DNA of 61,766 bases, counting the filler, from Syncephalis fuscata S228 (Eukaryota > Fungi > Zoopagomycota), in NCBI GenBank assembly GCA_025786725.1. It is 4 parts of 4 records of this genome, joined end to end, with 100 filler letters (N's around TTAATTAATTAA, not from the genome) between each part and the next. Parts side by side here need not be neighbours in the genome. Positions count along the whole stretch, not along the records: positions 31,539 to 49,378 come from JAHLTZ010000190.1; 3 more parts are not named here. One strand, written 5' to 3'. Positions within the stretch are counted from its first letter, which is position 1, and each line of letters begins with the position of its first letter. A program made the position numbers and the translations under genes. A model generated the notes under the pieces. That model was given only the letters and a program-made list of their open reading frames with translations. It was not told the DNA's origin and searched no databases. Shown piece after piece: positions 1 to 61,766 of this stretch.

Positions 1-527
1 TTGCAAAAATGTTAGTCAAAAATGCAATTTACGTAATATTGCTAACAAAAGCAATTAAAGTTATACGATTTAAAGATTTTAATTTTAAAAATCAAATTGG
101 CATAAAGTAAATTTAAAGCATTCACAACGCCAAAACAAGCATAATGGCAATTTAATATGCAGAAATATTGCTGTAAAGTGGCAATTTATGCTACTGATAT
201 ACATATAACTTAGGTTTTTGTTAGCAAATATTACGTAAATTGCATTTTTGACTAACATTTTTGCAAAAATCATTGTTCTATAAAACATACCAATGTGTAT
301 AACTAAGCATGGACAACTCGAATCCAGCAATCATTTTGCTGTATTTTGTTTACACAAGCCATAAATGGTAAAAAAACGGCCATTTTTGCACATTTATTAG
401 CGTATTATCGCAACCATTGGTCTATACCGCAACACAACTACGGTATACTTCGCTAATAGTTGTCTGTATGTCATGTGCATGCTTGTGCAAAATATCATGC
501 AGTTTGCTTGATTATACGTAAAGTTAT
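1..527. repeat. Partial copy of the foldback repeat core (matches ~4562-5088), cut by window start
   Basis: Near-identical to 4562-5088; the same spurious 81-aa ORF occurs at 85-330 and 4648-4893. Confidence 0.9.
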
Positions 528-1435
528 TGTTATAATTGTGACTAATATTATATCTTTTTATCCATTATTTTACGCCACAGGAATGTGGTAATTGCAAACA
601 TTACTAAGACAATTATCATCATAATATAGCCATCAGTCTAAATAACGAATATATTAGCACGTGGCCAATTAATAATATAATGCTTATTTACTTCTTTTCT
701 ATTGTTATTTAACAAACACCATTTTTCTTACTATTCTTTCAACTTTACTAAAAAGCTAAACATTGGTTTAAACAGCGTAGTTACATATTGCACTGCTCAA
801 CAGCCATATAAATTATAATAAAGCAATTCTTTTTTTCATCTTATTGTATATACGCGCAGCATTTTTGAGCTTCTGAATATCAATAAAAGCAGCTGCTACG
901 TATAGCGATTTGAATTCGTTATTCTATGTGTCTAATGTAATTGTTTAAATACTCGTTGTCGTCAAAGTCACTACTTTCTGACTATCGTAGGACTTGATCA
1001 ATAGAATGTGTGTGTTAGATAAGACAGTTCAACAATTGGATGTAAGATATCGTTTATTAGTTAATAAAATGAGTTGGTTTTTATACTAAAATAATTAGTA
1101 TAGCCGTGTGATAATAGTAATAATAATAATAATAATAGTAATAATGATACTATGACGTCGGCGATCATCGTCATAAGATCATGGGTTAGTCAGGAGTGAG
1201 TTCATATGGCTAGTCATCGGATTGATCATATGAATAGATAATTCATATGACTAGTCATATGGTGAATATTTGGTGCCGGGTGGAGTGGTGTGTAATTTAG
1301 TCAGGCAAAAATTCAAAGTCCGACACTCGTAAAGCACACGCACCATCTCTCATCCTATTTTCTCTTGGGAACGCGGTATTCTTATACAAAAACAGTCACA
1401 CCATGTGGCTGGTGCAAAATTTTAACGATGCAAAA

Positions 1436-1507
1436 TGGAGGTAACGGGGTTTGAACCCGTGGCCTCTCGCATGCAAAGCGAGCGCGCTACCACTGCGCTA
1501 TACCCCC
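1436..1507 (-). tRNA. tRNA-Ala(UGC)
   Basis: GGGGGTATAGCGCAGTGGTAGCGCGCTCGCTTTGCATGCGAGAGGCCACGGGTTCAAACCCCGTTACCTCCA; cloverleaf, TGC anticodon, G3:U70 Ala identity pair. Confidence 0.97.
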
Positions 1508-1539
1508 ATGGGAAAGCACCTGCTTGCAATTTTACAATT

Positions 1540-1553
1540 TTTTAAATATATAT
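1540..1553 (-). promoter_or_regulatory. TATA-like element upstream of tRNA-Ala (ATATATATTTAAAA, -46..-33)
   Basis: Identical 14-mer at the identical offset upstream of tRNA-Thr (48443-48456). Confidence 0.6.
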
Positions 1554-2308
1554 TCCTATTTTTATTTTTATTTTATTTACTTTTTATGTTGACTTTTTAA
1601 ACAGTTAGTTTTACTATATAATTCACTAGTATTTAAGACCCAAAATACTAGTTTTTTTTATGTATATTATGTTGTTATTTCAATTTAATGCTAGTAATAT
1701 ATTGTATAAATATAAACATAATTTATTTTTAGTTATTTGACACAGCAGTTTATAACATACATTTTTAATTATTCATAATACAATTTGACTAATAATTTAA
1801 AAATAGTAATTTAATTAAAAAGCTTCATCGATTTTGCATATAATTATAATTATATACTATTCAGAAATATTAAATTTACATGTATACAAATCTAATGATA
1901 ATTAATACTAGTTTGCTACTTAATCTTGCCACTGTTTACAGATAATTTGAATAAACAAGTGTATATAATAACAATTGTATAGAAACTAGAAACAAATACG
2001 ATTTAGCAATGCGGTAGTATTAGTTTGCAATCGTAGTATACATATAGGTATATTTGATCAATCATATCGATGCTAATGCTAATAAAATAGTATTTAGCTA
2101 ATTGTTACTTTATTAGTATAGCCATTCTTTAAATGTTAGCAACAAATAAATCAATCAATTAAATGGAGTTGCTAAAACCATATTAGTTTATCCCGCATGA
2201 GTTGGTCGAATCAAATGACGAAAGTGAAGTAACAGTGCGATCTAAAACAGCACGAATGCGGGGAGGGGGAGGCCAATTTGTTTCGTTTTTATTCTCGTAT
2301 CCTTTCAA

Positions 2309-3277
2309 ATGTCACTTTTTGAATCCGCAGCAGCAGCTTTACTTGCTCGCGCGCACAGAGATAGCGATGCGCTGCTTTCTCTGTCATGTGCATCTACACG
2401 GCAAAGAATCGTCCTGCTGAGGGATTCTTTACCTCCTGAAGAGCTATGGCAGTGGCAACAAGAAGATTCCGCGACAGCAAACTGTGATGATACGCAGGCG
2501 CTTATTGAGCACTTATTCACACAGTCTTCAGTAAACGTATCGAAAGTACTTTCGCCAGCAACATTCCGAATAATCGATGGCGCCACACGAAGAGCACGTT
2601 TACGTTTTGCGGTAAAAAAGGTTGGCCAAATTAACAGCTCTCTTGCTGGCTTATCATATGAGTATTATATTATAATGGAGCGTGAGCCAGACGGTATATG
2701 GCGCTACTTTAATACTATTATTGAAAAGCATAGTACAACTATCAACGGAAACGACGGTAGTGCAACTAAATCAATAAAATCTGATTTATGGTTCGACTCT
2801 ATTGGTATGGCAGAAGATGCAGCAAGACACGGAGGAAAGCCTGTAGGTACGGATGCTTTAACTACGGAAATAGCATTTGACAAACAAAATAACTATGTTG
2901 CCTATGGACAACCGAGCATGTATGAAAACAACGAAAATGACGACGAGGATGACGACGACAATTATTGGGCAATGTACGGTAGCAGCACGCCGGCCAAAGC
3001 ATCGCTACCATCTCGTGCCAATGTAGCTACTGAGGATGATTATTGGTCACGCTATGATGCTATTGACTCGCAAACACCTCCACCACGCAAAGATGGTGCT
3101 AAAGCAGCTCAAAGTAATGCGGCCAAACATGTTGTTCCTGATAATTCATCGCGTCAGCTATCAAGTATTGGTGACCCACGAGACGTACTACTACAGAATC
3201 TTCGTGTTTTACGACACATGGCTGAACGGATGGGCATTAACAAGAATGAATTCATTGAAATGGCACGACAAGCTTAA
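2309..3277 (+). CDS. Hypothetical protein, 322 aa, with two acidic DD(D/N)YW-x-x-Y motifs
   Basis: Uninterrupted ATG-initiated ORF, GC-richer than its flanks. Confidence 0.8.
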   Translation: MSLFESAAAALLARAHRDSDALLSLSCASTRQRIVLLRDSLPPEELWQWQQEDSATANCDDTQALIEHLFTQSSVNVSKVLSPATFRIIDGATRRARLRFAVKKVGQINSSLAGLSYEYYIIMEREPDGIWRYFNTIIEKHSTTINGNDGSATKSIKSDLWFDSIGMAEDAARHGGKPVGTDALTTEIAFDKQNNYVAYGQPSMYENNENDDEDDDDNYWAMYGSSTPAKASLPSRANVATEDDYWSRYDAIDSQTPPPRKDGAKAAQSNAAKHVVPDNSSRQLSSIGDPRDVLLQNLRVLRHMAERMGINKNEFIEMARQA

Positions 3278-3497
3278 AGGCATGCTTAGCATAAATGACA
3301 AGTAACTTATAACTGTGATAAAATATAATTAACAATAAAATAAATATTAAATAACAGCAATTTATTGGTATAAAGTATTTCTATAGCTATTCAACAGATT
3401 GATGACATGAATTACTATCGTTACTTTTTATTATTTTGTTTAGTACCGATAGTAATTAAATTATTTATAATTTTAACTGCAAAATACCATTAAACAG

Positions 3498-5616
3498 TTT
3501 ATTTTATTAAACTTATTAAAAATATTATTATTTGGTGGTCAAATAACTATATTTAATATTCACACAATTGGACTACATATTTGTTCTATTGAATATGCGA
3601 ATGGGTGGTAAGTTATATTGGCCATCAAATTTACTATATGATAATTCTATTAGCATGATTGTTTTGTGTAAATATATCTATTGCAAATATTGTCACATCG
3701 TTACATTTGCACAACATTGCAATATTGATACTTGCATTGTCTTATTCTCTAGCTTTTTACAATTCCATGCCGATCTATTTGGCGCTGACTAGCCCAATAA
3801 TCAATAATCATAAATGACCAGTCCAATAAATGTTTTAATAAAGCAAAAGTTTGTGCACACTCGTATTCATTGTTTATCTGTATGGCTCAATAAACAAAAT
3901 AAATCAAGTTTATTGGTAATAAAGCTAGAGACAAACGGTTACTAGTTATGAATAGTATGTAGCTACTACAAATAAGTAATATAGAATAGAATGCGTATAC
4001 TGTGGAAAGTATATGAGTAGTAGTGCTAAGATTACAATGCATAAAACATTATCATTGGCGTACAATATCCATGGACATTGTATGATACATCATTTGTTAT
4101 TTACAATAAATATAACCATTGCAGAAATGTAATTTATCATTTCTGACAGCTGTGTTTTAACAGAATACGCTATTTTCATTTATAATACCTTGAAATGACG
4201 ATAAATATTAATTTACGAATTCAGACGTAAAACCATTGCGTCCATGTTATAAAGTATTCTAATAGCAATAATTTACTTAATTAAACATTATTAAGGTTGT
4301 GCATAACTTACGTATAATGAAGCAAACTGCATGATATTTTGCACAAGCATGCACATGACATATAGATAGCTATTAGCAAAGTATACCGTAGTTGTGTTGT
4401 GGTATAGACCAATGGTTGCGATAATACGCTAATAAATGTGCAAAAATGGCCGTTTTTTGCCATTTATGGCTTGTGTAAACAAAATACAGCAAAATGATTG
4501 CTGGATTCGAGTTGTCCATGCTTAGTTATACACATTGGTATGTTTTATAGAACAATGATTTTTGCAAAAATGTTAGTCAAAAATGCAATTTACGTAATAT
4601 TTGCTAACAAAAGCAATTAAAGTTATACGATTTTAAAGATTTTAATATTAAAAATCAAATTGGCATAAAGTAAATTTAAAGCATTCACAACGCCAAAACA
4701 AGCATAATGGCAATTTAATATGCAGAAATATTGCTGTAAAGTGGCAATTTATGCTACTGATATACATATAACTTAGGTTTTTGTTAGCAAATATTACGTA
4801 AATTGCATTTTTGACTAACATTTTTGCAAAAATCATTGTTCTATAAAACATACCAATGTGTATAACTAAGCATGGACAACTCGAATCCAGCAATCATTTT
4901 GCTGTATTTTGTTTACACAAGCCATAAATGGCAAAAAACGGCCATTTTTGCACATTTATTAGCGTATTATCGCAACCATTGGTCTATACCACAACACAAC
5001 TACGGTATACTTTGCTAATAGCTATCTATATGTCATGTGCATGCTTGTGCAAAATATCATGCAGTTTGCTTCATTATACGTAAGTTATGCACAACCTTAA
5101 TAATGTTTAATTAAGTAAATTATTGCTATTAGAATACTTTATAACATGGACGCAATGGTTTTACGTCTGAATTTGTAAATTAATGTTTATCGTCATTTCA
5201 AGGTATTATAAATGAAAATAGCGTATTCTGTTAAAACACAGCTGTTAGAAATATAGCTATTACATTTCTGCAATGGTTATATTTATTGGACTGGTCATTT
5301 ATGATTATTGATTATTGGGCTATTCAGCGCCAAATAGATCGGCATGGAACTGTAAAAAGCTAGAGAATAAGACAATGCAAGTATCAATATTGCAATGTTG
5401 TGCAAATGTAACGATGTGACAATATTTGCAATAGATATATTTACACAAAACAATCATGCTAATAGAATTATCATATAGTAAATTTGATGGCCAATATAAC
5501 TTACCGCCCATTCGCATATTCAATAGAACAAATATGTAGTCCAATTGTGTGAATATTAAATATAGTTATTTGACCACCAAATAATAATATATTTTAATAA
5601 GTTTTAATAAAATAAA
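3498..5616. mobile_element. ~2.1 kb foldback / long inverted-repeat element, non-coding
   Basis: 3498-4612 is the reverse complement of 4779-5616, apart from a 280 bp left-arm extra segment bounded by CAATAAAT (3824-3831, 4104-4111); ~166 bp spacer. Confidence 0.85.
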
Positions 5617-6559
5617 GATAATTAAATAAGCTAATAATCTTATTATTTAAATGAATAATATAAATGTATTTATGTTGAGTGTAACTAGCTATTATATGGT
5701 AACAATGTAATAAGATGCACGTGACTAAATCAAATGGTACAACTGCTAACTGCTATATTGTTATTTATATTGTAATAAAGTTATTTATTTAAAAGTATGC
5801 CATGTGGAAGCTATATAATTGAATTTATATACTATTAAATGTAAAATCAATTGTAACATATAGACATCGTCAACCAAGAGTTAAATAATTCGAGTACTAG
5901 CTTGATACACCACTGGGCTAAACGGCACTAGTCCAGTTGCTATTAACTTCCACTAGATATGCATTTAAATTATATTATATTGGCAACCTTAATTACAGCT
6001 TCAATTCTAATTAACTTGGCTTTAATATGAGTATTAGGAAAATAAATAAATAATCTTTTAGTTAATTTTACAGGTTCGTGACAAATTAGTTTGATTTGGC
6101 GTTCATCACGAATGTAATGGCTACAAAAGTTATGAATAATGTGCAGACAGTAGTAAATGTAAGCTTCAGTGTAATGTCGATTTGTTCAAATAAACAAGTA
6201 TAATAAAAATAGTTGTTCAGTGTAAATTGAGTATTAAATAGTATTTGGCAGAAAGTAGAATGTAAGAATTCTACCATTAATTTATTGTCGTCGTCATTTG
6301 CATGCTATTTGGATCAATAATTATAAAAAGGCATTGAGTGAGGTATAATTTATAAATATATCGCTTGAATGTAATGTGCACCAATAAAAATACATCCACA
6401 TGGTAGACTGGAGTGTATAGTATAATATACGCACACGCACATTTAATGTTGTTATGAGTAATAACAGCTAGAATATTTGATAAAATAAACCGAATATGCG
6501 TTTGTTATTGCATAATAATAGTCTGGAGCATACATATTATTAATCCTAATTCAAACGTC

Positions 6560-7186
6560 TTAGCAACTAATGACGCGATCATGCTTAGCAATAACTTTTT
6601 TGCCATCAGAAGATACAAAAGCTTCATACTCATGCATTGGAAGAGATACGAGAAACTTCCATGCAGGCTCAATAGATATATCCTCAACATGGTAATATGT
6701 TTTTTCGCCAAATGCACGTTTAGTGCGGTCAGGATTAGTAAAACTTTCTGTTTGCATATCCTCAATGGACTGTTCTCGTCTGTCACCTTCTACAAGTTGA
6801 ATATCAGCTGGATCTTGGCCAAGATGACCGGCAAGTGTTTTAAAGGCATCACGGATGGATACATATCGTGGCGATGCCAGACTGGTGGCAATGTCTCCGT
6901 GGAAAAATCTATCCTCATATGTACATACATGATTGTTTCTGTCAACGTGTACCCGAATGCTAGTATTCTCAATAGGTGTCCCATTTAGCACCTGTTTTAA
7001 ATTTACATGGGTTACATCCATTCCACTTGACTTGTAATGGCTTAGTACAATGTAGTCATCCTGTTTAACGCCAAGTATTTCATGCGTAAAAGCCAAAGCT
7101 ACATCCAATGGACTTCCGGCCGATGCAAATCGCGCACCATCTCTTTGAAGCGTCTCCGAGGTGACGGCAGTTTCGTATTTAACCAT
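6560..7186 (-). CDS. Fungalysin (M36)-type propeptide-only protein (FTP + PepSY-like), 208 aa
   Basis: VTHVNLKQVLNGTPIENTSIRVHVDRNNHV matches the FTP pattern; PAWKFLV..HEYEAFVSSDGKKVIAKHDRV resembles the end of M36 prodomains; no HExxH, no signal peptide. Confidence 0.75.
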   Translation of the reverse strand: MVKYETAVTSETLQRDGARFASAGSPLDVALAFTHEILGVKQDDYIVLSHYKSSGMDVTHVNLKQVLNGTPIENTSIRVHVDRNNHVCTYEDRFFHGDIATSLASPRYVSIRDAFKTLAGHLGQDPADIQLVEGDRREQSIEDMQTESFTNPDRTKRAFGEKTYYHVEDISIEPAWKFLVSLPMHEYEAFVSSDGKKVIAKHDRVISC

Positions 7187-7912
7187 TTTGTAAACTTGAA
7201 TGAGAGTAGAAATGAAAACAAAAAAATGACGTATAAAGCCGACGAATTGATCTAATAGGAGCAGAGTGAATAAGGCCTAAATTTAATTTGTGCTGGCCTT
7301 ATTGAAGTATTGTTTAATCAGCAACAGCCACCTGTTTTTTCTATTGGCTTAAGCAGGTAAAATGATGACATCATTACTCATTTTAGCAGCTTTTAGTAGG
7401 ATGCCAAAGGGCATTTGAATACAGGATAATTCTGAATCCATTACTCTTTGTTTACAGTAAAGTGACAATCAAGCAAAACACAATGATAGACTATCTGATA
7501 AATCTGGAATTAATTTAATAGTTTACATTTCTGGCTTAAATAGCGACGTTTAATAAATACTAAAACAGCGCTGACCTTATAACAACACGGCTTGATGACT
7601 ATTAATCAATTATAGTTTGTATTTGTCAAGTCTGCCATCATCTAGTAATAACTAACTAATAACTTTGGATAGTCTGTATATAGTATATAAACTACAGTTC
7701 GGCATGGGTATAGAAAATGATGCTATAATAGCTTGTATGTAGATGGCACCTCTACTTTAATTGAGGCCTTATTGCGAATATACCAATGCTAATGCCTTTT
7801 CATTGTAGTGATAGCATGCTATTACCAAATAAAATGCACTAATTTGATCCTTTAATTGTAAGATATCCACACAAATTGCTCGCATAAACAGTTTCCTATT
7901 GATATACCTAGT

Positions 7913-7999
7913 GCACTGATGATATTCACTGGTGTGGATAGCGGGCTTCAAACCCGTTGGCGATTTGTTTCGCAGCGGTTCGATTCCGCCTTCGGTGCG
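7913..7999 (+). tRNA. tRNA-Sec (selenocysteine), anticodon UCA, eukaryotic 9/4 fold
   Basis: GCACTGATG-AT-ATTCAC-TGGT-GTGGAT-A-GCGGG-CTTCAAA-CCCGT-TG-GCGA-TTTGTT-TCGC-A-GCGG-TTCGATT-CCGC-CTTCGGTGC-G: 9-bp acceptor with U:U mismatch, 6-bp D stem with UGGU loop, UCA at 7948-7950, long variable arm, 4-bp T stem, G73, 87 nt. Confidence 0.93.
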
Positions 8000-8523
8000 T
8001 AGCATGTCCTCATGCGCACGCTGCAAGTGTAGTAAGTTGTTAGTGTTTTGAACGATATATCCGACTATTGGATCCCTATTACAGACACAGTTCATGTCTG
8101 TTTTTTAAACACCCCTTAGCTCATGCCCAGTTTAAAAACGCTAATGCATCGCATGCTGCGATTTAAGCCATTAGCAGAAATAGCGTAATATGTTTTGGAT
8201 AATAAAATGATATCTTATTAAATAAACGCGTATGTTTTATACTGTTTAATTAAAATATGAAGCCAGTATTTATTCGATGACGGATATAATTTGCCACACA
8301 TTTATCTGTCGGTCAGCATTGGTTAGTTGGCTGATGATTATATCCGAATTACATTTGGTCAGTAAATGGTAAAATAATAGTCCGATACGTGTGAATATCT
8401 TCATACTTAAACCGTGCACAGACAACATTGTATTCTCATGGAGCAATGAAATAGCAAAGCGATTGTGCTGGAGAGAATTGCCATCAACTATCGTAGTATT
8501 CAATTACTAGTATTTCTATAATC

Positions 8524-9888
8524 ATGCTTTTTACAACTTGTCTCATGAACTGCTTGTATTGATATTTTTGCAATTGGATATTAAGTCATTATTTGCATTT
8601 GCAAAACTAGCAGCAGTTTATTTTATAGTATAATAGAGGACGATATTTTATGGAAGTGCATCTACAAGCAAACTTTTTTCTTTAATCGCTGCGAGCAAGA
8701 GTTTTATACAAAGTTAAAATCTTTTCTGGATGCATCAAATACAAGTGGTCGAATAGCAATACATTTGCTACTTTATAGACGGCGCATGGAGGTTGAAAAT
8801 AACTGGTATAGCTGGCGATTTACAACAATAGATCAACAATGTCAATATACAAAAGATATAGACAGCTGTATTAGTCGGCTAACAATGTGTATTGCTTTAC
8901 AGCAACAACAACAACAACATCCTGTCTTATTAGATGACTATGCATCACCCGTAGATATTTCAAAACTAAACACACTATCAAATAAGCGGCTAAACTCATT
9001 TATAAAAACAATAGATAATAGCAAAAAAGAGTCTTTTAGAATCGAGAAGCTGCATTCTACAGCAGTATTTGTTTTTAGTAAAATGATAATTCAACAAAAA
9101 ACTGGAATAAGCTTGAAGCTTCTTACATGGAAAAGCGACTGCTGCACTTTTATTAGTGCAATTAATTTAGACAAATCATTTCAGCTATTAGATGTGTTTG
9201 ATAATTGGATACTGGTCGGAGAAACTAAGCCTGGTGATGCTTTAGTTATTTACAAAATATGCAACCTAATTACTGGAACAACTACTAGCAGCTTTATTTT
9301 TGATAGAAACGCCACCTGCCATTTACAAGCAGCTACACAGTGCAGTGTTTGTATTTATACTGTCACACCACTTGCAAATGGCCAATCTGCAAACTGGGAA
9401 TTGTGGCGAGTTGGCAGAGATAGTCACAAGGAATGTATAAACCATGGATCTATTGCTTTGCCATCCACAGGTGGATATCGATTAGTTTTGACACGAAGGA
9501 TTGACAATCAAAGCGTGCTATTACAATTTTGGTCTGGTGGAATTATCGGCGAAGACTGTTATATGACTTTTCACACTCTGGGTAAACAATCTATTTCTTG
9601 GGGTAGATTGCTGGATGGTAGCATTATAATAGCAATTTTATGCAAGAAGGGCGTTGTTTTTGTAGATGGAGCTGGCGACCCTGTATTGTAGTAAATATTG
9701 TTGATGGCGCGACATTGCGAAGCTTAAAATTTTCAAAAAAGTGCTATATAAAACTTAGAATTGGCGCTATCGTTCAAGTATACCAGTACGATGAACGACG
9801 GGCCATTTATACAATAGATTTATCTTCAGGAGCTCAAAGACAATCAATTTGCACTGAAAACCGATTGATTTTATTCAGCGTGCGTTAA
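8524..9888 (+). CDS. F-box protein, frameshifted at homopolymers (assembly error or pseudogene)
   Basis: FYNLSHELLVLIFLQLDIKSLFAFAK..IEDDILWKCIY is an F-box; restoring one base in runs near 8530, 8605 and 9681 joins the 8765-9691 and 9640-9888 ORFs. Confidence 0.7.
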
Positions 9889-11067
9889 TATGAAATGTAA
9901 TTGGACGATTTGGAGAAATGCTCAAGTAGTAATGAGCAGAAGCGCTCTGCCTCTTGGACAAAAATAGCATGACCGCATACTCTAAAAACTTCCAAACGTG
10001 CTTTCAAATACTTTGCAAGAAATTCCGAATTGGAGGCAGCAATGATGGCATCTTGGTCGCCAGTGCATACCAATACTGGGAAACGGGCGTGTAAGATCCG
10101 CTGAAGACCTTCGTTGCAAAGATAATGGTGTTCTACAGCCCAAAGTTGTCTTTCGTAGCCTTCGGGTGTCTGTGGTTTACTGCTTGACAAAGCGTTACGG
10201 AAAAGCTGTGATTAAACGTTGTTAGTAGTGTTGCTGTGTATTGCTAAGTAATATACTGTACATTGGTTATAAAGTCGCGATTGGTTTGCCTGGGATTGTA
10301 CTTGTTTGGTGCATCCAGCCAAACCTTGGGATATTCTATTTGAAGCATTTTAGCCTCTTGTTCAGGATTCATTGGTTCTAGCTTTCGTGGAAGTGCTCCC
10401 GGAACCTAATGATATTGTATTGAAAATAAAATAAAAATTAGTTACCCATGCATTAGAAATAGTATATAGCATACTTACTGGAGTTGGCTGCCACTTGGCC
10501 GTAGTGCTCACTAGGCATAGTGATTTAATGTAGCTGGGATAGTCGCTAGCCAGCTGCATTGCAATCATGCCGCCCATGCTGACTCCGATAACATGCACGT
10601 TTGATTTCCATCCTAAATGATTCAAAAGTTGTATGGTGTCTTCAGACATATCTTTAACGCTATAAGAGTATATAACAGCAGCATAATTATTTAATGTTTT
10701 ACAAGCTGTTTAAAATAATCTTACACGTAGTTGCCTTGGGTACATCTAATATTACTTGGTTAGTATGCTATTAGTTCTATAATTTTATCATAGATGTTTA
10801 CCAGAATGGCCTACACCGCGATTATCGATCGTTAACACCTGGTATCCTCGTTGCGCCAAGAATTGTGCCTCTATATTCCATGCTTCACGAGAGTTGTTTA
10901 AGCCTGCACGTCTGGTTAGCACTGTTCGTTGTATGACATTGAGTGGCTAAGTGTTCGTACCAGAAAGAAACACAACATGTTGTGCTCCCGTGCATGCAAC
11001 TCGTATGCTATTTGAACCAGTCTTTTGGTACAACGGTCCATGACCTTGAATACTCCTTGTACTGCAT
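9885..11067 (-). CDS. Alpha/beta-fold hydrolase, multi-exon (5' end approximate)
   Basis: IAYELH..G N-terminal motif, IDNRGVGHS, HVIGVSMGGMIA nucleophile elbow, PVLVCTGDQD acid, CGHAI catalytic His; GT-AG introns. Confidence 0.85.
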
Positions 11068-12237
11068 GATGCTGCGTAAATCAAATGAAAGATATGAATT
11101 GTGTTATGAATAAGCTCGAACAATGCACCGATAATGGTGTCTATTTATTAATCCGTCGTTTCGGCAAGGAGTCAACAAGACAAGGCCTTGCTAGATAGTT
11201 AAACCGGTATTTCACAAAGCAAATTATTGAAGCAGCAACGGTTTAATATTTTACCTATAAAAAGATAATTCTATTTTACGAAACAAATAGTTGCATGTTA
11301 ATCAAAGGATACATTCACAAACATTCAATGTGACTAATAGGTCATCATTGACAATGAAAATCTATTATTCTGCAATGGACTGCCATTGCATTTGGGAAAT
11401 ATGACGTCGGTGTTTATTTTAGCAACGTCCAAAATGGTCAATATTTTAATTAGCCTTTGGCTAAATTGTATTTTGACTTTTCTATTTTAAGTCCTCAAAG
11501 CAAAGTTTGTTCCAATTGAAGTCATGCTGTTATGCACAACATAATTATATTGCTTTCTAATAAAACGTTGTTAATAAATTGATTTAAACAAACAATGTAA
11601 CATACCATTTGATTTCATTAATACATTTGAGATTGATTATTATTGTTGTTGGCCATGTGTAGAAAGATTGATCGAATATTAATAAAAGCCATATGATTAC
11701 AATTTTATATCATTCCGCATTTGTTATTATTGCATCTATGTACAACATGAATTATTGCATCTAAATGATTTCTTTTATTTTCTAATCTTCTACTATTGCA
11801 TCTTAAGCATATTTGTGATGTAAGATCTGTATTAATATAATTAGTATAAAGTTGTTTATTAAACAGCTACCTTTCCTATAGCCAATCTGAGTAGATAAAT
11901 AGCATTTTGGACAATTAAATTTATAATGACAATGTATATATTAAAGCAATAATAAAGATAACTAATTAGTTACATTATTGTATCAATAATTACACATGGA
12001 TTAATTAATGTTGGATGTAATATTATACATGTTACAGCAATGAGTGAATGTTTAATGGTATTTAAAAGTGTTGAAAAAGGGGTGAAATAGGTAAATAAAA
12101 AATGAAGTCAAAGTACAATAGCTCCCTTTAAGTAAATAAAAGCATTTAATAAAGCTTGGCCAAACAAAAGTTGAGTTGCTAGCAAGTTATAGATAAATAA
12201 TACTTTATACAATATCTCAAATTCTATTTGTTTCATC

Positions 12238-13419
12238 ATGGTACGCCCGGTGACGATTCTTGAGATTGAGCTGACCTTTCTGCTTCCTGGCTTATTCGTC
12301 TATTCATTGACGTTTGCAATTCATGTGCGTAATTCCATCCATTCTCTGTTTCTCTTGTATGATTTTTACAAAAAACAAAGAGCAACAAGATCGTTTTATC
12401 TATCACAGGAGCAGGCATCCAATCTGCGTAATCAGCTAGCGTTACATGGATGCCCACTATCCAACAATTTGAAAAAAAGAGCTGGCGTGCTTTACGATGA
12501 ATGTGGATCAAAAATCCAAGACCGAACACGACGATTTCCATTGGCAGTATTTGCAAGACGCAACATAAATCGTACTTTTCCTTACATCTTTGTTATCGCG
12601 CTGGTTCAAGCGTTAGGTGGCGCTTGTCTAGCGTTGGTGGCCATAATATACCTTATGTTTTTACCAACAAACTGTATCTTACGTGCCGTTCTTACTGGAC
12701 TGTTTTTTGAAATCAATTCTATAGGACTAGATCTGATTTTAGCAACTAAAGCGTATCTGGTTAACCAGAAATATCTATATCAAGGCTCTTCCACCACACC
12801 ACCACGTTGGTGTAAGTGGATAGGGGTATGCATGCCGATTCAGGTGTATAGTATTACCCGATGGATTCTCTCAATTGGAGTTTTATTGTTATTGACCAAG
12901 CACGGTGTTACAATTGCCACGTTTTCACTTTTTAACGAATACAATCTGATATATGACGGTGGCTGTGCTGCTGTATTTTACCCACCACCGTTTATAGTTG
13001 CCATTGTTTTAGATGCTTCAGTTTCCTTATTTTTTGGAATAGTGTTCTTGTTTGCTTTAGCCGCACATATAAGGCGTATTAAGCAGAATGTCGAAGCAAC
13101 AGGCGTGCTTTCCATCTACCACGGATTACTTCAAAATGACTTGCTTCAACTGACTGTATCTGCCGTAGGCTCAGTTACGGTCATTCTCATTTATTCACTA
13201 GTCAACGTCACCGGTAATCTAGCATTATTTTACCCAATCGTATTGTCTCGTAAGTAGCATAAAGACTGTACTAGCTATTATAGCAGACATTTTTTAACAT
13301 TAAACACAGATGCTGTTGCTGGTTTTTTTACAATAGAGTCGCTTAAAAGCGGTGTAAGAACACGGCGCCATCTTACTCGACGACGCGGTAATGCGGATTT
13401 TGTCACGCTTCACCTGTAA
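12238..13419 (+). CDS. Multi-pass (7TM-like) membrane protein; intron 13250-13309
   Basis: Several hydrophobic helices; the GTAAGT..ACAG intron splices in frame to HAVAGFFTIESLK...LHL*. Confidence 0.75.
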
Positions 13420-13918
13420 TATTAAAACAAATATCATTTAATAATATGCGAATAACATAAATATGCAGTTAAATGTCGAAAAGACTACGAATTTAGTCAT
13501 TTGCACGCCTATGAACTAACAGTGATGCTATCTATTAGAGTAGCCAAACGGTCTATGTGACTCATAGTAAAGCAGTATAATTTTTTTATCAGATTACTGT
13601 TGCATGCTCTTAATGAGCAATTGATTAATATTGATAAAGTTAGCCCAGCAGTACAATACAATAAAATATCACAGACCTACAGCTGCTAAATAACCATCAA
13701 TATTTGCTAAATTTAACCTAATTAAGCAATCCATTTTGATCACTGCAGCTAAGGCATTACCTCCTTTGGAAAGATGCCACGCCTTTTGCGTGGATTTGAA
13801 TAAAGACCTGGGTCCTAAAATAAAATGCTTATTCAATCTATACCTTTTCTTTTTATGTATTCACCTGGCTATTTCGCCTTCTCAATAATTCACAAGTAGT
13901 AGTGCCCTGACTGCCGCC

Positions 13919-14694
13919 ATGCTAAGCTATTTAACGATAATATCGTTACACACTGTATGTAGTGTTATATTTAATTCGATAATATACTATAAACCGTCCG
14001 AAGCCATTCGATTACATGTCGGTGCTGTTGGCGGGTCTGACTGCGGTCCTGAGTGCTATGTTCCTGTTATTATCGGCTTGTTAGCCTTAATCTCTATCAG
14101 TACTGTTGCAAAACATTATCTCCGAAAGTACCGCGAGTCTAAAGCACAGCCTACTGTTGCATCGGCCAACGAGATGGGTCAGCAGCAGCAGCCTGTTGTT
14201 AATAGCTCGCCTAATACAACAGTACAGAATAATGCAGTATTTGTCCAGCCCGCTGGAGCTATGGGATTACAGCAGCAACAACCCGTGTATTACCAGGTCG
14301 TCAGTAATGTGAATCAACACCAGTATCAATCTCATGTAACTCAGCCCATACCGCAACAATCTACTGCGATGATGTACGCAGCCGCTACTACAGTCGGTGG
14401 ACCTAGCTATCCAGCGGCAAGTTATCCAGCATCCAATCCTCAAATGCAGCCTGTAGTACATACCTCCAGTCCTATTGTTTCCCTATGCTATACCCTACTG
14501 TAAGAGATAGCACTGATCATGCATCACATCAAGCAGCCTATAGCAATTCCGCTGCACCAATTGTAAATAGTATCTCGGTACATGATGCTGGTAAAGAGCC
14601 TCAACCAGGCGTGTCAGCTCCCGTTCCACCACCTCCAGAGTTTACTTCAGCTAATTACTCTGAAATACCTCTCTCGACGGCCACGCCACAATAG
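13919..14694 (+). CDS. Putative single-pass membrane protein with Q/P-rich tail (exon structure uncertain)
   Basis: TM segment YVPVIIGLLALISISTVA followed by a basic patch, low-complexity Q/P/Y region and a PPPPEF tail in the downstream ORF. Confidence 0.6.
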
Positions 14695-15149
14695 CGATTG
14701 ATCATTTGATCAACTATTTAATCTGTAGCGTGGCAAAAATACCGTATTATTTAAACAATTTAATTAATTAGTGCCATTAAAGCCATATTGGTTGATATCA
14801 GTCAGCCAATCCTTCCTACACGCTTATTCATTTCCACAATTATAATCATTGAATTATTCATATTCCTGTGCTAGTTTTTGCTTACATGTAAATAGCTATT
14901 TAGCTGAATAGTTCCTACTAAATAATAAATAATATTACATTTTCAATATAGTAAGGATGGTTTTATTTAGCGCTTATCAATAAAATTGTAATTATTTTAA
15001 GATGAAAGAGTGCAATTTATTATTTCAAATAAACAGTGCCATTTAATAGTATTTTTAGCAATCATCATAACATAACACACAATAGGACCAATTTTTATAA
15101 TTTCTCTTTATTTTACTATTTTTTCGCTTCATTTACGTGATTGTTCAGT

Positions 15150-15390
15150 ATGGCGTCGATCGTTCGTCATTTAACACAAGTGAATGCCACGTTTCCTTCT
15201 TTGAATCGTACAGGTAAATCATGTCGGTAAGCTAGCACAGCATTGCAACGCATGCCTACAAAGCATTATTCTAAATCTATTGCAAATAGCGTGTTTTTGA
15301 CACGGATTATGACAGACGAAGCACGAAGCGAGAATCCAAAGTGTAAATTCCAAGTAAACGTAGTCGATGATTTGAAGCAACTACCCAAAC
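15150..15390 (+). CDS. Mitochondrial ribosomal protein mL53-like, 3'-truncated by contig end; intron 15227-15289
   Basis: Spliced translation MASIVRHLTQVNATFPSLNRTGKSCRVFLTRIMTDEARSENPKCKFQVNVVDDLKQLPK resembles the mL53 family (R-x-FL...NPKC). Confidence 0.7.
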
Positions 15391-15490
15391 NNNNNNNNNN
15401 NNNNNNNNNNNNNNNNNNNNNNNNNNNNNNNNNNTTAATTAATTAANNNNNNNNNNNNNNNNNNNNNNNNNNNNNNNNNNNNNNNNNNNN
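15391..15490. other. Artificial contig linker
   Basis: N44-TTAATTAATTAA-N44, stops in all six frames. Confidence 0.98.
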
Positions 15491-18257
15491 AGTAAAACAC
15501 TTATATACTAGGACAAATGTTGTGCATTTTTGTCAAAAACATATCTTTACTGCTTAAGATAGCCATTGCTACTTTTTAACGACTCTATATCTTTTATGTT
15601 TTATGTTTTCTACTTTCTAATCTATTGGTGAAAGAATAGCTACAATTTAATTACGCCAAAAATTGTTACCTGAATCTGACAATTTTTATACCACTTACCT
15701 TTTTATTCAATATGAAGAGCAGTTTTATTTTGCTTGCAGCTATTGTTCTTGCTGCACAAAGCGTTGCTGCTCGCCCTAATGCTGCAAACGGCGACTGTGG
15801 ATTTGCTACTTTGAACTGTGTCCGTAACACTAAAAATTGTGGTGTAACTGACCAATCTTTAAAAGTTAACGGCTCATGTGTTAATACTATCAAAATCTCT
15901 TTTATTCATAACTTTAAGTGCAATATTTTGCATCCTATTTGTTGTGGTATAAACCAATGTAAAGCAACAGAAACGGCTCAAATACCTCCACGTGTACCAA
16001 CGCTACCTGTGCCAGCCCCATCAGCTCCAACTGTTGGACCGGTAAAGCAGCCGACTCCAGTGACAACATCAACTCCAGTTCTACCTGTGCCGACCCCATC
16101 GACTCCAATTGTTACTCCTCCTGCAAATGAAAACTGTGGATCTGTTGTTTTGGGCTGTTTCCGTGACACTGTAAAATGCGGTACACTTGAACAGCCTTTA
16201 AAAGTTAACGACGTATGCGTTGATACCATCCAGGTTTCTGCCACTCATAAGCTTAAATGTGCTGCCTTGCATCCTATCTGTTGTAGATTAAACCGCTGTA
16301 TAGTGAGAGAAATTACTCAAACATCTCGACGTGTGCCAACGCTACCTGTGCCAGCCCCATCAGTTCCAACTGTCGAACCAGTAAAGCAACCCGTGCCAGT
16401 AACAACAACAACTCCAGTTCTACCTGTGCCAGCCCCATCAGTTCCAACTGTCGAACCAGTAAAACAGCCGACTCCAGTGACAACATCAACTCCAGTTCTA
16501 CCTGTACCGACCCCATCAACTCCAATTGTTACTCCTCCTGCAAATGAAAACTGTGGATCTGTTGTTTTGGGCTGTTTCCGTAACACTGTAAAATGTGGTG
16601 TACTTGAGCAGCCTTTAAAAGTTAACGGCGTATGCGTCAATACCATCCGAATTTCTGCCGTTCATAATGTTAAATGCGCTTCCTTGTATCCTAGTTGTTG
16701 CGGTATATACCGCTGTAAAGCAACAGAATTTTCTCAAACACCTACAAGTGTATCAACGCTACCTGTGCCAGCCCCATCAGCTCCAACTGTCGAACCAGTA
16801 AAGCTACCTGTGCCAGTAACAACAACAACTCCAGTTCTACCTGTGCCAGCCCCATCAGTTCCAACTGTCGAACCAGTAAAGCTACCTGTGCCAGTAACAA
16901 CAACAACTCCAGTTCTACCTGTGCCAGCCCCATCAGTTCCAACTGTCGAACCAGTAAAGCAACCGACTCCAGTGACAACAACAACAACTCCAGTTCTACC
17001 TGTACCGACCCCATCGACTCCAATTGTTACTCCTCCTGCAAATGAAAACTGTGGATCTGTTGTTTTGGGCTGTTTCCATAGCACTATAAAATGTGGTACA
17101 CTTGAAGAGCCTTTAAAAGTTAACGGCGTATGCGTCGATACCATCCAGGTTTCTGCCACTCATAAGCTTAAATGTGCTGCCTTGCATCCTATCTGTTGCG
17201 GTTTAAACAAATGTAAAGTAACAGAAATTTCTCGAACACCTCGACGTGTGCCAACGCTACCTGTGCCAGCCCCATCAGTTCCAACTGTCGAACCAGTAAA
17301 GCTACCTGTGCCAGTAACAACATCAACTCCAGTTCTACCTGTGCCAGCCCCATCAGTTCCAACTGTCGAACCAGTAAAGCAGCCGACTCCAGTGACAACA
17401 TCAACTCCAGTTTTACCTGTGCCAACTCCATCAACTCCAGTTGTTACTCGTCCTCCTCCTGCAAATGCAGACTGTGGATCTGTTGTTTTGGGCTGTTTCC
17501 GTAACACTGTAAAATGTGGTGTACTTGAGCAGCCTTTAAAAGTTAACGGCATATGCGTCGATGCTCTCCAGGTCAATGCCATCCATAATCTTGGATGTGC
17601 TGCCTTGCATCCTATCTGTTGCGGTTTAAACCGCTGTACAGCAACAGAAATTTCTCGAACACCCCCACGTGCATCAGTGTAAACATTGACCCCTGCTATT
17701 GCTACGCCGAAGCCATCAATCTAATGACTTCTAAACCATTATAAATGCCAAATTCAGTTATTTCTACATTTATAGCATAATATTATATCACTCGTAGGCC
17801 GGTGATAATATGAATTTCAGTTATAATAAACTAATGTTATTATTAATTTGATCATTTCCAAGTCAATTCTAATTTTATGTCAGTGATTTTATTTAGTTAC
17901 ATCAGCGTCAGCTTTTGTGTGCACGTTAGTACCGGTCCCTAAACTTGATGGCTATACTTACAATTCCTATTTGATAAAGCTCATACTTATAGTGTCGCTT
18001 ATTAACTATACATGCAGTTTATATTATGCACTAAACCGTAATAAACATTTGTTTTATTGAACATGGGGATGGATGGTGAATGACATCAAGTTCAAAATAC
18101 TCGTCATCATAGATTCATTATCTAGTATGCATATATTCATCATTTACCTATATAACCATTACAATATATAATTATTATAAAAAAATTGATACAATAAGTT
18201 ATTTTTTATTAATTCAATAAAAAGCGACACTAGTTTACTGCATTCCCATATTTAGTA
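15491..18257 (+). repeat. Tandem segmental duplication, copy 1 (copy 2 at 20214-22819)
   Basis: Upstream region, gene and ~570 bp of 3' flank are near-identical between copies. Confidence 0.93.
15712..17682 (+). CDS. Secreted protein with five 8-Cys domains and P/T/V-rich linkers, 656 aa
   Basis: Signal peptide MKSSFILLAAIVLAAQSVAA; repeated C-x6-C-x6-C-x12-C-x13-C-x6-CC-x4-C; PVLPVPAPSVPTVEPVK repeats. Confidence 0.92.
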   Translation: MKSSFILLAAIVLAAQSVAARPNAANGDCGFATLNCVRNTKNCGVTDQSLKVNGSCVNTIKISFIHNFKCNILHPICCGINQCKATETAQIPPRVPTLPVPAPSAPTVGPVKQPTPVTTSTPVLPVPTPSTPIVTPPANENCGSVVLGCFRDTVKCGTLEQPLKVNDVCVDTIQVSATHKLKCAALHPICCRLNRCIVREITQTSRRVPTLPVPAPSVPTVEPVKQPVPVTTTTPVLPVPAPSVPTVEPVKQPTPVTTSTPVLPVPTPSTPIVTPPANENCGSVVLGCFRNTVKCGVLEQPLKVNGVCVNTIRISAVHNVKCASLYPSCCGIYRCKATEFSQTPTSVSTLPVPAPSAPTVEPVKLPVPVTTTTPVLPVPAPSVPTVEPVKLPVPVTTTTPVLPVPAPSVPTVEPVKQPTPVTTTTTPVLPVPTPSTPIVTPPANENCGSVVLGCFHSTIKCGTLEEPLKVNGVCVDTIQVSATHKLKCAALHPICCGLNKCKVTEISRTPRRVPTLPVPAPSVPTVEPVKLPVPVTTSTPVLPVPAPSVPTVEPVKQPTPVTTSTPVLPVPTPSTPVVTRPPPANADCGSVVLGCFRNTVKCGVLEQPLKVNGICVDALQVNAIHNLGCAALHPICCGLNRCTATEISRTPPRASV

Positions 18258-19630
18258 GGGGAATTTAGGAAAATACACCATTTTTAAATTTTACCATAAT
18301 AAATTTCTTTTTTTAAATTTACTAAATTTATTTATTAATTAAGCCCTTTTTTATTTGCCCCACACTTCGTTTTTTGTAATGAGGTTTATCACAGACTAAA
18401 CATTGTTTAATGGAACGCTTTATTTTTTGATAGCTGTTTCATTACTAGTTTGTATTTGTTCAATAATAAACGTTTATTACAACAGCAACTACTGTTTCAA
18501 TACTATTAGTGCTATTTTACACAGCATATTTTTGTATTGTGTTTTTTAAATGTATTTACCACAGGTATATTGTTGAAAGGCTTTTAACAAATAAATACGA
18601 TTGGCATTGCTGATAATATTGCTACAATCAACTAAATTACATACATAAGCAAAGGTTTAAATTAAAATTGTTGCATTTATTGTGATTAAACTTTTCCCAT
18701 CAGGCAATTTTTAGCTTTGTAACATTTATTATTCAATAGTATTGTAAATACATAATACTGTTACTCAATAATAATAATAAAAATGCCTTTTATAATTCAG
18801 TTCATTTTAATTTATTATCAAGGTTTATACAGTTACAACTTTTGTTATAAACATGCTAATTTGAGCTATTGTTATAAGTTAGGCATTCAATACTAATAAT
18901 GGGTTTTATTAAATTGATATTAAACATCTGACTAAGCTACTATTTCTATTTATTTCAACTTTAGCTGTTTGTCCGAAGCTACATCATTTATTACTAGTGT
19001 TGTAACAATGTCATTTTTATCAAATTAAAAGCAAATCAAGCTTTGTAATAAGAAATAATAGCATCTGTTAAGCTGTTACAATTGCTAGTGTATATTGAAC
19101 AATTAAATATGTACTTACCTTAATGCTTTAGTTGTACATTTTTTGGTTTTATATTTGAGAATGTAGCAACATTATATGTAATAGATTTAGTAATAGATTT
19201 AATAGTATTATTATCAGAATTATATGGACAGTCATCAAAATGCTCAAGATTGTATTGAACAATCTTTACCAAGCCAGTTTTCTGCTTTCTGGCAGTCAAG
19301 ACAAACTGACACTTGCTGTAATTGTCTTTATGAAAACAAATAAGCTGTAATATTTTTAAATCGATATTTTCTCTTAAAATTGCAATTGCTGGCAAGCTTA
19401 AACTCGTTAACGGCAATTCTCAGTTCTTTAATACTGGTAAACATAGCTTTTTAAATAGTTTGGTAGACATTGTGGAAATTTTTCAAATAATTTATTTCAA
19501 TAAATAAAATTTAAAAATAATACATTTTACTAATAAATAAATTTAAAAAATTTAAAAAGAAAATTTATTATGATAAAATAAAAAACGGTATATATTTTAA
19601 ATAAAAACCTGTGTATTTTCCAATTTCCTC
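18258..19630. mobile_element. Decayed Mutator-like (MULE) DNA transposon
   Basis: Imperfect ~90-110 bp TIRs (GGGGAATTTAGGAAAATACAC.. versus reverse-complement GAGGAAATTGGAAAATACAC..); internal remnant CQFVLTARKQ..VKIVQYNLEHFDDC (19120-19416, -) resembles the MuDR-type Zn-binding DNA-binding domain; no clear TSD. Confidence 0.6.
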
Positions 19631-20213
19631 ATTAAAATACTGTGCAATTACTCAAGTTTCGGTAATACCAAAAGCTTAGGCCTAGCTTCATCTATAAATA
19701 TACCAATTCATATTAACCTGTTTATTCCTGTATTTTTTAGAACATCACGTTTTCACAACTACATTAATGATAAAAATTTTACTGTTGTATTTACAGCACT
19801 TCGCTTTGAATACTTACATTTGTTGGGTATTATTGAACGCTTTCAATAATAAGATTAAGTCGGAATAAAATGTTGCAGGTTCTTCTATTTGCAACAATAA
19901 ATATATTTTTAAATGTATAACAGATAATTAAAATGCTAAAAAGCCTAAGGATTGACTTGCTCGGTTAACAAAATGCCGGTGTGGCCTTACATAAATGAAA
20001 AGCACTAAACAGGCATGACAAGAATCAGTACCTTTTTAATCAGAGAATACTGCACCAGAATTCTAATAATGTGGAAAATATCCTAATAAGGCAATAGGCA
20101 TTACACCTTATTACATTGGTAAACGTGAATCTTTTTGTCTCAGCGTCCAAGGCCATGATTGGAACGTTTATTCAAAGCAGTGATATCAAGCAAAAGGGCA
20201 GATACGACTAAAA

Positions 20214-22819
20214 AGTAAAACACTTATATACTAGGACAAATGTTGTGCATTTTTGTCAAAAACATATCTTTACTGCTTAAGATAGCCATTGCTACTTTTT
20301 AACGACTCTATATCTTTTATGTTTTATGTTTTCTACTTTCTAATCTATTGGTGAAAGAATAGCTACAATTTAATTACGCCAAAAATTGTTACCTGAATCT
20401 GACAATTTTTATACCACTTACCTTTTTATTCAATATGAAGAGCAGTTTTATTTTGCTTGCAGCTATTGTTCTTGCTGCACAAAGCGTTGCTGCTCGCCCT
20501 AATGCTGCAAACGGCGACTGTGGATTTGCTACTTTGAACTGTGTCCGTAACACTAAAAATTGTGGTGTAACTGACCAATCTTTAAAAGTTAACGGCTCAT
20601 GTGCTAATACTATCAAAATCTCTTTTATTCATAACTTTAAGTGCAATATTTTGTACCCTATTTGTTGTGGTATAAACCAATGTAAAGCAACAGAAATAAC
20701 TCAAATACCTCCACGTGTGCCAACGCTACCTGTGCCAGCCCCATCAGCTCCAACTGTTGGACCGGTAAAGCAGCCGACTCCAGTGACAACAACATCAACT
20801 CCAGTTCTACCTGTGCCGACCCCATCGACTCCAATTGTTACTCCTCCTGCAAATGAAAACTGTGTATCTGTTGTTTTGGGCTGTTTCCGTGACACTGTAA
20901 AATGCGGTACACTTGAACAGCCTTTAAAAGTTAACGGCGTATGCGTTGATACCATCCAGGTTTCTGCCACTCATAAGCTTAAATGTGCTGCCTTGCATCC
21001 TATCTGTTGTAGATTAAACCGCTGTATAGTGAGAGAAATTACTCAAACACCTCCAAGTGTACCAGCGCAACCATCAACTCCAGTTCTACCTGTGCCAAGT
21101 CCATCAGCTCCAACTGTCGAACCAGTAAAGCAACCCGTGCCAGTAACAACAACAACTCCAGCTCTACCTGTGCCAACTCCATCAGTTCCAACTGTCGAAC
21201 CAGTAAAGCTACCTGTGCCAGTAACAACAACAACTCCAGTTCTACCTGTACCAAGTCCATCTGTTTCAACTGTTGAACCAGTAAAGCAACCCGTGCCAGT
21301 AACAACAACAACTCCAGCTCTACCTGTGCCAACTCCATCAGTTCCAACTGTCGAACCAGTAAAGCTACCTGTGCCAGTAACAACAACAACTCCAGTTCTA
21401 CCTGTGCCAGCCCCATCAGTTCCAACTGTCGAACCAGTAAAGCAACCGACTCCAGTGACAACAACATCAACTCCAGTTCTACCTGTACCGACCCCATCGA
21501 CTCCAATTGTTACTCCTCCTGCAAATGAAAACTGTGGATCTGTTGTTTTGGGCTGTTTCCGTAACACTGTAAAATGTGGTACACTTGAACAGCCTTTAAA
21601 AGTTAACGGCGTATGCGTCGATACCATCCAGGTTTCTGCCACTCATAATCTTAAATGTGCTGCCTTGCATCCTATCTGTTGCGGTATAAACCGCTGTACA
21701 ACAACAGAAATTTCTCGAACACCTCAACGTGTGCCAGTTCTACCTGTGCCAACTCCATCAGTTCCAACTGTCGAACCAGTAAAACAGCCGACTCCAGTGA
21801 CAACATCAACTCCAGTTCTATCTGTGCCAACTCCATCAGTTCCAACTGTCGAACCAGTAAAGCTACCTGTGCCAGTAACAACAACAACTCCAGTTCTACC
21901 TGTGCCAGCCCCATCAGTTCCAACTGTCGAACCAGTAAAGCAGCCGACTCCAGTGACAACATCAACTCCAGTTTTACCTGTGCCAACTCCATCAACTCCA
22001 GTTGTTACTCGTCCTCCTCCTGCAAATGCAGACTGTGGATCTGTTGTTTTGGGCTGTTTCCGTAACACTGTAAAATGTGGTGTACTTGAGCAGCCTTTAA
22101 AAGTTAACGGCATATGCGTCGATGCTCTCCAGGTCAATGCCATCCATAATCTTGGATGTGCTGCCTTGCATCCTATCTGTTGCGGTTTAAACCGCTGTAC
22201 AGCAACAGAAATTTCTCGAACACCCCCACGTGCATCAGTGTAAACATTGACCCCTGCTATTGCTACGCCGAAGCCATCAATCTAATGACTTCTAAACCAT
22301 TATAAATGCCAAATTCAGTTATTTCTACATTTATAGCATAATATTATATCACTCGTAGGCCGGTGATAATATGAATTTCAGTTATAATAAACTAATGTTA
22401 TTATTAATTTGATCATTTCCAAGTCAATTCTAATTTTATGTCAGTGATTTTATTTAGTTACATCAGCGTCAGCTTTTGTGTGCACGTTAGTACCGGTCCC
22501 TAAACTTGATGGCTATACTTACAATTCCTATTTGATAAAGCTCATACTTATAGTGTCGCTTATTAACTATACATGCAGTTTATATTATGCACTAAACCGT
22601 AATAAACATTTGTTTTATTGAACATGGGGATGGATGGTGAATGACATCAAGTTCAAAATACTCGTCATCATAGATTCATTATCTAGTATGCATATATTCA
22701 TCATTTACCTATATAACCATTACAATATATAATTATTATAAAAAAAATTGATACAATAAGTTATTTTTTATTAATTCAATAAAAAGCGACACTAGTTTAC
22801 TGCATTCCCATATTTAGTA
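20214..22819 (+). repeat. Tandem segmental duplication, copy 2
   Basis: Matches 15491-18257. Confidence 0.93.
20435..22243 (+). CDS. Secreted protein with four 8-Cys domains and P/T/V-rich linkers, 602 aa (paralog of 15712-17682)
   Basis: Same termini as the paralog, different internal repeat number. Confidence 0.92.
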   Translation: MKSSFILLAAIVLAAQSVAARPNAANGDCGFATLNCVRNTKNCGVTDQSLKVNGSCANTIKISFIHNFKCNILYPICCGINQCKATEITQIPPRVPTLPVPAPSAPTVGPVKQPTPVTTTSTPVLPVPTPSTPIVTPPANENCVSVVLGCFRDTVKCGTLEQPLKVNGVCVDTIQVSATHKLKCAALHPICCRLNRCIVREITQTPPSVPAQPSTPVLPVPSPSAPTVEPVKQPVPVTTTTPALPVPTPSVPTVEPVKLPVPVTTTTPVLPVPSPSVSTVEPVKQPVPVTTTTPALPVPTPSVPTVEPVKLPVPVTTTTPVLPVPAPSVPTVEPVKQPTPVTTTSTPVLPVPTPSTPIVTPPANENCGSVVLGCFRNTVKCGTLEQPLKVNGVCVDTIQVSATHNLKCAALHPICCGINRCTTTEISRTPQRVPVLPVPTPSVPTVEPVKQPTPVTTSTPVLSVPTPSVPTVEPVKLPVPVTTTTPVLPVPAPSVPTVEPVKQPTPVTTSTPVLPVPTPSTPVVTRPPPANADCGSVVLGCFRNTVKCGVLEQPLKVNGICVDALQVNAIHNLGCAALHPICCGLNRCTATEISRTPPRASV

Positions 22820-23282
22820 ATATAAATTAACTAAATCTTTCCACGGTCCTGTACTTTAAATAAACTTTTCTTTATATTACTGTCGTTATTTTTCATTTAT
22901 ATAAAATATAACTATGTAATCAAATACTCTCTATTAAGCAATAAAAAAAATTTTGGTACTATTTTTATATGCATTTATGTGCTTTATAATTGTTACTTTA
23001 ATTTTATTGTGACATTATAATTAATTACAAATGGTCAATTTTTTCTTTTTTACTCAATTGAATTTATTTCTCTGTTTATTTCCGTGTTAACAATAAATAC
23101 ATAAAACTATTTTTGCTTAAGCCTTTTAATAGCTTAAAATAAAATTTTCTTTTTTGTTTATAAATTGCCAAATAATCAACACAGTAACTTAAATGATATT
23201 GATTAAAAAGTAGGCTACATATACTAAATAAATCATTTCCATTTTATTTAAATAAATTGACTATATAAAATATTTATTAAAA

Positions 23283-25907
23283 TTAAGCTTTAGAAATATT
23301 AATCATGACGTTGGGTGAGCGCCATACATCATAATCACTATTCTTAGTGGCATCCCCATATGGACGAAGCACCATTAATTCAAAATAATAGACTCCGTTT
23401 GCAAGATTGGCATCTTTGGATGTGTTTGTACCATCTACAACCGCATTACCATACCAATTGAACTTTTGATTAGCTCTATACGTAGCGTGTCTTCGGGGAA
23501 GGTTATCTTTAAAAGATTCAGGAATGGCGCCAACTACTTTTTTGGTAGCGGCATCATATATGCGCGTTTTTGCGTGTAAACTAGGATATTCGACATCATA
23601 CGACACAGCCATGACTTCATGGCCAGTCATTACATAGGGCGTTGTCGTGTCTAACGGTGGAATGGGCGTATTTGTTAGTCTATCAGTCATTTCAATGGTA
23701 GGATCCTGCTTTAAAACGTGTATATCGCTTAAACGTCCTTTAATACCAAGATATGGTACATATATGGCATCATTTGATGGCGTGTTGTTTGAGTTTGTAG
23801 CTGGATCAAATACAATATAGCCTGAATATACCCATTTCTCAGCTTCAGGGAGCGTACTAGGTGGCGTGATTAACACATCAATGCTGCTGATTTGACCAGC
23901 GGCAATTTTTACATGAGTAGATGAAAAGTTAACACTAGCTGGTGCTTCGCGCGTCTCGGGCTGGGACATTACTAAACCATTGGCATCCAAACCACGTGCG
24001 GCTACAGCTGGAACGTGGGTAACGGTGTAGACGCGATCAGACTTTGACAAATTGGTAATATGCACAGTTCGATTGCGTGCATCACCATTGTGATTGCCAG
24101 GATATTGTGTGTCGTTAAGAGCAAGCCGTGATGGCGTAACAAGCGTGGTGCCAAAAATGGCTCGTTCAACATTAAGCAAGCCGGCGCCTTGACGTGCAAC
24201 CGAGCTGATGAGAGTTTTGTCTTTAACTTCCGTGGCGGGACGAGCAGTGTTTTGGAACAGCTGGTGTAGACGAGTACGATCAACCTTCTCAGCGCCAGTG
24301 CCCAATTTATTATCGATACCATTAACTTGTAGATAAAGTGCTATGGATCCGGCAACATATGGAGCAGCCATTGATGTACCACTCCTGATACCGTATTTAC
24401 CCATAGGCAATGGCTCGGTTGAGTAAATAAAGCCACCGGGAGCACCAATATCTGGTTTGATCTCAGCTTTGAAACTAGGTCCCCATGATGAAAAGTCGGA
24501 CAAGTGGCCTGCTGTAGGCACATCTACTATAGTTTGTTTATCAAATAAAACTTTTTGACTTGGATTGTTCGCTAGACTTTTGGTAATCGCTTCGCCACTT
24601 GCTTTTTCAACAGTTGCCACATCGATGTTAATATCTGGCCTCATTGGAAAGCGCATTGGACCTGGCGTAATCTTGTGAATGATAATGGCAGCAGCACCAG
24701 CCTTCTCAGCATTCAAGCTCTTTACTTCCGGGGCACAATTGCTTTCTTGGACTAGTATAACTTTTTCGTTTACTTCGGGCCCAAACGGCTTGCATCCGAA
24801 TACGTTGTCGGCGGGGCCAGCCACAACAATATCTGTAGCGTTTATTTTAATAGATCCAATCCCATTAATTAACGTATAAGTAAAGGTGGTATCAATCGCT
24901 GAACTGAGAGCCAGTGCAGGTACTGAGTTTTTGAGGTTATCAAGCGCTGCAACAGAGAAAGCGCTAGGTGCAACAGAAGGAGTACTGACCTCCCAGAGAC
25001 CGGCATGTCCTGTGTTGCCGGCCGATGCTACAACAATCAAACCTTTTTGCGCAAGTATCTCTGCCATAAAAGCCTTACTAGACTGAGGAATAGCACCAGC
25101 TTCACCAAGCGACAGATTTACAATGTCCATACCATCGGCATAGGCACGATCTAATGCGGCAATGACGGCATCGTCTGCCGTGTCTCCGCTACAGCTAAAT
25201 ACTTTATAGGCACCAAATGTAACTTCTGGAGCGACACCGAGAAATGCTTCGTCATGTGCGCCAATAATACCAGCCACGTGTGTACCATGTCCAAAACATG
25301 TATCGCGAGGATCTGCACTTTGAACAATACTACTTGTTGTGCTATTGAAATTGTTGCCGACAAAGTCCCATCCATAGGCGACACGGCATTTTGGACCAAA
25401 GCAGCCTCCTAAGGCTGGGTGCATGTAATCGATGCCGCTGTCGACAACACCAACCTTAACACCTTTGCCATAGGCTTTGTATTTTTTGTGCATCACATCC
25501 ACGCCCGTCATACCATGCGTGTATGATAATGGGTTGTCTTTTTTTGGTTGCTGTGGTCTAACACCAGGACCGGCTATTTGGTCAATTGGCCAAATACTCT
25601 TTACACCAGATATATCGTTGATAGTTTTATAATTTTTGCTATCAGTATCGATACTGATGGCGTTCACGGCAGCGGTAAGTGAATAGCGCACACGGAAATT
25701 AATGCTAAGCTTTGTCAAGCTATCGCGAAATGTAGCCTGCTGAGTAGCATCGTCGAGATAAATCATAAAAACATTATCAATTGTACCGACATTTGTTGCT
25801 GGTGCAAATACAGTAGGAGGTTGGCTTGGGACTTGTGCTTTTACTTGAGCCAGCACATCATTGGTGGCAAGTGCCAGCAATAAAGCAGCTAAAAGAATAG
25901 GCTTCAT
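23283..25907 (-). CDS. Secreted subtilisin-like S8 serine protease with PA and Fn3-like domains, 874 aa
   Basis: Signal peptide; VGVVDSGID, GHGTHVAG, SGTSMAAP catalytic triad; PA insert; intronless. Confidence 0.96.
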   Translation of the reverse strand: MKPILLAALLLALATNDVLAQVKAQVPSQPPTVFAPATNVGTIDNVFMIYLDDATQQATFRDSLTKLSINFRVRYSLTAAVNAISIDTDSKNYKTINDISGVKSIWPIDQIAGPGVRPQQPKKDNPLSYTHGMTGVDVMHKKYKAYGKGVKVGVVDSGIDYMHPALGGCFGPKCRVAYGWDFVGNNFNSTTSSIVQSADPRDTCFGHGTHVAGIIGAHDEAFLGVAPEVTFGAYKVFSCSGDTADDAVIAALDRAYADGMDIVNLSLGEAGAIPQSSKAFMAEILAQKGLIVVASAGNTGHAGLWEVSTPSVAPSAFSVAALDNLKNSVPALALSSAIDTTFTYTLINGIGSIKINATDIVVAGPADNVFGCKPFGPEVNEKVILVQESNCAPEVKSLNAEKAGAAAIIIHKITPGPMRFPMRPDINIDVATVEKASGEAITKSLANNPSQKVLFDKQTIVDVPTAGHLSDFSSWGPSFKAEIKPDIGAPGGFIYSTEPLPMGKYGIRSGTSMAAPYVAGSIALYLQVNGIDNKLGTGAEKVDRTRLHQLFQNTARPATEVKDKTLISSVARQGAGLLNVERAIFGTTLVTPSRLALNDTQYPGNHNGDARNRTVHITNLSKSDRVYTVTHVPAVAARGLDANGLVMSQPETREAPASVNFSSTHVKIAAGQISSIDVLITPPSTLPEAEKWVYSGYIVFDPATNSNNTPSNDAIYVPYLGIKGRLSDIHVLKQDPTIEMTDRLTNTPIPPLDTTTPYVMTGHEVMAVSYDVEYPSLHAKTRIYDAATKKVVGAIPESFKDNLPRRHATYRANQKFNWYGNAVVDGTNTSKDANLANGVYYFELMVLRPYGDATKNSDYDVWRSPNVMINISKA

Positions 25908-26527
25908 TGGATGATTAGACTGATTATATTATTGTCTAATAACTGCAAATGCAAATATAGTAAATTGTTAAACAGAATAATAAGGATGAAATGGATTGCT
26001 AGTAGATAGCTTATAACTGTGAATGATTTGTATTGTAGATAATTTAAGCAAAAAACATGAGATTTATATAGCTTCAGCGGTATCAGTGCAACTCATATAT
26101 GAATAATAACCTGTTTATTTACAAGCTGGCTTTGCCAAGATTATTTTTTAAAAAAGTACTTGATAGCTCATATTCACAAAGTCCTCAATTTTCTAGGATA
26201 AGGCCTATTTTTAAATAAAAATAACCTGCTCATAGAAATGCTTTATCTATTTGCATCACATGCCATTCATTATAGCTATAACTATGATATTTGAGGAATT
26301 GCCAACAATAAACATATACGTAACTTGTGTTTGCCTTGATTAAAGCCTTTGAAAGTAGAAATACGTCGTGTGCTTCATAAATACGACATACATTGAGTTT
26401 TAATTGGCAGATTCTAGTCATTTAAGCCAATTATTATTATACAACGATACTTAATAAATAACTCATATATAAATACTTATTTATTTATTGAATAAACATA
26501 ACTGCGTTATAATGGAAAACAGCTATT

Positions 26528-26821
26528 TCAACTAAAGCAAATTGTTATCTTTTGCATTAGAGAGAAAGAAAAGGACGATTTCCTGCTATTAAATTCCAAT
26601 GAATTTCATTATTATATTTTGACTAAATGTAATAATATCAAGTCTATTTAGTATCAGTACACTGTACTGCATCTTTTGTATTTGCGCACAACATGTATTA
26701 TGGTTTGTTCAAATAGACGTAATATTGTTCAGTGATTTAGTTTACACTAAACTCCGATTTGCTAAAAATCAGCCAATATAATAGATTTAGTGAATCCATT
26801 GGATTATTAGACAATAAATCG
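26528..26821. repeat. ~290 bp inverted repeat, left copy
   Basis: Reverse complement of 30316-30606. Confidence 0.9.
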
Positions 26822-27606
26822 ATAGTACTCAGTATCGTATAGATTCAATCGTATCATAGGCAGTGAGAGCGATATAATGCAGTTACGGATCATGCTGGCT
26901 ACTAAAGAAAAGAAAACATTTCAAATAGCCATTAATTCAACGCCACACTTGATACACTTCCTATTGTTCATTTGTCATACCTCATATCATTATGCACTCT
27001 ACGCTACATGTGCTATTTAGAAATGCTACCTATCTGTCTCTGGCTTTATTGGCTGTAAATTTCTTTTTATTTTGCCTATGTTGCTACCAGTTTACATTTT
27101 ATAGTAAATCACTGTAGTTTTTTTATGACTTGTATGAAAAAAAATAGTAAGCGACAAGTATCAAACATTTATATATTCTTAGTCAGCAACAATGTTGATA
27201 AGTATTGCCATTGCTGGTATAAACCAGCATGAAGTTAATACAAATGTAAAACATAATGTTGAGCGCCTATAGTGTTGCCCAACCAAAAGTAAATTGATCA
27301 ATTAGTTTTAAAACTGTCAGTGGCTGTATTATTTAATAATGTATAAACAATAATAACAAGAGGTGGATAAATGAGTTAATCTTGATAAATTATAATTAAA
27401 TATTTATTATTACTATTAATTAACTAATTAATAAATTTGTTGCTCAATATTGGTCGTTACTTTGTATTGCCATTTTGAAAACGGACTTTGCAACTTTCCA
27501 TACTGCTTTAGACCAATATTTGTTAATTTTCTAATTCTATCAATATCATAGCTAAGAATAGGCGATAGCATGCATTATAATTTTATAAACATCATTAATT
27601 TACTAA

Positions 27607-29790
27607 TTAATTAGAAACAATACTCGCATCGACAGTCGCTCCAATGCAACTAATAGTATCAACCAAAGCATCAATATCGGATTCATGTATACTTGAATGC
27701 ATCGGAATACGGAAAAAAGTGGCTTATTTGGCAATGGAGCATGATCCACCTACGATATTGATAGCATAAACAGCAAGTTACTAGACCATTATACAACTCT
27801 TACCTGAAACCTTCCGGATTCATTAACTTGTTTATGAATGTATTTGTTACCTTGTTTAGTATAAATTGCCATTGCTCCGGATTTCTCTCCTTCAAATCCT
27901 TATCAATCCATGAAGGAAAATACCTGTTACACATAAGTATTGGGTTTATATTTTTACAAACACATTTCTTACCAAAAGCAAACGTTAAATGTGCCAACTG
28001 GGCTAACTAAACAAAAATTGTTTCTATTTTTAAGAGTGTTGACAAAATATCTTGCCAATTCAAATGAACGATCGACACGTTGATTAAATCCCTAGATTTA
28101 AACAGTTGAGTCATCTATACTATTAGATAATTGGATTAAACTACCTTTGTACCATAATACTTCCAAGCTAAAAATAGCTTCAAGGCATCTCCGCGACGGC
28201 CACAACCAATACTGCCATCTCCCAGATCATAAACATTGCCATGAAATAGATAACCAGCCTTGCTTGCATTTGCTTCATGAAGTATTTTTTGGCTACGTAC
28301 AATTATTAACGAGCATTGCACGGGAACACCAAGCATTTTATGAGGATTGATAGTAAACGAGTCGGCCTATTGAATAGTGTTAGTCAACAATCCAATTATA
28401 GTTGCTTTTACCTACCATTGATAATCCGTTAGTTAAACTATTGTAATTTTCAGAGAAAATGACTGAGCCACCGTAGCTGCCATCAACATGAAGCCAAAGA
28501 TTGTAACGTTGGGTAATCATCCCAATCTCTTCAAATGGATCAAATGCCGCCTGCCAAAATAATGTGTTAATGTAAAATACATGGTTAAACCATCATCGCA
28601 ATATCTTACCATAACTGTTGTCCCGGCAGTTGCATTAACGTAGAATGGTGATTCACCGCGATGTAGCGATTCTTGTACACAGCGATCTATACTATCATCA
28701 GCAACAGTGATACAAAAAACCTTAAATAACCGACCTAATTCACTGGCAATCATGCGGCCTTGTTCATCACACGGCACTTTAATGACTTGGTCTATGCCAA
28801 TGCCCATTGCCATTGCTGCTTTGTCAACGCTATAATGACCTTGCGCAGACGTAAACATGGTCAACACTTCGCCACGACGTCCACCCTCCTATAGTAGCAG
28901 TTTAGATCATATAATCGGCCATTCTAGCTATTTACCCGCTTAATATGTGGAAATTTAACATTACGGGCCGTAATAGCGGAAAGTAGATTGGATGCAGAAC
29001 CTCCTGGACAAACTAGACCTCCTGCCTCCTATTAGACAGGCAAGTAAGCAATCATTTTTTTTACAGATCAACTCTATAAAAATAACTACTTACTGATCCA
29101 AAGCCGATTAAATTGCCAATTTGCTGGCAGACTTGCATTTCCATTAGTGTCACTACCGGCGATACATGGTAGACGTGAACGTTGGCATTCAAAATGCCCA
29201 ATAACAGTTCACTCAGCACACCTGTAGATTACCTTTTAGCCTTTGCCAGTTATTTAGCATTAGTAAACTTGCCTATAGGATTTGTACTAGCATATAATTT
29301 ATCCATAAACCGTGGGTTCCACGGATTGACACTATACTTTAAAGTATCATCCACCAATGGCCAGATGCCTACAATTATAAACTTAATCATCTTGTTAAGT
29401 ATGTCATTTTTCTACTTTACCATCAAGACCAAGGCCCGTATCGGGTAAGGCAAAATCTATTTGTTTTTGAAGTTCGGAAGGAGGCAATGACCGTACTACA
29501 GGTGTTTGTAGACACTTGCCATCTTGTACGACTATGTACCCTTTATTTAGTATCACTGGTACACTGCGCCATTGTTACTTACAGTCAACGGCCATCTTTC
29601 GTATTTTACTTAAAATAACATCAAGCTCTGCGGCATCCGGACATAAGCTATGCTTTGTATCATCTATAGGTATATGGTCAATGTCTACACCACGAAGGTC
29701 AACTGGAACCGGCGCAGGAGACCGTGGAGGTGTAGGTTGATAATCGACTAATATCGATGAATTCATTGGTACTTGAGAGACTGGATTCAT
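27607..29790 (-). CDS. Group II PLP-dependent decarboxylase (GAD/CSAD/aspartate decarboxylase-like), multi-exon
   Basis: FMDKLYAST, CPGGSASNL, GHYSVDKAA, ATAGTTV, LWLHVDGSYGG, INPHKMLGVP (PLP Lys), GCGRRGDALKLFLAW. Confidence 0.92.
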
Positions 29791-30315
29791 GGCACAGCAA
29801 TATAGTATGAGGATTTGAATAAAATGTATTGTCAGTTATGTTGGAATAGATGGTGCAATAAAATCAATCATTTATATGTCGTCCGCCACTAATGACGATA
29901 GTCTATGACTAACATCATTGTTTTCATTGGTTGTTTTGCACGAACACGGCCATTAAAACATCATTCATACCAGCTATTTACTATACCGGATACTCACCGT
30001 TTCAAGATATGACGTTTGTCAGAATACTACTTCAAGAAGTGACCACGCAGGTGCGAGTGCTTTTTGAGTTTAGCCATACTGTTGTGGAAGTATCGGAGTA
30101 AATACTCGGGAACTTGGAAAACTATTTTTATTGGTCAATCATTGATAGTAAATTCCCATGCGGCAACAAATAGATCCGAATCTTGGAACTGTTCATTGAT
30201 CCGAATTTTCAAGCAGATGACCAATGATGTCTCATCTATTAACAGCACACGATAATAAAGAATCAATCAAAGTATTATTATTTGCACCGATTAGGGAGAG
30301 GAAACAGAGAAAGAA

Positions 30316-30606
30316 CGATTTATTGTCTAATAATCCAATGATTCACTAAATCTATTATATTGGCTGATTTTTAACAAATCAGAGTTTAGTGTAAACTAAA
30401 TCACTGAACAATATTACGTCTATTTGAACAAACCATAATACATGTTGTGCGCAAATACAAAAGATGCAGTACAGTGTACTGATACTAAATAGACTTGATA
30501 TTATTACATTTAGTCAAATATAAATAATGAAATCATTAGGAATTTAATAGCAGAAATCGTCCTTTCTTTCTCTCTAATGCAAAAGATAACAATTTGCTTT
30601 AGTTGA
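30316..30606. repeat. ~290 bp inverted repeat, right copy
   Basis: Reverse complement of 26528-26821. Confidence 0.9.
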
Positions 30607-30617
30607 TTAATTATATC

Positions 30618-31438
30618 TCAAGCTTTTGGTGCCAATGGATACTTTTTATATTGTTCCAAATATTTCTGTGGCGTTGGAACTTTGTAAACACTGGCATCCA
30701 TTAAAAGTTTGATTTTGTCGACCAGCGATTTCATGATTTGTTTAGATGTAGCTACGCCTATGGCTGCCGGTATCTTAGACGTACCTGCGTTGAAAAAGAA
30801 TTCGTCGCGAAAATCGTTTATGCTAGGTTCCCAATATAGTCTGGTTGCCGATACCATTTCATAAATGGTCCTGCCGATAGCTTGCGTGTCCTTCTTCATG
30901 ATGTAGAAATCCTGACGCTGATCACGCGGATTATTGCGTCGTGGTTTACCGTTTTGGTCATAATCCAGCGGCATTGATTCTTCATAGCCACTTATCCTCA
31001 CTTTTGGTTTGCCAAATGTACTAAGATTTACGCATATTCCTATTAAGAATAGACTATATTATTATTATTGATACAATTGGCAGACTTTTAGCTTACTATT
31101 AGGAGAAAGATTGCCATAAGTTCTGCCAGCACGGTGTAAATAAGCAATACCTGCGGATTTTGTTAGTAGCTGATCATATTATACCAAAATAATATCCTAC
31201 CACGCATTATTTGCTCCATTAACTTGGGCACAACCAAGGCTTTTCTCATTGCTGACATTCCACTGGTATATGTTATAACTGATTTCTCACAGTAGGATTC
31301 TGTTATGTAACAGCGTCCATCTTCCAAAGGAATGGAAAGTAAAAAAGTAAAGGGACAGTAAGAAAATTCTTTTTCCATCCATCGATACTCCTCGAAGATT
31401 TTTCCCCGCCATTATAAGACTCTAATATTTGTAAGTTT
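30618..31438 (-). CDS. Protein kinase-like (pseudokinase) C-terminal part, 5'-truncated by contig end
   Basis: Spliced LMEQIMRGIAYLHRAGRTYGNLSPNRICVN..KPKVRISGYEE..KKDTQAIGRTIYEMV follows kinase subdomains VIa-IX. Confidence 0.7.
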
Positions 31439-31538
31439 NNNNNNNNNNNNNNNNNNNNNNNNNNNNNNNNNNNNNNNNNNNNTTAATTAATTAANNNNNN
31501 NNNNNNNNNNNNNNNNNNNNNNNNNNNNNNNNNNNNNN
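31439..31538. other. Artificial contig linker
   Basis: N44-TTAATTAATTAA-N44. Confidence 0.98.
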
Positions 31539-34500
31539 TTTTGAATATATAGATCGACGCACCATATTATTGCGGTCGAACGAGTGGTCCTGTGTATTTT
31601 TAGAGCAATTATCCGTAGAATTAAAAATACGGGAGTTCTAGTTTGCTGGTTATAGGGGATATTTAGGATTTCGTGAAATATGCCACTATAAACTAGTCAT
31701 CAAACTCCCGTATTTTTAACTCTACGGATAATTGCTCTAAAAATACACAGGACCACTCGTTCGACCGCAATGATATGGTGCGTCGATCTATATATTCAAA
31801 AAATCGCCAAAAATTTATCCAATGAATTAAAAATCAAAACATGCAAAAAGTGCCGTTTTTTGTATGGAGGTCCAACTCCGCGTATTTTTCACGCATTCCC
31901 ACGATTTTTGGCGATTTTTAGCATATCAGGATCGACGCGCCTGCTTCTTGCGGTTCGAACAAGTGGCACCGTGTATTTTTAGGACAAGTATCCGTGGAAT
32001 TAAAAATACGGGGAGTTGGGCCGTTTTTCCCAAAAAATCCACAAAAATCCAACAAAAATCGACCAAATATACGGCTAAAAAAGTTAATTAAAAGTTAACT
32101 AAAGTTAAGTAAAAAGTTAAGTAATATTGACTAGAAATGTAAGGGTATCCCTTGCTATTTTGTTAATAAATATAGACTAAAAGTTAACTAAAAGTTAAGT
32201 AATTAGTTAAGTAATTAACAATGTAATGATAACGTTTAACACTTAGTTAACTTGTTAATTACTTAACTAATTACTTAACTTTTAGTTAACTTTTAGTCTA
32301 TATTTATTAACAAAATAGCAAGGGATACCCTTACATTTCTAGTCAAATATTACTTAACTTTTTACTTAACTTTAGTTAACTTTTATTAACTTTTTTAGCC
32401 GTATATTTGGTCGATTTTTGTTGGATTTTTGTTGGATTTTTTGGGAAAAACGGCCCAACTCCCCGTATTTTTAATTCCACGGATACTTGTCCTAAAAATA
32501 CACGGTGCCACTTGTTCGAACCGCAAGAAGCAGGCGCGTCGATCCTGATATGCTAAAAATCGCCAAAAATCGTGGGAATGCGTGAAAAATACGCGGAGTT
32601 GGACCTCCATACAAAAAACGGCACTTTTTGCATGTTTTGATTTTTAATTCATTGGATAAATTTTTGGCGATTTTTTGAATATATAGATCGACGCACCATA
32701 TTATTGCGGTCGAACGAGTGGTCCTGTGTATTTTTAGAGCAAGTATCCGTAGAGTTAAAAATACGGGAGTTTGATGACTAGTTTATAGTGGCATATTTCA
32801 CGAAATCCTAAGATATCCCCTATAACCAGCAAACTAGAACTCCCGTATTTTTAACTCTACGGATACTTGCTCTAAAAATACACAGGACCACTCGTTCGAC
32901 CGCAATGATATGGTGCGTCGATCTATATATTCGAAAAAATCGCCAAAAATTTATCCAATGAATTAAAAATCAAAACATGCAAAAAGTGCCGTTTTTTGTA
33001 TGGAGGTCCAACTCCGCGTATTTTTCACGCATTCCCACGATTTTTGGCGATTTTTTAGCATATCAGGATCGACGCGCCTGCTTCTTGCGGTTCGAACAAG
33101 TGGCACCGTGTATTTTTAGGACAAGTATCCGTGGAATTAAAAATACGGGGAGTTGGGCCGTTTTTCCCAAAAAATCCAACAAAAATCCAACAAAAATCGA
33201 CCAAATATACGGCTAAAAAAGTTAATAAAAGTTAACTAAAGTTAAGTAAAAAGTTAAGTAATATTTGACTAGAAATGTAAGGGTATCCCTTGCTATTTTG
33301 TTAATAAATATAGACTAAAAGTTAACTAAAGTTAAGTAATTAGTTAAGTATTAAGTTAACTAATGGTAATGATAACCGTTTAACAACTTAGTTAACTTGT
33401 TAATTACTTAACTAATTACTTAACTTTTAGTTAACTTTTAGTCTATATTTATTAACAAAATAGCAAGGGATACCCTTACATTTCTAGTCAATATTACTTA
33501 ACTTTTTACTTAACTTTAGTTAACTTTTAGTTAACTTTTTTAGCCGTATATTTGGTCGATTTTTGTTGGATTTTTGTTGGATTTTTTGGGAAAAACGGCC
33601 CAACTCCCCGTATTTTTAATTCCACGGATACTTGTCCTAAAAATACACGGTGCCACTTGTTCGAACCGCAAGAAGCAGGCGCGTCGATCCTGATATGCTA
33701 AAAATCGCCAAAAATCGTGGGAATGCGTGAAAAATACGCGGAGTTGGACCTCCATACAAAAAACGGCACTTTTTGCATGTTTTGATTTTTAATTCATTGG
33801 ATAAATTTTTGGCGATTTTTTGAATATATAGATCGGCGCACCATATCATTGCGGTCGAACGAGTGGTCCTGTGTATTTTTAGAGCAAGTATCCGTAGAGT
33901 TAAAAATACGGGAGTTTGTTGCTGTTTATAGTGGCATATTTCACGAATCCTAAATATCCCCTATAACCAGCAACAGAACTCCCGTATTTTTAACTCTACG
34001 GATACTTGCTCTAAAAATACACAGGACCACTCGTTCGACCGCAATGATATGGTGCGTCGATCTATATATTCAAAAAAATCGCCAAAAATTTATCCAATGA
34101 ATTAAAAATCAAAACATGCAAAAAGTGCCGTTTTTTGTATGGAGGTCCAACTCCGCGTATTTTTCACGCATTCCCACGATTTTTGGCGATTTTTAGCATA
34201 TCAGGATCGACGCGCCTGCTTCTTGCGGTTCGAACAAGTGGCACCGTGTATTTTTAGGACAAGTATCCGTGGAATTAAAAATACGGGGAGTTGGGCCGTT
34301 TTTCCCAAAAAATCCGACAAAAATCCAACAAAAATCGACCAAATATACGGCTAAAAAAGTTAATAAAAGTTAACTAAAGTTAAGTAAAAAGTTAAGTAAT
34401 ATTTGACTAAAATGTAAGGGTATCCCTTGCTATTTTGTTAATAAATATAGACTAAAAGTTAACTAAAAGTTAAGTAATAGTTAAGTAATTAACAATTAAC

Positions 34501-37500
34501 TAAGTTGTTAACCGTTATCATTACTTAGTTAATTACTTAACTAATTACTTAACTTTTAGTTAACTTTTAGTCTATATTTATTAACAAAATAGCAAGGGAT
34601 ACCCTTACATTTTAGTCAAATATTACTTAACTTTTTACTTAACTTTAGTTAACTTTTAGTTAACTTTTTTAGCCGTATATTTGGTCGATTTTTGTTGGAT
34701 TTTTGTCGGATTTTTTGGGAAAAACGGCCCAACTCCCCGTATTTTTAATTCCACGGATACTTGTCCTAAAAATACACGGTGCCACTTGTTCGAACCGCAA
34801 GAAGCAGGCGCGTCGATCCTGATATGCTAAAAATCGCCAAAAATCGTGGGAATGCGTGAAAAATACGCGGAGTTGGACCTCCATACAAAAAACGGCACTT
34901 TTTGCATGTTTTGATTTTTAATTCATTGGATAAATTTTTGGCGATTTTTTGAATATATAGATCGACGCACCATATTATTGCGGTCGAACGAGTGGTCCTG
35001 TGTATTTTTAGAGCAAGTATCCGTAGAGTTAAAAATACGGGAGTTTGATGCTGTTATAGGGGATATTTAGGATTCGTGAAATATGCCCTATAAACTAGTC
35101 ATCAAACTCCCGTATTTTTAACTCTACGGATACTTGCTCTAAAAATACACAGGACCACTCGTTCGACCGCAATAATATGGTGCGTCGATCTATATATTCG
35201 AAAAAATCGCCAAAAATTTATCCAATGAATTAAAAATCAAAACATGCAAAAAGTGCCGTTTTTTGTATGGAGGTCCAACTCCGCGTATTTTTCACGCATT
35301 CCCACGATTTTTGGCGATTTTTAGCATATCAGGATCGACGCGCCTGCTTCTTGCGGTTCGAACAAGTGGCACCGTGTATTTTTAGGACAAGTATCCGTGG
35401 AATTAAAAATACGGGGAGTTGGGCCGTTTTTCCCAAAAAAATCCGACAAAAATCCAACAAAAATCGACCAAATATACGGCTAAAAAAGTTAATTAAAAGT
35501 TAACTAAAGTTAAGTAAAAAGTTAAGTAATATTGACTAGAAATGTAAGGGTATCCCTTGCTATTTTGTTAATAAATATAGACTAAAAGTTAACTAAAAGT
35601 TAAGTAATTAGTTAAGTAATTAACAATTAACTAATGTTAAACGTTATCAACTTAGTTAATTGTTAATTACTTAACTAATTACTTAACTTTAGTTAACTTT
35701 TAGTCTATATTTATTAACAAAATAGCAAGGATACCCTTACATTTTAGTCAATATTACTTAACTTTTTACTTAACTTTAGTTAACTTTTATTAACTTTTTT
35801 AGCCGTATATTTGGTCGATTTTTGTTGGATTTTTGTCGGATTTTTTGGGAAAAACGGCCCAACTCCCCGTATTTTTAATTCCACGGATACTTGTCCTAAA
35901 AATACACGGTGCCACTTGTTCGAACCGCAAGAAGCAGGCGCGTCGATCCTGATATGCTAAAAATCGCCAAAAATCGTGGGAATGCGTGAAAAATACGCGG
36001 AGTTGGACCTCCATACAAAAAACGGCACTTTTTGCATGTTTTGATTTTTAATTCATTGGATAAATTTTTGGCGATTTTTTGAATATATAGATCGACGCAC
36101 ATATTATTGCGGTCGAACGAGTGGTCCTGTGTATTTTTAGAGCAATTATCCGTAGAGTTAAAAATACGGGAGTTTGTTGCTGTTATAGGGGATATTTAGG
36201 ATTCGTGAAATATCCCCTATAACTAGTCATCAAACTCCCGTATTTTTAATTCTACGGATACTTGCTCTAAAAATACACAGGACCACTCGTTCGACCGCAA
36301 TAATATGTGCGTCGATCTATATATTCAAAAAATCGCCAAAAATTTATCCAATGAATTAAAAATCAAAACATGCAAAAAGTGCCGTTTTTTGTATGGAGGT
36401 CCAACTCCGCGTATTTTTCACGCATTCCCACGATTTTTGGCGATTTTTAGCATATCAGGATCGACGCGCCTGCTTCTTGCGGTTCGAACAAGTGGCACCG
36501 TGTATTTTTAGGACAAGTATCCGTGGAATTAAAAATACGGGGAGTTGGGCCGTTTTTCCCAAAAAATCCACAAAAATCCAACAAAAATCGACCAAATATA
36601 CGGCTAAAAAAGTTAATTAAAAGTTAACTAAAGTTAAGTAAAAAGTTAAGTAATATTTGACTAGAAATGTAAGGGTATCCTTGCTATTTTGTTAATAAAT
36701 ATAGACTAAAAGTTAACTAAAAGTTAAGTAATTAGTTAAGTAATTAACAAGTTAATAAGTTTAAACTTAGTTAACTTGTTAATTACTTAACTAATTACTT
36801 AACTTTAGTTAACTTTTAGTCTATATTTATTAACAAAATAGCAAGGGATACCCTTACATTTCTAGTCAATATTACTTAACTTTTTACTTAACTTTAGTTA
36901 ACTTTTATTAACTTTTTTAGCCGTATATTTGGTCGATTTTTGTTGGATTTTTGTCGGATTTTTTGGGAAAAACGGCCCAACTCCCCGTATTTTTAATTCC
37001 ACGGATACTTGTCCTAAAAATACACGGTGCCACTTGTTCGAACCGCAAGAAGCAGGCGCGTCGATCCTGATATGCTAAAAATCGCCAAAAATCGTGGGAA
37101 TGCGTGAAAAATACGCGGAGTTGGACCTCCATACAAAAAACGGCACTTTTTGCATGTTTTGATTTTTAATTCATTGGATAAATTTTTGGCGATTTTTTTG
37201 AATATATAGATCGACGCACCATATCATTGCGGTCGAACGAGTGGTCCTGTGTATTTTTAGAGCAAGTATCCGTAGAGTTAAAAATACGGGAGTTTAGTTG
37301 CTGGTTATAGGGGATATTTAGGATTCGTGAAATATCCCCTATAAACAGCATCAAACTCCCGTATTTTTAACTCTACGGATAATTGCTCTAAAAATACACA
37401 GGACCACTCGTTCGACCGCAATAATATGGTGCGTCGATCTATATATTCAAAAAAATCGCCAAAAATTTATCCAATGAATTAAAAATCAAAACATGCAAAA

Positions 37501-37930
37501 AGTGCCGTTTTTTGTATGGAGGTCCAACTCCGCGTATTTTTCACGCATTCCCACGATTTTTGGCGATTTTTTAGCATATCAGGATCGACGCGCCTGCTTC
37601 TTGCGGTTCGAACAAGTGGCACCGTGTATTTTTAGGACAAGTATCCGTGGAATTAAAAATACGGGGAGTTGGGCCGTTTTTCCCAAAAAAATCCGACAAA
37701 AATCCAACAAAAATCGACCAAATATACGGCTAAAAAAGTTAATTAAAAGTTAACTAAAGTTAAGTAAAAAGTTAAGTAATATTTACTAGAAATATAAGGA
37801 TATCCTTGCATTTGTTAATAAATATAGACTAAAGTTAATAAATTGTAATTACTTAACTAATTACTAATTTAACTAAGTTGTTAATAGTTATCATTACCAT
37901 TAGTTAATTAACTAACTAATTATTAACTAA
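31539..37930. repeat. Palindromic concatemer: ~570 bp unit alternating in orientation (~11 units, period ~1130 bp)
   Basis: The same MEVQLRVFF.. reading recurs on alternating strands (31864+, 32610-, 33755-, 34139+, 34884-, 35267+, 36014-, 36393+, 37132-); two alternating turnaround types. Confidence 0.95.
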
Positions 37931-39263
37931 TTAATTATGCTATGCTTAATAATTAGTTTATTGGTTATTTATTAATGATTACTACTGATTATTTGTTTAT
38001 ATGATTAAATAGCACTAATATTATGGTTGGCGTATTAGTGCCATTAGTAACATATGATTGTGCATTGCAGCATTGGCGCTAGATAATGCATAAACATTAG
38101 CAGTATATATGCTGGACATATCCAATTATAGTGGCGCTAGCTATCGTATGATCATAGCAACTGTGTCAACTATTAGCATTGTGTGTACACTTGCATATTC
38201 ATCAGTAATTGTATATTGGTGTATACCATACCTAAAATTTAGGATATATAAACTACGCAATTGTATAGTATTATGTAGAAGTATAACTGCTATGGTTGGA
38301 CTAGAGTATAACAGGAAGACAAATGAGTGTTTGATAAAGGATGGTTTTTTATTTGATATGATAATTATTCTACATTTATAGCAATGTTGGATATAGAGAA
38401 GAGAGAAAGTAAACCAATTATTAAGTATTTGTAAATTTGTGATAAAATGTTGTAGAGTATCTGTTGATGTCATAAACATAACAAATGTTAGCAAATCTGT
38501 TTAACATGTGTAATAGTTAGAATTAGGTAATATTAACCGTGTAAATTTGAAATTATAATGATTTTTAAATATAGTAATCATCATATAGTGAGTTGTATAG
38601 ATCTATAAATAAATTTTCAATAAGATAGCAGAATATTGATGTATATACAATACTTGTATCTGTAGCTATATCCGTTAGTATTAAAGCATCAATTGTAATT
38701 ACCCCCAAGTGCTATGATATGGATTAGAAACTGATTGTCTATCAATAGATCATTGACGCTTTATATGATTTTAGATAGTTTAACGCTTCATTATATGAGT
38801 TGACCAGTATTATAGCAAAACAGCAAATATGTTGTAGTATTTCAAGTGGATAAACACATTTATAATTGATTGATAATGTATTATTGACATTAAATGCCTA
38901 TAATACTATTATTGATACACTTATAGTTTGTCGTTATGCTTGAGCGACTATAAAACACTTTATTATTATTTACAATAAACAATATGCATTACATGTATGG
39001 CTAGTATTGATCTTATAGCCATGACCTTGATGAAGGTGTACGAATAGCAATGCCGAAATTATAGTGCATGCAGCTCAATGGAAGAATTAAGTGAAATATA
39101 TTACTAATGAAGCTACAAACAAACAAACAATAGTTCTTAATAAAGTGTTAATACTTATAATAAAATAGTGTACAAGCGAATAAGTATATAATAGGAAAGA
39201 CATAAATAACAGTCGCAAAATCACTGAGCATATATACTTAAATAGATGAGCGATATTAGTTGA

Positions 39264-40702
39264 AATTTTATTAATAATAGTGCTAGAAAACAAAAATAAA
39301 TATACTTTTGGATAGAGGAAGGCTAGGCAATTATAGCATGATATATAAAATGATAAATGTACGGTAAGAAAGTTATAAAACAACGTTGATGTTATAGTGT
39401 GCATAGTGGAATGAGCGGAATGAGTAAAGTATATTGCCGCATATAATAAATAGAATGTGTTTAGTATATCATAGAATGATATATGGTAGTGTAGAATAGA
39501 GTGGGAATGATATAGGCGAATAGAGGATATATGTGTACTGAATATATGCATCTGATAATAATCTACAATGATGATATTTGATAACTGATGTCATTCACCA
39601 CCCATTATCATGTTCAGTAGACTGGATGTTATTAAATATTAGTCATTTAACCACCAAATAACAATAAGTAATGATGTGATGATTAAATAAAATTCACCAC
39701 TTGTTTCCGTGTTCAATAGAACAAAATGTAGTCAACTACGCGAACGTTATTAAAAAAAGTCATTTGACCACCAAATCACATTGCATGTAATGATATAATA
39801 ATTAAACAAATATAATAATAAATGACATGATACACGTTGGTTCAATGAGCAGATGTTATAACAAGGTTATAATTAAAAACCAGTAGACTATTGAAAATAG
39901 ATAATCAGATAAATATACAGTGATATAGAAAACTGTTAAATGGAAAAGAATATAACATGTTGATAACATACAACCAGCTAGATCATCATATGATTATATA
40001 GCTATATGAGTAATTATATGGTATATTGTCAACCAGCTATTTTAACTATTGGACAGGTTAATATACAGCTATATGACCAACTATAAATATATATATATAC
40101 AAATAAATAAACAAACAGCTATAAGACTGTATATACCGCACTATAACTAATTTTATTTACTAATAGTTGTTTATTGTTTAGTGTGATTTGGGGCCCAAAT
40201 GATTAGTTTTAATAACATTCGCGTAGTTGAACTACATTTTGTTCTATTGAACACGGAAACAAGTGGTGAGTTTTATTTAATCATCACATCATTACATTTA
40301 TTGTTATTTGGTGGTTAAATGACTAATATTTAATAACATCCAGTCTACTGAACATGATAATGGGTGGTGAATGACATCAGTTATCAAATACTCATCATTG
40401 TAGATTTATTATCCAGATGCATATATTCAGTACACATATATCCTCTATTCGCCTATATCATTCCCACTCTATTCTACACTACCATATATCATTCTATGAT
40501 ATACTAAACACATTCTATTTATATATGCGGCAATATACTTTACTCATTCCGCTCATTCCACTATGCACACTATAACATCAACGTTGTTTTATAAACTTTC
40601 TTACCGTACATTTAGCATTTTATATATCATGCTATAATCGCCTAGCCTTCCTCTATCCAAAAGTATATTTATTTTTGTTCTAGCACTATTATTAATAAAA
40701 TT
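39264..40702. repeat. Foldback: ~520 bp inverted arms (39264-~39781 and ~40181-40702) with ~400 bp spacer
   Basis: Direct reverse-complement match, e.g. GGATAGAGGAAGGCTAGGC / GCCTAGCCTTCCTCTATCC. Confidence 0.9.
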
Positions 40703-41717
40703 GACCTATTTTGCTCATGCACATACATATATGTTTAGTAACTTTAACAAGGCTAATCGTCGCTCAACATTGGATATTTATTATATTGTATATCGCTCCG
40801 TTATAATAGCGTCAAAGCTATCCAAAACCGCTGTTTATTTGTCGCTAGCTGTTTTGGCTGTAAAGATCAGCTTATTCTGTTTATTTTATTCATATATACA
40901 TCACTATAATGTCAGCACTATTACTCATACCCTTTTCATTATACATTGTTTTGTTTCATATCTTGTTATTCTCGCTTGGCTATGCACTATTCAAAATCAT
41001 TTCCCGCTTATTTCTGGTGCTATTATTTACAAGCTGTGACTTATTGCGTTCAGCCCACTCATTGAGCTATATACACTATAATCTCAATAACGCTATCCAT
41101 AGTCTCCTCTGTATATTTGTCCTACTACATATCGTTGTATATTATAAAAGCTGTATATTTGTTACTCGCTGCATTTTATATAGTTCAATACAGCTGGTTC
41201 ATTTCACTGCTATACACATTATAGCTTTATCGCTATCATTCATATATCATCATCCCCCTATTCATTCTACTATATATTGTAGATTTTAATTCGAGTCATT
41301 TAGGTCTGTACATACTGTATGTTTATTCTCTATAGCAAATATATCAATAAATAAATCATATAACTACAGCATATTTTAATGTCCAGTAAAATCATTATAC
41401 GACATTGGAACTAGAATATTGCACTGTTGTTAAACGAGCCTCAAAAAAGTCGTACAAATGTGAAATTCCTAATTGAGGCAACAGAGCTGCAATTTTCACT
41501 TTACAAATGGCTACAAATTTTATTCATTGTCACTAGAAAGCTTTTATCTTTGATTGAATCCTAATTGTGTGCATCAACCTTTATTGCATTAGTAGAGTGA
41601 GTACGTGTGCAATCACTCATCGTCTTGCTACTCTATCGCAACTCGAGTAAGCGTGTGTATACTCGTATGACCATCCATACAACAACGCCGATACTATAGC
41701 AATATAAGGGCAACAGT

Positions 41718-44700
41718 ATGGATAACCGACAAGTAAGTGATGACTCAGGAGGACAATCGCCGCATAGACACTCCCAGTACTGACCACGTCCACTGCTAGA
41801 GATTGTCTCGTCTATTACTTCGGCGGCTAAAAGAACGAACGCGCGAGCTGAACGACCAACTAGGCAGCCGTGTACTTATAACAGGCACCAAAGGTCTACT
41901 TATAGATCGCCTACTAACCTATATAATTTCGCTTGAAGAATCTGGATCGCATGAACAGCTACAAAAAACTTGGTCCATACTGGAGCGGTAAGTTGCAAAT
42001 AACGATGACAACCATCACAGACCCACAACAGTTAGACTATGTCTTGTTAACGATGAATGGTACTGTACAGCGAAGAAGAAGGACACCAAAGCTGGTCGTC
42101 TATGTCAGCGGCTGTTAATGCGCACACAGCCAATTCGCTGTCCACTACATCCAACACCTCTTGCTCGCCGATCCACTACGAGCTACTAAATCGGCTAGGC
42201 GATGATGCTCATTCGTCGCCATCCTTGCTATCTAGCCAAGGCTATCGACACACAGTTGACTTATCCCGGTATGCAGATTCAAACTATATGATGTTCAAAC
42301 AGCTTGATCTAACAAACAGTCTTATTACACCAATGAATACCAATAGTAGTAGTAGCGCGAATAATGGTACATCACATTTATCTCTTTCATTTCGTTCCTG
42401 TCCGTTCTACACTGATCCTCAGCCACTATCAGATATAGTGTACGCGGAAGGTAAGTAAATAGATATAGCGTATTTATGTGTCACTAATTGTATCTGTCAG
42501 TATCAAATGTTAAAATGACCAGTGTGGCACGATTTTCACTTAATTCGAAGAATATTGAAACATTAACTGGTAGTTCGTAAGTTGGCATTTACTTATTTGG
42601 TGATTATAAAGTTAATAATGGATTTACTAAATAGATATGTACCAAGTCGTAAAACACCAAAATTCTCCTCTCATCGTGTTATGGTCTACTGCGTTGATGC
42701 GGACCAGTGGCGCACCATGCCACATGAGCCACTTTCGTTGGAATTTCCACCTGTAGTTGAATTATCTATTAACCATACGGTTATTCGTAAAGTAAGTGTT
42801 ATAATATGCTATAAACGCTACTAATTATAATACTGTCATTTATAGAATCTAAGAGGCATTAAAAATCGTCCAGGTACTGTCCATCCGTGGACATTACACC
42901 GCACTGCTGTTTGAAGCCAGGTGCTGTTAATCAATTGGACATTTCATATATTAATACACCCAAGGTAACTTACCACTATAAGCTAAATAGATATCATATT
43001 AATATCAATTAGAAATATGTATTTGTCGTATGCTTGTCAAAAGTAACACAAACATCGGAATTGGTTGATAAGTTAAAAGGACGGAAACCACTTGAGAAAT
43101 CCAATGTACAGCAGTTATGTAAGTAACATGTAATTACAACATATCAATTAATGTAATAATTTTATAATATTAATATCAATAGTAAATCGAATCGCCAGTG
43201 ATACCGAAATTACCACCACCTTATCCAATGTTTCTTTAAAATGCCCTGTAAGTTAGCAATAATTGTATTGATTAGTATGAACATTTATTGACTATTATCT
43301 ATAGTTGACCCATATGAGAATACAACTACCATGTCGATCACGAAAATGTCAGCATATTCAATGTTTTGATGCCACATCATTTCTTGAATTGAATGCACAG
43401 ACACCAACTTGGCAATGTCCCATCTGCAATCGATTACTACAGTCATGGAGGAATTGGTATGGGATACGTAAGTGTTATTACTAATCATTTATATAATTTA
43501 TTTACATTCTTTGACTAGCTATTTTAAAGAAATATTAGATAGCACAACCACATCAGTGGACAGTATTGTAATGGATGATCAAGGGGAATGGTCAATACGG
43601 CCTAATTCAACAGGTGCACGGACATCACCTAAAACGCCCTCTACTCGTCAAGACACCGTTGGAGGAGAAAAAAGAAAGCGGCTGCTATTTGATATTGAAG
43701 ATAATTCACTGCCATCTTCACCGACTTCACCTCGTTCTCCGTCATCTTCAATAGCGGGCAATAGTAATGGCGATACTAGTAACACATCTAATACGGCACA
43801 GATCATTGATTTGACGTTAAGTAGTAGCGAGGATGAACTTGAAGATGAATCAGAAAAGGAAATACCAGTATTGAATAAAAAGTCTAAAGCGACCAACGAG
43901 TCTATTTCTATAAAGACGGAATCACAGCTAGATTCAACGGCCACCACTCACGAAAATGGCCACGATAATAACAATAATACTGATGAAAATGAGACTGGCA
44001 ACCATAGCAGACCTAGTGACTGGATCCGACGGTATCTTGGTGGCTATGTCTCTACGCCATCCAGTTCCTCTACTGCACCCACTTCATTGCCAACAACTGT
44101 ATCAGTAACGGCTGAGGTAGTAGAACCAACTACATCGGCACCAGCACCGGTAGGGACAACAACAACATCTGAACTGTTACGTAAATTGAATAATCTTAAT
44201 GAACGTATTCAACATGCTCGAATACCTGTATCTTCAGTGTCTACAGCGGATGATGTTGCAACAAATGGTATTACAAATAATACGGGTGCAACAACACCAT
44301 CTATTTCACCTACATCGGATACGGGACAGACACAATGGTATTCACCAAATGCATCTCCTTCTTCTAATGCTAATACTAATGCTACTACTACTAATACTGC
44401 TGAAATGATACCACTTAATACAACTATTCGGCCCACATCACACGGTACAATTACGACAACACTATTGTCATCCACACTACCAGTAAATAGAAATGTATTA
44501 GATGATCGAGTGACACCGCCCACTAATAGCAGTAATGGCCATCACAGAAATACACCAACTCAGTGGTACACGCCATCAAGTGATCTGGCACAACGACAAC
44601 CACAACGCCGTCTATATAACAATACTGACAATGATGGTGGTGCAGTCTACAGGGATAGACTAGAACCGTCCCATCTATCTCTCTATTCAACCCATCCTCG

Positions 44701-44986
44701 ACATCTTTCCTATGATGAATGGTATCGCTGTACATTGCCAACACCTTCATCACCAATAGATAGTCAATTGATAAGTCAAGGATCTGATATGCTTGCTTAT
44801 TATTCATCTTATAATAATATAGCAGCATCCAATTCTCATAATACTGATTCATATCCACATCAGTATCAGCGGCCACCATTACCACCACAAACAACACAGT
44901 CGCAGTCACAACGGTATCAGCAGCAGCAGTATCAGCAGCAGCAACAACCATATCATTCGCAGTATCAGCAACATCACCGTCAATAG
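41718..44986 (+). CDS. SIZ1: SIZ/PIAS-family SUMO E3 ligase, multi-exon
   Basis: SAP-like GTKGLLIDRL; PINIT (FRSCPFY, LEFPPVVEL, RGIKNRPGT); SP-RING SLKCP..PCRSRKCQHIQCFDA..WQCPIC; SIM IIDLTLSSSEDE. Confidence 0.9.
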
Positions 44987-45101
44987 TAACGGCATCAATA
45001 CGATGGACCGTCAACCTACTATAATATTCGATGTTTTTTTGTAATAATAATAATAAATAGTAGTGTAACATTTATTCTGAAATACTAGATTAGCTAGCTA
45101 C

Positions 45102-46160
45102 TTAAGACGAGGGTGGCATGGGATGTTGGATGGCTGTATCGTAATCAGGTGGTGCTTCCTGAGGAACAGTATGAGATGGAGGCGGTCCAGCCACCGATAA
45201 AGGTGTAGAAGAGGCTATGTGTTCTGTAGCTATAGCCGATGAATTTCCTATATTATAAACAGTATATTATATTAGGTAATTAATAAAGTAATATAGCGCA
45301 CTGTATGTAGAGTTACCTGTCATGCTATTACGATTACCATTGATGCCTGGTATTGGATGATTTGTAGGAGCAGCAGTTGAAGTGGAGGCATTTGCTGCTA
45401 TTCCTTCAGCCCGTGGTGTATAGGCAGGTAACTGCTCAAGTGTATCTGGTAATTCACCAAGCTCTAACGCATCATTAATATCAATAAATAATACGTATTA
45501 TTCATTATTACCTTGAATACGTTCACGTAATTGTCTATAAATAGTGGAGAATTCAAATGCGCCTAATTATCAATGCAGTTATAGCTGTATGAATTATTAC
45601 TATACTCATTATGACCTACCTCCTTCTTTAAAGTATAATTTAACCTGCATCGCTGCCGGCAATCCACCTTGATACACCTAACAGTATTATTACAAATAAT
45701 TAAATATAGCCTATTTGCACTGTTGTAATACTTACTGGCTCACTGTACATGAATAGTAATTGGCGTTAAACCAAGGCTGATTTAACTTGCCTTCATGTAT
45801 ATTTAGCAAAGGCATCGATAATGACTGAAATCCAACTAGACTTGGCTGTGCCAAGTAAACAATCCGCTGATTCGATAAATAGACATGACCAGAAGCTGCA
45901 TTATAGCAACCGCTATATATAACAATACAAATTAGCAAGTTTAACTATTTGTGTGTTAGAGTAGACCAGTACTTGCCTACTACCAGGAAAACCACTAATA
46001 CAGCGACGATAAGTATATAGAGTTACTTGACAAGCTACAGCACTTACTTTCCATAGACTGATTCCAAACAAACGCCTGTTTTCTCAAGAAATACCTTTTC
46101 ATTAGGTAAAAGTATAATGGCAGTGCCATCGGCACTTAATGCAGCTTGGTTAATCGACAT
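45102..46160 (-). CDS. WBP2-like (GRAM/PH-like + PPxY) protein, multi-exon
   Basis: MSIN..LLPNEK, GHVYLSNQRIVY, LNQPWFNANYY, LYFKEGGAFEF, LPAY and PPDY motifs. Confidence 0.85.
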
Positions 46161-46337
46161 TGTACGCAAGAAAGATAAAGAAAGGTGTACCAAGAACAGT
46201 ATACTGTTGTGATAATGGTGGTGGTGGTGATATGTTTAAAACAAAAAAAGTGTCAATAAGAAGCAATAGACTGCAACGGTCACATGTGTAAAACATTCTA
46301 TTTATTGTTAATATATCAGCACACAAATCCGCGACTT

Positions 46338-48023
46338 CTAATGTACCCTTTGCCGTCTTGATTGTCTTGGTGTTGCTCTTACGGGTGTTGCTTCTTTGTG
46401 GGTGGGCCGGTTTTCTATTCATATCGTTAATATGGTGGTAAGTAAATAGTACAACTACAATTACCTGAATAGTCGTCGTTGTTATCGTCGTCGTCATCTT
46501 CATTGGAATATAGACGATCTTCTTGTTCATAGACACCTAATCGCCTATTCATCAATTAGTATAACTAGCACATGTATATCAAATAAATTACTTACTTTCT
46601 ACGTGCTGCAACTGATGTAGGTGTTACTTGGTGTTCAGAAAGTGTTCGTTGACGATTTAAACCATTGCTCATAGCTGTTGTCGTTGTTGTTGCACCTGGT
46701 TGTTGCTGTTGTCGTCGCCGTCTACCACTATTGGCCATTGTAGTAAATGAGAACGATTTGGTCATTGGTTGGTCATAAACTGGCACAGATGACATACTGA
46801 ATGTTCGTCGATTATTACTGTCGGAAAGTGTGCTTTGTTCTCTCGATAAAAGACCAATACTTTTGTTAACAAACTTAGTGTTATATTCGCTGTAAACTTG
46901 TCCAAATAGCAGCTGCTTGTCTTTAACGTGTTGTACATAGGTTCTACACAAATAATAAGTCTACTCAACAGTATTAGCTTAATTGTATCAATAAAAGGAC
47001 TAGCTTACCTGTAATGCTACAGCCAAGGCTACTGGAAGGAAAAAGGGCCAATTTTCGGCATTTAAGCCAAAATAAACGGCTAATTGTGGTGGTGACCACC
47101 AGCTAAAGATGATGTAACTGTTAAATATCATAATACTGGTAAATAAACAACGACTTACCAGAAAATATTGAGTGAAAATACAGGCGATCCCACATGTACA
47201 GTATATGAACCTGTCGTTCATCATCGGGTGTATACTGAATTATCCTCCATACCGGACGCCTATAATTGATCATCAGCATATGATTGCCATATACTGTTGC
47301 CACACTTACATAATAAAGCGGAATAAACGAGTACATAGACTGGATGGTTTGTCATAAACACGTTTTGTACGTACATTTGGATTTTGAATGGTTGACTAGC
47401 ATACGATGTTAATAAAGCTACTACTAACCAGCTAGCTTGCTACACTATTTGGCTTGCTTATAAATAGCACATACCTCTGCAGATGAATCAAATAGCTGAT
47501 AGTGGCGGCTGCGTGTAAACAAATAAACAGTATTGGCTAGACTTAGCACGAAAATACTACTTCTAGTAGGTTAATCTATAAGCATAGTTAGATAACAACA
47601 TGGCTGCAGTTACAGCAATCGCTGCAGTAGCAAGTACCCAGAACATAGTATTCGCATCTATCCAGCCACTTGGTACAGGTTTTCCATACCCAAATCTAAC
47701 TTGTTCAGGCGATTCTAACGAATGGCTTAGGCGTAGAAAAAGAAATGCGCCGTTAAGTATATATAGCCGCGGGCCAACTAAACAATAGATGAATAACCAT
47801 ATATGTATACACACATACAAGCCGTTAAGTTACCGCTACGCCACAAGCAATCGCCGCATTCTTACCTAAGTGTTTCTTGTAACGAGTCCCAGTCAAGTGT
47901 CTCCCAGTCCTCTTGAATGCGCATGAGCCAGTCGTGTGGCGCGGAACGAACGCGATCGCTCAACGATTCTTTACGTACTAAACGGCCACTTTCCGATAGT
48001 GACGGTGAACCCGGCTCCGTCAT
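46338..48023 (-). CDS. Nur1/Mug154-like nuclear rim membrane protein, multi-exon
   Basis: RLVRKESLSDRVRSAPHDWLM, FSWWSPPQ, VKDKQLLFGQVYSEYNTKFV. Confidence 0.75.
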
Positions 48024-48337
48024 CGTATTGATATGTTTACAGACAAAATAAAACGTATTAAGCTTACTAAACTCGAAAAGAATAACTACGTGGCGGAGTC
48101 GTGTAGCAAAAGAAAGCGGCTGACTACGCTGCACACCAGTAAAAGAACGAAAATAGTACGAGCGTGTTTTGTGGTGTGATGAGTGGGGGTGGTGTGGTAA
48201 AATCAGTCTTAAATTATTGATTGCAGATCTGAATAAATTAAAAATTACTTACTGCTACAGTACCTGCTAGATTTATACAGCATATCATCTGTATTTACGC
48301 GTACGTAAAAATATAGCTCTACGAAGCAAAAAGGTAT

Positions 48338-48410
48338 TGCCTTCTGGCGGAATCGAACCGCCGACCTTCTGCTTACTAGGCAGACGCTCTGCCAACTGAG
48401 CCAAGAAGGC
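48338..48410 (-). tRNA. tRNA-Thr(AGU)
   Basis: GCCTTCTTGGCTCAGTTGGCAGAGCGTCTGCCTAGTAAGCAGAAGGTCGGCGGTTCGATTCCGCCAGAAGGCA; full cloverleaf. Confidence 0.97.
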
Positions 48411-48442
48411 AAGTGTATTGCATTCGCTTGTTTCGAAGCCGG

Positions 48443-48456
48443 TTTTAAATATATAT
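48443..48456 (-). promoter_or_regulatory. TATA-like element upstream of tRNA-Thr (-46..-33)
   Basis: Identical to 1540-1553. Confidence 0.6.
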
Positions 48457-49378
48457 GGCAAAAATATTGGACTTGTTTTGCTAAAAATAGAACTTAACGA
48501 GTAGCTGATTTTTAATTCTATACTCTATCGTATTCTACTATGCAACATTATATTATTTGGCCTAACTGAATATACAGATATATATTTTTTACTTGTAACA
48601 ATATAATTTAAGACAAAAAATGGCAAATGTAGATTATATCACTATTAAATCAGTAATGATACAAATGGTGTTAATTAACAAGCATTGTGTAGTGGAACTA
48701 ATATATTAACAATATTGATAAGTGGGTAAAAAAATAACTAATTAATATGTAAATCAAAATAGCTAAATAAGGTATTGCACATAAAGAGATTATAAATAGA
48801 CTAGTTAATACCAAATAATTATTAGGTTGCTATATGGTATTGGTATTTTTATAGAAAGACTGTTTTCTAAATACAATGGCTATCTATTAAGTTTTTAGTG
48901 ACGTATAAATAATGTTATCATTGTTTTTTAATAATGCAAACAAAGACACAATAATACTTTAGTAGTAGATAGATAAATAGTATGAGTATGTTGATTACCT
49001 GATATTGTTTATTAGCTATATTTATGAATGTGTATTACGCCCAATCTTTTTAAAAGTTTCTATTAGTTGAGACAAATGTACGAATAGTGTATAAACAATG
49101 CTAATACATTAACTTTATATCTATAAACTAGGGCAATAGGTAAGCAAGAAACGGATTGTATAAGCCAAAAAAACGATAGTTTAATAATTTGCATTGTCTT
49201 TTATTCCTAGTCTATTCGCTTTATATTAATATGTTTTTAAATTTGTTATTTCTATAAATACCCACCGCTTGGTTTAAGTATCACCATAGTCATAATAGCT
49301 GATTTTAGCTAATTCAGTCATAATTGGCTATAAATAACCAACCCAGTAATACTTTTAATGATGCAATGAGTTTACTCA

Positions 49379-49478
49379 NNNNNNNNNNNNNNNNNNNNNN
49401 NNNNNNNNNNNNNNNNNNNNNNTTAATTAATTAANNNNNNNNNNNNNNNNNNNNNNNNNNNNNNNNNNNNNNNNNNNN
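49379..49478. other. Artificial contig linker
   Basis: N44-TTAATTAATTAA-N44. Confidence 0.98.
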
Positions 49479-49517
49479 GTGTCATCTCGACGTCGTTGGT
49501 TAGCATATTGTGCCTGT

Positions 49518-52500
49518 CTATCCTGAGCGTACGATATGTTGTCTTTTTACCGCCTTTTGTATCGCTTCTAGTCGCTGTAAAAACTCCTCAGCTGCTGGTA
49601 CTGTTATATTATCGCTATCAGCTGGCATAGTCGTTGTTATTGGATGACGTCCATATACAGAGAAGAAAGGTGTAATACCAGTAGTAGCGTTAGTACTATT
49701 GTTATAGGCAAATTCTAATGCAGGTAAGTATTTATCCCAATCATCTTGTTGTTGGCTAATAACATGACGTAACATTTCTTCGATGGTTCTGTTGGTTCGC
49801 TCAGTCTGGCCGTCAGTCTGTGGATGATTTGCAGTTGATCTGGCTAATTTAGTACCGGTAAATTCAAATAAGGCTTCCCAGAATCGGCTAGTAAATCGTG
49901 GGTCACGATCAGAGATTATGGATCGTGGAAGACCATGTAGACGATATACATGGTCGAAGTATAGTCGTGCGGTGTCAACAGCTGTGACAGTGTTGGTAGT
50001 AGGCACGAAGTGGGCTTGTTTACTAAAGCGGTCAACTACTACCATTAACGCATCTGCACCTTTTTCAGTGAGTGGTAGATGTGTAATAAAATCCATACTA
50101 ACTGAGTCCCATGCATGTGCAGGTATTTCAAGTGGTTGTAATAAGCCACCTGGTCGTCGATTAGTGGCCTTATTACGTTGGCAAGTATCGCAGGAAGTGA
50201 CATAGCGGTGGACGGTGTTGTGTAGTGATGGCCAGTAAAAATGGCGATGAATAGCCAGGTATGTTTTATCTACACCTAGATGGCCGGCTACGATGGCATC
50301 GTGATGATCGTGTAGTATATCTTGACGTAATTGGTTATTTTTAGGTACACATAATCGATCACCGTTGAAATATAACAATCCATCAGTTAGTCGATACTTG
50401 ACTAACTTGGTACGAAGAGCTGGAAGTGGCGTTGTCGTATTAAGCTGGGCGTATATTTCACCAAAGTCAACATCGTTGGCGTACAAGTTTTTAATTTGAT
50501 CAATATATGTAAAACTGACAGTAGTTAAACTGGACAGTTGTAAATCAGGCCGTCTGGATAATGAATCGGCTACAATATTGTTTTTCCCGGGCTTATATTC
50601 GATCAATACGTCATATTCTTGTAATAGTTCTGACCATCTTGCTTGTCTGGTTGATAAATTCGGTTGACTCTGGAAGTACTGCAAGGTTTTATGGTCAGTA
50701 TACGCGTGAAATGACGATCCATGTAAGTAGTGGCGCCAAATCTTTAAAGCATCTATTAATGCTAATAGTTCTTGTTCATGTACCGGATAATTGCGTTCAG
50801 CGGGCTTCATTTTGCGCGAATGATAAGCAATGGGGTGCCAATGGCCATCACGATCTTGCTGCAACAAGGCAGCACCTACAGCAAAGCCAGAAGCATCGGT
50901 TTCTACACGGAAAGGCTGATGTACGTCGACTATTTGTAATACTGGAGCTTGGGTCATTGTCTTCTTTAGTATATCAAATGATTTTTGAGCTTCAATGGTC
51001 CATAAGAAACGACGATCTTGACATAGTAGATCGGTAAGTGGTGTGGCTATAGCAGAGTAATTTTTAATAAACTTTCTATAGTAGTTGGCCAAGCCTGTAA
51101 AAGCGCGTATATCAGTGACGTTTCGTGGTGTAGGCCAATCAGAAATGGCCTTTATCTTAGCTGGATCAGCTTTTACACCATTAGCACATAGCAAATGGCC
51201 TAAATATTCAACTTCATCCTTAAATAATTCACATTTTGACCATTTGGCGTATAAGTGGTTGTCGCGAAGTATTTGTAATACTTGGCGTAGGTGTCGTTCG
51301 TGGTCTTCTGGTGTTTTACTGTAGATGAGAATATCGTCCAAATAGACAATAACACATTTGTCTAGTAATGGCCTAAATAGATAGTTTACCAGTGTTTGAA
51401 AACTGGATGGTGCATTACTTTGACCAAAACTAACTACTAGCCATTCAAAGTGACCATAGCGGGTGCGAAAGGCCGTCTTGGGTATATCCTCTTCTACTAC
51501 ACGTAGTTGATGATAAGCAGAGCGTAGATCTATCTTAGAAAAGACAGTTGCGCCTAACACTTGGTCGAATAAATCTTCAATCCTTGGCAATGGGTACTTG
51601 TTCTTGATAGTGATTTTATTCAGCGCTCGATAATCAACACACATGCGCATACCACCATCTTTCTTCTTGACGAAAAGAACAGGCGCACCGTAGGGCGATA
51701 TACTAGGACGAATATATCCCGCGTCAAGTAATTCGGTAAGTTGTGTTTTAAGTTCTTTAAGTTCCAGAGGGGACAATCGGTATAAGGCGTTACTGGGTGG
51801 TGTTGCGCCTGGTATCAAATCGATACGATGATCTAATCCATCACGTTTTGGCGGCAATTGTTTCGGTAGTTTGTCGGGAAATACGTCAGCAAAGTCGTTG
51901 CGTAATCCAGTCAATACTGGAGTGATGGATGGGTCATTTGAGTGATTAGCAGCTTCATTTAGCGGATTATCGGCTGGTCGTACAATGGCTAGGTGTAATT
52001 CATCTGTTCGTTTAGCATAGCGTTTAAATTGTAAGGCAGATAATGGCAATATGGTTGGTTGTCTATGTGCATTTGCTTGCCATACAATGTGTCGATTATC
52101 ATGCATAAACGTAACAGTGTTAATTAACCAATCTATCTGTGGATTATAGCGGGCTAGCCACGGTTTACCGAGTATTACGTCGTGTTCTAAAGGAACAACC
52201 AAAAACGATAAACGGTCTTTGTAACCAGTGGAAGTAAGGAGCGCACCAGCCAGTTGGCGGTCACACGTATACGAACGGCCATCTGCCACGTGTACGGTCG
52301 ATGGGTATTTAACTTTATGGGTGTGTGCGCGAATATGTTTCACAAGATTTGCGGATACAAAGTTATCAGCTGCTCCACTATCTATTAGTACCGTAACTTT
52401 TCTACCTAATAAACGAGCATTGATACGTAATAAATCGTGAGCGTGTGGATATTTTGACAATAAACTTTGTTCCTTTAAAAGTGCATCAGTGTCATCAACA

Positions 52501-52664
52501 ACATTAGCATGAGGAAATAATGGCGCAGAAACAAGCAATTCATCATCAGAAGTAAGCGAGAGAAGATCGGGGGTGGCATCAACAGAAATAGTATTTAGTT
52601 GGGCACCAGTAGGTTGTGATGCTGACACTACTGGTGCTGGACTTTTCCCGTATTCAAAGGACAA
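49518..52664 (-). CDS. pol: Pol polyprotein (protease, RT, RNase H, integrase) of element 1
   Basis: [44 protein letters not shown]. Confidence 0.95.
52576..52649 (-). promoter_or_regulatory. -1 ribosomal frameshift signal of element 1
   Basis: GGGAAAA, 5 nt spacer, 10-bp stem GCACCAGTAG/CTACTGGTGC, loop GCATCA complementary to downstream TGATGC. Confidence 0.8.
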
Positions 52665-53811
52665 AAACGCATGATGTGGCCATATTGGCGACAGCGGAAA
52701 CAGCCGCCGTTTTGTCGTAACGTTTCGCGTTCAGCATCAGTGAGTGGGGTAACCGATTAATGGTGTCTAGTTCCATTGGTATAGGGCCATTTCTTGGTTG
52801 TGTGTTAATCGGAGGGCGAAACTGTTGTTGTTGCGTTGGACGAGGTGTGTTATGGCGAACGTTGTTAGTTGATGATTTGCCAATGTACTTGCGTAACGAA
52901 TCAAAATGAGTAGCCACTTCTATGGCTGATTGTAATGTAGACGGTGTAGCTTTTTGTACTTCGTATTTAACTTCGTGATTCAGTCCATTAATAAACATAA
53001 TACGTAAAGCTAACTGCCACATTTCGGAATCAGGCATAGGAAAAGTGTGCCTTAAATTGTTAAATTCTAACGTATAATCATTGACACTTTTGTTGGCTTG
53101 TCGTAACATGTGAAGACGACTAAAAGCGTCTTCTTCTACCGAAGTACCGGGACAGATGTGTTGGCGTAGTGCGTGAGCAAACGCACTCCAAGTGGTATAT
53201 GGATGACTATAGTCACCGTCAGAGTGAATAGTATTACTCTGCCACCAACTAGAGGCAGTGCCATCTAAATAAGTGGCGGCTACTTCGATGCGTTCAATTT
53301 CATCAGGGATATACCTGACATATTGCCGTGCACGGTACAACCAAGTCTCTACTGAAATATCCTTATCATTGCCGTTGTATCGTGGCGGGGCAGATGGACG
53401 AGCAGTAGGAGGGGCAGTGACAGAAGTAGATGGAATAGCGGCAATAGCAGCGGCAGTATTGGCAGCGGCAGTAACAACAGCATCGGCAGTAGCAGCATTA
53501 TTTTGGGACACAATTTGCGTTACCAAACTTGAAATAAAGTCAGCGTTGGTAACGAAACTTGTGTTAGGCAATTCTGGGTTCATAATGGGTGTTATTTCTT
53601 CTTGAGTATCAGTAGTGTATTCGTTCGTGTGGCTTGTGATCGGTGGTTCGTACTGGGTATCGGTGTATTCGTTCGTGTGGCTTGTGATCGGTGGTTCGTA
53701 CTGGTTATCTGGGTATCGAAAGGTTACTGGTGGATCTTGGATGAGTTCGTCGGCGAAAGATTGACGGGCTTGTTCGTGGTCGAAGTATTTCGCACCACGT
53801 CGTTGGTTCAT
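52628..53811 (-). CDS. gag: Gag of element 1 (one C missing near 52746)
   Basis: [18 protein letters not shown]; adding one C restores the zinc knuckle [14 protein letters not shown]; internal 14-aa duplication [14 protein letters not shown]. Confidence 0.88.
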
Positions 53812-53847
53812 ATCACTGTAAGTCAAGGCAACGAGGTGGATAGGTTT

Positions 53848-53866
53848 AAACTACCCGTTGCTACCA
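53848..53866 (-). promoter_or_regulatory. Primer-binding site (initiator tRNA-Met type)
   Basis: TGGTAGCAACGGGTAGTTT 2 nt inside the LTR; the same 18-mer occurs at 57059-57076. Confidence 0.8.
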
Positions 53867-54205
53867 TATGTAACCGTAGATACAGCGAACTGTTGCGGTT
53901 ACTACGAGTCACAATACAATAATGTATATAAAATAAAAATGAATATTGAAAGTGAACTAATGTCTTTATTTGTGGTCATAATCATACGCGTATTTATATT
54001 GTTCTATTGGATATATGGAATATCTAAGTAGAACAATAAAAGAAAATAAAATAAAATAAAAGAAAATAAAAGATAAAGATAAAACAATACGCGGTGGCGG
54101 AGTGTTAACTTCATCGTGGACCATGTGTGATGATCGGTGTGTTTAAACACCGATCATAATGTCTAAAAATGGTAATAATAAATGAGAGGGAGAATTTTTG
54201 TTACA

Positions 54206-55942
54206 ATAATTCTTTTCGGCTGCCTGTAATATACGTGACATAAATGCAACAGGATGTTCATTATTATCGGTTATTTGTGATAATACTGCACCAATTGCAT
54301 AATCAGATGCATCTGTAGTAACGATAAATGGTGCATTAACATTTGGTATAACCAATACCGGTGCTGTAACTATCGCATTACGTAGTGTGTCAAATGCTGT
54401 TATTTTGATTATCTCCCATGTGAATGGCTCATCATTCTTAGTCAATTGACTTAAATGCCGTGCAGTATCAGCATATCCACGAATAAACCGTCTATAATAG
54501 CCAGTTAATCCGAGGAAAGAGCGCAGTTCTTTCAGATTGTTTGGTATAGGCCAATTTGCAATAGCCATTACTTTATCGTGTAGTGGTCTTATACCCTCGC
54601 CACTAACAATATGTCCCAAAAATTCCACCTCATCTTTACCAAATTCACATTTGCTTAATTTGGCATATAATTTGTTTTCTCTTAGTAATTGTAACACTTG
54701 CCGTAAGTGCCACTCATGTTCGGTATGATTTTTACTAAATATTAAAATATCATCCAAAAATACCACTACACACTTGTCTAGTAATTTATGAAATACATTA
54801 TGCATTAATCGCATAAATACTGACGGTGCATTAGTCAATCCAAATCCCATCACCGTCCACTCATAATGCCCATAGCGCGTTCTAAACGCTGTTTTGTGAA
54901 TATCATCCTCATTTACTCTTATTTGATGATATCCACTTCTCAAATCTATTTTTGAGAATACTTTCGCCCCATGTAACTGATCGAATAATTCATCGATCAG
55001 TGGCAACGCATAACGATCACGAATTGTTTGTGCGTTTAACATTCTGTAATCCACACACATACGTAAATCACCTCCTTTCTTCCGCACAAATAGTACAGGT
55101 GCACCAAATGGTGATGTACTAGGCCTAATAAAGCCTTTTTCTAACAAATCATCGATCTGTTTCTTCAACTCGTCTAACTCTTTCTTTGCCAGATGGTATG
55201 TAGGCCGAAATGGTGGCTGCTGATGTGGCACCAAATTGATACGTATATCAATGTCTCTTTTTGGTGGTAAACCAGGTGGTAATTCTTCTGGTCCAACATC
55301 GGCAAATTCACCCAACAATCGCGCGTAACGGCCATTTAACGATGTATCATTTTTTTCTTTGTTTTCTTTTATCATCGCTAATAAAATCATATCATTGGCT
55401 TCTGTTTGCTCGACTTCTTCTATTGACATGAATGAAGGCTGAATTTTGTCGGTAATTTCTAATGTACTTTTGGGTGCTGAATTACAATTAGAATTAATAA
55501 CACCGGTCTTCCAATCTACTTGCGCTTCATGTTTTCTTAGCCATGGCATACCCAGCACTGCATTATAGTTGCCCAATTTCATAATAGTAAAATCAATTTG
55601 TTCTTTCAGATAATTGAAAATAATAGGCACTTTATTAGCAGTACCAGATACACCGCACTCCATACCATTTCCCAACTTTACATTGGCTGAATTTGCTTGT
55701 TTCGTAACATGTACTTGAGCCCTCTTGGCAAATTCAATATCCATAAAGTTGGTGGATGCACCAGAATCGATTAATACATGGGCTGGAACACCATTGATTT
55801 TGAGTGCTACTGTAATTAAACCGGAGCTAGCGCGACCTTGAATGAGTGTAGACTGCTCAAATCCGGGTGGTATCGGAGTATTAGCGGCAACCTGGCCGTC
55901 AGTAAGTGTGCCGCACTTAATTACTGACGGTTGTCGTTTCCC
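54206..55942 (-). pseudogene. pol: Pol of element 2 (PR, RT, partial RNase H), truncated by insertion
   Basis: [11 protein letters not shown] upstream in frame, FLDDILI, TTDASD. Confidence 0.9.
55884..55942 (-). promoter_or_regulatory. -1 frameshift slippery site and H-type pseudoknot of element 2
   Basis: GGGAAAC, 5 nt spacer, CCGTCAGTAA/TTACTGACGG stem, GCGGCA/TGCCGC second stem; the -1 frame reads into the protease. Confidence 0.85.
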
Positions 55943-56784
55943 TGAATTACGTTGTTGTTTGCTTGGACGTCGACATTTGTTGATTGTAAATCTAAGCTGT
56001 TAGATTGCTGTTGATTGTTGTTATCGCGGTTATTGTAATTACGGTTGTTATTGCGATTACAATTTCTGGCTAGATGGCCACGTTTGTTACATGTGTAACA
56101 TCTAGGCCCGTTATTGTAATTTTTACGGTTATTGTAATTACTGCTGTTGCTATTATTAATAAAACCTAAACTATTTAAAGCTTGGACTATAGTATCTAAA
56201 TCCATTGGTGTTGGGCCGTTATTAGATTTAGTTGGTGGTGGTATTAAGTGTTGTAATCCATGTTTCCTTGAGTAATAGAAAGCACGTGTGGAAGCGTAAG
56301 CTTCGTTGATATTGGTGGGTTTATTATGTATCGAATCGGTTAAGTATTCCGGCGGCAATGTAAGTCGAAATGCCGTAACCAATTCCATGTCAGCGGCATC
56401 TGGAATTCGACTACGCAGTGCTGTGAAATTTGTAATATGTTCTTCAATGTCTTTATCTTCTGTCCAGCGCAATCGTGTGAGTTCCAAACGCGCGATGTCC
56501 GCTGATCGATTGCCACCAAAACGTTCTAAAATTCCGTCCCTTAGTTGTTCCCACGTGCTATATGGCGTATTACCGCCGCGTATCGATTGATACCAAACTG
56601 CCGCTGGTCCCGATAGTTGTTGGGACGCCATTATACGTTTTTGTTCGTCTGTAAATGTACCCAATTCCCATGCGTCTTCTACCATGTTACACCAATGTTC
56701 CACAGGCAAACTGGAATCACCGGTGAACTTTTCGGTGTGTGTGAGTGGTGAGCGGGAATTCGGTGAGAATAAAATCGGTCTCAA
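55921..56784 (-). CDS. gag: Gag of element 2 (start codon unclear)
   Basis: [31 protein letters not shown] knuckle. Confidence 0.88.
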
Positions 56785-56877
56785 CGTGTACTATATACTG
56801 AATCGTAATTTTAAAACAGCGGTGCTTATTTTCAAACACTGATAAGCAAAAATAAAATAAAATTGAAAAGAGGACAA

Positions 56878-57050
56878 TGCGACAAACGCGATATACGGTG
56901 CGACAAACGCAAAATAACGGTGCGACAAACGCAAAATAAACGGTGCGACAAACGCAAAAATAAACGGTGCGACAAACGCAAAAATAACGGTGCGACAAAC
57001 GCAAAATAAACGGTGCGACAAACGCAAAAATAACGGTGCGACAAACGCAA
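56878..57050. repeat. Eight-copy 21-24 bp tandem repeat in the leader of element 2
   Basis: Core (CGG)TGCGACAAACGC with A-tract of variable length. Confidence 0.92.
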
Positions 57051-57248
57051 ATACTAGTAACTACCCGTTGCTACCAATGTAACAACCGTAAAATAGGATA
57101 TAATGGAATAAAGATTATCTTTTATTAAACAGAAATTGTGTGTTATTTATAAGCTTTGCGGAGCTTTAATTTAAGGTGTTGTGGGAAAATAATTGCATAA
57201 TATTTAAATTATACAATTATTTCCCGTAACGAATATAATATCGTTACA

Positions 57249-57420
57249 GGATGTTATTTCTTTTTGTGACAGTAGTATTCGTTGGTGAAACTTGTGATCG
57301 GTTGTTCGTAATGGGTATTGGTGTGTTGAGAAATCACTGGTAGATCTTGGATGAGTTTGTCAGCAAAAGCGGGGCTTGTTCGTGGTTAAAGTATTTAGCA
57401 CCACGACGTTGATTCATATC
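57249..57420 (-). pseudogene. Degenerate gag 5' fragment related to element 1
   Basis: Aligns by eye to 53588-53815 (e.g. GGGCTTGTTCGTGGT..AAGTATTT..GCACCACG). Confidence 0.75.
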
Positions 57421-58129
57421 TGTTGTAGTAAACAGTTGGTTCAATAGGAAACAATTGGATATGAGATAAATGGATAATGATTTTGTTTATGTAGTAAATT
57501 GTTGCTGTATTTATAGCAATGTAAGTGTATGTAGAAAATACTCGTTTCATTGTAATGGAATGTTGTCGAATGTTTATTGATGTCATAGGACATCAAAAAC
57601 ATTGGGAAATCTAGATTTCATATTTTGCTTACTATATTTAGTAATTATGATCGGGAAGATCAGGGTGACGTAATAATCCCAAATGTCATAAATGCTGAGT
57701 TGTGAATCTAAAAATAGAATTTTAACAAAAATAAAGTAGCTGATAATGCCTATTAAAAATACTAAATTATGTGCTCTTTTATAGTAAAATGAGCTAAGAT
57801 TAAGAGGTATTTGTAAAGAAAGAACTTGTTTGTTCCTTCCTTTTAATATTGTATATGGGTATTAAGTTACTTAAAGTAAATTAGTACCCATGTTCTGTAC
57901 TTAATATGTTAGTTGGGGGTACTAGCCGCGTGTTAAGTAAAAGCTACACAAATGTTGTACCTGACTAGATCACGTGACTAGATGCCAAATTAATTATAAT
58001 TACCATATTTGGTAATAGATAAATAATTCAATCATGTGATCAAATTATTATTATTAGTGCCTTCGTAACAATGTGATGGTGGCGTCCACGTCATTTTGAA
58101 CCACAGCGATAGCATATGTGGGGTATAGA

Positions 58130-58800
58130 TTTTTTGCCGTTGTTTTTGGTGCTATACCAAAGACCAATTCGAATGGCGAATAACCAATAGTGTCTTGTCT
58201 TCGACTGTTATATTGGTGGGTGATTTGCGGTAGTAATCGATACCAATGTGTCGTGGATGGTCGATCGGTGGCATATTTAGCTAATAGTTCTTTGAGTTTA
58301 CGATTTGTGCGTTCAACTAGTCCATTAGTTTGAGGGTGATATGGGCTAGATTATGCGTGTGTAATGTCGTGTTTTTCTAGCAATTTTTTTACTGATCCAG
58401 TAAATTCTTTACCATGATCTGTAAGTATTTCAGACGGAATACTGTGACGATTCAAAATTTCTCTTCAATAAACTGAGCAACTCTAGCAGCTGTATTGGCT
58501 CCGATAGCTCTAGTTTTAATCCATTTGGTCAGATAATCGATAGCAACAACAATGTATCGTTTGTTGGTTGAACTACGAGGTAGTGTAATTAAATCAATAC
58601 CGAACCGGTGAAATGGTGCAATAATGGGTATTGGTTTTAATGATTGTACGTGTCGTATTTGCGTCCTTAATTGGCAGTTACAACAGCCTCGAATATATGC
58701 TTGTATATCGCTGTCCATTTATGTCCAAAAATAACGGCGTTTAATTAATTCACACGTACTATGATTGGCAAAGTGTCCTGCTTCATCATGGTGTAGTTGT
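58130..58800 (-). pseudogene. Decayed retroelement integrase
   Basis: HHDEAGH, CCNCQ, PFHRFGIDL, VAIDYLTKW, LTDHGKEF, SPYHPQTNGLVERTN across frameshifts. Confidence 0.85.
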
Positions 58801-61034
58801 AATAGTGTAACTAATATTGTCGCACTTTTAACACTTGGTTTATCGTAACAAGAAAGTTGTTATCATTTTACTTGTTACGCAAACGCTACATGTTACAATT
58901 ATAATCATACATTAATTGTTTTTTGTATGGTTATAATTCTATTATTTCGTACTAATTATTAAATGTAAGCTTAGTCTAACAATCACTGCTAGACTGAGAT
59001 AATCAGAAAAGACTCTAAATTCAGTAATAAAGAGAATAAATTTAAAGTAAAAAATACTTGTACCATTTTGTCGCGATCTGTCCATTCATGTCTTCTAGCA
59101 TCTCGTTCAAATTGTATTAGCCATAAAATTGGATATTCGTTCTGTACTGTTCCTTCAAATGGCAAAATGTTACTGCCTACTTTTAGCGTAATTTGATAAT
59201 TTGATATTAGCGCGTGATAATCGTATTCTTAATTATTAAATATTGCTGGTACTTATTGGCAAGTATATTCCTTTTTTTTACTGAAATGATGGCAAATTAA
59301 TATGTTGATTTAGTGGTGGTTGACTATTGGCGTTTAATACACTTCTTGGGTCGGGAAGTATAAGCTGTGTGTTAGCGGTTGGTCTTAAACCGTAATCTCT
59401 ATTAAAACTAGTAGTCGACTGTTTCTCTTTCCTACTTTTAATAATAAAATACAGTTGTTTATCTACTTTAATAAATAGTGATTCTTTTATCTTTTGTTCC
59501 ATTCCGTCTGCTACCATGTCCTTAATTCCATCTCTACCTAAGTCTACTGCCATTTGACCTAAAAAATGGGCTAGTGATAATACAAATCGTTTCATATCTG
59601 TCTGGTCACCTTTTCGCGCATGGATGCGATTATAGAACTCCATGCTAATATTGATTTGTCTAGGCTGCCTGTGCAGTTCATATTTTGTATGAATAATAGT
59701 ATTCTGCCGCGTAGTGATTCTAACTCTTTTGGGACGTCTTTTATGAAAGCTGAATTATATACTTCTTCGGTGTTATCGTCAGTTAGTTGACTAACAATAA
59801 GTTAAGTGTATTTTATATTTTTGCATTGTCTCGTGTTTGGATGGTCCAAGCGGTGGCCTTTTTAACGCGTCTTTAGTTGGACCATCCATTGTACCATATC
59901 TTGTTCTTTTAGTACCAAGAGATCTTTCGGGATTGATAGAATTGTTTTACTAGTCTGAGTGGGCTTGCTAAATGTTATTATTCTATCCCTGGTAGAATAG
60001 TAACATCATGTAACTATTGGTATCGAAAAGTGTATTTTCAATAATCTAATGGTATTAATTACGTATTTTATGTTATCATATGTGATCTAATTTTTATCTT
60101 TGTTCTTTCCATATCAACCAAACTAGATGTTTATAGAGTACATTAATATAATAATAATAATAATAATGCATTTTTCGCCCCTGAATTTCATTTCATGTCA
60201 ATAGTAATATCAGTCAAAAACAAACATGCAAAATTTAAATAACAATGATATAATAGAGCGACGGATAATAGTTTATTGCAATATAGGCAATGTATATATT
60301 TATATTAAGCATGAGCTACACAAATATTATATATATATTATGCCAAGCAATCTCTAAAAGCTTCATATCTTTGGCTCTATATTTAGATTGCAACTACATT
60401 ACCTGTTATTGCGTAATCTCACGTGCTTTAATTATTTACATTATTAGTACCCTGTTAGCTATTTATTACTTAAATAGTCAGCTATGTATGATACTCGTAT
60501 AGTTTTTATATTGTTCTAAACAAGGCAACTAATTAATAATAAACATTAATATAGTAGAATTCAATAATTTATTAAAAATAACAAACTATGCGTGTATCTA
60601 TATATAGTAAATGATACACAAATGTCTGTTTATGTATATGCTAAGCAATTTCCAAAGCATAAAACTCTTGATTATAAATGATAACCTATGTGTCTTTAAG
60701 GCAAGAACTAACATTATAATTAATTTTTAAACTTCAAATAATAAACAATAGAATTTTGAAGTATCAAAATAGTAATGGCTTTTTCAAATCAATAAATCGT
60801 AAATACACAGAATTGATGTGTAATTTGCATATTAATTTGTTTTTAATACATCAGCTTATCATAATGAATTGTGATTTGGCCAAGTAATTTACCGCAATTT
60901 ATATAAACTCAAATTGTATTTAACACAACAAATATTTAATTGCTGAATATATACTAAATATAGCTATTTACGATTACACAATAGTTATGTGTGACTTAGT
61001 CATGGTTTACTGCATTTTAAAGATATCAGTAATT

Positions 61035-61766
61035 TTAGATAACTTTTAATTTATAATTTATTGACATCAAGTAAAATTCATAAAGGCAGTGATGCCATAG
61101 CTTTTTTAATTTAGAAATATATATAGTTACTAACAGGTATAAGCCGACTAGAATAGCTTGTTGAGTTTCATTTATATGGATATCAGCACTGCGGATATTG
61201 TTTGGATCATTCATTGCTGAGGTGTCGGAGTCATTATTTATAGGTTTTTTTGTAACGTAATTCACAGTATCGTTGATGTAATATACCTAGAAAATGTTAG
61301 CTTGTATAAGTCGCATGAATACTTGCCAGTCAACGGTATAAAATATTCTTGAGAATCTCCTCCAACCTCGAAAACAATAATAAGGCAACAGATTACATTG
61401 CAGAGAACTATCAGGCACATTATCTGAATACCATCACGGGCCAGTTTCCTCCATGCTTCATAGCCATATCTTTGATAGCGTCTATAGGCTACAGTGCTAA
61501 AAATGATTGAAAAAAGTATGTTGCTTGGAACCATTGTGCCGATCCAGTAGAATGGGATAAAGAGATGATAGTAAGAAAGCATCCGGCAGATTTTCCAATA
61601 CAATGTGTGAGTAGTTGTATACAATATAAATAAAGAAAAGCTGTGGCAGAATGCAAATGGTGCCACAAATGGCTACCCAGCGTTGCGATAACAGCACAAG
61701 GTAGGCTTTGTAAAGTACAATATGCTGTTGCAAAAGATTGAAAAGCTTACTGCCGCTACAATATAC
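61035..61766 (-). CDS. 7TM/GPCR-like membrane protein, 5'-truncated by window, frameshifted (3' end approximate)
   Basis: VLYKAYLVL..RW, YWIGTMVPSNILFSIIFS, AWRKLARDGIQIMCL; single-base fixes give VDW|YITSTILVN with a probable GC-AG intron. Confidence 0.65.

Follow-up and report, generated by a model that had tools for sequence, protein, structure and literature searches.

A tRNA-Sec gene and a predicted selenocysteine system in the zoopagalean fungus Syncephalis fuscata

Selenocysteine (Sec) systems of early-branching fungi were reportedly described by Mariotti et al. in Nat Microbiol in 2019. Sec is known from Harpellales, Gonapodya and Bifiguratus, with seven selenoprotein families that do not include GPx; no more than 5 of the 16 fungal selenoprotein genes yielded a SECIS (none in the other 11), and undetected variants were suggested (Mariotti et al., 10.1101/314781). 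Nine Sec-using fungal species, none of them a Syncephalis, have been repeated in reviews up to 2024. Amses et al. 2022 (PMC9457484) report 11 Sec genomes across most early-diverging fungal phyla, and its figure may already mark Zoopagales as Sec-using. The system described here shares with those of Harpellales, Gonapodya and Bifiguratus the same machinery set, SPS and SelenoH as selenoproteins and a signal of vertical inheritance, whereas Syncephalis fuscata belongs to another order and subphylum (Zoopagales, Zoopagomycotina), has a predicted Sec GPx and carries SelenoU and MsrA as Cys forms. The preliminary description of this DNA had proposed an unreported Sec lineage. This holds to the extent that a literature search found, the Amses figure aside, no text that connects Sec with Syncephalis, Thamnocephalis or Endogonales, and is weakened to the extent that the 11 genomes of that study may include it. 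The tRNA and pathway of S. fuscata belong to an already established fungal trait, and this lineage may in part have been recognised before. What would be new relative to the known fungal systems are the predicted Sec-GPx4 and its long SECIS candidate, no earlier description of which was found in the literature accessible to search, and the predicted SBP2-ankyrin fusion, for which a literature search found no published report.

The tRNA gene lies in a window of 61,766 nucleotides, this being the whole stretch of DNA that was analysed. ARAGORN called a tRNA-SeC(TCA), and the same 87 nucleotides matched the full Rfam model RF01852 with 76.9 bits (gathering score 47, E=1.2e-14). Folding was more stable than expected (z = -3.74), with none of 200 shuffles equally stable, and the departures from the Rfam consensus leave the stems paired. 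The UCA anticodon in a CUUCAAA loop, the 9-bp acceptor with a U:U mismatch, the 4-bp T stem, the 6-bp D stem closing UGGU, the extra pair (A7940-U7958), the long variable arm and G73, all read from the sequence in the preliminary description, were verified pair by pair (Table 1). The same check gave the eukaryotic 9/4 split of the 13-bp acceptor plus T axis, as against the bacterial 8/5. G73 is an identity element for serylation. The gene thus shares all structural hallmarks of the eukaryotic/archaeal tRNA-Sec family, with a full-length match and no difference of substance, the first T run lying 47 nt downstream. It also appears to agree with human tRNA-Sec. The observation of a tRNA-Sec gene is confirmed. 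A second, identical copy is present at positions 81625-81711 of C68, a contig of 541 kb. The contig of the window (C132) is 99.4-99.6% identical to C68 over ~14 kb, indicating that the two are alternate haplotypes of one tRNA-Sec locus.

Table 1. Positions of the tRNA-Sec gene and its parts in the window, and of Sec-related genes on contigs of the S. fuscata assembly and in other fungi.
Feature	Position	Strand	Details	Basis
tRNA-Sec gene	window 7913..7999	+	eukaryotic 9/4 type, anticodon UCA	ARAGORN, Rfam, fold, pair check
Acceptor stem, 5' strand	window 7913..7921	+	9 bp with 7990-7998; U.U at 8th pair (7920/7991)	
D arm	window 7924..7939	+	6-bp stem, 4-nt UGGU loop	pair check
Anticodon arm	window 7940..7958	+	6-bp stem including extra A7940-U7958 pair; 7-nt CUUCAAA loop; UCA 7948-7950	
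Long variable arm	window 7959..7974	+	16 nt; 4-bp stem, 6-nt loop	pair check
T arm	window 7975..7989	+	4-bp stem, 7-nt loop	pair check
Discriminator	window 7999..7999	+	G73; CCA not encoded	pair check
First T4 run 3' of tRNA-Sec	window 8046..8049	+	47 nt past gene; possible Pol III terminator	
eEFSec	C310:123900-126232, allele on C62		13 GT-AG exons, 561 codons, 0 stops	
SPS	C235:307158-308690		8 exons, one GC donor; sole internal stop a TGA in KG-U-GCK motif	
PSTK	C223:668407-667212		4 exons, 0 stops; best family TIGR03575 (eukaryotic PSTK), E=1.1e-10	
SepSecS	C223:881771-879701		exons 2-10 in frame; exon 1 one base short	
SBP2	C79:302388-304977		SID-like motif, L7Ae, ankyrin repeats; exon 2/3 junction one base off	
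SelenoH, TGA	C112:880588-880586		CxxU motif split by intron	
GPx, TGA	C223:519797-519795		exon 2 (Sec motif)	
SPS with in-frame TGA, Ramicandelaber brevisporus	L044:2912-2914		SECIS-like hairpin	
SPS with in-frame TGA, Jimgerdemannia flammicorona	L106:~1250		SECIS-like hairpin	
SPS with in-frame TGA, Thamnocephalis sphaerospora	L082:11842		SECIS-like hairpin	

The Zoopagales affinity guessed earlier from the neighbouring genes was correct, the single-exon EF-1alpha of the assembly being identical to KAI9594699.1 of Syncephalis fuscata (Zoopagales), a soil fungus and parasite of other moulds. The models of SBP2, SPS and GPx derived from this assembly likewise bear the label S. fuscata.

The machinery search that the preliminary description had proposed located eEFSec, SepSecS, PSTK, SPS and SBP2, all on large contigs of the S. 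fuscata assembly; together with the selenoprotein genes they are spread over five contigs of 173-979 kb. Searches were run exon by exon with spliced models, and splice sites were set by coordinate checks, as the ab initio splice model was unreliable. Frames are open in eEFSec (best PDB match human eEFSec, E=1.9e-17), SPS and PSTK, and SepSecS and SBP2 are orthologous genes, each one base short in an indel-prone assembly. SepSecS matched human SepSecS with E=2.2e-11; a further patch of its exon 1 is apparently three bases short, and no second full-length copy was found in the assembly. Two 5'-truncated SepSecS copies, C223:887927-889400 (+) and C242:710-2170 (+), both begin in intron 3 and match the full copy at ~99.7% identity, the one on C223 being inverted and 6 kb away from it. 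The L7Ae part of SBP2 matched human SBP2 (E=3.7e-14), and the SID-like motif aligned to human residues 500-538 in a weak match (E=0.15). This order, SID-like motif then L7Ae domain, is shared with known SBP2 (SECISBP2), from which the S. fuscata protein differs by its C-terminal ankyrin repeats. The repeats share an exon with the second half of L7Ae, indicating that the fusion was not created by gene modelling. The protein is named merely an ankyrin repeat protein in NCBI (KAI9594998.1), an Atlas search detected the ankyrin repeats alone, and a search for the fusion in relatives matched only the S. fuscata protein itself.

Three genes carry a TGA at a catalytic position: SPS, SelenoH and a GPx4-type peroxidase. 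The SelenoH TGA was seen in the S. fuscata genome only. In SPS the in-frame TGA is also found in Thamnocephalis, Ramicandelaber and Jimgerdemannia; together with the accompanying SECIS-like hairpins it makes these three species probable Sec users. SPS proteins were also matched, at the protein level, in Endogone, Paraphysoderma, Polychytrium and Synchytrium microbalum. The selenoproteins guessed in the preliminary description fared unevenly: SelenoH was found with its TGA, SelenoU, MsrA and AhpC-type genes turned out to be Cys forms or to have no TGA, and searches of the assembly yielded neither DI nor animal-type TXNRD; GPx4, found here, was missing from that list. SelenoU-like, MsrA, MsrB and SelenoO candidates were rejected as Cys forms, peroxiredoxin and Sco matches were rejected too, and the TXNRD matches proved to be glutathione reductase and lipoamide dehydrogenase. 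Searches of the S. fuscata genome, with weak controls, found no DI, SelenoF/M or SelenoK.

The best PDB matches of the peroxidase were human and mouse GPx4 (E=4.5e-21 with one exon), against 9.6e-12 for yeast Hyr1, and the catalytic residues Sec, Gln, Trp and Asn are present. Like animal GPx4/PHGPx, it has Sec at the same motif and an N-terminal extension with two possible starts; the 80 residues ahead of the second ATG resemble, and are probably, a mitochondrial-type targeting peptide. It differs from animal GPx4 in being fungal and in the 113-124 nt apical insert of its candidate SECIS. The TGA is kept in S. pseudoplumigaleata, Thamnocephalis sphaerospora, Jimgerdemannia flammicorona and two intronless, transcript-like JGI contigs, on which it is in frame with conserved coding downstream; a paralogue in T. 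sphaerospora has TGC. All five NCBI models of these GPx genes skip the active-site codon, and it is absent from every public protein model examined for these GPx genes and for the SPS genes. A partly processed GPx retrocopy at C301:~42200-43613 (-) (L046) has lost introns 1-3 exactly and kept intron 4 with a mutated donor, independently confirming the splice sites that keep the GPx TGA in frame. In this retrocopy the TGA has become TGC, the frame is shifted and 68 nt of the 3' UTR are deleted; NCBI annotates it as a protein. GPx and SPS genes of Syncephalis type, with 86-87% identity, occur on an intronless JGI contig (L068) and an ENA metagenome contig (L043), pointing to unsampled relatives with the same system.

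SPS and SelenoH are followed, 45-60 nt after the stop, by type II SECIS-like hairpins with AUGA and GUGA cores, a tandem GA core, an 11-13 bp helix II and an apical AA. They are of normal size compared with type II SECIS, several having long bulges of 8-15 nt. The SECIS-like hairpins of several of these fungi (L082:13466, L092:~1300, L044:4038, L018:2677) have CUGA, GUGA and AUGA cores and often apical bulges of 8-15 nt. Neither Rfam SECIS_1 over the genome nor all Rfam families over eight loci gave a SECIS match; as even ordinary-looking hairpins were missed, this result is uninformative, and the bulges and varied cores may lie behind it. Folding energies of the SECIS-like hairpins alone were unremarkable (z -0.3 to -2.1). 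A genome-wide SECIS pattern scan was dropped, its matches being as frequent as those of its control.

No ordinary SECIS hairpin was found in the GPx 3' UTRs. Alignment of three Syncephalis-type GPx 3' UTRs revealed two conserved blocks, the first consisting of CUGAC, 12 nt and an A run, and the second, 113-124 nt on, of 12 nt followed by UGAU. The helix II strands, separated by 113, 119 and 124 nt in the three sequences, pair at 10/12, 10/12 and 11/12 positions, shuffles being as good in 4/300, 4/300 and 0/300 cases. Over the 26 pairs of the element 88% of the cells pair, against 32-36% in slid controls, and six changes are double-sided; this covariation was reached by 3-4 of 500 shuffles, the structure having been derived from the same three related sequences. 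In S. fuscata the element covers 217 nt, C223:518822-519038 on the minus strand. For each species, folding gives the insert as one long, irregular stem. With type II SECIS the element shares the tandem GA core, a ~12-bp helix II, the unpaired A run, helix III and a helix I below; it differs in the C before UGA, a bulge of ~18 nt and ~100 nt of extra apical stem. Canonical SECIS apical regions are short, of tens of nt, and hence the element is filed as a SECIS-like variant. Jimgerdemannia GPx has a SECIS candidate with a 53-nt insert. A covariance model built from the three elements matched only the GPx gene and its retrocopy. In metagenomes 12 matches were obtained, none beside a GPx gene and the best with 8/12 pairs; these are chance matches, usable as a rough negative control. 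The 68 nt of 3' UTR that the Cys copy lacks were themselves considered as the SECIS and dropped, as they have no 3' GA.

Judged from conservation and pairing, it is likely that the long GPx element works as a SECIS. The alternative, which we regard as rather unlikely, is that it is some other conserved element and that recoding uses a different hairpin or none that is recognisable, the Sec system itself being real. This would agree with covariation drawn from only three sequences, with an AA run that begins 15-16 nt from the core, slightly far, and with the retention of the element in the Cys retrocopy. It would agree too with helix pair probabilities of 0.0 in S. fuscata, where the helix is absent from the minimum-energy fold (~0.4 and 0.9 in the other two sequences), and with an equally good chance helix (11/12 pairs) in the 3' region of a Cys gene. 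Against it stand the tandem UGA/GA core, invariant on both sides, the invariant A run, the 10-11 of 12 pairs at homologous positions with four double-sided changes in helix II, the recovery of the helix by RNAalifold unprompted, and searches of these UTRs that found no ordinary SECIS.

Taken together, the tRNA fold, the five genes, the three in-frame TGAs at catalytic positions, the conservation in relatives and the SECIS-like hairpins make a working, vertically inherited eukaryotic Sec system in S. fuscata very likely. According to established pathway knowledge, the tRNA would be charged with serine and phosphorylated by PSTK, and SepSecS would convert the phosphorylated tRNA to Sec-tRNA with selenophosphate from SPS. 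eEFSec would bring Sec-tRNA to UGA codons, with SBP2, an ankyrin-repeat fusion in this fungus, binding the SECIS in the 3' UTR; the predicted targets are SPS itself, SelenoH and the GPx4-type peroxidase. Zoopagales and Endogonales may well have kept an ancestral Sec GPx4, Syncephalis recoding it through a SECIS with ~100 extra nt above helix II that is read by the SBP2-ankyrin fusion. The few fungi known to use Sec would be joined by an order of mycoparasites and, from the search for homologues, by several other lineages, altering the number of independent losses. A fungal Sec-GPx4, if true, would offer a microbial model of selenium-dependent defence against lipid peroxides, which is what GPx4 does in animal ferroptosis. 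The long GPx SECIS candidate would also be a concrete case of the unknown variants proposed by Mariotti et al. (10.1101/314781).

The assembly lacks one base of the reading frame at each of four places: exon 1 of SepSecS (C223:881.56-881.77 kb), the junction of exons 2 and 3 in SBP2 (C79:302.56-303.18 kb), exon 5 of GPx (C223:519.34 kb) and exon 1 of SelenoH (C112:880.65 kb). If these frameshifts in four of the eight genes were real, the lineage would have used Sec until lately and the tRNA would be a fresh relic, a reading that the two truncated SepSecS copies and the existence of a Cys copy of GPx could also fit. It is nevertheless improbable. All lesions are small deletions, with no premature stops by substitution seen, and the Cys copy of GPx is itself frameshifted. 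Ribosomal protein S12 on C223, also a contig with Sec genes, has three 1-nt indels in its coding exon relative to the intact copy on C16, and an L7a copy is broken four times by the same kind of 1-nt indels in short runs. The retrocopy and both relatives have the base that GPx exon 5 lacks, and the tRNA-Sec alleles are identical and fully paired. The shared indels of the ribosomal genes and the retained GPx base point to assembly error as the likely cause; judging by the indel pattern, the four 1-nt frameshifts are thus probably assembly errors. Frameshifting 1-nt indels were noted at C223:~715 kb, C172:~1 kb, C13:~490 kb and C318:~71.5 kb, in ribosomal protein S12, L7a, a disulfide isomerase and MsrB; the assembly should be polished before gene loss is inferred.

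An orphan tRNA relic, the outcome that the preliminary description had named as damaging, is not what was found: five factors and three TGA-containing selenoprotein genes, with introns and on five large contigs, argue against both a relic and a bacterial contaminant. A bacterial tRNA or contamination, already disfavoured in that description, was rejected on the 9/4 fold, the introns and the orthologues in relatives. Trees were built from named proteins among the top matches, without unnamed metagenome rows, most protist GPx or the ordinary GPx of fungi. In the SPS tree S. fuscata pairs with Thamnocephalis (100/100), and a branch of moderate support (71/93) has all the fungi to one side; in the GPx tree a 93/97 branch does the same for the fungal sequences, among them the Cys form of Rozella. 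This pattern fits vertical inheritance of both genes. Carry-over of host DNA is conceivable for a mycoparasite of fungi such as Syncephalis, but an origin of the Sec genes from a host or another contaminating eukaryote can practically be dismissed given the size of their five contigs, the grouping of SPS with Thamnocephalis and of GPx with other Syncephalis, the orthologous TGA genes in independent S. pseudoplumigaleata and Thamnocephalis assemblies, and an intron style and GC like those of neighbouring genes.

In the window, positions 1-5616 hold a cluster of direct and inverted repeats of 300-800 bp, 97-99% identical and differently arranged on the C68 haplotype; the cluster may be left over from a transposon or reflect misassembly. 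An ordinary tRNA-Ala(TGC) lies at 1435-1508 (-) and, unlike tRNA-Sec, is directly followed by a T run. Divergent from tRNA-Sec, a 208-codon ORF at 6560-7186 (-) has a fungalysin propeptide (FTP) motif, with no catalytic domain in this frame, and an alpha/beta hydrolase gene split by an intron occupies 9885-10649 (-).

Follow-up and report, generated by a model that had tools for sequence, protein, structure and literature searches.

What occupies the start of contig C102 of the parasitic fungus Syncephalis fuscata S228: a hairpin-type chromosome end, an integrated hairpin replicon, or an unusual satellite? The window analysed here comprises 61,766 nucleotides in four joined parts, filler included, of assembly GCA_025786725.1, and its positions 31539-49378 are the whole of this contig (JAHLTZ010000190.1). 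The original prediction named all three options and put the hairpin telomere in its headline; it is the unusual satellite which fits best. With a confidence just above even, we read the array as an interstitial palindromic satellite that likely forms putative centromere cores, and whose loops are probably turned round when neighbouring arms exchange strands.

The array begins at the first base of C102 and runs off the contig start, as predicted. Its period is ~1,130 bp (~1.13 kb). Each monomer consists of two inverted ~520-bp arms (~520-525 bp), which are 97-100% complementary and reverse direction at two fixed, imperfect loops, termed G loop and A loop (Table 1). The predicted alternation of head-to-head and tail-to-tail units was confirmed in C102: the AT-rich turns have their midpoints near 32235, 33380, 34510, 35640 and 36760, with a final half-turn near 37890, and the 16-mers said to mark the AT turn in both directions are located at 33361 and 37887. 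Likewise, the turn at 32770-32840 is the reverse complement of that at 31638-31701, save for one inserted base. The best inverted self-match scores 9583 bits, versus a maximum of 42 in 30 dinucleotide shuffles. The array contains no open reading frame of at least 120 aa, in agreement with its description as non-coding, and a search of the array against Rfam gave no match at gathering score (14 matches, all to miRNA hairpin models below gathering score). The G loop at 32770..32839, together with its stems, is predicted to fold as a hairpin (-38.4 kcal/mol, z -12.6). The 315-bp palindrome within every arm may be the trace of an earlier fold-back event.

Table 1. Features of the palindromic array and its flank in contig C102 (positions along the window).
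Feature	Position	Strand	Remarks
Palindromic satellite array	31539..37900	none	11 full arms and a fragment, alternating direction
Reference arm	31700..32225	+	G loop to A loop, ~525 bp
Older decayed palindrome within every arm	31703..32017		315 bp, 70% self-complementary
G loop, one orientation	31636..31704		~70-bp imperfect palindrome
G loop, opposite orientation	32770..32839		agrees with raw-data sequence
Remaining G+C-richer turns	33915-33978, 35044-35106, 36173-36234, 37293-37355		
A loop	33322..33434		AT-rich imperfect palindrome, ~110 bp
Further A-loop copies	32184-32289, 34459-34563, 35589-35696, 36713-36812		
Mostly hybrid loops	33915..37355		both orientations mixed in most of four G and three A loops
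Array junction and start of AT-rich flank	37900..38650		78-84% alike at other arrays
Inverted-repeat pair	39264..40702		520 bp each, 96%; dispersed repeat family, not array-specific
First gene inward, SIZ/PIAS-type SUMO ligase	41547..44986	+	intron-containing; spliced contig in run X5

The innermost unit had been thought to decay into its surroundings. However, the innermost arm still shows 95.7% identity with the reference arm, and the AT-rich flank which follows is a separate family common to other arrays. No further unit sequence was found inward of this arm in C102, and the sequence of the junction and flank start was not found away from arrays. The first gene lies 3.6 kb from the array and encodes a zf-MIZ domain at 43305-43430. 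Names of the other flanking genes, judged from their translations, are presumptive.

The array as such is real. Tandem, homogeneous and non-coding monomers occur at several loci (63 near-complete arms on 10 contigs), which is what defines a satellite. The array is terminal on nine of these ten contigs, and it was recovered in an independent 2019 sample of another study, where a contig crosses an A loop. Array depth is orders of magnitude above that of a neighbouring gene in two samples, which is not to be taken as true copy number; in run X6, which is C>T-converted, a contig over the A loop has a depth of 1518, compared with 4.9-7.4 for three nearby pieces. Run X5, which we guess to be RNA, hardly covers the array and says nothing on its expression. 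A rough total of 200-300 monomers would amount to tens of kb per array. At least 12 distinct flanks were counted, i.e. about six or more arrays. No stray copies of the unit were found in the genome outside arrays.

Polarity is fixed at every flank, with the AT-rich end outward. The flanks comprise 2-8 kb without genes at 21-35% GC, followed by ordinary genes, and also contain decayed palindromes. Several resemble each other (C344a and C369, 98% over 3.2 kb; C320L and C325, 92%; C201 and C311, 90%), and different interiors converge on near-identical flanks in C34, C224, C279 and C334 (97-99.5%), a pattern which is typical of subtelomeres too. In C320 the array is internal, with eight arms between two flanks; this contig may be a misjoin, because in C102 the same flank is followed by 11 arms and no second flank is reached. 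The 49-kb contig C344 carries an array or junction at both ends, with its two arrays 45 kb apart, and also a decayed junction pair within 3.3-kb inverted flanks (96.7%). The 83-kb contig C325 has an array at one end and a different repeat family, that of contig C253, at the other. All three full DIRS copies found sit in arrays or junctions. An identical 4.5-kb DIRS copy occurs in C344, C201 and C34, which may be misassembled at this point. The only tyrosine recombinase encountered incidentally belongs to the DIRS element.

The loops are of particular interest. The hybrid loops of C102 are likely consensus or polishing artefacts of read pile-up, as the original prediction had cautioned: the G loop displays no substitution at 10% or more in contigs built from the runs of the source sample, and clean loops are present on other contigs. 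Flip and flop orientations are both found within single contigs and in no fixed order, as read from consensus contigs. Among the 26 of 63 arms with both loops clean, the four loop combinations occur 8, 6, 5 and 7 times (p = 0.70). In five contigs judged to be of low depth, and with looser loop calls, 10 of 17 same-kind neighbours are flipped; pile-up simulated on an unflipped repeat gave at most 7% flipped, rising to at most 28% when reads were short. Near a loop, variants of the arm show partial linkage to the side of that loop (position 19, p = 0.007; position 61, p = 0.001; position 504, p = 0.001), by p values that are uncorrected for the many columns tested. Inspected by eye, the order of the loops mirrors itself about single turns only in part, and the alleles common to neighbouring arms showed no clear sign of whole-arm copying. 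Arms diverge by ~3%, assembly error included. Flip/flop isomerism had been attributed to the replication of hairpin-ended DNA and to fold-back end maintenance; the isomers are there, but hairpin ends are not needed for them.

We hypothesize that the monomer arose via repeated fold-back duplication, because an older palindrome lies inside each arm and decayed ones lie in the flanks. Each loop would be inverted independently of the others through strand exchange between the arms on either side of it, be it by recombination, cruciform resolution or template switching. Such exchange would keep the arms near-identical while the loops remain imperfect. Arrays of tens of kb would be expected to break assembly, and may for this reason look terminal. 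A likely route to the monomer is fold-back synthesis of the SIRIS type. In PAL survivors of budding yeast, DNA folds back at a short inverted repeat and is copied, so that identical arms come to flank an imperfect spacer; these palindromes depend on telomerase having been lost, and what they duplicate is unique sequence at chromosome ends (PMC4981268). The Syncephalis unit, by contrast, is a fixed repeat in a genome with an open TERT frame. Telomerase-free end maintenance of the PAL/SIRIS kind was considered and set aside, given this frame and a TTAGGG-extended end.

Both had been proposed as checks. The TERT gene has an open frame of 27 GT-AG exons, in an exon chain predicted by script, encoding a protein of 970 aa that carries motifs T, 1/2, A, B', C, D and E. 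TTAGGG was found at a single end, as a tract of 18 bases on the small contig C253 (...GGGTT-AGGGTT-AGGGTT-TA). Here TTAGGG was added at a GGGTT seed, at a site where an internal copy and the copy in C325 continue otherwise. C253 shows no match to the array period, and its end belongs to a different repeat family. Copies of this family are placed towards the end on the 3' side of C35, C290 and C325 (86-93%), and the family could lie internally as well. Short G-rich telomerase repeats of this kind are absent from the array. No TTAGGG was found at 108 sampled ends of larger contigs. Searches for TTAGGG x3 and GGGNNN x5 returned nothing, because the only telomeric end found is shorter. A period-6 GG pattern gave none that is telomeric among 100 matches listed of 449, the 16 matches of a period-5 pattern fall on a dispersed minisatellite, and no telomere-like loose end occurs among 24 listed of 307. 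A search for POT1 had no match, nor did its controls, and is uninformative. Ordinary telomere repeats exist elsewhere in the genome, and therefore the arrays are likely inside chromosomes.

The hairpin-telomere reading is thus weak. It was dropped in view of the C253 end. Nine of the ten contigs do carry the array terminally, yet on balance position leans against this reading: C320 is internal, C344 two-sided, and in C325 the array lies opposite the TTAGGG-linked family. An interstitial array with telomerase ends elsewhere, which the original prediction had itself named as contrary evidence, is largely what we find, although some arrays could be terminal. Poxvirus and parvovirus ends are known for flip/flop isomers. 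The array shares imperfect palindromic junctions, two inverted-complement forms and identical arms with the hairpin telomeres of Borrelia, phage N15 and poxviruses, in which each replicon end has a single junction and there is a resolvase or Rep protein dedicated to the task (PMC13685816); the Syncephalis array has many internal junctions and no coding sequence.

Several features of regional centromeres are present, namely a gene-free, AT-rich and retroelement-rich region, and tens of kb is the size of regional centromeres. The genome also contains, at 287.1-287.9 kb of contig C157, an H3 variant gene that is CenH3-like, with a long N-tail and a long loop 1, which we take to be hallmarks of CenH3. 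The assembly consists of 371 contigs, and among the ends compared no contig chain has two distant arrays. The HIR centromeres of Candida tropicalis (PMC7292649) and the Grem-LINE1 centromeres of Mucor circinelloides (10.1101/706580) likewise have gene-free AT-rich regions, look-alike flanks, a centromere-restricted retroelement and scaffolds ending in the region. They have a single core in place of a satellite array, and Mucor lacks CENP-A. The closest known system is that of Tribolium satellites with inverted subunits: the major satellite of T. brevicornis (1,061 bp, ~470-bp inverted segments) and TmSat2 of T. madens (704 bp, ~300-bp imperfect inverted repeats) (PMC13081366). As in Syncephalis, the text available describes tandem non-coding monomers of ~1.1 kb with long inverted halves, predicted hairpins and a putative (peri)centromeric position; it reports no flipping (PMC13081366). 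The Syncephalis satellite differs in belonging to a fungus, in the palindromic build of its entire monomer, in an arm divergence of ~3% including assembly error, and in loops that appear to flip independently of one another.

The same interstitial satellite could instead lack a centromere role and represent heterochromatic blocks which spread with their flanks and attract retroelements. All structural evidence for an interstitial satellite fits this too, as do the paired arrays of C344 and an atlas preprint of 325 genomes with no satellite centromeres among 49 fungi. However, the number of distinct flanks, the want of stray copies and the regional-centromere size of the arrays argue against it, and we consider it unlikely. 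Alternatively, some of the chromosome ends may be capped by the arrays, whether or not a TTAGGG tract lies distal to them; this appears a little less probable again. The arrays would grow by 3' fold-back at a loop and copying, as in SIRIS, and some ends could be closed hairpins. Contig-terminal position, fixed polarity, converging flanks, nested palindromes, the inverted duplication in C344 and the rarity of TTAGGG ends would all suit such growth, and fold-back would likewise give mixed loop orientation; yet TERT is open, TTAGGG was added on another repeat family, no telomere-like loose end was seen among those listed, C320 is internal, and C325 and C344 would have to be minichromosomes of 50-90 kb.

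An integrated hairpin replicon fares worse. Formally, opening a free ~570-bp hairpin-capped (dog-bone) molecule would yield the monomer; concatemers of such a molecule could have integrated, and it might still exist at high copy. Depth in the runs is high, and both loops, predicted to fold, occur as flip and flop, as do the junctions of rolling-hairpin, parvovirus-like replicons. But the array encodes no Rep, polymerase or reverse transcriptase of its own, viral contigs gave no match, all six metagenome hits are chance matches of 19-22 bases in GC-rich DNA, and old shared flanks and DIRS insertions point to long chromosomal residence; we regard this origin as very unlikely. An artefact of library or assembly, be it a chimera from amplification, overlooked adapters or short palindromic reads that were tiled, is highly improbable in our judgement. 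It would explain the hybrid loops of C102 and the four redundant contigs with one common flank but different array lengths. As an explanation of the array's existence it is already largely refuted. The chimera that the original prediction had cautioned against is unlikely because the same two junctions recur in every copy and the array is present in the second sample; the two samples share a polymorphism at 33121, and the inner decayed palindrome and the DIRS insertions also argue against an artefact.

More tentatively, and somewhat short of even confidence, the interstitial reading extends to Syncephalis as such: its putative centromeres may be wholly palindromic arrays of 1.1-kb monomers, with loops flipping continually by exchange between inverted arms. 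Palindromic satellite repeats at centromeres have not been reported in fungi before, and we found no description of such an array in a literature coverage that leaves out most subscription papers.

Long near-identical inverted repeats with ~100-bp spacers are normally fragile in eukaryotes, so it is unusual already for a genome to maintain hundreds of them in arrays. The orientation of the loops offers a built-in readout of recombination within the array. Should the arrays be centromeres, a satellite centromere would exist in fungi, among which the atlas saw none, and the non-B-DNA model of centromere specification would gain its most extreme natural example: near-perfect inverted repeats, set close together in their hundreds and not stably kept by other eukaryotes, would provide a natural test of cruciform or hairpin DNA specifying centromeres.

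The genome assembly comprises 29.4 Mb in 371 contigs, and window 31539-49378 is one of these, C102, in full. A subtilisin encoded on another stretch shares 99% identity with a Syncephalis-labelled protein, which marks the host as a Syncephalis-like zoopagalean fungus. Its first 6.36 kb form the array: 11 arms of ~520 bp each, alternating in direction with a period of ~1,130 bp. The inverted self-match scores 9583 bits, compared with at most 42 in 30 shuffles, which is far above chance; the array contains no ORF of 120 amino acids and no Rfam family reaching the gathering score. Arms are bounded by a ~70-bp G loop at one end and a ~110-bp AT-rich A loop at the other, both imperfect palindromes that are predicted to fold. 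The turns and motifs named in the original prediction are all present where it had placed them. The innermost unit, in contrast, does not decay as described: the border on C102 is sharp, followed by a separate AT-rich flank family (78–84% alike between loci, seen only beside arrays or array remnants), beyond which the first gene is a SIZ/PIAS gene. Polarity is fixed, with the AT-rich end of the unit facing the flank at all arrays; the junction on C34 is a variant form. Each arm includes an older palindrome of 315 bp (70%), and several array flanks hold decayed palindromes of 470–550 bp (71–76%), which suggests an origin by repeated fold-back duplication. The array is real, and it is a palindromic satellite of a new variant type. 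A literature search for this feature found nothing relevant; closest in build, in the text available, are Tribolium satellites whose subunits are long and inverted (PMC13081366).

The array was found in four runs of one 2017 sample, possibly the source of the assembly and not independent support, and in one 2019 run of a different sample and study. The latter is rich in C>T changes and therefore probably a bisulfite-type library. One of its contigs crosses the A loop at a depth of 1518, versus 4.9–7.4 for three nearby pieces, which very roughly estimates, rather than truly counts, 200–300 monomers (240–350 kb) against ~32 assembled. In runs X2-X4 all G-loop substitutions stay below 10%, although arm variants reach 14–48%; thus the genome has a single G-loop sequence, and the hybrid loops of C102 are likely polishing artefacts, as the original prediction had cautioned. 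Other contigs carry clean loops, in both orientations.

Both loops are clean in 26 of 63 arms, and the four side combinations occur 8, 6, 5 and 7 times (p = 0.70). Neighbouring loops of the same kind, oriented from consensus contigs rather than single molecules, are flipped in 10/17 cases in five contigs judged low-depth and in 16/32 when every contig with at least two turns is counted. A plain direct repeat expects zero, and simulated read pile-up (a simple model) does not exceed 7%, rising to 28% with short reads. Rolling-circle copying of a single circle is therefore disfavoured as the sole process. Arm variants near a loop are partly linked to the side of that loop and not of the far one (p 0.001–0.02, uncorrected), as expected with exchanges falling within arms.

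The unit is present on 10 contigs, and a search of the genome found no others. Nine end in array; the exception, C320, has 8 arms with a flank on either side. A single flank, at ≥99% identity, is common to C102, C173, C24 and C320 (right side), which by this likeness represent one locus. Adding C224, C279 and C369, whose ends lie in flank sequence, brings the number of distinct flanks to 12; these are 2–8 kb long, gene-free and of 21–35% GC, and ordinary genes follow them.

Hairpin-type telomeres were one reading originally proposed for these arrays. Nine contigs ending in array and flanks converging in the manner of subtelomeres favour terminal arrays; C320, which disagrees with C102 on array length, may be a misjoin, and TTAGGG support amounts to one short end. 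Against this stand that TTAGGG end and a TERT gene whose 27 short GT-AG exons, chained by script prediction, are open for 970 amino acids with all motifs. No TTAGGG x3 pattern was found, nor any short telomere-like repeat at 108 sampled ends of larger contigs; a looser telomere-type pattern matched at 44 places, one of them the final bases of C253 (6,744 bp). There the sequence departs from its repeat unit at GGGTT and continues AGGGTTAGGGTTTA, whereas at two further copies of this site a different sequence follows. Departure from a repeat at a seed followed by telomere repeat is the signature of telomerase addition, and the C253 end carries it. No part of C253 matches the array; at the 3′ ends of C35, C290 and C325 its tandem family, likely the true subtelomere family, sits end-ward. 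C325 (83 kb) has array at one end and this family at the other; C344 (49 kb) has array at its start, a junction at its end and, between 3.3-kb inverted flanks, a decayed junction pair with a presumably LINE-like fragment. Together, these findings are consistent with arrays that lie internally and interrupt the assembly. We consider interstitial arrays probable, and terminal arrays at some ends unlikely. In the portions available, a review of hairpin telomeres names bacteria, phages and poxviruses as having them (PMC13685816), and SIRIS in yeast PAL survivors is a fold-back route, but requires telomerase loss (PMC4981268).

Separately, selenocysteine is used by some early-diverging fungi, and the window holds a candidate SeC-type tRNA.

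Coordinates of features in the genome and window
Feature	Location	Remarks
DIRS-type copy	L017:578-5103 = C201:365577-370102	full
DIRS-type copy	C344:44452-48975	full
DIRS-type copy	C34:2477-6910	full
DIRS-type copy	C75	partial
TERT	C328:677610-681960, minus (L031/L032)	
H3 variant	C157:287.1-287.9 kb, minus (L183)	duplicate on C65
C253 tandem family	L189:1-6744 (C253), L042, L121, L143	~5.8-kb unit, Pro-Ala-rich CACCAG repeat; TTAGGG end on C253
Second satellite	L043:1650-3693 (C320 start)	128 copies of a 16-mer, 94% match
Inverted pair	window 39264-40702	520 bp, dispersed AT-rich family at many contig ends; possibly MITE or fold-back element
Two tandem genes	window 15640-17682, 20363-22243	secreted-type Pro/Val/Thr-rich repeat proteins with cysteine-rich modules
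Two retrotransposon pol and gag frames	window 49518-56790	which we take to be Ty3/Gypsy-like
23-bp tandem repeat	window 56878-57051	7.7 copies, adjoining gag frame
Candidate tRNA	window 7913-7999	anticodon TCA (ARAGORN)

The flanks fall into look-alike pairs. A DIRS-type retrotransposon of 4.5 kb, which combines RT, RNase H, Dam and tyrosine recombinase with split direct repeats, is present in three full copies that are 99.9% alike. Each of them lies in an AT-rich part of an array or junction; the element is likely targeted and recently active. The H3 variant has introns, a long N-tail and a long loop 1, and is CenH3-like. As far as the accessible texts go, the centromeres of Mucor lack genes, contain a specific retroelement and form the ends of scaffolds (10.1101/706580), and an atlas preprint saw satellite centromeres in none of 49 fungi (10.64898/2026.09.17.752431). 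The case for centromeres is circumstantial, consisting of few loci, look-alike AT-rich gene-free flanks, arrays estimated roughly at tens of kb each, the CenH3-like gene and the DIRS copies; on this basis, we see about an even chance that the arrays are centromeric.
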